NCBI GenBank assembly: GCA_002269645.1
Contig: NIVC01001948.1
Location: 222,856-286,855, forward strand
Direction of reading: 5' to 3'
Source: Macrostomum lignano
Lineage: Eukaryota
Length of the DNA: 64,000 nucleotides
The translations under genes were made by a program, and so were the position numbers. Shown in pieces: positions 1 to 64,000 of the stretch (within the stretch, counting starts at the first letter, position 1; each line of letters begins with the position of its first letter). Under the pieces are notes generated by a model. The model was not told the DNA's origin, ran no database searches, and worked only from the letters and a program-made list of their open reading frames with translations.

Positions 1-410
1 GAGGATATCAGAGGGCGATTCTTGAGGATATCAGAGGCGATTCTTGAGGATATCAGAGGGCGATTCTTGAGGATACAGAGGCGATTCTTAGGATATCAGA
101 GGGCGATTCTTGAGGATATCAGAGGCGATTCTGAGGATATAGAGGGCGATTCTTGAGGATATCAGAGGGCGATTCTTGAGGATATCAGAGGGCGATTCTT
201 GAGGATATCAGAGGGCGATTCTTGAGGATACAGAGGGCGTTCTTGAGATATCAGAGGGCGATTTGAGGATATCAGAGGGCGATTCTTGAGGATATCAGAG
301 GGCGATTCTTGAGGGATGTCAGAGGCGATTCTTGAGGATTGAGAGGGGATTATTGAGGATATCAGGGGCGATTCTTGAGGATATTGAAGGGCGATTTTTA
401 AGATTTGAAG
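1..410 (+). repeat. 23-bp minisatellite (GAGGATATCAGAGGGCGATTCTT) in Brr2 intron 10
   Basis: Tandem units with sporadic single-base losses; degenerates toward about 410. Confidence 0.92.
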
Positions 411-461
411 GGGTTCTGAAGAAGGACATCACAGGGTAGAGGGCAACTCTCATTTAGTTAC

Positions 462-15995
<15,534 letters not shown>

Positions 15996-16099
15996 GACTG
16001 CTCAAGTAGTGTAGGAACTGGTGTTTGAATTCTCTGCTTTCACTTGTTATAGTGGTTTTTGCTTGATTATTGCATGCATCAGTTAGTGTGGGGTGATTT

Positions 16100-16960
16100 T
16101 AATTAGCTTGGGATGATTAATAAATAGTGCGGGATGATTATCAATAGTTTGGGATGAGTATTAGTTTGGGATGATTATCAGTAGTTTAGGATAATTATCA
16201 ATAGTTTAGGATGATTATCAGTAGTTTGGGATGATTATCAATAGTTTGGGATGAGTATTAGTTTGGGATGATTATCAGTAGTTTAGGATAATTATCAATA
16301 GTTTAGGATGATTATCAGTAGTTTGGGATGATTATCAATAGTTTAGGATGATTATCAGTAGTTTGGGATGATTATCAATAGTTTAGGATGATTATCATTA
16401 GTTTAGGATGATTATCAATAGTTTGGGATGAGTATTAGTGTGGGATGATTATCAGTAGTTTAGGATGATTATCATTAGTTTTGGATGATTATCAGTAGTT
16501 TGGGATGATTATCAATAGTTTAGGATGATTATCATTAGTTTAGGATGATTATCAGTAGTTTGGGATGATTATCAATAGTTTAGGATGATTATCAGTAGTT
16601 TGGGATGATTATCAATAGTTTAGGATGATTATCAGTAGTTTGGGATGATTATCAATAGTCTGGGATGATTATCAATAGTTTAGGATGATTATCCATAGTT
16701 TGGGATGATTATCAATAGTGTGGGATGATTATCAATAGTTTAGGATGATTATCAGTAGTTTGGGATGATTATCAATAGTTTAGGATGATTATCAGTAGTT
16801 TGGGATGATTATCAATAGTTTGGGATGATTATCAATAGTGTGGGATGATTATCAGTAGTTTGGGATGATTATCAATAGTTTGGGATGATTATCAATAGTT
16901 TGGGATGATTATCAATAGTGTGGGATGATTATCAATAGTGTGGGATGATTATCAATAGTT
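16100..16960 (+). repeat. 20-bp minisatellite (TTTGGGATGATTATCAATAG) upstream of the Brr2 start codon
   Basis: About 40 units with alternating GG/AG and CAA/CAG variants. Confidence 0.94.
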
Positions 16961-17475
16961 CGGCATGATGGGTAGCATAGTAGCCTATATCTACCAGTGG
17001 GCATTGGACATATACACAAATAATTTTTAAATTAGCAAAGCCAAACAAATGAAACATATTTTCGCCACAAGTTTTATTAATGCAGAACAGATGCAAAGGC
17101 AAAGGTAGAAGAAGAGAACAGAGAAACTCAGCCTAGCAACATATATAGCTAAGTGGCAAAAGCAGACAAACAACAGACAAATTGCTTTTAGTAGCATAAG
17201 ATATAACAAAGCAGTTAAATATCTACTAGAATAATTCGTAGCTACAATCAGGAGAAAAACGATATCATAAAGAACAACCGCGCGAGAGCACTGTGTTTAA
17301 CAAAACAAAAACATCATCATCAATGTAAGAACGTTGTGCGCGACAGAGTTAACAATGAAAATTTACCAGCATCATTTTTTGGCACACAAAGTTGTTTTTT
17401 TTTTAAAACGGCGTGAAAAATCTGGGAGCAAACAAAGGAATACGCCACAGCCGTGTGAGTTTTTGCTCAGCTTAC

Positions 17476-17520
17476 ATGATAGCTTTGCTTGTAGTGAACA
17501 GCCAGTTCGGCTAAATATGT
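17476..17520 (-). other. Candidate 45-nt non-coding 5' exon of Brr2
   Basis: Minus strand: CTAACTAAC branch-like motif, TTTCAAG acceptor (17521), 45 nt, GTAAGC donor (17475). It could pair with the CAG acceptor at 15998, 2 nt before the ATG. No transcript evidence. Confidence 0.4.
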
Positions 17521-17549
17521 CTTGAAATTTAATTCGTTAGTTAGATAAT

Positions 17550-18780
17550 GGGGAATTACAAATCGCTAATAGAGATTAAAAGGGAATTACAAATCGCTAA
17601 TAGAGATAAAAGGGAATTACAAATCGCTAATAGAGATAAAAGGGAATTACAAATCGCTAATAGAGATAAAAGGGAATTACAAATCGCTAATAGAGATAAA
17701 AGGGAATTACAAATCGCTAATAGAGATAAAAGGGAATTACAAATCGCTAATAGAGATAAAAGGGAATTACAAATCGCTAATAGAGATAAAAGGGAATTAC
17801 AAATCGCTAATAGAGATAAAAGGGAATTACAAATCGCTAATAGAGATAAAAGGGAATTACAAATCGCTAATAGAGATAAAAGGGAATTACAAATCGCTAA
17901 TAGAGATAAAAGGGAATTACAAATCGCTAATAGAGATAAAAGGGAATTACAAATCGCTAATAGAGATAAAAGGGAATTACAAATCGCTAATAGAGATAAA
18001 AGGGAATTACAAATCGCTAATAGAGATAAAAGGGAATTACAAATCGCTAATAGAGATAAAAGGGAATTACAAATCGCTAATAGAGATAAAAGGGAATTAC
18101 AAATCGCTAATAGAGATAAAAGGGAATTACAAATCGCTAATAGAGATAAAAGGGAATTACAAATCGCTAATAGAGATAAAAGGGAATTACAAATCGCTAA
18201 TAGAGATAAAGGGGGATTACAAATCGCTAATAGAGATTAAAAGGGAATTACAAATCGCTAATAGAGATAAAAGGGAATTACAAATCGCTAATAGAGATTA
18301 AAAGGGAATTACAAATCGCTAATAGAGATAAAAGGGGATTACAAATCGCTAATAGAGATAAAAGGGAATTACAAATCGCTAATAGAGATAAAGGGGGATT
18401 ACAAATCGCTAATAGAGATAAAAGGGAATTACAAATCGCTAATAGAGATAAAGGGGGGATTACAAATCGCTAATAGAGATAAAAGGGGGATTACAAATCG
18501 ATAATAGAGATAGGGGGAATGACAAATGGCTAAAAGGCTGGATAAAGGGAAATTACAAGTCGTTATTAGAATAAAGGGGGTAACAAATCTCTAATAGGGA
18601 TAAAGGGGAATCACAGAATCACTCATTAAGATAACGGAGAATTATATATCGCTAATAGAATAAATGAAATTACCTATAGCTATTAAGATAAAGGGGAATT
18701 ACAAAATCGCTCATAAAGATGAAGGGGAATAAAAAATGGTCATAGAATTAAAGGAGAATTACAAATCGTTACCCGTTGAT
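17550..18780 (+). repeat. 30-bp minisatellite (AGGGAATTACAAATCGCTAATAGAGATAAA) between DNAJB11 and Brr2
   Basis: About 21 identical units at 17581-18210, then progressive decay to about 18780. Confidence 0.96.
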
Positions 18781-19080
18781 CTGATTAACAAATACAAGGG
18801 AAATTAAGGGCAATAGGGTAGATAATTCTACACTCAAAGTACAATAACAAGAAAAGAATTAGATAAAATTGAATCACACAGAAAAAGACAAATAAGCAAT
18901 GTGACTATATGAATCGGTAGTCTGATTAAATCCTGTGCTTAGATTGCAAGGTAAGGTAGGCGATAGGCATTCAATAAATAGGACATGACGCAAACACATG
19001 CATGCAGAGCAGATTACTAATTAACATGTAAGAGAATTTGTAAAGATAACACAATTAGATTACACAGACGCATGCATTAT

Positions 19081-22000
19081 TCAAAGTCCATTGTAGACAC
19101 GCTGAGCGGAGTCCTGCTTCAGCAGACGTTTGACAGCCTCTTTATCCTCGGGTGGCAGGGTTAGGCCCTTGGGAAATTCCACATCGAATGTGATAAACAG
19201 GGAGCCTTTGACATTGTTATTCTCATAATTTGGCATGCCTTCGTTGGCTTTGCGAAGCATCGCGCCAGGCCAAGTGACTTTCTCGCGTGTGACGCGGACC
19301 TTGTGCCCGTCCAGATGTTCGATGTCCATGGAGAAACCATTCAGAGCGTCTACTAGGGTGATGCTCAGGTTGGTGTACAGGTCGTCGCCGCGGCGTTGGA
19401 ATCGGGGATGCTTCAGCTGATGGATGCGAAAGCGGAGGTCGCCCGGCTCGCCGTCGATGTGGGGCTCGCCTTCGGCCACGAACGGGTAGATCTGGGGGTG
19501 GAGGGTGCGGGATTGGCGCTTGTGTGTGTTGCGGCTTTGACATCATTGCCTGAAATAGTGGGCTATTGCCTAAAATAAAAAACCATTTTTAGTATATGGA
19601 CTAGCCATTTAGCCCCCCACGGTGATTATCCAAGAATATAGGGTGATTATCTATAAGTATAAAGTGATTATCCAGGAGTATATGCCCATTGTTTTGAGAA
19701 GTACAGTGGATTCTATTAAAAATTTTGGCGAACTCTCTTATAATATTAATTTATTAAGTTGGACATTGGGCGATTTTTAACATAGCTGATAAGTAAAGAG
19801 CGATTATTTCGACAATTTACAAGCTTAGGCAAGATTCCATTTATCGAAAGAAGACAAACCTGTCCATCTCTCATTCCAGGCTCAATCTCCAACTCCAGCA
19901 GCTTCTCCTCCGGAACTAAGGTGACATTTTCGCACTCGTCGCAGACTTCCTCCTGGGTCATCTGGAACCGGCCCGGCCCCAGTGACCTCGTTCGCATCTC
20001 GTGCCGACAGTTGCAGCGACGCTTGCCCGGGGCCTTCTTCTTCACCGGCTTGTTGCGGACAATCTCCACGAAGTTGCCATTGTACAGCTCCTCCAAGGTC
20101 ACGTCGAGGTCGACCACAACGTCGCCGCCTCGGGGAATCTCTCGCTCCTGGTTGCCGCCGCCAGTGTGGAATTGAAACATGTCGCCGAAGAACGACGAGA
20201 ACGGGTCGCTGCCGCCCCGCCCAACGCCGTCCTTCAAGCCTTCCTCGCCGTGGGCGTCGTAGATTTTGCGCTTCTCCGGGTCCGACAGCACCTGGGGAAT
20301 TACAAATTGGATTAATAGGGAATTACAAATTTGGTTAAATGGGGAATTACAAATTAGTTTAAATGGGGAATTACAATTCCGATAAAAGGGGCATTAGAAA
20401 TTGGATAAATAAGGATTCAAATAATTGAATAATTGGGGAATTACAAATTGGACAAATTGGACATATTGTATTATGGGAATTATAAAGTAGACAAAAAAGG
20501 AATTACCAATTTAATAAAAGGAATTAAAAATTGGATAAACAGGGAATGAAAAGTTGGTAAAAGGATAATTATAAATGGTATTAAAGAAAAATACAAAATG
20601 GATGAAATTGAAATTACAAAGTGGTAATTTAAAACTGAAATTCAAAAGCTAATTCAAAACAGTAGTTCACCATTTCCAGAAAAACACAACTCATTACCTC
20701 ATAAGCAGCATTCAGATCGCGGAACCTCTCCTCAGCTTTGGGATCGTCCCGATTGCGATCCGGGTGCAGCTGTTTAGCCAGGCCTCGGTAGGCCTTCTTC
20801 ACCTGGTTAACAGTGGCCGCCCGTTGCACCCCAAGGATCTTGTAGAAGTCGCGACTGTTAAGGGGTGAAGTTTAATGCAAGTTAAACTTTTTTGCTTTGG
20901 GGTTTTTCAAGTATCAGAATTACAGGGGGATAAATAGTGACCAGTAGAACTCTTGTCTAAACAGATTGTCAATTGACTTCTCAACCAATTACACAAAGCC
21001 AGCTACCATGCTCTCTAGTTTAATGGCATTCATTTCAAGGGCCAATAGAATGTTTTCATGAATCTAACTCCTTGAGCTGCTGGCTTTATTATTCTTGGAT
21101 CATGGATCAAAGTGACATTTACCAAACTAGACTGCTTCATATTGAGTATCTGAGTAACATAGTCAATTTGACAAAGGACCAAATAGCCAGAAGGATGGAG
21201 CATAACATTCTATGCTTTTTAATGCAATACTGGTCAAATAAGCTTGCTCATATTTAGCCAAATATATTTCTATTTTAGATATTTTAACTTAATATAAAAT
21301 TAAAATCCTAATACATCAAATAAGTATAAATATAAAACTTGCCTTGATTAGTTAATTTATTATATCCAGATTTCAAAATACTTGAGAAAATATATAACCA
21401 AGTTGCCTTGCTAAACAATTTAGTCCTAATAATTATGTATTATGAGTTTTATGATAAAACAAACTTTATAATTTAGGTTAGTGACAATTTTATTTGACAA
21501 GCAATGGGGCAGGACTGTTAGCTAAATAGTAGAAAGCTTATTTGACTGGTGCCAGCTAAAGAAGCACTGCCAATGCATTAACCTTGCTTTATTTATAATG
21601 AATCTAATTTGACAATAGATCAAATTGTCAACTAGTATTTTGTTAATTGGGGAGCCATTGCCCTTAGGTCACTTCATTAACTGGCCAATCAATAGACTTC
21701 TAAATGTGGTCACTTTGTCAATTACCATTTGTGACACTTTAAATTGGTAGTTACTTTGTCAATTGTGTTTGGGGCATAACTAAGGAAAGGACACTAGGAA
21801 CATGTCCAAGAGGTGGACTTTTTACTGCCTTTGCATCTTTGCTTCTATTGCTAACACTGAATAGATTGATGTCTCTGTCCCCCTAATATAAATCCTAGCT
21901 ATATATTTGACTATGCATTATATACATATACTAGGATAGAATTTATCCCAAAAACAAAAATCCAATTCTGTATAGAGAGTAAATAAAATAAATGCATATG

Positions 22001-24232
22001 TAGAACTTCATTTTTCTTTGGCCTTAAATATGTTTGAATTTTCTAAATTATTTAAATTTAAATTTAAACTTTAAATTCAAAATTGAATTCCAACAAAATA
22101 AAAAGGATACTTTAAAAGGAATAATGAATAATGATAAATAATTAGCCAATTAATAACTGAATTAGTGATGGATCCGAATATTTGGATTCAGATTCCGAAT
22201 CCGAAAAAAAGTCTCACTTTTTTAGAAATCCAAATGTTTCGGATTCGGAAATTTTATTTTCCGAATATCCGAATATGCTTCTGAATATGAAAAAAGCAAA
22301 CAACCAAAAACAAAATTATGCTAACGTAAAAGAAATACAACTTTCTAAAAGAAAGTCAGTTAAAAAACGATCAACGCAAAATTTAACGTAATATTGCTCG
22401 TTTTTACAATTGTCTGTTTTGCAATAACGTATATTATTAAAAAGTGTTAATAAGTAAAGTCACTTTACATTGGAACCTTTGAGGCATTCAACCTAAAGTT
22501 GCAGAAACATTTAATCGCAGTAATCATTGTTTAAGTGTAATCATCACTTTTTTTCAAAATGCAAATTAATGTGCATGGACTTTACGTGCACACAGTAAAG
22601 TTATCAAATTGCACAAACGTTATGTCAGTTAGTATTAGTATTTGGAATTAGTTAGATTAGATATATAAGAATTGAGTTCAATTCTAAGTTTAATTCAATT
22701 CAAATACTAGATAGAAATAGTATAAGCCCGAGATTAGATTGAATCTTGTCAGTAAATTAATGTACAGCGCTAATACGATTATTAATTAGATGATGAGGCA
22801 TTTTTTGTCATTTAAAGGTGTCATAGTTACTCCCGCCATGTACCTTTTACTTTTTTCTACATTTGGAAACACATTTGGATATTCGGATTTGGATTCGGAA
22901 TTTTTTTGTACATTTGGATTCGGTTTCGGAAACTTGCAAAAATCTACATTCGGTCCATCACTAAATTGAATAAAATCATGACTAAAGACCTTTATACAGA
23001 GCTCAATTTTCCAAACACATTTGGTACCAAAGTAATTACCATACTCCAGATCATGTAGTATATGCTCGAAAATTTGGGTATGCATTGGCCTTGCATGCCA
23101 AAAGTAGGCATGCACAATTGGTGTGCATCAATCCTAAATAATAGTATGCCTGCATACCTGGCATATATTTCATAGAATCATGCGAGTTATTGTGAAATAG
23201 AAAAAAAGATAAAAATAGGTTCAGTTTAAGCGTAAAGTTCAAGCATTCTAGGTTTTTAAGCTTGTAATAAAGCATTTAAACAAATATTTGCATGTATTAA
23301 TTTTCTACTATAAACAGTATCATTGAAAAAGCAGAAAAATAAACCTAATTATTTTCTAAACAAGGTTCATAACGCAATTTAAATAAGGTCACTTATTTAT
23401 AATTATTGTCACAATGTAAAAAGGTCATTTATTGTCACGACATAAAAAAGGTCATTAATTGTTGCAACACTGTCATAGTTTTGAGAAATGGGCATACACT
23501 CAATTTTTGGTATGCATTTGTATTTATTTTTTGGGGTGTGTATGTGCACCCAGTATGATCCAGACTATAGAGTAATTATAGTAGGCTTTAATTAAAAACT
23601 TTGTCAATTGCTAGGCCCCTACTAATTTAGCCAAATATTTAGTTCATCAACTGCAAATATTGCTACCCTTATATCAAATAATCACTTTGTCAACTATTTG
23701 AGGCTAGCATCCTAATATGCTTGTACAATATGCAAATTTTTAAATGAAATCATATAACTTTTTTGTAATTGCTAAAAACCTACACATTTAATTATAAACC
23801 CTTTAAGTTATATAGGTTTACTAGAGATATGCTCAAAAGTGTGCAAGTTTTTGTCAATACACCAGGAATGCATCTAGGATTTTGTGCAAAATTATATCCT
23901 AGGCCCTAAGTCCTAACCCTTAAATCTAAGCCAAATCTAAGGCATTAATTAAGCAAGTGGCTATCAATAAAATATCTTGTCACAAAAATGACTGTAATCC
24001 AAAACTTAAGCAAGACATTTAGACAAATTGCCTATAGAAGTATAGGGCCAGATCTTTAGTAGGGGGCCTACCGCCTAGGCCCTCCTGTCCTGAGGCCTCC
24101 TTCCATATGGCATACATGTGATACATTTAGAAAGTAAAAAAGAAAAAAATGCTAAACATCTTACCCAGCAAAGCCATAATCAGCTAGAAGTACAAGAACA
24201 ATAATGACAATAATATTAATATTCACGCGCAT
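19081..24232 (-). CDS. DNAJB11: DnaJ/Hsp40 subfamily B member 11 (ERdj3), 355 aa, 4 coding exons
   Basis: Exons: 24232-24165 ([23 protein letters not shown] signal peptide, GG|GTAAG), 20854-20698 ([12 protein letters not shown]-domain), 20291-19860 ([31 protein letters not shown]), 19491-19081 ([19 protein letters not shown]). Total 1068 nt, phases consistent. Confidence 0.95.
20295..20620 (+). repeat. Degenerate GGGGAATTACAAATT repeat in the DNAJB11 intron between coding exons 2 and 3
   Basis: About 15 loosely spaced copies of the same core as the 17.5-18.8 kb array. Confidence 0.7.
22163..22963. mobile_element. Non-autonomous hAT-type DNA transposon (801 bp) in the first coding intron of DNAJB11
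   Basis: TIRs TAGTGATGGATCCGAAT / ATTCGGTCCATCACTA; 8-bp TSD AACTGAAT / AATTGAAT (7/8); subterminal CCGAAT / ATTCGG repeats at both ends. Confidence 0.85.
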
Positions 24233-24560
24233 TGTTTTGTAAACTGAAGGTATAGAGTCTAGATTTTACTTTGTTTATGAGCTACAGAGCTGGGTCTAGC
24301 CAATCGAAGTCTAAATGAATTCGCTATAGATTTAACCTATTGTCATTGATATTTTATATTAATAAATTATAATTTTAGTGACTTTTTTCTAATTCTTATC
24401 CTAAACTATTTGTTATTAGCTTTAACAACGGCTATTGACTAAGACATCAACTACCACTTCGTGACGTGTCAATTCAGCTCGTTAACTTCGCAGTGAAAAT
24501 TGACTATTATCTGAAAATAGCATTTAAACTACCGCGAAGTGCGCCAGATCAAGATAAGTA

Positions 24561-27321
24561 GGGTCTGTATAAAAGCAGGGCACCATTGGCACATTGGACA
24601 CCCCTTATGTTAACAAAAATCGAGTTTTGATCGTTGTTTTGCTTGAATAAATATACTTTGGCTTTCGAATAAAAATGTAAATATTTATTTATAATTGCAC
24701 TTTTTCATATACTTCTAACAACCATGAGATTGGTAGTATCAACAAGTTTTATTCTACATTTAAATTCATTTCTTATCTTGCTTTATTGTCGAACTACTTT
24801 CGGTACGTCATTTTCATTTACCTAGTTGGTGCACTTACAGAAAACATAGAAACATTAAATGCCGTTTCTTGTCCTCAATAAACGTTGGAAAAAGTGAGCA
24901 GCAGACTAGTTGCAGAATTTTATTGCCGGACATGGCATATTTGACTATTTGCAGCTGCTCTGGCTTGTTTACTGCCTTTCCATAAATCAACAGCAATGGT
25001 GAAAGTGAATCTAATCCTTCTCTCTCTCTCTCTCCCATAATGTTAATGTTTGATTTGCTGTTAATATGGATTTTTAAAATCCCCCGTGTCTTAAATAAAA
25101 AAACGAATAATTTTTTAAGTTGTGATTTCCATCAAAATGCAATTAATTAATGTTTTAAAAACATTTAAACTCAATAAATTATTTATTCTCTTATCAAATA
25201 GAATCCAACTCTAGAATCTTTTTCAAGGAAGGAATACTAACTATCCTTAATATTCAATATGCATGATAATAAAGCAGTGCATTACTTTTTCAATTTAGAG
25301 AATCTAACAAGGAAATAAATATAATTTAGTACAGTACCATTGTAAGCAAAAAACCATAAGTTTACAGGTACAATTTTTTGTAAAGATAGATACAGCGGAA
25401 AATTAAAATTTGACAAAAGAATACCACAAACACTAAAAATGGGGAGAAAAGGTATTACAAACATTGGCATTAATAAAAAAGTAATAAATATTGCAGCTGA
25501 GCAAATGAAATTAGCAATTAAACAATGCAATGAGTTAAATGATAAATAACAAAGAAATGCTAAATAACATCTAGCAATGTATATTAAAGCAATTGAAGTG
25601 CACTCTGAGTTGAAAGGCTTACAACTCATAAAGTACAGTTTAAATGCAATGTAACTTTTTATTTATTTGTAACTTTATAATAATAGAAATCATTACCATA
25701 AGCAATTGTATGAAAAGTTGCTATTAATAGTCTTATGTACTTTATCTCTACTCTAAGAGCTAACTTTCTATAAATATATATGATTCCTTGTATAAAATTA
25801 GGGATTCTTTAAAAAATTCATGCTGTAATATGCATATATCACACTCTTGACCCAAGAAAATTATTGAAAGTGGTCAACCAATTAGCACAAAAAAAATATA
25901 GACGGCTGTAATGGTGCAAGTGGTGTTTCGGCACACCACTTAAATTAAAGTTGAAATTTTTGGAGCAGTTACACTAAAGAAAATTATTATTTTATAAAAT
26001 TAAGAGAGGCTAATAAAATTAGTAGGGCTTGAATTGAATAATATGCTGTGAAGACTCAAACTTGTAAGCCAAGAAGGCTAGAATTAGGGTTAGCAATTAG
26101 GCAATTAGGCGAACTATAGACATTAAGGAATGTGTAGGTATTAAATAAATAAATCATGCAGGTGCTAATAGTAGCTTAAAACCTATCACTTGGTCCCTTA
26201 GAATGCCATAATTTTGGACATTAGAATTAAAATATAGTGTTTTACTGATTGGGAACTTGTTCTTATTGAAAAACTTCTTATAAATATAGAAATATTAATA
26301 TAAACAATACGAATAAATTTGCCTATTAAAACTTTGTGGCATTTGTAGGATTTTAGAAGAAGGAAGTATACCCTGCAACATACGTGCAGAATATTTATGT
26401 GCTAAAGGATTTAGGTCTGAAATAAATGACAATAAATGTTATGTGAAGATGGTTTATATGTTGTTTTTTCAAAGCGTCACATATAAACTTTCAGTAAAAA
26501 GACTTCTTGGTCTGTGAGGTAGATTTTTTACTTATATGCTTGCATTTTTTAACTCATAATTTAAATGATTAGCACAATTTCTTAAATATCATGACTTGGC
26601 AAATTATTCATAATAATGTTTTCTTAAAAGGATTGTATATAAAGAAGAGACTGTAATTTGAACTTTCACTGAGTAGCTATTCCTTTTTTTGTTGGTTGAA
26701 ATCATACAAAAAGTAATTGAACTAATAAAAGAAGAAGCTTGGAAATTATTAATTTAATCATCATCTTACAAAGTAAAAAAAACTTTTTGGGTGCAATTTT
26801 TTCATCAAATAATCTGCCAATGTATTAACTTTTTTAATATAGAAATACTTGCAATTTGGAATATCCAAAGTTCGTTCTTCATGAAGTAATCCTAACAAAA
26901 TAAGTTGTGGTTTTTTGATAAGAGCAGAATGCTTCATCATTTTATGGAAAATTGAGTTCTGACTATTAGTTTGATCATTTCATATATCAGGCATATTTAG
27001 CATTAAATCGGTACGCCTGTAGTACAGAACCTTCGGGGTAGTAAAATCACAGTGTAATAGCATTGCAAGCTGCAGTTTTTGCATGTGCGATTATTTTAAA
27101 AAATCGAATGCCAAATTAAACATGTACAAAAAACGATAATACAAAGAATATTTAACAAATGATCTATCACGAAAGCAAGGATGTCATTTCTATTATTATC
27201 AATTTTTTAAATTATTTAAAAGTATCTCCGCAAGTTTATTCTGCATTTTCATATCTAATTTTGTTATAAAAAGGGGTGTCCAATGTGTCCAATGTGCCAG
27301 TGCCAGCTTTTATACACACCC
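24561..27321. mobile_element. MULE/Mutator-like non-autonomous DNA transposon (2.76 kb)
   Basis: ~60-bp imperfect TIRs (GGGTCTGTATAAAAGCAGGGCACC..ACATTGGACACCCCT / AGGGGTGTCCAATGT..GCTTTTATACACACCC) and an exact 10-bp flanking duplication AAGATAAGTA (24551-24560, 27322-27331). No transposase recognised inside. Confidence 0.82.
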
Positions 27322-28460
27322 AAGATAAGTACAACAAATATAAACACCTTAGTCTTTAAACTAAATAACTGACTAAGCTTTAAAAAAATTTACGGACACA
27401 CGAAAGAAAACTAATAGATTTGATGGATTTTTATGACAATAGGTAATGGCGCCGTTTTAATTAACACGATAAACGCCGCGGCATGAGGTTCAGTCAACGT
27501 TTCGTTTCAACTCTCGACAATGCCCTTGTAAAAGTTTAGGCTCATTTGTGAATTAAATTTTGCCTACCAATGTTTAAAATGTACAACGGATGAATCAGAT
27601 TTTTTAAACGCTGCCTAAGGGCGATTTGTACTCTTTTTATTATGTTTCAAATACATTCGCAACTTTTGAAAATGTGAACAAATTAGCATGCATGTAGATG
27701 CTCTAAAATTTAAGTTTAGCTGATGATTTTATTTAGCTTTTCAAATAATTTTTTTCATTAAATGCACTTTCTTTTTTAATATAGAATCATAAATATATAA
27801 TAGATAACTATTAACGGACGAGTTAATACTAAATATTTTTGTATTTTTATTTTACGTTATTTATTAAAAGTTAAAAGTTAAAAAGCACTTCTAGTGATCC
27901 TTGGTAAATATGTCCATAAAATAACTATGCAAAATGCTTGAATCGGCAAATTAACAATTTTACTAATTTACAATTAACAGAATTTTAAGTTCATTGTTGG
28001 TATAATAATGGTGCCCATTGTACAAATATTTTCTTTGAAGACGTCCATCGTTCGTACTTTAAGAATTTTGGAATTGTTATGCATATAACAGCTAGTTTTA
28101 AAATTTGCCTACAATTGTTTTACCACTGTCAGCTCGTAATGTAAGCAAAAACACGTCCACACAAAATATTTTCCAGTAATATTTTTATGATAAAGAGAAG
28201 CTAGGGTGCATCAAAGTACATGTATTAAAATTTAAGTAAGTTTTAAATGAGCTATATTACAGTGCTAGTTTTCATTTTTTCGTCTCTTCTTTTCTGGTGT
28301 ACTTTATAGCGAATACTCGTATGAAGCGAAAAATTTGTAGATATAGTTACCGATTATATATGATAATTAAACCCAACATACTCTTACCTGGAATTGACTT
28401 GGAGAAGAAATAGATTAGCTACTAAAAACTAACAGAAAACGAAAAATTTCTTCTCAGGCG

Positions 28461-29198
28461 ATGCGATTCGAAGGCAAGAGATTCCTCATCACTGGCTGCA
28501 ACCGGGGCATCGGCCGCGATCTCGCCATTTCGTTGGCCAAGCAAGGCGCCGAAGTGGTCGCCTTGTGCCGTTCCGGCCTGTCCGATCTACCGGCGGCTTG
28601 CCCCGACCCGGAAGCCCGAGCTCGCCTGCGCCCCGTGCAGTGCGACCTGAACGATTGGTCGGCCACGCGAAGCCTCGTCCTGAGCCTTGGTCGATTCGAT
28701 GGTGTTGTTAACAATGCAGGCGTTTCCAAAAATGAGGCAGTCGGTTCCATCACTGAGGAAAATTTGCAAAACTTGTTTCGCGTCAATCTATTCGCCGCGA
28801 TCAATGTCGGCCAGACGGCCGCCGAGTCGATGCAGAGCGGCGCCAGCATAGTGAACATCTCATCGCAGGCCAGCTTCATGGCGCTGCCAGGCCATACGGC
28901 CTACGCGGCTTCGAAAGCGGCGCTGGACTCGGTAACTCGCAGTTTTGCTTCCGAGCTGGGCAAACGCGGCATTCGATGCAACTCTGTCAACCCTGGCGTG
29001 GTAATGACGGACATGAGCCGGGCTTATTGGTCAAATCCGCAGGTTGGCGAGCCCATGCTCGCCAGGGCGCCGCTTGGCCGATTTGCCGAGGTACCCGAAG
29101 TTGTTTCCGTTGTTGAATTCCTACTGAGCGACGAAGCCAGCATGGTTAATGGCGTGGTGCTACCAGTAGAGGGCGGAGTTTCTGTTAACCAGCTCTGA
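28461..29198 (+). CDS. DCXR: Short-chain dehydrogenase/reductase, L-xylulose reductase (DCXR)-like, 245 aa, single coding exon
   Basis: TGCNRGIG, NNAG and YAASK motifs; DCXR-like DLNDWSAT, VNPGVVMTDM..WSNP and PLGRFAEV. Orthology is inferred from recalled motifs. Confidence 0.85.
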   Translation: MRFEGKRFLITGCNRGIGRDLAISLAKQGAEVVALCRSGLSDLPAACPDPEARARLRPVQCDLNDWSATRSLVLSLGRFDGVVNNAGVSKNEAVGSITEENLQNLFRVNLFAAINVGQTAAESMQSGASIVNISSQASFMALPGHTAYAASKAALDSVTRSFASELGKRGIRCNSVNPGVVMTDMSRAYWSNPQVGEPMLARAPLGRFAEVPEVVSVVEFLLSDEASMVNGVVLPVEGGVSVNQL

Positions 29199-30326
29199 TT
29201 TATGCTAACTATTACCTAAATTTACTAGTGGTAAAACGTCAGTACTATATAGTATAATTACCGAAACAGTTTTCTTGTGACTGACTGAGCGACTTGCGTC
29301 AGATCGACGTGCAACCTTTTAGTAGAAATTAACGTCCTTAGTTGATCTCTCTCATGCACTACTTGGGGCTCAAATGACTGGATTCCGTATTACTGGGATT
29401 ACTGGCTTAGCTAGAAAATCAATTAGCTACTTTTGATTGATAGTTTCGTAAGAATCATGAATGTTTCGTGTGCTACAACTCCTAATTTCTAAGTTCTTCT
29501 TGTTTGCCAATTCGAAACGAGTCACGCTTCCACTGCATTAATTGTTGATCAGGGAATCGCAATAAATTTCTTCCAAAAACAGCCTATAAAAAAACACAAA
29601 AATATTTACGGTGACTTGAATTGTAGTTTTTGCTTTTCGGGGGGGGGGGCGATTTCTCAAGATCTGAATTTCACAATGTTTAAAAGATTTAGATGCCTTT
29701 AAAGTTGTTTAATCCCAGCTATACAAGGGTTTTAAAAATCTGTATCCTCTCTAATGGCATCTCAGGATGAGAGCAGCATTCATTTGGTTGATATAATTTT
29801 ATGGACTGCAAGGCTATATCTAACTCGTGCTGTATTAGCTATAGCGTACCTTAGAACGACATGTATAAAGAAAGATATGGCAAATTTGTTAACAAGCGTT
29901 TCGTTATATCGTTTAGCTACATTATGTAAGCGAACTGGTTCAGAGCCTTAAGAGCCTGACCTAGGAATACTTCTACTATCTCACATATTATCTACTACTA
30001 CGAATCAAGATTGTAACTATTTTATATTAATTTGGACTTGCTGCACAGATTAGGACTTTCAGTGCAATTTGGTCTGTTTGTGCAATTACGAGTATAGCTA
30101 CTCGGGCTCCAATTGTGCGATAGTGGCTCCTGATAGTGCGTGCGGCTTGGGAGTGCTTGCCAATTCTATTCCTGCAGCAGGGAATGCATGGTTTTGTTGC
30201 ATAGCTGAATAATAGAATAGACAAATATAGATAAATTAATCATTAGTTTTTACTTCATTAGTCAAAGGCAAAGCATTCGAACTAAAAGCCTCTACCAAAT
30301 GACATGAAGAGGATGACATTTAAATT

Positions 30327-30837
30327 TCAATTGAGCACTCCAGCAGGGTCTGCGATCGCCTTCGAATTGCCTTCGGTAGCAGCCGCGGCGGCCAAGCCGG
30401 CCCTGCGACTCATCTCCTCAATCGAGTAGGTGCTCGTCAGCTCGTTGTAGAGCTCATCCAGCCCAACTTCCTGGTCAGTGGCTTCGCCTTGGCTTTCGCT
30501 GGAGTCACCTCTGCCCAATGAGTTTGCTTTCGATTTCGCTGCCGCCTTGGCTACCGCAACTGCGGTGGTGGCGACGGCTGCACCGGCGGACGTCTTGCCG
30601 GCTTTCAGTGCGGTTCGACCCGGTGCAGCTGCGGCAGACGTTGTCGAGTTCGCAGCCATTGCCAGCGGAGTTAAGGAGCGCCGCCTGGGTGGCTCCGGCT
30701 GTTGCTGCTGCTTGGGCGTCAGTCTGCCGGCTGGAGTCTGCCGACTAGCTGTCGGATTCGGCGTCCGGGCCTGTCGGTTTGGCGACGTCCGGCTGCTGCT
30801 GCCGCGGGCGTCGGTCTTGGACAGAGGCTTCAGTCGG

Positions 30838-30891
<54 letters not shown>

Positions 30892-33800
30892 CAACTGCTG
30901 GACCGGCGTCGTTTCACCAGCTTCTCGGCTGCCGGACTGAACAGAGCAACCTCGGGCGTTGTGCAGCCCTGCGCTCTGGCCCACTGCTCCGCCGTTCGAC
31001 CGGTCCGTTCGTCAGTTTTAGACACAGATGCGTGGCCCTCGATGGCCAGTAGCGAAGCGCTTTCGGTGAAGCCGTTCTTAGCGGCAATCAGCATGGCTGT
31101 GAAGCCTTCCTTGTTCACGCGGTCAATGTCGAGACCAAGGCGTCGGAAACATTTGATTAGTATGCCGATGCCAGTGTCGTTGCCAACTCTGGCGCAGTGC
31201 ATCAGGGGCGTGTTACCTGCGAATTAATGCATAGGAGAGGGATTGTTTTCATGTGGGAGCTGTGGTAAACCATCCAGGTGATTCAAGTGTGAGCTGTGGT
31301 AAACCATCCAGGTAATTCAAGTGTGAGCTCTGGTAGAGCATCCAGGTGATTCAAGTGTGAGCTGTGGTAAACCATCCAGGTGATTCAAGTGTGAGCTGTG
31401 GTAGAGCATCCAGGTGATTTAAGTGTGAGCTGTGGTAAACCATCCAGGTGATTTAGGTGTGAGCTGTGGTAAACCATCCAGGTGATTCAAGTGTGAGCTG
31501 TGGTAGAGCATCCAGGTGATTTAAGTGTGAGCTGTGGTAAACCATCCAGGTGATTTAAGTGTGAGCTGTGGTAAACCATCCAGGTGATTTAGGTGTGAGC
31601 TGTGGTAAACCATCCAGGTGATTCAAATGTGAGCTGTGGTAAACCATCCAGGTGATTCAAGTGTGAGCTGTGGTAAACCATCCAGGTGATTCAAGTGTGA
31701 GCTCTGGTAGAGCATCCAGTGATTCAAGTGTGAGCTGTGGTAAACCATCAAGGGGATTTAAGTGTGAGCTGTGGTAGACCATCCAGGTGATTCAAGTGTG
31801 AGCTGTGGAAAACCATCCAGGTAATTCAAGTGTGAGCTCTGGTAGAGCATCCAGTGATTCAAGTGTGAACTGGTGATTCAAGTGTGGGCTGTGGTAAACC
31901 ATCCAGGTGATTTAAGTGTGAGCTGGTGATTCAAGTGTGAGCTGTGGTAAACCATCCAGGTGATTCAAGTGTGAGCTGTGGTAGAGCATCCAGGTGATTC
32001 AAGTGTGAGCTGTGGTAAACCATCCAGGTGATTCAAGTGTGAGCTGTGGTAGAGCATCCAGGTGATTCAAGTGTGAGCTGTGGTAAACCATTCAGGTGAT
32101 TTAAGTGTGAGCTGGTGATTCAAGTGTGAGCTGTGGTAAACCATCCAGGTGATTCAAGTGTGAGCTGTGGAAAACCATTCAGGTGATTCAAGTGTGAGCT
32201 GTGGTAAACCATCCAGGTGATTCAAGTGTGAGCTGTGGTAAACCATCCAGGTGATTCAAGTGTGAGCTGTGGTAAACCATCCAGGTGATTTAAGTGTGAG
32301 CTGTGGTAAACCATCCAGGTGATTTAAGTGTGAGCTGTGGTAGAGCAACTAACTCAAATCACTTGGAATTTCTAGACCCTAATTAGAAGTTGAATACCCT
32401 CTAGTCCAATGGAAACTTCTCCAAATGACAACAAAATTCTAGCTAAGGTGTCTTTAAAAGCACCCTATAAAAAAGCAATTCCATCGCAGTTAATGACTCT
32501 GCTAATTCCTAAGCTGGAGATGTGACATGACATTGCGTGCCAGGTGAATTCAATTTTTTAAGAGGAGCGCACCCGATTGCCTATAGTTATTTGGGACAGG
32601 ATCACGCATTTACTGACAAATCTCGTTGTAGAATACAGTCCGGCACTTTTTCAAATCAGCCGGATCCGTAGCCTCTCCAATCAGTTGGATCGGTAGCCTC
32701 TCCAATCAGCTAGATCCGTAGCCTCTCCAACCAGCTGGATCGGTAGCCTCTCCAACCAGCTGGATCGGTAGCCTCTCCAATCAGCTGGATCGGTAACCTC
32801 TCCAATCAGCTGGATCGGTAGCCTCTCCAATCAGTTGGATCGGTAGCCTCTCCAATCAGCTGGATCGGTAGCCTCTCTAATCAGCTGGATCGGTAGCCAC
32901 TCCAATCAGCTGGATCGGTAGCCTCTCCAACCAGCTGGATCGGTAGCCTCTCCAATCAGCTGGATCGGTAGCCTCTCTAATCAGCTGGATCAGTAGCCTC
33001 TCCAATCAGCTGGATCGGTAGCCTCTCTAATCAGTTGGATCGGTAGCCTCTCTAATCAGCTGGATCGGTAGCCTCTCCAATCAGCTGGATCGGTAGCCTC
33101 TCCAATCAGCTGGATCGGTAGCCTCTCCAATCAGTTGGATCGGTAGCCTCTCCAATCAGCTGGATCGGTAGCCTCTCTAATCAGCTGGATCGGTAGCCAC
33201 TCCAATCAGCTGGATCGGTAGCCTCTCCAACCAGCTGGATCGGTAGCCTCTCCAATCAGCTGGATCGGTAGCCTCTCCAACCAGCTGGATCGGTAGCCTC
33301 TCCTATCAGCTGGATCGGTAGCCTCTCCAACCAGCTGGATCGGTAGCCTCTCCAACCAGCTGGATCGGTAGCCTCTCCAATCAGCTGGATCGGTAGCCTC
33401 TCCAATCAGCTGGATCGGTAGCCTCTCCAATCAGCTGGATCGGTAGCCTCTCCAATCAGTTGGATCGGTAGCCTCTCCAATCAGCTGGATCGGTAGCCTC
33501 TCCAATCAGCTGGATCGGTAGCCTCTCCAATCAGTTGGATCGGTAGCCTCTCCAATCAGCTGGATCGGTAGCCTCTCCAACCAGCTGGATCGGTAGCCTC
33601 TCCAACCAGCTGGATCGGTAGCCTCTCCAACCAGCTGGATCGGTAGCCTCTCTAATCAGCTGGATCGGTAGCCTCTCCAACCAGCTGGATCGGTAGCCTC
33701 TCCAACCAGCTGGATCGGTAGCCTCTCCAACCAGCTGGATCGGTAGCCTCTCCAACCAGCTGGATCGGTAGACTCTCCAATCAGCTGGATCGGTAGCCTC

Positions 33801-36800
33801 TCCAATCAGCTGGATCGGTAGCCTCTCCAATCAGCTGGATCGGTAGCCTCTCCAACCAGCTGGATCGGTAGCCTCTCCAATCAGCTAGATCGGTAGCCTC
33901 TCTAATCAGCTGGATCGGTAGCCTCTCCAATCAGCTGGATCGGTAGCCTCTCCAACCAGCTGGATCGGTAGCCTCTCCAATCAGCTAGATCGGTAGCCTC
34001 TCCAATCAGCTGGATCGGTAGCCTCTCCAATCAGCTGGATCGGTAGCCTCTCCAATCAGCTGGATCGGTAGCCTCTCCAACCAGCTGGATCGGTAGCCTC
34101 TCCAATCAGCTGGATCGGTAGCCTCTCCAATCAGCTGGATCGGTAGCCTCTCCAATCAGCTGGATCGGTAGCCTCTCCAATCAGCTGGATCGGTAGCCTC
34201 TCCAATCAGCTGGATTGGTAGCCTCTCCAATCAGCTGGATCGGTAGCCTCTCCAACCAGCTGGATCGGTAGCCAAATAACCAGACCAATAGCACCTCACC
34301 GTCCTTATCCGGCAGCTCCGGGTCCACATTGTGACGCACCAGTAGTCGCACAACATCATTATGCCGCATCTCGCAGGCGTAGCTCAGTGCCGTCCTCCCG
34401 GAGTCGTCCTGGTAGTTTGGCTGAGCGCCGTACGCCAGCAGCATCTGCATAATTCTCTGGCGACACTTTTCCTCCTGTAGAAGTTTTTTTGAAGTTTCAG
34501 ATGTTTAAGTGGCATTCAAGTGCTTCATTCCTTTTTAATTGTTTTATCAAATCCAGTTTGTACGGAAAATCCAGTTTACATGTACACAAAATATAGGGGC
34601 GCCAGCACCAGGGGCGCCAGCACCAGGGGGTGCGCCAAATCTACTGCAAGGAGGCGCCAAAGCCACTGCAAGGAGGCGCCAAATCTACTGCAAGGAGGCG
34701 CCAAAGCCACTGCAAGGAGGCGCCAAATCTACTGCAAGGAGGCGCCAAAGCCACTGCAAGGAGCGCCAAAGCCACTGCAAGGGGCGCCAAAGCCACTGCA
34801 AGGGGCGCCAAAGCCACTGCAAGGGGCACCAAGGCCACTGCAAAGGGCGCACTAAAGCTAGTCAGCGCCAGGTGAAGGGAACAGTGAGTTTTTCAAATAA
34901 AATTTTTGTAATAGTTCAAGTTTCCTTGAAAAGTCAACCAGTAAGAAATTGACACCTTTGAGCAGTATACTCAAGCCGGGTGAAAATTCAAAGTTTAACT
35001 TTGACTTGCCTACATCACAATAGCAATTGAAATTGTCAATGTCGAGATTTACATGTAGAAATCGTTGATAAAATCAATTAAGACAGAGGCGAAACTGCAG
35101 GTAGATGCTGACTGACACATTCATCAACCCTTTCTGCACTACGAGAGCGTATTAGGAGTTCACAGAGAGCTTCTTAGCTGATCACCTGTGACAGGTGTGG
35201 TGAGGGAGAGGAACTAAAGTACACGTTGACAGGAGATTTCTACAAAAAATGGAGAAAAAATCTGAGATGAAGGAACCGCGTCAGCTGAGCAGGATGACAC
35301 GGGGCTCACGGATGCTACAGGCTTAATGAGCGACAGGCAGGTGAACTCCTGGTCAGCTTACAGTTGCACTCTTGCATGCAAGCAACAGTATAGGCTGATC
35401 CGTTCGACTCAAATTGCTTGTTTTTCATGGCCTATCATTTTTCTGCTGGCAATTTTTTGATCAATTTTTTGGAGCAAATGAGGAAACATGTGAAAGGATG
35501 GGGAGAGGAGGGGGGAAGGCAGAAGAGGGGGAGAAGGGAGAGAAGAAGAGGAGGGGAGAGAAGGGGGAGAAGGGAGAGGAGGGGGAGAAGGGAGAGAAGG
35601 GGAGGAGGGGGAGAAGGGAGAGGAGGGGGAGAAGGGAGAGGAGGGGGAAAAGGGAGAGGAGGGGGAGAAGGGAGAGGAGGGGAGAGAAGGTAGAGGAGGG
35701 GGAGAAGGGAGAGAAGGGGGAGGATAGGGAGAAGGGAGAAAAGGGGGAGAAGGGAGAGGAGGGGGAGAAGGGAGAGGAGGAGGAGAAGGGAGAGGAGGGG
35801 GAGAAGGGAGAGAAGGGGGAGAAGGGAGAAAAGGGGTAGAAGGGAGAGGAGGGGGAGAAGGGAGAGAAGGGGAGAAGGGGGAGGAGGGGGAGAAGGGAGA
35901 GGAGGGGAGAGGAGGGGGAGAAGGGAGAGAAGGGGGAGGGGGAAGGGAGAGGAGGGGGAGGAGGGGAGAAGGGAGAGGAGGGGAGAGGAGGGGGAGAAGG
36001 GGGAGAAGGGAGAGGAGGGGGAGAAGGGAGAGGAGAGGGAGAAGGGAGAGAAGGGGGAGAATTGGGAGAGGAGGGGGAGAAGGGAGAGGAGGGGGAGGAG
36101 GGGAGAAGGGAGAGGAGGGGGAGGAGGGGGAGAAGGGAGAGAAGGGGAGGAGGGGGAGAAGGGAGAGGAGGGGGAGGAGGGGGAGAAGGGAGAGGAGGGG
36201 AGAGGAGGGGGAGAAGGGAGAGAAGGGGGGAGGGGGAGAAGGGAGAGGAGGGGGAGAAGGGAGAGAAGGGAGAGAAGGGGAAGGAGGGGGAGAAGGGAGA
36301 GGAGAGGGAGAAGGGAGAGAAGAGGGAGAAGGGAGAGGAGAGGTCAGATGGGAAAGGGAGAGGAGAAGAGGATCGGAGAAGTGAGGAAAAGAGGAACTGG
36401 GAGAAATTTCAGGTACATGTAAGTCAATAGAGATGGGCAAACTACAAGCGTGGGATGAAGCAAGCATCAGACTGTGCATGGATTATGTACACAAAGCATC
36501 TCCAGCAGGCTGCATAGTCTGAGTAAACGCTACGCATTCCGGATAGAGAAATGCAAATAAAAAGAGCTGTGTGATGAGACAGGGTCAGAAACTGCGGCAA
36601 GGGCCTGGCGGGTTAGTGGGAGAAACCAGCTGAGAACATCGGGACATGCAAGACGAGGCTAAACGCAATCAGAGAACATGGAAGCTACTTGTAGCGCATT
36701 GCAATCAGATATGCTTGTGGCTATAGATGCAGGACAGCCTGCAACAGTGCAGTGTACTCGTATAATCCACTTGTTTATTGTGAGCATTTGGCCACACGTA

Positions 36801-37931
36801 GATGAATTCAGTTTATAGTTAAACAAACTTTGAATAGAATTGTAATATTGCTTGTGTAAGAAGCCCGTAAATCCTTGTTCCTTTATTTGGCACCAAGGGG
36901 CGCCAGTACCAAGTGGCGCCAGCACCAAGGGGCGCCAGCACCAAGGGGCGCCAGCACCAAGTGGCGCCAGCACTAAGTGGCGCCAGCACCAAGTGGCGCC
37001 ATCACCAAGGGGCGCCAGCACCAAGGGGCGCCAGCACCAAGGGGCGCCAGCACCAAGGGGCGCCAGCACCAAGGGGCGCCAGCACCAAGGGGCGCCAGCA
37101 CCAAGGGGCGCCAGCACCAAGGGGCGCCAGCACCAAGGGGCGCCAGCACCAAGGGGCGCCAGCACCAAGGGGCGCCAGCACCAGGGGCGCCATCACAAGG
37201 GGCGCCAGCACCAAGGGGCGCCAGCACCAAGGGGCGCCAGCACCAAGGGGCGCCAGCACCAAGGGGCGCCAGCACCAAGGGGCGCCAGCACCAAGGGGCG
37301 CCAGCACCAAGGGGCGCCAGCACCAAGGGGCGCCAGCACCAAGGGGCGCCAGCACCAAGGGGCGCCAGCACCAAGGGGCGCCAGCACCAAGGGGCGCCAG
37401 CACCAAGGGGCGCCAGCACCAAGGGGCGCCAGCACCAAGGGGCGCCAGCACCAAGGGGCGCCAGCACCAAGGGGCGCCAGCACCAAGGGGCGCCAGCACC
37501 AAGGGGCGCCAGCACCAAGGGGCGCCAGCACCAAGGAGCGCCAGCACCAGGGGCGCCAGCACCAAGGGATGCTAGCATAATCCCAAAGGGAACGCTGACA
37601 ACCCTTAATTGTAGCATAGGTATGCAGCCACCACCATCCGGAATGCAATGCTTGCGCTCACCGTAATATACACAGATCTAATTAGCGGCGTTTTGCCTTT
37701 GAAATCGCGAAAATTTGTCGCCAACCCGACGTCGCCTTCGCAAGCTTCCAATATAAATTTGGCCAGGTGGCTCTTGCCGCGATTAACCGCGTCAAGGAGC
37801 GCATTGGCCGCGGTCTCCATGCCGGGCTGATCGCGGGCGGTCTTTGCAGCCGAGCTCTGCAGCTGCTGCTGAGGCAGAGCTGAAACTTTTCCTGCAGCCT
37901 TCATCTGGCTCTGAGGATAGGAGCGGTTCAT
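30327..37931 (-). CDS. Ankyrin-repeat protein, ANKRD63-like, about 444 aa, 3 exons, poly-Gln in a low-complexity tail
   Basis: Exons: 37931-37662, 34474-34300, 31216-30327 (phases 0, 1). GKSHLAKFILEA, GRTALSYACE, GNTPLMHCA and FRRLGL resemble ANKRD63 (GKVHLARFVLDA..RTALSLACE..FRRLGL). The start codon is uncertain. Confidence 0.85.
31250..32346 (+). repeat. 34-bp minisatellite (GTGTGAGCTGTGGTAAACCATCCAGGTGATTCAA) in ANKRD63-like intron 2
   Basis: About 32 units, some internally deleted. Confidence 0.94.
32660..34272 (+). repeat. 25-bp minisatellite (TCCAATCAGCTGGATCGGTAGCCTC) in ANKRD63-like intron 2
   Basis: About 64 units, ending about 27 nt from the donor. Confidence 0.96.
34596..34850 (+). 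repeat. GGCGCCA-core repeats (GGGGCGCCAGCACCA x2, then ~21-22-bp GGCGCCAAAGCCACTGCAAGGA) in ANKRD63-like intron 1
   Basis: Tandem units visible directly. Confidence 0.85.
35500..36400 (+). repeat. ~900-bp purine-rich tract (GGGGGAGAAGGGAGAGGA-type) in ANKRD63-like intron 1
   Basis: Nearly all G/A. Confidence 0.92.
36888..37566 (+). repeat. 16-bp minisatellite (GGGGCGCCAGCACCAA) in ANKRD63-like intron 1
   Basis: About 42 units. Confidence 0.96.
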
Positions 37932-38193
37932 CCTTGGGAATCCAGGTATTTACCTCTCTGCTGTAAACGCTTTCGGGAAAGGCGATCGCGGACAACGAGC
38001 TTTAAACCGTATTTTCTGTTCAAGAAACATTTATGTAGCTGTTTCTGCTCTCGGGTGCATAGCCAATCGGGCATCAGATGGGAAGCAGTCGGAACTTCTC
38101 TGGGAATTTTCTAGCCAAGGAGTCCAGCAACTAGAACCTGGACTAGCGCATCAACTGATTTTATACAAATGGGTTATGAAAAAGAGTTAGCCT

Positions 38194-38404
38194 GTTCAGT
38201 CCAAGGACTGGGGGGGGGTCGCCACATACGCTCAATTACCCCCAGCTAATGCTGACCTCCATTGTACAACTGGGTGAACTGAGGCAATGCAGAGTTAAGC
38301 GTCTTGCTCAAGGACACAAATTGTTCCGATCTTGAGTCGTGAATCGAACCCACGACCTTCAAGACGCGAGTCCGACGCTCTGACCATTAAAGGGTTCAAC
38401 CGCC
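38194..38404 (-). mobile_element. tRNA-derived SINE with CORE-like domain, copy 1
   Basis: Minus strand: GGCGG..TGGTCAGAGCG (A box), GGTTCGATTC (B box), then TGTGTCCTTGAGCAAGACGCTTAACTC..CCTCAGTTCACCCAGTTGTACAATGG resembling the CORE domain. Paralogous to 39502-39706. Confidence 0.8.
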
Positions 38405-38814
38405 TGTAAATCCATGGTCTGGCTTCGGGTCTCCTTGACTACATTTAGACTGACTGCATGCATGGCCCAACCCCGGAGAGAAAGATTTCCTTGATGTGTT
38501 CACTTCAGCCTGCTAATTGGCAATTAACTTACAGTCGAAAAATTGCGTGCGCGTTTCTAATCATCGAACTGGAGCAAAAGTACACTTACTAAAAAGTTAA
38601 TTCTGAATCTTAGGATTATTGTGCTGAACTTTCTAAATGCTACTACGAGAGGGAGCTTGTTTTCAATGGTTAAACATTTTTATATTACGTACATGTAACG
38701 GTGCATGCAAACGTAGTTTAGTGCATGCTAGACAGATAACACAGTAAAATAGACAAGCCCACTTGGTAGTACAAAAGAAACTCAGAGAGTAGCTTCTCAA
38801 GGGCGATGGTAGGT

Positions 38815-39390
38815 TCTCAGGGTGCCACGGTAGATTCTTAAGGAGCCACGGTAGATTCTTAAGGAGCCACTAGATTCTTAAGGAGCCACGGTAGATTCTT
38901 AAGGAGCCACGGTAGATTCTTAAGGAGCCACGGTAGATTCTTAAGGAGTCACGGTAGATTCTTAAGGAGCCACGGTAGATTCTTAAGGAGTCACGGTAGA
39001 TTCTTAAGGAGCCATGGACCCACGGTAGATTATTAAGGAGCCACAGTAGATTCTGTAAGGTGCCACGGTAGATTCTTAAGGAGCCACGGTAGATTCTTAA
39101 GGAGCCACAGTAGATTCTTAAGGAGCCACGGTAGATTCTTAAGGAGCCACAGTAGATTCTGTAAGGTGCCACGGTAGATTCTTAAGGAGCCACGGTAGAT
39201 TATTAAGGTGCCACAGTAGATTCTTAAGGAGCCACGGTAGATTCTTAAGGAGCCACGGTAGATTCTTAAGGAGCCACGGTAGATTCTTAAGGAGCCACCG
39301 TAGATTCTTTAAGGTTCCACGGTAGATTCTTAAGGAGCCACGGTAGATTCTTAAGGAGCCACGGTAGATTCTTAAGGAGCCACAGTATAG
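38815..39390 (+). repeat. 21-bp minisatellite (CCACGGTAGATTCTTAAGGAG) between the two SINEs
   Basis: About 27 units. Confidence 0.94.
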
Positions 39391-39501
39391 ATTCCAGAGC
39401 AGAATTAAACGACCCCTGAACGTAGTGTAGTTTCTTTTTAGTTTTTACATGTGTGTTTTATTTTTGTGCAAAATTTAATAGCGATGATTTCAATAACGGC
39501 G

Positions 39502-39706
39502 GTTCAGTCCAAGGAGTGGGGGTCGCCACACACACCCTCAATTACCCCAACTAATGCTGGCACCCATTTTACAGCTGGGTGAATTGAAGCAATGAAGAGT
39601 TAAGTGTCCTACTCAAGGGACATAAATTGTCCGAGAGAGACGGGAATCGAACTCCCGACCTTTCAGTGGTGAGTCAGACGCTCTGACCACTAAAAGCTAC
39701 AACGCC
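39502..39706 (-). mobile_element. tRNA-derived SINE with CORE-like domain, copy 2
   Basis: A box TAGTGGTCAGAGCG, B box AGTTCGATTCC, CORE-like TGAGTAGGACACTTAACTC..CACCCAGCTGTAAAATGGG; same tail as copy 1 (CCTTGGACTGAAC). Confidence 0.8.
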
Positions 39707-40962
39707 GTAAAGACGCGCTCTATTACTGCAGCCTGTACTTGTAAGGACTAGAATTTGTTGAAAAGTTTTAGGTTAGAAATTAAGTTTGTAAACTTTCTTG
39801 GACAATTTCACGAATGAATAAATATCAATAAAGCTAGGGAGCCCACAAGTAACGCTCAAAACCTGTAAAACTTTATTTCGAATAAACATTCTTTTAAAGA
39901 GCAATCCCGTAACACATGGATATTGCTCAATATTACTTATAATAGTATAATTTTTATTATGTAACAATCAATGACAAAGTCAATAACGCTCGTACTTGGA
40001 ACTTAGTGTCTGGATCATAATTAGTGCATCTCTGTATCGCATCTACTACTGCTAATAGCAATTTCAAGTTTTTTTACTTGTTAAATTAACAAAACTTTGA
40101 CAACGACCCACACAAAGCAATTAACAAAGTTTGATAGGAAATGTCTCGTGAAACATTACGGAATGATAAAAATATACATCTTAATACTGCAATATATTTT
40201 TAATAGATAGTAATAAACAATATCCAGAAGAATTAAAACAAGCCAGATGAAAATCATATTGCTAGATGCATAAAATGAACAATAAAACAAGGCAAGGCAC
40301 ATATTGGTTTCAGTTCACAGCGAGGGATCACAATAAAATTTATGACTAATAATCTAGCTAGTTAAGGTGCTTTGACCTTCAATTGTCTAGTGCAAAAGAA
40401 AAGTACGACAGTACCTAAAAATGATAAAATCTTTGGTTTTATCACCAGACCAAAGGAATCGACCGAATTGGAAATTAAATAAAGCTATTGGGCTCATTAT
40501 TTATGCAATAATTATGCAATAGTGAGCAAAGAAGATATCATAACTCGTAAATGTTTATTCGTTTTTTTATTAACAGCTAAGCTGTTTTAAATAACAGAGC
40601 TATTGCACACAATCGGCATAAAATACTGGATTGCAGACCACCGTGCAATGAAGTAATCGCAACCACTATTTGACCTTCAATTGTCCACAATTGGCACCGC
40701 AGCACCGCGGTCTGGCGCGCCGCTCTGATGTACCTGCTTGCCAGCGACCCAGGCTCTGCTTGTGCAATTAAAGCCATAGAAGTGTACACGTTTAACTATA
40801 AAATAAAGTCATAGGGCCACTGTACACTCCTGTGTGCCTGCTCAGGGGAGTCGGCGGAATGGGCAGTAATGCCTCTCGCCGCTTAAAGTGCGTCAGGGTG
40901 CACATAGCCCTTGCCTATCTATATAACTAAATTAACACCGATCCTATTTGACCTTCAACTGT

Positions 40963-43361
40963 TCACCTGTCGGTTTTATCCGCCCCAGTAGCACCAGAAG
41001 AATCCGCCGACACAAGCGCCATAGCGGCAGTATAAACGCTAGTAAAAGAATAGCCTTCAGCTCCGAGCATGTGGCTATCGTCTAGAAAGTACTCAATGTA
41101 CTTTAAATGGCAGAGCAGAGCCGGCTGGCCGGAGGTGGCCACAACGAATGCCAGCACGGGCACCAGATCGTCGGCGCCGATTTCGCCGGCCCCGGCGGCC
41201 GATCGCATCGCCGCTAAGGCGCTGTTCAGAGTGTCCTGCAACAGTTGGCACTTTGCCAAAGGCGTACCAGGCGAGGCGCACAGTCGGCGCAGTAGGTCGC
41301 GCGATTCCGACAACGGCGCTAAATCGGTTGTTAAACTGTCGAATCGTTGACCGACGCCGCACAGTTTAGCAACGGATTCTAACTGAGAGGTGACCTGACA
41401 GTCTGCCTGTTTGTCCCCTGCTACTTCGATCATGACAGCGGCCAGTCTGCTGAGATGAGGCCGCAGTACGATGGCCAGTCGGGCCAGGGCGCACGACTCC
41501 ACCCGGGGGGAGAGCAGGCGGCCAGACAGCAGCGCGGAGCATGCGGCCACCTCGTGACTGGCTAATCCGCCATCGCTGCCGCCGCCGCCGCAGAGAAGAC
41601 AGGCGGCCAGAGCCAGCCGACGCAACAGACGACAGGCGACGCGGCCGACTCTGGCTGAGGAATCGTCGCGATCGGCGTCAAGCAGCAGACTGTCCGTCAG
41701 GCTCAATAGTTCAACGTCGGGAGCCTCGACAGAGTCGGCAGGGGTTGGCGGCGCTACGGACAGCCGATTGGCCAGCCGGTCGGAGAATGCGGCAATAAAA
41801 GCAGCCAGTGGGTGGTCGGGAATGGACAGCACGTACTGCAGGCGGGCAGGCGGCTGGCCGGCGGATTTCTGGTACAGCTGATCCCGGTACAGCACCAGGT
41901 AGTCGAACTCGCTGCACCGGCAGTACAGGGTGCGCAGCTCGGCGGCATCGATGGCCTTTTCCTTGAAGGGGGTGGGGGCACCGAATCTTATCGCCTCTGA
42001 CACTGAATCGTATCGCCTCTGACACCGAATCTGATCGCCTCTGACACCGAATCTGATCGCCTCTGACACTGAATCTTATCGCCTCTGACACCGAATCTTA
42101 TCGCCTCTGACACTGAATCTTATCCCCTCTGACACTGAATCTTATCGCCTCTGACACCGAATCTTATCGCCTCTGACACCGAATCTTATCGCCTCTGACA
42201 CTGAATCTTATCGCCTCTGACACCGAATCTTATCGCCTCTGACAACGAATCTTATCGCCTCTGACACCGAATCTCAGCACACTTGACACCGAATCTTATC
42301 GTCTCTGACACCGAATCTCAGCACACCTGACACCAAATCTTATGACACCTGACACCGAATCTCAGCACACCTGACACCGAATCTGATCACACCTGACACC
42401 GAAGCTCATCACACCTGACACCGAATCTGATCACACCTGGCACCGAATCTCATCACACCTGACACCGAATCTCATCACACCTGACACCGAAGCTCATCAC
42501 ACCTGACACCGAATCTGATCACACCTGACACCGAATCTGATCACACCTGACACCGAATCTCATCACACCTGACACCGAATCTGATCACACCTGACACCGA
42601 ATCTCATCACACCTGACACCGAATCTTATCCTAGCAATAATTATCAAACACTGACTGACACAAAGGAAAATATCACAGAATCCTTAAAGCCAAACCTCAT
42701 CAGACTCCACAGGTCCGTCATTATATTCGAATACCTCCGTATGCAGCTGAAACAGGCGGCTACAGTCGGTCCGTTTAGCCAGCAGATCATCCTGCAGAGC
42801 CTGTTCAAAAGCCGCCTGTTTCGGCTTAGCCAACTGCAAATTCTCTTCTATTCGGCGTTGCAAAGCCAGGTGTAAATTAACCCGGCGTGGGTCACCTTTG
42901 GGCAGGGCGCTGGTCCTAGCCAGATGGGCGCTGTAGAGCCGCCTGTTCAGCTCCATCGCTTCTTGCATGGGGGATTTACGCGGACCAAGATAGGCTGGAG
43001 CTGGAGGAAGTGGAGAAGAGGCAGTACCCGCAAGCTGCGCCGGAGTCTGGGCCGCTGCTTGATGAGGCGGCGGCTTACCCGGTTGCTGGGGTGTCCGATT
43101 ACCAGGAGGGGCGGCATTTAATAACGCGTCGCTTCGTTCTAAACACAATTTCATCAATCGCATCAACTTCCGCTGCTCATCCAACTGTTGAGCTGATAAT
43201 TGAGCAACTGGGACAGCCTGAGAGGCGGCAGCAGCAGCTGAAGCAACAGCCGCAGCCAGGACCTGCTGCATGCAGGCTAAATAAGGGAAATAGCATCGTT
43301 CGCTTTGGCCTTGTTCGTCCTGACGGAGAACGTCTAGGACTGCCGTCACGGCCGTCTGTGA
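40963..43361 (-). CDS. VPS9D1: VPS9 domain-containing protein 1-like (Rab GEF); no ATG at the 5' end of the conserved frame
   Basis: Exons: about 43361-42696 and 41961-40963 (phase 0). N-terminal LMKLCLER and LQRRIEENLQLAK resemble VPS9D1 LKLAQQCLER and LQRQMMENLVIAK; VPS9 core IGADDLVPVLAFVV..GAEGYSFTS. The ORF-track M at 43349 is GTG; there is an in-frame TAA just upstream of the CTGCAG acceptor. Confidence 0.85.
41980..42630 (+). repeat. 22-bp minisatellite (CTCTGACACCGAATCTTATCGC grading into CACACCTGACACCGAATCTCAT) filling the VPS9D1 intron
   Basis: About 30 units with a polar variant gradient. Confidence 0.94.
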
Positions 43362-43477
43362 CTGCAGCGGAATTTTTTAATCAAATCAAAATTTGCGGTA
43401 TAATAAGTTATTCTTTTACGCCAATAATAGTTCCAATCCAAAGAGCACTGCATCTTGAGAACCTTTCCGGGAGTCAA

Positions 43478-44430
43478 TCATCTAGATAAACTTTCCTAGA
43501 AACCGTTATGTAGATAAACTTTCCTAGAATCTGTCATCTGGAGAACTTTTCCTAGAATCAGTCATCTAGAGACCTTTTCCTAGAATCAGTCATCTGGAGA
43601 ACTTTTCCTAGAATCAGTCATCTGGAGAACTTTTCCTAGAATCAGTCATCTAGAGACCTTTTCCTAGAATCTGTCATCTAGAGACCTTTTCCTAGAATCT
43701 GTCATCTAGAGAATCTTTCCTAGAATCAGTCATCTAGAGAACTTTTCCTAGAATCTGTCATCTAGAGAACTTTTCCTAGAATCTGTCATCTGGAGAACTT
43801 TTCCTAGAATCAGTCATCTAGAGACCTTTTCCTAGAATCTGTCATCTAGAGACCTTTTCCTAGAATCTGTCATCTAGAGAACTTTTCCTAGAATCTGTCA
43901 TCTGGAGAACTTTTCCTAGAATCAGTCATCTAGAGACCTTTTCCTAGAATCTGTCATCTAGAGACCTTTTCCTAGAATCTGTCATCTAGAGACCTTTTCC
44001 TAGAATCTGTCATCTAGAGACCTTTTCCTAGAATCTGTCATCTAGAGAATCTTTCCTAGAATCAGTCATCTAGAGAACTTTTCCTAGAATCTGTCATCTA
44101 GAGAATCTTTCCTAGAATCAGTCATCTAGAGACCTTTTCCTAGAATCAATTATCTAGAGAATTCTTTCTTAGAATCAATCATCTAGAGAATTCTTTCCTA
44201 GAATCCATCATCTAGAACTTTTCCTAGAATCCATCATCTAGAGAATTCTTTCCTAGAATCAATAATCTAGAGAACCTTTCCTAGAATCCATCATCTAGAA
44301 CTTTTCCTAGAATCCACCATCTAGAGAATTCTTTCCTAGAATCAGTAATCTAAAGAACTTTTCCTAGAATCAATCATCTAGAAAATCATTCCAAGAATCT
44401 GTCATCTATACAACCATTCCTAGAATCAAT
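43478..44430 (+). repeat. 28-bp minisatellite (TTTTCCTAGAATCAGTCATCTAGAGAAC) between RPL13 and VPS9D1
   Basis: About 33 units. Confidence 0.93.
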
Positions 44431-44662
44431 AAAGAACATTTCTCAGAATTCCTAGAAAAAACATTTTAGAAACTTTCGTATTTCCGCATAACAGAAAAAA
44501 AAACAAGAAAGACTTGAAATTTTTAATCCATCAATCAAATTGGGCACGCGCAAGTGTATTTAACGGTGTCAATTTTATTCAAGTTGTTAGTTAAGCTTTT
44601 AACGCACAAAGTGAGAAACAGCCACCATTAGATCAGCTATATAGCTCAGCTCAGTTAACTCA

Positions 44663-45286
44663 TCACTTCTTCTCCTTCTCAGCCTGCTCGGCTTTCTTCT
44701 TGCGCAGTCCGTCGAGCCGCTTGTTCGCCCGAGCCTGTCGGATAGCGTGGAAGGCGTGGAACTTCTTGTCGTCCTCCGATTGGACGCGAGCCTTCACGCG
44801 GCGCAGTCGGCGGCCCGGAGCCACCACAGGCGGCAGCGGACGCTGTACAACAGAACGGAGCTCCTCCTCCGAAGCTTCGCCAGCCTTCGGCGCCTTGGGA
44901 TTCTTCGGGAATAGGATCAGCTTGCCGCGGTAGGCCTTCAATCGCTGGGCATTGCGCTGCAGACTCTCGGCTGAGCGATTCTTGCGCCGATGATCAACGG
45001 CGATGCCGATGGTTTGGGCGAGTCGGCGATTGATGCCGGCGGCCTTGAGCTCGTCCAGGCTGAAGCCGCGGCCGGGGCGGACACGCATGTTGTACCTGAT
45101 GGTCTGGCAGCGGACCACCGGGCGAAGAGGCCCGTTCACTGGCCGGGGCGCTATAAGGCGCGCCTTCTCGACGCGAGCTTTACGACGGCGCTCCTTGCGA
45201 GCGGGCTGGTTGAACCAGGTGCGAACAAAGCGCTGCCAGTCCTTGTGGAAGTGGGCATTCGGTATGATGTTCTTGCGCTTCACCAT
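44663..45286 (-). CDS. RPL13: 60S ribosomal protein L13 (eL13), 207 aa, intronless CDS
   Basis: [62 protein letters not shown] acceptor 11 nt before the ATG; AATAAA on the minus strand at about 44573-44578. Confidence 0.97.
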
Positions 45287-45968
45287 GGCGACCGGAACTG
45301 CATGCAAATCTGCAATTGCAAAAGTCAAACTTTGTTATTACTATGAGTAGGTTGACTGGATTATTTGTTTTTTTATTGAAGAAGTTAGATCTAAACTATT
45401 AGTTAGAGGACTCAAATGGGGACCTTTGACCAACATTTCTGAGCTAAAGGATATTGATGCTATTCAAACAAATTTCTACAAATACCTTTTCAACCTACCG
45501 AAGCATCTTTTTAGCAATAGTATTATTTAAGCTGAACTCAGCATCTTGCCAATTTCCTACACCAGATCCATAAAGCCTTTTAAATTTATTTAGTTAAAAC
45601 TAAGACACAAAAACACTATCAACACCCCCATTGAACTCTGAAGCAAACACAAGCTCACAAAATCTATGGAAAACTAATAATGTAACTAAAATACTACATG
45701 GCATCAATTTGGAATGCATGACCACAATGAACCCAGACAAAAAATCTCTGTTTTACATTACCTTCCCACTCCCAAATCTTATATACATGCCAGAAAATTC
45801 CAACATATAACAGATAAATTTTACTATATGAATGATATATAGCTGATACAACTGCATAATCTTGTAGTTGACAATAATAATTGTGAGTGGCTGTGGCACT
45901 AAAATGAGTGCCTGCGGCACTAAAATGGGACCTGCAATGCCAATCTATGACATTGTTTTATTAATTAC

Positions 45969-46170
45969 CTTATTTTATATAAAAAATGATCAAATTTTGC
46001 AATTGATTTGTTTGAGGCGGAAGGCCTTTTAGTTCGATAGATGGTATGGCAGCGAAGAGTTTGTGCTGCTTTGCGCGTGTATTTATATATTTACAAACAA
46101 CGCCAGATTGAGGGGCCAAGCCAAGGGAGGTGCGAAACAGGTGGCGTGGCGTGATTGGCTATGCCAACCC
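45969..46170 (-). promoter_or_regulatory. Possible RPL13 promoter / non-coding first exon
   Basis: Pyrimidine-rich CTCTTCGC start near 46060, CCAAT-box-like ATTGG near 46156, AG|GTAATT donor at 45968. Tentative. Confidence 0.3.
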
Positions 46171-46846
46171 CCCCGGCTTAGCGAGCCGGCTAGCTTGGCG
46201 CGTACCCACCCCACCTCAGCTATAGACATAGGCGGGGGGGGGGGTTTCCAGTGCGGCTGCACTGGTGCTGCCGGTCGCGTAGTCTGGCCGCCACATGTTA
46301 CTAATATTACTGCATGCCATAGGTTAAATGTTCTAATGCAAATATTCCATGCAAATGCGTCATCCATATGCATACTTAACTCTAATTCTAACCCATAGAC
46401 ATCTGTGTGTTGATGAATCTTGAGTATTTGTGTTATGCAACCATATATGCATCTACATAGGTTATTCATCCTAGCAAAATGCATCAGGAACAAGAACTAC
46501 TATAGTCCTTATGGAGTCATGAAAATTAGTGAACTGTGTCCACAAGTTCCCACTCCTCTACCCTGCTATGTGTAGTCAACCAAAGCTAATCCCCTATAAC
46601 AAGTCTTGATATCTAATAATGCTCTTGGAGAATATCATGCACAATTCACATGCATCATACCATATTGTATAATGAATTTCACTCTGTCATGCTTAATACT
46701 AGGCTTCTGTAAGCTGGTCTAAAAGGAAGCAATACCTATCAAAGAAATGGCAAAATGATATATGTTCTATTTCTATGACATATATTATTCTATAATTCAA
46801 ATCCAAAAAGAAATATTGTGTATATCTATCATACTTATCAGTCATT

Positions 46847-47725
46847 AGTATAGCATTTTGCAGTCAAGCCTGAACCGCGGGCATTCAAATTAGACGCTTG
46901 ACCAGATCTCACTGCTGGCACAAATGCTATCTATGGCCTAGACAAAATCACACTGGTGGGCACTCAATTTAGACAAGGGGCATTCAAATTAGACAAGTTC
47001 TCAGGCGCATTGGCTGGGCAATTCAAGATCGTGTTGCATCTGTTGTCAGACAACCATTCTGTGAACCCTGAACTATGAAGATAAGAACAAGTTATAACAA
47101 AGTAAGCATGTGTGAACAAACAAAACAGGGTGCTCAGCACATCAATGAACAAGAGTCTCACAAGAGTCTCATCTGATAGAGAATTCAAACGATGTCTTCA
47201 TTTGCCAGACAGCGTGGGATGAAGCGGAGCGTGTGCTGATACCAGTGAACGCACTTCAGTGTAGTCACGTCATCCATCGCGATTTCCCCGCACCTCTGCA
47301 GCACCATCAGTCTCCATTGAATGGCAGTCATGTCAGGAGGCGGAACAGCCAATTCTCTCTGAACTTCAGGATTGGACAGCTGCCTCTTGACTGCTGATTT
47401 AAAGGCACTGTGAGCCAGTTCAACTGGGTTCAGGAAAGGAGAGTAAGGTGGTAAGATCTTCAGTTCAATTCGACCAACCCACTCCTCCGGGATTTGCAAT
47501 CCGTCGTGGATTGTCCATGGTCTTTCTCTCTGGCACACATAGACTTTCCGCTGCTTGTCTAATTTGAATGCCCATTGTCTAAATTGAGTGCCCGTCAGTG
47601 TGTTTCAGTTTGTGCCACAGACATAAAGTTCTGCTTGACTTGGGGATGGATTCTGAAATTTGGCTCTTCCCTTCTTGTCTAATTTGAATGCCCGCAGTTC
47701 AAACTTGACTACAAAATGCTATACT
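46847..47725 (-). mobile_element. Internally deleted Tc1/IS630-mariner element with IR-DR ends and a C-terminal transposase fragment
   Basis: ~49-bp TIRs (AGTATAGCATTTTG(C/T)AGTCAAG..GGGCATTCAAATTAGAC) with three symmetric GGGCA(T/C)TCAA(A/T)TTAGAC repeats per end. ORF 47185-47538 has LPPYSPFLNPVE (third catalytic residue region). TA TSD not cleanly resolved. Confidence 0.88.
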
Positions 47726-48767
47726 TAGTGAGTTGCAAGATTTAGATTTGACTAAGCTTGAAAAGAAGACTTTTGACTCTTTATAATCAATTATTCTTTA
47801 CATGTATAATATTTGTTTTAGGAGTATATTATAATATATGTTTTTTCTTTGTGTTTGCAATGTTTTAATTGCAATTTTTAGTGGCAGCATAGGGCAAGAA
47901 CAAATGTCATTTTAGGCTAGTGAAGCATTGTTTAGATTGCTATTTTATAGAAGTTTAAACAGAATCCAAAATCTTAAAATAATCAAGATGGCATAATTTA
48001 TTATTGAAGTTTCATACTTTTCATTTTTATCATTTTCATTTAGAAATAAAAAAACAAATTTTGATTAAATTGTTTGTGTGGTATAACTTGAAAAATTATT
48101 GAAAACATTTTATATTTTTTGTAATTTTCTAATAAATAAACAAAGCACCTTTGCTCGTATTTGAATTTATCATCAAATGTAAACCAAAAGTAAGTATAGG
48201 CCCTAACATTTTCACTTTTATCAATAAATAAACCTAAAATAAAAAACTATTTTAAGAAATCTAGTCATTTCTAGAAATTGAATTAGAAATGGAATGTATT
48301 ATAACAATTGATTATGACTATTCATATTTTATAAGTCAGAAATGTTATTATTGATCAAACATTATAATATATACTTAGAAAGTTAGTAAAGTAACCATTG
48401 ATCAAACATTGTATACTTGGGAAATCAGTAAATTAACCATTGATATATCAAACATTGTATACTTGGGAAGTTAGTAAAGTAACCATTAATAAAACATTGC
48501 ATATTGGGAAAATCAATAAAGTAGGCCTAACTATAAAAAACATGACATACTTTCTAAAACAACTATATATCCATTAGAATAAAACATGGAGACTTTTAAA
48601 ATAGGCCTATTCCTACAACTTACATGGTAAACTTGGCAAATATATGTATTATTACTTGCAATTAAAGACCAATGTCTATTTTCCAAGTACTTTCCAAGTT
48701 AGTAATGCTTTTTCTAGGTATTAACTAGGCCTAATAACTAGGCTTACCCTATCAAGTTAGTCATCTC

Positions 48768-49466
48768 CAATGGCGGATCCATAGAAGGGGAGGTTGCCTC
48801 CCCCTTTTGCCATGGCTAAACTTGCATATAAGGGGGGAGTATTGCACTTTTTGGCTTATTTAGAGTTAGGCCAATCTACCCAGGATTGCCACTCCCCTAG
48901 GAATTACAATCACTTTGGCAACAAGTCACTTTGGCAACAGTCACTTTGGTGACAAGTCACTTCAGCGACAGTCATTTTGGTAACACATTTGGATCACTTT
49001 GGCAACAATTAATAACAGCTAAAGGACATATTTTTTGCCAATGAAACTTCACAATTAAAAAGTATGATTTATCCTGCCCCCTCCACGCCTCATGCCACCT
49101 TTCTTATCCCTATTCTAATCTAATTAGTTAACATACGAGTACATAGTAGGCCTAATGCATGCACATTTACAATCCCCCCACTAGAGCTTATATTAAACCG
49201 CCTTCTACTTATTAAATTGAAAATAAATATACCTAGCTAAATACCTAAATATATATAAATATAAACTTGTATTGCTTTTTTATTCATGCAGTTTCATTGG
49301 CAAAAATTATTGTATTATAAATACATTTTTAGCTATTATTAATTGTTGCCAAATTGATCCAAATGTGTTGCAAAAATGACTGTCGCCAAAGTGACCTATT
49401 GCCAAAATGATCAGTGACCTCTCCTGGGAGCCTAGGCCTACTTTAAAAATCCTGGATCTGTTACAG
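48768..49466. mobile_element. Degenerate hAT-type non-autonomous element carrying a nested MITE
   Basis: Ends CAATGGCGGATCCA / TGGATCTGTTACAG; 8-bp TSD GTCATCTC / GTCATTTC (7/8). Confidence 0.6.
48900..49424. mobile_element. Long-TIR MITE (GTCACTTTGGCAACA subrepeats) nested in the hAT element
   Basis: About 150-bp inverted arms (..CACATTTGGATCACTTTGGCAACAATTAATAA..TTGCCAATGAAACT and its reverse complement). Superfamily unassigned. Confidence 0.75.
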
Positions 49467-49662
49467 GTCATTTCAAGGTTTTTTTTGCTGAAAAATTTAG
49501 TTTTTTGTGGCCACAGGGGGGGGTTAGTTAATTGGCAGTTGATGAAATGATCATAGGCAAAAATAAAAAATTTAAAAAAATGAGCTCTAGCCTCTAAGTA
49601 CAACTTACAAGTCTAATATCAGGCCTAGACTTGTAAAACACATTTATAAATCAACCTACAAA

Positions 49663-50163
49663 GGCTGCTGGCATAACTATGGTTTTGTTCGTTATATTAT
49701 TTTATTTAAAAAAGCAAAAAGTTCTTAGAGATTACGACAAACTGTACTCGGAGAAGTTCAGAAAAGATGACCCACCACCAAAAAAGTTCAAATTAGAGTT
49801 CGAAGTCACGAGAAAGATAATTAGAGGGGATAATAATGTGACACCCAGTAGAGAAAGTTGCCAAACACATTCTGTGGATATAGACGGCGCCACAGAAATT
49901 CCTGCAGATGAGTTTCGAATAGACCATCACTCGTCCCGTACATGTTGCAAAACTTCGCCTTGCAATGTGCACCCACGTTCCCTCGATAATGTTCGTATGA
50001 ACCTTTGGGTCCTGGGGGTCCACAAAATGGAGCCGGTGGTTTACAGACGCGTGGAATGATTGTCGTAGGAGCCGGTGGTCGTCCAGCCATTTCTTCGTAC
50101 GCTGGAACAAATTTGAAACAAGAAATAATATAACGAACGAAACCATAGTTATGCCAGGCTGCC
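49663..50163 (-). mobile_element. Internally deleted Merlin/IS1595 (ISXO2-type) DNA transposon
   Basis: ~40-bp TIRs GGC(T/A)G(C)CTGGCATAACTATGGTTT(T/C)GTTCGTTATATTATTT. Frameshifted transposase C-terminus VNHRLHFVDP..VHTNIIEGTW / HCKAKF..LQEFLWRR. No TSD found. Confidence 0.85.
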
Positions 50164-53100
50164 TAGTACCTACTAGGCCTACTATTAGAAAGGGACATAA
50201 TCATTGTCCAAACTGGCATCATTATAATATGCCGTGTTTTCTAGGTCAAATTTGTAGACAAGACATTGACAAGACACTGACTGTCTGACTTGAACTAGCC
50301 TAGAACTAGTGAAGGCTCTGTTGCCCTCGCAATGAGTCCTCATCAGATTCAGCAACATACTGAATAACATGGATAGGCCTACTAAAATTAAACTAGAAAA
50401 CTTGCAAACGAAAGAGGTCCTTAAAACGTTCTAAGGACTAGGCCTAACCAATTTCAATTTCAAACTTATACTAAGACAGGCAATGATTAGTCTGCTTTAA
50501 GCTAGACGTGTAGAAACATGAAATCTTGCTTGGCCTATAAATGATTTAAAATTGTTACAATGTATAACAAACCAAAATTCTCTATAATTAAGCAACGTCA
50601 GTTGGTAAAAGGCATTATGTGTTTTTACTTATTTAAAAATATTCTTTCATTAAAGTCTACTAATATTGTAATTACAGTTTTTAAAATAACGAAAAGTCTG
50701 TTGAAATATTTCAAGAAAAAAATACTAATGCTATAGCAAGCAACTTTGCAAGCCTCTCACGTAAGGCGGGCGGTCGGGAGTCGGGACTAACAATAGCTGG
50801 CTATGCCACTATGCTAGCCTGCTTAAAGATAAACATCGAATACTAAACTTTGTCTTATACTAAGTTACTAAGTTTTTACATATTTTGCCGTTAGATAAGT
50901 TCTCAGTCTAAGCCCTAAAAGGGAGACTAAGGTCTACTATCTGATGATCTAAATATTTGATAATTAGGCTTAAGTCAGAAATTTTAGGTCTTTATATTTT
51001 ATTAGGCCTCATTGGCCCCCTAGGCCAAACTTTAAAGTTCACTAATAAAAGATAAAAAATAATTGTTTCATCTTAGACTTAGGCCTAGTTAGAATTAGAT
51101 TAGAATTATAGGCCTATATAAAATTAAAATAGGCCTATAAAAATAGGCCTAGGGGGACTACTATTAGAAAAAAGCAAAGAATATTTCATATTTGCATTTC
51201 ATAGGCCCTTATGATACTTTTTTGTATTATGTAGGCCTAAAGATGCATTATGTAAAGAAGTATCTATTTTCCATGCCATGCCTTACCTTTATATCATAGA
51301 TATATTAGGCCTAGGCCTAGCCTATAGAATTAAGCAACTTCTAGCTAGCTAGGGCCTATTGGCTTAGCCAATAATAAAATTTATTAGCTACTAGCTATTA
51401 GCTATTAGTTTACTAGCTAGCCTAATTTAAGCTGTCTACTAGGCCCTAGCATCTAGAATTTTATTGTTTCCCCTTGACTTTACACTTACATGGTTATACA
51501 AATTAAATCAAGTAGGGCCTAATTATCTTGCTAGTTCGATGCAATAAGCTTTTTATTAGTTGGCTATAAATCTTTTGATATAATCAAATTTAAATTAGCT
51601 ATGAAGTTTCTCACTATATGCAATTAAATTAGGCTTAGTAATAGTTAGTTGGATACAAATGCATTAAAAAAGCCTATTTAAAACAGTTTTCAAATATTTA
51701 ATCCCACTTAGCAATGAGCTAGAACTTAATAAAAATATATTTATCAATTATCATCTTGGGCACATTTGATATGTTTTGGGGAAGAAATTATAAAAATCAA
51801 CTAAAAGCCTTTTAGGAGATTATCATTTGTATATAAGCAAGCAAACATATATAAACTTTTTATTTTTAGTATATTTCTTGCTCTTAGGCAATTTACTGCT
51901 CTAAGGAAATCTTCTTTAGACTATTAAGTAATTTTGACTTTCAATGGGTTTTAATTCTCCCAATGTTGGGGTCTCTTATAAAAAAATAAAAGAAATAAAC
52001 TGGATAACAAACTTGATTAGTAAGCCTATCTTTCCAAATTGGAAGTTGATTATAAATGTTTACAAGCAGTTAGAAATACCAAGTTGTTGCTCTTTTAGTT
52101 TTTAGGCTTTTATTTATATTGGCTGTAAAGTCAGTTTCATACCATTATATAGGCCCTACCATTAGAACAAATTTATTTATAAAATATTTTTTGGAAACAC
52201 TAATTCAATGAAAATTAAGGTTAAGCTTTAAATGCAGTATTTTTAAAAAAAAGAATAAGTTTTGAAGAAGAATATACAAGAAAAGAATAAGCCCTATACT
52301 AGGTCTATATAATGAATGCTATATTACTAAGCCTATAAAAAGAGCACTATGTCACTAGCATATTCAAAAGAAAATAATTATTAATTTTTAGTATATGGAT
52401 TAATTGATCAATATTACTAAATTAAACAAGCGAACTAGATATACAAATTATTTTCTTGTAAGTATATTTCAAGTATTTTAAGTATATACTTCAAAAAATA
52501 ACTTTAGGACTTAAAGACTAATTTGAGCTTTTAATTTCATTGACTAGTAAAAAGTAAATCAATAAAAATAACTAGGTAAGTAGATGTTGTTAGTGGTATT
52601 ACAAACCTTTTAAAAGGAACTTTAAGTCATAGGTTAGAAAGATTTTCAATGCTTTATATTATGAATAAGATGAATATGATTGGGATAATAAGGTTAAGTA
52701 TAGATATAAAAGGTTTTATTTGAACACATGAATATACCATAAATAAATAATATATTATAAATGAGTTTTAAGTAAACTTTTGCTTTAATTCTTTATTTTC
52801 TCATTATATTTTATTAAGTGATAGAAGAACCATTGCTATTGGAATTAATATCAATTTAAAGTTTAAGGAAGTTATAGGAAATTAAGTAGCTATAGATATT
52901 GATTGATATAAATAAACTATGGGAAAAATTAGTGCTACCACTATAGATACAAATATAGGCAATTGTCGGTTATAGTAGAACTCTAAGAATTAATATATTG
53001 TAATTACATAATCAATAATATAATCTGGATTAATATAAAAATATATATATCTTCCTAATAATCATAATATACTACCTAAATGATAAAATAGTAGTCAAAG

Positions 53101-53883
53101 TTCTTAAACATATAAGTGTATACAATATTATTGTCCTGTATATTATAGGCCCTATTATTTAACCTTTCAGTAATAATATATTTTTAGTATGGCTTAGTTA
53201 TAAACCAAATATATTTTTATAAAATGAATTATTTATATTAGATGACCTTGTTTGTTCATTATATGCTCAAAGTACCTTGATAGCATTGGCATAGTTATGA
53301 TGTATGATAATTAAAATTTAAACCTCCAAGTAATTGATATGCTTGCATTAGTTGGCATTGGTAATCCCTAAGTATGTCTATGTTATTTAGTATTCCTCAT
53401 TTGTATTATAACATGGAATATCTAAAAGAGCAGATTGAGCAAATTGCCTAATAAAATGATTATTTATGCAATAGTGCTTCATCTCACATGCCAGAAACAC
53501 AATTTAACATAATTTCAAGTGTTTATCTTATTGAGAGAAATCCCTACCTAAAAAATTTTATCTAAAGGTTTTGAAATTTGAGATTTTTATTTTTCTATTT
53601 TGATTGGATTTTTTAAATAAAAGTAAGCCTTTTTGTCAACTGAAATGTTAAATGTAGTAAAATGTTAAGTTAGCCATGCATGCACCTGTAAAGTAAAACT
53701 CAATTGAAGCATTCTGGTAGGGATTTGTTAGTCAGACAAGTGCTTAGATTTTTGTCTGATGTGTTTTAGACATAGGATGAAGCACTTTGTAGTTCGCATA
53801 ACCATTGTATTTGAATTTTTTTGGTCAATCCGCACTTCTAGATGCACCATAGTTGCTATTTTAATCTCTGAACTCCCGCAGAC

Positions 53884-54201
53884 ATGGCCCCAGCCTATGA
53901 GATCTGTGTCGGCCTGAAAAAGGGCCACCGCATCACGGCCAACACGCCTCGCCCCAAGCCAGCCAATCGTCGGGGCAAAAGTACTAAAAATAGCAAATTT
54001 GTCCGTTCCGTTATTCGCGAAATTGTCGGCTACGCGCCGTACGAGAGGCGAATTGTTGAACTGTTGAAAATCTCCAAGGACAAGCGGGCGCTGAAGTTTG
54101 CTAAGCGTCGGCTTGGATCGCATCTGCGCGCCAAACGCAAGCGCGAAGAGATGGTGCGAGTTGTGCAGGCGCAGCATCGCAAGAAGGAACAGAAGGAGTA
54201 A
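53884..54201 (+). CDS. RPL36: 60S ribosomal protein L36 (eL36), 105 aa, intronless CDS
   Basis: [65 protein letters not shown] acceptor 2 nt before the ATG. Confidence 0.97.
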
Positions 54202-54370
54202 CTTGACCCGATGACCCTTGCCATCTGTGGCTCTTTAATGTCGAGTTATGTTGTGTCCTAATTCAATTATACAGAACACTCGACAAATGCTTGGATTGAA
54301 AAAAAAACCTTTTTGTGTTAACAATTAAGCGACTGTCTTTTGTTGTTCATATTGCCTTTGTTATTTATAA

Positions 54371-55587
54371 TCTAGAACACCAGTGTTTGTACAGGTGCCA
54401 GAATCTAGAACATCAGTGTTTGTACAGGTGCCAGAATCTAGAACACCAGTGTTTGTACAGGTGCCAGAATTTAGAACACCAGTGCTTGTACAGGTGCCAG
54501 AATCTAGAACACCAGTGTTTGTACAGGTGCCAGAATCTAGAACATCAGTGTTTGTACAGGTGCCAGAATCTAGAACACCAGTGTTTGTACAGGTGCCAGA
54601 ATCTAGAACACCAGTGTTTGAACAGGTGCCAGAATCTAGAACACCAGTGTTTGTACAGGTGCCAGAATCTAGAACACCAGTGTGAGTACAGGTGCCAGAA
54701 TCTAGAACATCAGTGTACAGGTGCCAGAATCTAGAACATCAGTGTTTGAACAGGTGCCAGAATTTATCTAGAACATCAGTGTACAGGTGCCAGAATTTAT
54801 CTAGAACATCAGTGTACAGGTGCCAGAATCTAGAACACCAGTGTGAGTACAGGTGCCATAATCTAGAACACCAGTGTTTGAACAGGTGCCAGAATCTAGA
54901 ACACCAGTGTTTGTACAGGTGCCAGAATCTAGAACACCAGTGTGAGTACAGGTGCCAGAATCTAGAACATCAGTGTTTGAACAGGTGCCAGAATTTATCT
55001 AGAACATCAGTGTACAGGTGCCAGAATCTAGAACACCAGTGTGAGTACAGGTGCCAGAATCTAGAACTTCAGTGTACAGGTGCCAGAATCTAGAACACCA
55101 GTGTTTGTACAGGTGCCAGAATCTAGAACACCAGTGTGAGTACAGGTGCCAGAATCTAGAACTTCAGTGTACAGGTGCCAGAATCTAGAACACCAGTGTG
55201 AGTACAGGTGCCAGAATTTATCTAGAACATCAGTGTACAGGTGCCAGAATCTAGAACACCAGTGTGAGTACAGGTGCCAGAATCTAGAACACCAGTGTAA
55301 GTACAGGTGCCAGAATCTAGAACTTCAGTGTACAGGTGCCAGAATCTAGAACACCAGTGTGAGTACAGGTGCCAGAATCTAGAACACCAGTGTTTGTACA
55401 GGTGCCAGAATCTAGAACACCAGTGTGAGTACAGGTGCCAGAATCTACAACACCAGTGTGAGTACAGGTGCCAGAATCTAGAACTTCAGTGTACAGGTGC
55501 CAGAATCTAGAACATCAGTGTACAGGTGCCAGAATCTAGAACACCAGTGTTTATACAGGTGCCAGAATTTATCTAGAACATCAGTGT
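54371..55587 (+). repeat. 33-bp minisatellite (TCTAGAACACCAGTGTTTGTACAGGTGCCAGAA) between RPL36 and NPL
   Basis: About 38 units, with 29-bp and 37-bp indel variants. Confidence 0.95.
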
Positions 55588-56028
55588 CAGTACAAGCGTC
55601 GAGTCTAATGCAATGTAAACATGTAATGCATACGGTCTTCTGGTAAATCAAGTTCTCCAGATTGTTTATGTAACGCCAAAATCCAATAGAGTGAGGTACT
55701 TTTAATGCGTGTACATGGAAAGTTATTCAAATAAAAACTCTTGAGCTCCTCAACAGCCGCTGATATGCATTTGGGCACATGTGCTAAAATACTGTACCCA
55801 ATCAATCTGCCGCAGTGTAACTAGAGAAGTCGGTAATATTGTTGAATAATTCAAAGACATTTTCGTTCGAGGCACGCATGCATTTACTTGAAACTTGAAA
55901 CAAACGTGTCTTATTCCCACCCGGAAGCTAGCGTATAAAATAACACTCAAAACACCCCAACAGGTGTTTCAGCCCTACTACTCGAGTGGTTCTCGTTACT
56001 CGTTACTCGTTACCAGTCAAGTTTAACA

Positions 56029-57403
56029 ATGCAGCAATTCCGTTTACCGAGACTGACCGTCCCAACGTTCACCCCTATGACGCCAGACGGGGAGTTGGAC
56101 CTGGACAAGATCCCAGCCTACGCACGCCTGCTCAGCCAGTCCGGGGTACGGAGCGTCTTCGTCTGCGGCAGCACCGGCGAGTTCCCCAGTCTCAGTCTGG
56201 ACGAGCGCAGGCGTGTTCTCGAAGCCTGGTGTCAGGCCCGCGCTGACGGCCTAATCGACACGGTGACCGCTCACGTGGGCACCTGCTGTCTCAAGGACAC
56301 CATCCTACTGGCCAGACACGCCGTGCAAAAGTGCAACGCGGACGCTGTAGCATCCGTGGCTCCCTGGTACTTCCCTATTGACCAGATCGACGCTACAGTG
56401 GAACTGCTGGCCAAGGTGGCTGCTGAGTGCGACGGCAAGCCCTTCTATTATTACCACATCCCGATGTTCACCAACAGCAAGCTAGACGTGGCCCAGCTGA
56501 TGCGCCGGGCCGCTGCACTTGTGCCGAACCTGGTCGGGCTGAAGTTCACGGACTCTTCGCTTAGTCAACTGGCCGCCTGCTCGGAGGTTGTTGCACCCGA
56601 CGGGCGACAGATGCAGGTGCAGGCGCGAGTTAAAGTTGCCTTTATGGTGGATTTATTATGCTCTACTCAGACCTTCCCACACTACCCAACCTACTCAATC
56701 CCTACCCAAACTACTCAACCCCTACCCAACCTACTCAACCTATCAATCCATCCAATCAACTTGACCTACTCAACCTACCAATATATCCAATCTACTTAAC
56801 CTACCTAACCTACCAATCCACTTAACCTACTAAACCTACTAATCCATCCAGTCTACTTAACCTACCAATCCATCCAATCTACTCAACCTACCAATCCATC
56901 CAATCTATTCAACCTACCAATCCATCTAATCTACTCAACCTACCAATCCATCCAATCTACTCAACCTACCAATCCATCCAATCTACTCAACCTACCAATC
57001 CATCCAATTTACTTAATCCACACCACAACAGGCCATAATCGGTCTGGACGACCTGACTTTGCCAGCCAGATCGGTGGGTGTCCTGGACGGCATCGGCGCC
57101 AGCTACAATCTGATTCCGGACGTTGTCAATTCTCTAGCCGACAGCTTTGACTCGGGCAATCTGAGCACAGCTCGCAGCGAGTCCAGCCGCATCCGGTCCC
57201 TATTCGAGGCGATCTCATCGGCAGTGGAAGGCTACGGTATGGTGTCGCTGTTAAAAATCACCATGTCCTTGATGCGAATGGACCTAGGACCGCCGCGTCT
57301 GCCGTTGAAGCCGCTGAATTCGCCTGCTAGAATCATTCTAGAACAGCGGCTAAAGTTCGACGGATTCTTAGCCAGGGATGAAGCGCAAGAGAAGCTGGCT
57401 TGA
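56029..57403 (+). CDS. NPL: N-acetylneuraminate lyase-like (DapA/NanA family), 319 aa, 2 exons
   Basis: Exons: 56029-56616 and 57032-57403 (phase 0). GSTGEF, YYYHIP, Schiff-base LVGLKFTD, C-terminal LGPPRLPL. The donor GTGCAG is weak (in-frame alternative at 56629). Confidence 0.85.
56665..57020 (+). repeat. ~26-bp C/A-rich repeat (CTACTCAACCTACCAATCCATCCAAT) in the NPL intron
   Basis: Degenerate on the left, regular on the right. Confidence 0.85.
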
Positions 57404-57547
57404 AGACCAACTGAATTTAGAATGACATTTTGAAGACAATCGACTGCCGAGTGTGATTTGAAGCTTAAAGGTCATTTGAAGCTAATAAATACACTTCTTT
57501 AATGGGTTTTCACCACTGTGTAACTTCCAGTGCCAAGTAGCTAGGGA

Positions 57548-57995
57548 TTTTTGCTACTGGGGAATTCCTGCTACTGGGGATTTCCTGCTACTGGGGTATT
57601 CCTGCTACTGGGGTATTCCTGCTACGGGGTATTATAGCTACTGGGGTATTCCTGCTACTGGGGTATTATAGCTACTGGGGTATTCCTGCTACTGGGGTTT
57701 TCCTGCTACTGGGGTATTCCTGCTACTGGGGTATTCCTGCTACTGGGGTATTCCTGCTACTGGGGTATTATAGCTACTGGGGTATTCCTGCTATTGGGGT
57801 ATTCTTGCTACTGGAGTATTCTTGCTACTGGGGTATTCCTGCTAGTGGGGTATTATAGCTACTGGGGTATTCTAGCTACTGGGGTATTCCTGCTACTGGG
57901 GTATTCCTGCTACTGGGGTATTCCTGCTACTGGGGAATTCCTGCTACTAGGGTATTCCTGCTACTGGGGTATTCCTGCTAGTGGGGTATTCCTAT
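57548..57995 (+). repeat. 17-bp minisatellite (GGGGTATTCCTGCTACT) between the convergent NPL and NuMA-like 3' ends
   Basis: About 26 units. Confidence 0.94.
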
Positions 57996-58734
57996 ACGGT
58001 ATCTGAGAATTCCTGCTGTCGTCAAAGTTTTAAGGGCCGCTGTTAGAGTAGATTAGTGTAAAAAATTCCATGAAAACCCGTCAGTAATGACGACAATTTC
58101 AGTTTTAACAAAATGCATTACAACTAAAGCAGCACAGACAGAGTTTTAATGTATTTGTGTGCGTGCAAGCAAACTGACGTTTTGCTATTAGTAGCAACAG
58201 CAACAATAAGGAAATATGATTTATGTAAAACAGCTTTTATTTGGTATTTGAGTGGACTATAAAATGTAAAATTAAAAAGTAACAGTTTATTTAAAGATTA
58301 TTTAGGGTATGGATATTTTAGCACTAAATAATTAATTCATAAATGCGCGTATTTAAAACGGACTTGCTGTAGAAAAGACGGATGCTTAACAAAATGCCCA
58401 CAACAGTAGGTTTCTTTTATAATAAATAAAGCCAAGAAAGAAGCAACAGTGACAACGAAAATGCATGCTAAATTATATTAAACTACTATGAGTAATAAAA
58501 AGCAGTAGAAATAAACAAGGAAAACAGTTTGAACTGGGGAAATAGTACATACAGCACCAGTATGTTTTGTAAGCCAAAATGCAAACTTTTCAACTCGGAA
58601 AAGATGTTTAGAACAATAAGAAACAACAAAGGTTTTTTTATTCAAATCAATCAGAACTAAAATAGCCAACTACTACTGGTAGGCGACGCGGTATAAAACA
58701 GTTCAGTTGCTATGGCAACGCACAGATTAATAAG

Positions 58735-61700
58735 TCAGTCGCCCATTACCAGTTTGCGTACAGTCTTAGCGCTGCTGCTGCTGCTGCTGCCGCTGCCACC
58801 GCCTGCGGGTCGGCGAGGTCCCGGCCTGCCCGGGTTCATCTCGATGCTATAGACCAGGGTTTTCTTAGCTGGCACAACCGGTTCAGCCGAGCTAGACGAA
58901 GCTGATAGAGAGCTGTTATTGTGCTGCTGCTGCCCAATGGCATGGCTGGAGCGATTCTCGCGTTCTGAGCCGCCGCTAGGCCAGCGCTGATGCTGCTGCG
59001 GCTGCTGTTGCTGCAACGTCGACATGGAAGCCGACGTATTTTTCGGCCTAGTAGAAGCGGCGGCCGATGTCGTCAACGCCAGTCTTGGCGCGGCAGATTT
59101 CGGCGATTTGAACAGGCGCTGACGCTGAGGTGGCGGCGGCGGCTGCTGCTGCTGCTGCTGTTGCTGTTGAATTCCGCCAGCAGACAGGCGGTTACGATCG
59201 CTCAGCACAGCGGCGGATGTCGACGACCATGTCGACGCTAATGTCGATGTCAGGGCTGACGTGGCGATGGTTGAAGTGGACCGACTTGCCACGGCGGACG
59301 AAGCTGGGATTCAGTTTGAGGGGCAGCAAAATCAGTCTGCGAACATTGCACTGACACAAATTAACTGTCGAACGTACCTAAAGCTAAAATACCACTTATG
59401 CCGCCGTTTTCTGATACGACTTTTCACCGCGTTGCTTCCCTGCTCTCTCTTCTCTCTCTCCCCTCTATCTTCTTCCCTTCCCCTCTCCCCTTCTCCCCCT
59501 TCCACCCCCCTCTCTTCCCTCCCCTCCCTTTCCTCTCCCCTCTCTTCCACCCAGGTATCACTTTTTTATCACTGAGGCTACAATGCCACTCACCAGTGGA
59601 CTCAACAATAGACCTGGGCGTAACAATAGAACAATAGAATGAACCAACACAGGTCAAATATTAACAGGAGGGTCGTGACTTCGGGGTCAGAGCACTTTCT
59701 CACCCCCAATCACTCGATTGCAAACTTTGTCTCCATTGCTATCGAACAAGTTCTTAATAACAACAAAATCGAACTTAGGGAAGAGATCTGGAATAAAAAA
59801 CTGGGGACTGACAAACCGCCGGGTACGAACATCAGGGTCGACAATCATCTCCGACCCATCCCATTGGTCCTTCCTTTTCACCCATCTACGGTCTGGCTCG
59901 CCAACGAGATAGCTAAAAACTTTGATAAGCTACAAAATAAACCAGGCTCCCGCATACTGCCCGCTTTTACACGGCAACGTAACTTACAGAGCCTCCTGGC
60001 TCCCAATAAGTCAAGTCTCAGCCAGGAAACCAGTAACTTACAGAGCCTCCTGGCTCCCAATAAGTCAAGTCTCAGCCAGGAAACCAGTAACTTACAGAGC
60101 CTCCTGGCTCCCAATAAGTCAAGTCTCAGCCAGGAAACCAGTAACTTACAGAGCCTCCTGGCTCCCAATAAGTCAAGTCTCAGCCAGGAAACCATTGAAT
60201 CATTTTAACCAATGCGCTCATTTTACCCTATTGAAGTACAATATTTATTCACGTTTATTTCTTTCAATGATTGTACTCACAAATATCGATTTTTATGCTC
60301 CTACCCTACCCCCAATACCGAAATTTCATCTAATCGTATAATATCGTATATCGTACGAGTATAGTACTTCGAAATAACAAATTTTATATAATAAATATAC
60401 TGTGTCGATTAAAATTAATGGTGGAAAGCCACTGGGACAAGTTAAAGCTAGGCAAAACAGGGTTTTAAATGTACATCCCTCACATGTACAACTACTCATC
60501 AATTTTATCAGACTAAGAAAAATAATACTTAAAAGACCAACTTGAATTGCATGACACACAGATTTTTTTGGCCTGACGAAGAGCCCAGAGGCTCGAAACC
60601 GGTAGCCAATATTAAATTAATTATTTTTTTAAACACGCCGTGACCTCTCTTCTCTCTCTCTCTCTACCTCTCTCTCTCCCCTCCATCTTCTTTCCTTCCC
60701 CCCCTCTCTTTCCCCTCTATCTTCTTTCCTCCCCCCCTTTCTCTCCCCTCTATCTTCTTTCCCTCTATCTTCTTTCCTCCCCCCTCTCTCTCCCCTCTAT
60801 CTTCTTCCCTTCCCCTCTCCCCTTCTCCCCTTCCACCCCCTCTCTTCCTTTCCCCTTCTCTTCCCCCCTCTTTTTACTTCTCCTCTCTTCGCTTCTTCCA
60901 TCCCCCTCTCTTCCCCCCTCCCTTTCCTCTCCCATCTCATCCCCCTCCCTTTCCTCTCCCATCTCATCCCCCTCCCTTTCCTCTCCCATCTCATCCCCCC
61001 TCCCTTTCCTCTCCCATCTCATCCCCCTCCCTTTCCTCTCCCATCTCATCCCCCTCCCTTTCCTCTCCCATCTCATCCCCCCTCCCTTTCCTCTCCCATC
61101 TCATCCCCCTCCCTTTCCTCTCCCATCTCATCCCCCTCCCTTTCCTCTCCCATCTCATCCCCCCTCCCTTTCCTCTCCCATCTCATCCCCCCTCCCTTTC
61201 CTCTCCCCTCTCTTCCACCCAGGGATCACTTTTTTATCACTGAGGCTACAATACCACTCACCAGTGGTCTCAACAATAGACCTGGGCGTAACGCTAGCAG
61301 TCTGAGTCTCAACCGGATACGAGCTGCGCAGCTGAGCCGGCTGCCGCTGATTCCTCTGCTGCAGTTCCGCGATACGCTTCCACTCAAGCAGGTGCGCGTC
61401 CTCGTCTTCGCAGGACAGCTGGCCGCCTTTACCGCCGCCGCCGCCACCGCCTGCGCCACCAGCAGCGGCTGAGCAGCCGTTATTACTAGCGTTATTACTA
61501 GTGCTCAGAGCGAACGGTCTGCGATCAAACACTGGTGAAGCGGCCATGTTCACGTCGGAGTTGGCCCGCACCAGCTGGTGCACCCGGTTCGACTGCAGCG
61601 GCGGCGTTGTCGGCAACTGGCGCTGCTCGTCGGCAGGCTCCGGCGATTCAACAACTCCACCGTTGCGACGCTGCTGTGCCGAGCGGATGTTGGCGGCCTC

Positions 61701-63080
61701 CTCCAGTTCCTGGCATCTCACCAGCAGGCGCTCCTTCATCTCAGCTTCTTCGTTGCGCTCTTCGATGGCTTTTTTCAACGCCGCCTTTCTACGCTGACAG
61801 GCCTCAACTAGGCTGGCCTGCTCAAGCTCCACCTGGTGGAGATTGGACCGCAGCTTGTGCGCCTTTGGGGTGGGATGGGGTGCAAAGCAACCATGGCATA
61901 GAGAATCGTGATATGTACCAATAATCCATGGGACAATTCACTAAATCTTCTCTCACACAGGTACATAATTCCTGACACAAAACAAGAATTCCTGACACAA
62001 ACCAAGAATTCCTGACACATACCAATAATCGCTGACACAAACCAATAATCCCTGACACATACCAAGAATTCCTGACACAAACCAAGAATTCCTGACAAAC
62101 CAAGAATCCCTGACACATACCAAGAATCCCAGACATATACCAAGAATCCCTGACACAAAACAAGAATCCCTGACACATACCAAGAATCCCTGACACATAC
62201 CAAGAATCCCTGACACATACCAAGAATCCCAGACATATACCAAGAATCCCTGACACAAAACAAGAATCCCTGACACATACCAAGAATCCCTGACACATAC
62301 CAAGAATCCCTGACATATACCAAGAATCCCTGACACAAAACAAGAATCCCTGACACATACCAAGAATCCCTGACACATACCAAGAATCCCTGACACATAC
62401 CAAGAATCCCTGAAACACAGAATCCCTGACACGAACCAAGAATCCCTGACACATGTCTAAAATCCCTGACACAAAACATAGAATCCCTGACACATGTCTA
62501 AAATCCCTGACACAAAACATAGAATCCCTGACACATGTCTAAAATCCCTGACACAAAACATAGAATTCCTGACACAAAACTAGAAACCCCGACAAACCTC
62601 CGCCTTGGATGCCTTCAACTCCTCCTCCGCAGCCTCCAGCTCTTTAGTCAGCCTATCCGTCACGGCTTTAACCTCGCGTTGAACCTCTTCGCGGGCAGCT
62701 GCCGAGGCGCGCAGCTCGGCGCCGCTGCGCTGCCGATTGCTTCGATACTGCAGCTCCTGCAGCTGGTCCTGCAGCTCGGCCAGCTCCAGCTCCGACTTCG
62801 TTCGCAACTCGCGCAGCTTGTTGGCCGCTTCGGACTCCGCCTGCAGCCGATCGCTAGTGGTCGCGAGTTCGCGCCGGAGCCTGGCCGATTCGCGCTGCAA
62901 CTCGTCCTGCTGGCTGGCCGCCAAGGCCAACCGATTGGACAGGCGATCGATCTCGGCATCTCGGCTGAGCAGCTCGTCTTCGCAATCGGCCAGGCGGCGC
63001 TGAAGGCTCTCGACTTTCCGCTGGGCTCGGTCGCGTTCCATGGCGATCGATTCCGACGCCTGCTCGGCCGCTTGGCGGGC
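58735..63080 (-). CDS. NuMA/Mud-like coiled-coil spindle protein, last three exons (gene continues off the right edge)
   Basis: Exons: 63080-62598, 61862-61262, 59303-58735 (phases 0, 1). A long heptad coiled coil is followed by SCEDEDAHLLEWKRIAELQQRNQRQPAQLRSSYPVE, matching the NuMA motif CQDEPEQLDDWNRIAELQQRNRVCPPHLKTCYPLE (recalled). Confidence 0.8.
59979..60194 (+). repeat. 54-bp x4 in-frame tandem repeat inside the PLE ORF
   Basis: GTAACTTACAGAGCCTCCTGGCTCCCAATAAGTCAAGTCTCAGCCAGGAAACCA repeated four times (NLQSLLAPNKSSLSQETS). Confidence 0.95.
60568..60609 (+). ncRNA. Minimal type I hammerhead ribozyme
   Basis: TTGGC-CTGACGA-A-GAGCC(CAGA)GGCTC-GAAA-C-CG-GT-A-GCCAA: intact core, 5-bp stems I and II, palindromic ACCGGT stem III, GUA cleavage site after 60604. 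Confidence 0.88.
60645..61207 (+). repeat. Pyrimidine tract ending in a ~27-bp minisatellite (ATCTCATCCCCCTCCCTTTCCTCTCCC x~10, 60934-61207)
   Basis: Part of a segment duplicated at 59443-59624, where the array is absent. Confidence 0.9.
61965..62580 (+). repeat. 20-bp minisatellite (CCTGACACATACCAAGAATC) in a NuMA-like intron
   Basis: About 30 units. Confidence 0.94.
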
Positions 63081-63514
63081 CTGTTCGAGGTTATTATGAT
63101 TTATGATCAGGTATTGTTTGCGTTTGGAGTTTCCAGCATTGCATTTTTAGCTCAGGTTTTGCTCCAGAGACTTTTTTGGCGAAATCCTGACACATTTTAC
63201 AGGGCAATTCTGGCTAAACCCCATCGGGGCTGGCCGCCAGTGCTGGACTGTCAGGCGTGGGGTGGAAGGTCCGCTGGCCACGGACACGAAAGCTGGAATT
63301 ACGGCCCCTCTGCTAGGGTTGACCCTGGTGGACCTGGTGGCAGGCTCGCCGACATGCCCTCTGCACACTCACGCGGCGACGCGGTGGTGCAAGGCCCCTG
63401 TTCTGTGGTGAGCGGGACATTGACAGCTGGCTGTGCCATGTTGCAGTCAGACCGTTCCCATAGGCCCAATGACCAGGTGACCCAGTTGGGCCGTCAACAA
63501 CAATCAGGGCCATG

Positions 63515-64000
63515 CTGACACATTTTTAGCTTCATACTGACACCTTTTCAGCGCCATCCTGACACATTTTTAGCTTCATACTGACACCTTTTCAGCGCCA
63601 TCCTGACACATTTTTAGCTTCATACTGACACCTTTTCAGCGCCATCCTGACACATTTTTAGCTTCATACTGACACCTTTTCAGCGCCATCCTGACACATT
63701 TTTAGCTTCATACTGACACATTTTTAGCTTCATACTGACACATTTTTAGCTTCATACTGACACCTTTTCAGCGCCATCCTGACACCCTTTTCAGCGCCAT
63801 CCTGACACTTTTTAGCGCCATTCTGATACCTTTTTTAATGCCATACTGACACTTTTTCAGGGCCAGGTTGACACATTTCTCAGCTTCATTCTGACACATT
63901 TCTCAGCTTCATCCTGACACATCTCTCAGCTTCATTCTGACACCTTTTTTAGCTTCATTCTGACACATTTCTCAGCTTCATCCTGACAAATCTCTCAGCT
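63515..64000 (+). repeat. 22-bp alternating dimer repeat (CTGACACATTTTTAGCTTCATA / CTGACACCTTTTCAGCGCCATC) upstream of the first visible NuMA-like exon
   Basis: Runs off the right edge. Confidence 0.92.

Follow-up and report, generated by a model that had tools for sequence, protein, structure and literature searches.

A VPS9D1-like gene of Macrostomum lignano without a usable genomic start codon, and the spliced-leader AUG as its most likely initiator

Start codons and operons in organisms with spliced leaders

The closest described system is that of Schistosoma mansoni, where the spliced leader (SL) ends in AUG and this AUG has been proven to start translation (Cheng, Cohen, Ndegwa & Davis 2006, J Biol Chem 281:733, as cited in PMC9851317 and PMC12582326). 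As represented in those citing papers, the Schistosoma type is marked by an SL AUG in frame with a coding region whose first genomic AUG comes only after conserved protein sequence. The VPS9D1-like gene described here shares these features, and the SL of its organism, the flatworm Macrostomum lignano, likewise ends in AUG. In contrast to Schistosoma as cited there, M. lignano is a free-living macrostomid with a 35-nt SL of its own, and translation from the SL AUG is here a prediction from sequence. SL-supplied start codons also characterize slORFs (slORFfinder, PMC9851317). Unlike these, the VPS9D1-like open reading frame (ORF) is a conserved main ORF, not an alternative or overlapping frame, and it was recognized here from the genomic sequence.

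The M. lignano SL, CGGTCTCTTACTGCGAAGACTCAATTTATTGCATG, is 35 nt long and ends in ATG (PMC8629364), and the ATG of the Macrostomum SL has been termed a translation start codon (PMC10468722). Between 30 and 39% of M. lignano genes are trans-spliced (PMC8629364, PMC5730564), at the motif [T/C]TNCAG (PMC8629364). Two studies of the SL and operons in this species (Wudarski et al. 2017, PMC5730564; Ustyantsev & Berezikov 2021, PMC8629364) concern the same organism, assembly and acceptor motif, and describe same-strand gene pairs whose repeat-inflated spacers shrink to a few hundred nucleotides after repeat subtraction, a description that fits RPL13 and the VPS9D1-like gene. Those studies report genome-wide statistics in which SL-AUG-dependent ORFs go undiscussed, whereas the present locus is assigned by sequence criteria and its GenBank model. 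SL2-type operons of Caenorhabditis elegans show the same order of elements as found here (a poly(A) signal, a U-rich element and then the downstream trans-splice acceptor), and in both species most operons contain two genes. However, only one SL exists in M. lignano and a specialized SL2 is absent, the spacer at this locus is 0.9 to 1.75 kb compared with about 100 nt in C. elegans, and the SL of the nematode lacks a terminal AUG.

The mechanism considered here is not new: SL-AUG initiation in Schistosoma dates from 2006, and M. lignano is already known to have SL operons whose spacers are inflated by repeats. The VPS9D1-like case would be an ordinary instance of a known flatworm mechanism. It offers a clean and easily testable case, in a flatworm capable of transgenesis, in which the main ORF of a conserved gene would rely on an SL start codon.

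The VPS9D1-like gene lacks a usable genomic start codon

The analyzed window, 64,000 nucleotides long, is 100% identical to contig NIVC01001948.1 of the M. lignano assembly GCA_002269645.1 (Mlig_3_7). An earlier note on this DNA had made its account depend on the organism being a flatworm, and the match settles that point. Locus L002 of GCA_002269645.1 lies entirely inside the window, and the VPS9D1-like exons correspond to PAA62346.1 at 100% identity. The layout of features given in the earlier note stood, with the addition of the strand, which it had left unstated: all of them, including the VPS9D1-like gene and the RPL13 gene upstream of it, are on the minus strand (Table 1). The SL sequence is absent from the window, as are Rfam families and tRNAs.

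Table 1. Positions of the features of the RPL13 and VPS9D1-like locus in the window
Feature	Position	Strand	Remarks
CAG acceptor before RPL13 5' UTR (cag/TTCCGGTCGCCATG)	45298..45300	-	Putative trans-splice site
RPL13 (eL13) CDS, single exon	44663..45286	-	ATG 45286-45284; 207 aa; tandem stops TGA TGA; from translation
RPL13 poly(A) signal AATAAA	44574..44579	-	83 nt past the stop codon; identical in all three paralogous loci
U-rich tract (tctttcttgtttttttttctgtt) past the RPL13 poly(A) signal	~44490..44512	-	Direct reading; one substitution in paralogues; function inferred
28-bp minisatellite, plus-strand consensus CATCTAGAGAACTTTTCCTAGAATCAGT	43451..44428	-	TRF, 34.9 copies; bulk of the spacer
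Unique AT-rich segment, minisatellite to acceptor	43362..43450	-	33% GC; holds TAA 43379-43377 and CTGCAG 43367-43362
Exon 1 of VPS9D1-like gene (BOX15_Mlig015965g2, PAA62346.1)	42696..43361	-	222 codons, from TCA CAG ACG GCC GTG
First in-frame genomic ATG	43269..43271	-	Residue 32 when counted from the SL AUG; inside predicted helix 2
Intron 1, GT...AG	41962..42695	-	Mostly a 22-bp minisatellite, 41979-42630, 29.6 copies (TRF)
Exon 2 of VPS9D1-like gene	40963..41961	-	332 codons and stop; VPS9 domain ~41268-41014
Two AATAAA signals	40554..40571	-	~400 nt past the VPS9D1-like stop; likely 3' end of the mRNA; direct reading

The VPS9D1-like gene has two coding exons. Exon 1 ends at the donor GAG/GTTTGG, the exon 1/exon 2 junction (...GPVESDE/EKAIDAAEL) agrees with P0004, and the spliced translation equals P0004 without the first residue of the latter. 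Translation of 43400-42690 on the minus strand reads ...F*FD*KIPLQ/SQTAVTAVLDVLRQDEQGQSERCYFPYLACMQQ..., where the slash marks the acceptor ccgCTGCAG and the exon opens at T43361. As the earlier note had claimed, a TAA closes the frame just upstream of CTGCAG/TCA (43362/43361), and in-frame genomic ATGs begin only at exon codon 31. The TAA lies five codons from the acceptor. Exactly at the acceptor, the GC content jumps from 33% to 54%. The RNA-seq-guided GenBank annotation gives the VPS9D1-like CDS as 5'-partial from 43364, in two paralogues, with no upstream exon. This annotated start places the 5' end of the mRNA between the in-frame TAA and the acceptor.

An open frame of about 35 codons ahead of an ATG is by chance alone unremarkable. 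The frame found here exceeds chance, since the homology, the jump in GC content at the acceptor and the annotated 5' end all bear on it. The similarity to the VPS9D1 N terminus that the earlier note had seen upstream of the first ATG was recovered by phmmer, in alignments that begin at query residue 7 to 9 and at residue 10 to 13 of VPS9-domain proteins of 660 to 890 aa; the matches cover query residues 7-290 in P0015, P0016 and P0031. VPS9D1 orthologues align from M. lignano residue 3 to 9 and start only 4 to 13 residues earlier (alignment A1). Two invariant tyrosines of the EAYxxYL motif, Y25 and Y28, lie upstream of Met32, the residue of the first genomic ATG. At the C-terminal end, residues 455-539 form a VPS9 domain (PF02204, E = 1.1e-14). 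An AF2 model (pLDDT 89) contains helices at residues 3-17, 25-47 and 58-84, with Met32 within helix 2, and the best Foldseek matches of this three-helix domain are MIT domains, at nonsignificant E-values of 0.65 to 2. The alignment and the model show that helix 1 and part of helix 2 of this conserved domain are encoded by the 30 codons that precede the first genomic ATG.

Vertebrate and invertebrate VPS9D1 proteins likewise combine an N-terminal three-helix domain that carries EAYxxYL with a C-terminal VPS9 domain. P0070 is probably vertebrate VPS9D1, judged by its resemblance to the human N terminus. The M. lignano protein differs from VPS9D1 in its length (555 aa compared with about 630 to 890), in its identity of only about 20 to 30%, and in lacking a start codon encoded in the gene.

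Where the earlier note had counted two ATGs upstream, the 1299-nt spacer contains 41, mostly within the minisatellite. Its conclusion nonetheless holds, because none of the 41 provides a usable upstream ATG exon; the longest ATG-initiated ORF in the spacer has 30 codons. An assembly error is an unlikely cause of the missing start codon, since three separately assembled paralogous contigs agree around the acceptor. Their identity spans the acceptor, reaching 120 nt back into the outron and 140 nt into the exon, and the single difference among them lies farther upstream. The three paralogous loci are near-identical outside the minisatellite and so gave no useful comparison of selective constraint. 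These data establish that the VPS9D1-like gene has no usable genomic start codon of its own.

Predicted trans-splicing and the RPL13 neighbor

The premise that the SL carries an AUG is borne out in this species, where the SL ends in ...TTGCATG and trans-splicing is widespread, and joining the SL at 43362/43361 yields exactly the in-frame M-S-Q-T-A-V... that had been proposed. The CTGCAG acceptor matches [T/C]TNCAG and is the only match in the unique segment adjoining the exon. Because this motif occurs 1.7 times per kb on the minus strand, a match by itself is weak evidence; the position of CTGCAG, however, coincides with the start of homology, the jump in GC content and the annotated 5' end. 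From 160 nt upstream to 40 nt downstream of the exon start there are 12 AG sites. A long SL-AUG ORF arises only from 43362/43361 and from a second in-frame AG 6 nt downstream (43356/43355), whereas the other sites lead to a stop after 2 to 39 codons. An ATG placed before TCACAG... is followed by a frame that stays open for 226 codons unspliced, and the spliced product has 555 aa. The acceptor is preceded by a short polypyrimidine tract, which counts against trans-splicing.

The start codon of the VPS9D1-like gene is most likely supplied by the AUG that ends the trans-spliced SL. The pre-mRNA would be trans-spliced at CTGCAG/TCA to the 35-nt SL, giving the predicted junction of SL ...TTATTGCATG with exon 1 TCACAGACGGCCGTG, and the upstream RNA, which is rich in AT and filled by the minisatellite, would be discarded together with its in-frame UAA. 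The SL AUG would then open the frame M-S-Q-T-A-V-T-A-V-L... of a 555-aa protein whose N-terminal three-helix (MIT-like) domain is complete and whose C-terminal part holds the VPS9 (Rab GEF) domain. The discarded RNA would probably be the RPL13 transcript running past its own poly(A) signal. We infer the joining of the SL at 43362, initiation at the SL AUG and cotranscription with RPL13 from the genomic sequence, and we hold this full explanation, which includes a probable RPL13 operon, to be the probable one.

The GenBank models of the two genes begin differently at their acceptors. The VPS9D1-like CDS begins 3 nt before the AG boundary (CAG being read as Q), unlike the RPL13 CDSs, so its annotated 5' end may not reflect a peak of SL-bearing reads. 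The 3' end of the SL, TTGCATG, aligns with genomic CTGCA-G with one gap, a likeness that may account for the offset by drawing SL-bearing reads to T43366. The idea that GenBank routinely lengthens CDSs by 3 nt in place of the SL ATG was rejected, given that 5/5 RPL13 models start exactly at the first full codon past the CAG. Neither Mlig015965 nor VPS9D1 has an entry in the supplements of PMC5816591, PMC5730564 and PMC5173321. When the peptide encoded by the SL was joined to the N terminus and used as a protein query, no candidate was returned; the known P0001 was missed as well, which makes this search uninformative.

RPL13 is an exact match to P0010 on three contigs, and the called gene carries a precomputed Pfam Ribosomal_L13e assignment. 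The GenBank record is a 5'-partial CDS of 210 aa (45295-44663), which accounts for the lack of an exact database match to the 207-aa protein. The 5'-partial RPL13 CDS is annotated in three differing sequence surroundings, and each time it starts at the first full codon past a CAG. An SL AUG joined at this acceptor is out of frame (AUG UUC CGG UCG CCA UGG UGA). The RPL13 transcript RNA1509_261 carries the flag TRANSSPLICED in a published supplement (PMC5173321). RPL13 thus appears to be SL trans-spliced as well, which amends the picture drawn in the earlier note and means that the operon promoter, if the operon exists, lies upstream of the RPL13 outron. A GC-rich segment with CCAAT, TATA and TOP-like elements at about 46020-46290 was considered as the promoter of RPL13 or of the operon, together with a 5' exon joined by cis-splicing, and was rejected, since it is an insertion of about 270 bp found only in the window copy and missing from L006 and L007. 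A second group of RPL13 paralogues has no VPS9D1-like gene downstream; RPL13 therefore does not require the linkage.

RPL13 and the VPS9D1-like gene are direct neighbors with the same orientation in 3/3 copies (L005, L006 and L007), with no opposite-strand gene between them. The spacer contains what the earlier note had listed (the minisatellite, the U-rich tract and the RPL13 AATAAA) and, in addition, the unique AT-rich sequence, which may be the 3' end of the outron or intercistronic region. The copy number of the minisatellite varies among the three paralogous loci, where the raw distance from stop codon to acceptor is 1301, 881 and 1750 nt, and the unique flanks of the spacer are near-identical (about 293 nt next to RPL13 and 140 nt next to the acceptor). 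Subtraction of the 978-nt TRF array from the 1301 nt of the window leaves 323 nt, or about 210 nt when the count begins at the poly(A) site. The working definition of operons in M. lignano includes a repeat-adjusted intergenic distance of less than 1 kb (PMC8629364), and the adjusted spacer of about 210 to 320 nt falls within this limit. By these sequence criteria, the two genes probably form a two-gene, SL-resolved operon whose spacer is inflated by a variable minisatellite.

The SL could also supply the AUG to a monocistronic pre-mRNA, transcribed from a promoter of its own in the 1.3-kb spacer (in the unique flanks or the minisatellite), with the outron replaced by the SL. About 60% of trans-spliced M. 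lignano genes lie outside assigned operons (PMC8629364), the raw spacers are long, and the AATAAA that follows RPL13 is canonical. The expression levels of RPL13 and the VPS9D1-like gene are expected to be very different, and the annotation gives the two genes different transcriptional-unit names (the Mlig018539 family and Mlig015965). However, the adjusted spacer corresponds to the short mode of distances that is treated as operonic (PMC8629364), the adjacency is retained in every copy, and, short of dedicated eukaryotic promoter prediction, no recognizable core promoter was found. We consider trans-splicing without an operon rather unlikely.

It is improbable that the 28-bp minisatellite is more than neutral filler and has a functional part, for example as a tunable spacer, an internal promoter or a processing element. 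If it did, it would set the share of abundant RPL13 transcription that reaches a downstream gene untranslatable without trans-splicing.

Alternative 5' ends and database records

Without trans-splicing, transcription would have to start at about 43364-43366, and translation at Met32 or at a near-cognate ACG (43355-43353) or GUG (43349-43347). The annotated CDS start 3 to 5 nt upstream of the AG, unlike that of RPL13, fits such a reading, as do the in-frame near-cognate codons, the older model P0006, which starts at Met32, and a TA-rich ttattata about 30 nt upstream that perhaps drives transcription. However, it would then be a coincidence that the start lies no more than 5 nt from a perfect [T/C]TNCAG, where the homology and the rise in GC content begin. 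A protein begun at Met32 would have neither helix 1 nor the invariant EAYxxYL motif and would keep helix 2 only in part, and an out-of-frame ATG (43296-43294) lies ahead of the Met32 codon, so a scanning ribosome that missed an SL AUG would meet this AUG first. The chance of such a start is slim.

The weakest alternative, an unannotated cis-spliced exon in the spacer or beyond RPL13 that provides an ATG to the 43362 acceptor, could draw on nine spacer ATG-ORFs that end in a phase-0 GT (3/9 of them a bare ATG/GT that would give the same M-SQTAV protein) and on the 4 to 13 extra N-terminal residues of the orthologues, but it is very improbable, because 0/9 donors fit the species consensus GT[G/A]AG, the RNA-seq-guided models of two copies lack any upstream exon, and most candidates lie within the RPL13 3' UTR or the copy-number-variable minisatellite. 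This donor scan covered ATG-containing exons of the spacer, and noncoding 5' exons were judged from the annotation only.

UniProt entries for the VPS9D1-like protein include versions that start at Met32, versions without Met, and a fused RPL13 and VPS9D1 model. The older-assembly gene model P0002 is a fused and frame-shifted RPL13 and VPS9D1, and is unreliable as evidence of a polycistron. Genes that depend on an SL AUG enter public databases as "5'-partial" or cut to an internal Met. In view of such records, flatworm annotation pipelines should add the SL AUG when ORFs are called.

Coding sequence ahead of the first ATG

The two-exon model of the VPS9D1-like gene, with one more N-terminal residue, equals PAA62346.1 (BOX15_Mlig015965g2, "partial," 555 aa), whose locus on NIVC01001948.1 (assembly GCA_002269645.1) lies entirely inside the window with identical sequence. 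When the spliced protein was used as the query, all matches were from Macrostomum lignano. Because the window matches both a protein and a locus of this free-living flatworm, the dependence of the earlier note on a flatworm host is settled in its favor. At the acceptor 43362/43361, the GC content rises from 33% to 54%, and the exon that follows, whose first base is contig position 266216, begins with TCACAGACGGCCGTG. Translation confirmed that the frame is closed by a TAA 5' of this acceptor.

Features of the window (strand and basis where given; a slash marks a splice junction)
Feature	Position	Strand	Basis
RPL13 CDS, single exon, 207 aa	45286-44663	-	
RPL13 AATAAA	44579-44574	-	
U-rich tract	about 44512-44490	-	
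28-bp minisatellite, 34.9 copies	43451-44428	-	
In-frame stop TAA upstream of VPS9D1-like acceptor	43379-43377	-	translation
VPS9D1-like acceptor, ccgCTGCAG/TCA CAG ACG	AG 43363-43362, exon from 43361	-	translation
VPS9D1-like exon 1, 3' end GAG/GTTTGG	43361-42696	-	translation
First in-frame genomic ATG, exon codon 31	43271-43269	-	translation
VPS9D1-like intron 1, 734 nt, almost wholly 22-bp minisatellite (29.6 copies)	repeat 41979-42630	-	
VPS9D1-like exon 2, with VPS9 domain	41961-40963	-	
DDE_3 transposase fragment	47185-47538	-	below Pfam cut-off, E = 1.8e-5
Ribosomal protein L36e gene, intact, single exon	53884-54201	+	Pfam, E = 2e-40
DHDPS-family gene (N-acetylneuraminate lyase-like), two exons	56029-56799, 57059-57403	+	
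Ankyrin-repeat ORFs	34181-34450, 30327-31202	-	
Possible first exon	37605-37931	-	

An exhaustive phmmer search (1.84 billion representatives) bore out the claim that the frame is open, and truly coding, upstream of its first ATG, here called Met32 (the Met derived from the spliced leader [SL] being residue 1). VPS9-domain proteins of 660 to 890 aa align from query residue 7-9, their own residue 10-13, and these orthologues start only 4 to 13 residues ahead of M. lignano Q3/T4. The two invariant columns of the N-terminal alignment, Y25 and Y28 of an EAYxxYL motif, both precede Met32, whose own column is an internal hydrophobic position. In an AlphaFold2 model of residues 1 to 94 on the same numbering (mean pLDDT, 89), three helices span residues 3-17, 25-47, and 58-84; on this model, a protein starting at Met32 would lack all of helix 1 and one-third of helix 2. 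The best PDB matches of the model are MIT domains (VPS4B, spartin, calpain-7, and MITD1; probability about 0.9) with E values of 0.65 to 2, which are not significant, and "MIT-like" is therefore kept as a resemblance only. For a ribosome that scanned past the first AUG, the next one (43296-43294) would come ahead of Met32 and be out of frame.

The missing start codon is not an assembly error, since three independently assembled paralogous contigs carry the same last 120 nt of outron, acceptor, and first 140 nt of exon; the single difference among them lies further upstream. The spacer between the RPL13 stop codon and the acceptor holds the minisatellite, U-rich tract, and RPL13 AATAAA as described, all on the minus strand, and its last 89 nt, from minisatellite to acceptor, form an AT-rich stretch in which the in-frame TAA lies. 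The earlier count of two spacer ATGs was wrong; there are 41, mostly in the minisatellite. The conclusion drawn from it, that the spacer offers no usable ATG exon, nevertheless stood: none of the 41 opens more than 30 codons, not one of the nine phase-0 GT sites that follow them agrees with the M. lignano donor consensus, GT[G/A]AG, and the annotation has no upstream exon.

The spliced leader as probable source of the AUG

As the earlier note presupposed, SL trans-splicing occurs in M. lignano, where 30% to 39% of genes receive a leader, CGGTCTCTTACTGCGAAGACTCAATTTATTGCATG, that ends in AUG (PMC8629364, PMC5730564). Its 3' end, which would be joined to the exon in an SL-bearing mRNA, reads ...CAATTTATTGCATG. 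The motif enriched at trans-splice acceptors of this species, [T/C]TNCAG (PMC8629364, PMC5730564), fits CTGCAG at 43367-43362 (minus strand). An ATG was put in front of each of the 12 AG sites around the exon start (160 nt on the upstream side and 40 nt on the downstream side). A long ORF resulted at only two, the acceptor 43362/43361 and an in-frame AG 6 nt on, and the remaining sites gave a stop after 2 to 39 codons. This agrees with the proposed in-frame M-S-Q-T-A-V, and the predicted N terminus is (M)SQTAVTAVLDVLR. Use of the downstream AG (tcacag/ACG; window 43355-43362, minus strand) as an alternative acceptor would give the exon start ACGGCCGTG and M-TAVTAV... instead of M-SQTAVTAV....

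The GenBank models draw on RNA-seq and SL-read evidence. Because their VPS9D1-like CDS is 5'-partial, starting at 43364 in two paralogues without an upstream exon, the annotated mRNA 5' end falls after the in-frame TAA and before the acceptor, as expected for a trans-spliced mRNA and unlikely for a promoter-driven start. In Schistosoma mansoni, the SL AUG is described as a proven initiator (Cheng et al. 2006, via PMC9851317 and PMC12582326), and the Macrostomum SL ATG has already been called a translation start codon (PMC10468722). We consider the SL the probable source of the initiator AUG for the VPS9D1-like gene, and the reading of the earlier note, that this gene lacks its own start codon and borrows one within an RPL13-led operon, is the best explanation.

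RPL13 and the operon question

RPL13 and the VPS9D1-like gene are same-strand neighbors on all three contigs carrying this RPL13 paralogue; in a second RPL13 paralogue group, a convergent methyltransferase gene comes next instead. The spacer measures 1,301, 881, and 1,750 nt in the three copies and differs in minisatellite copy number only; the unique sequence flanking the repeat, about 293 nt on one side and 140 nt on the other, is nearly identical. That copy number varies strongly among the three otherwise nearly identical loci (the window, L006, and L007), with 17, 32, and 45 core-motif matches for spacers of 881, 1,301, and 1,750 nt, respectively, the 1,301-nt spacer being that of the window. 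With the TRF array subtracted, the window spacer shrinks to 323 nt when measured from the stop codon and to about 210 nt when measured from the expected poly(A) site. Published M. lignano operon calls take an adjusted distance of <1 kb and a trans-spliced downstream gene, with repeats subtracted because they inflate spacers (PMC8629364). The pair would come under this operational definition because its adjusted distance is <1 kb and its downstream gene is, by inference, trans-spliced. On sequence grounds, the two genes have an even or slightly better chance of belonging to one operon; that the VPS9D1-like gene is trans-spliced and yet transcribed from its own promoter in the spacer is a minority prospect. 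RPL13 would head the unit, since no annotated gene lies within 8 kb upstream on the same strand and the DDE_3 fragment is the only coding-like feature on the minus strand from RPL13 to RPL36.

Upstream of RPL13, at about 46020-46290 of the window (minus strand), is a GC-rich stretch, some 270 bp long, that carries CCAAT- and TATA-like motifs. It is present in the window copy only, being absent from L006 and L007, has no Rfam match, and probably represents an inserted element or fragment.

RPL13 is itself trans-spliced (predicted site, 45298/45297 in the window), because every RPL13 paralogue has a 5'-partial CDS running from the first full codon directly after CAG, in three sequence contexts, and because an RPL13 transcript in a de novo transcriptome is flagged TRANSSPLICED (PMC5173321 supplement). 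An SL AUG joined at this acceptor would be out of frame and would start a uORF of 6 codons overlapping the RPL13 AUG (window 45280-45310, minus strand), for example, AUG UUC CGG UCG CCA UGG UGA, whose final UGA overlaps the RPL13 start (AUGGUGA). The same arrangement is predicted in every RPL13 paralogue, including loci L003 and L004 (around 5990-6015). One SL AUG would then have two roles, start codon for the VPS9D1-like protein versus start of an overlapping uORF for RPL13.

The VPS9D1-like CDS departs from the RPL13 convention in starting at CAG, 3 nt upstream of the expected TCA. Possibly, as the SL 3' end TTGCATG and genomic CTGCA-G align with one gap, SL-bearing reads or transcripts could reach T43366. 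The departure would also suit a true transcription start at 43364-43366 instead of trans-splicing, an improbable rival.

Database models and other features

The proposed initiation at an SL-supplied AUG in the VPS9D1-like gene is not novel in kind, since SL-AUG initiation and SL operons with repeat-inflated spacers have been published for flatworms and M. lignano and the gene is in GenBank as 5'-partial. The locus is a good worked example and an annotation reminder, because public databases carry the protein in versions cut back to Met32, lacking a Met, or fused as RPL13+VPS9D1. The four older-assembly models (P0001, P0002, P0006, and P0007; UniProt A0A1I8IGN2, A0A1I8JR37, A0A1I8HCE2, and A0A1I8H5R0) disagree: one is an RPL13 fusion containing frame errors, another begins at Met32, and two start from "QQSQTAV," whereas L-Q-S is the reading in all Mlig_3_7 copies. 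Their labels in UniProt, "PCI domain-containing" and "DH domain-containing," find no support, as Pfam gives VPS9 alone above threshold on the full-length copy (P0004).

The L36e gene lies on the opposite strand from RPL13, 8.6 kb away. The ankyrin-repeat region (30327-37931, minus strand) follows the VPS9D1-like poly(A) signals on the same strand at a distance of about 2.6 kb and has no annotated gene in the part covered by the PAA62346.1 locus (window 30963 upward). Tandem repeats are very abundant in the window, with further minisatellites at 38789-39387 and repetitive ORF patterns that suggest more at 33200-37600, 54300-55100, and 59900-62500.
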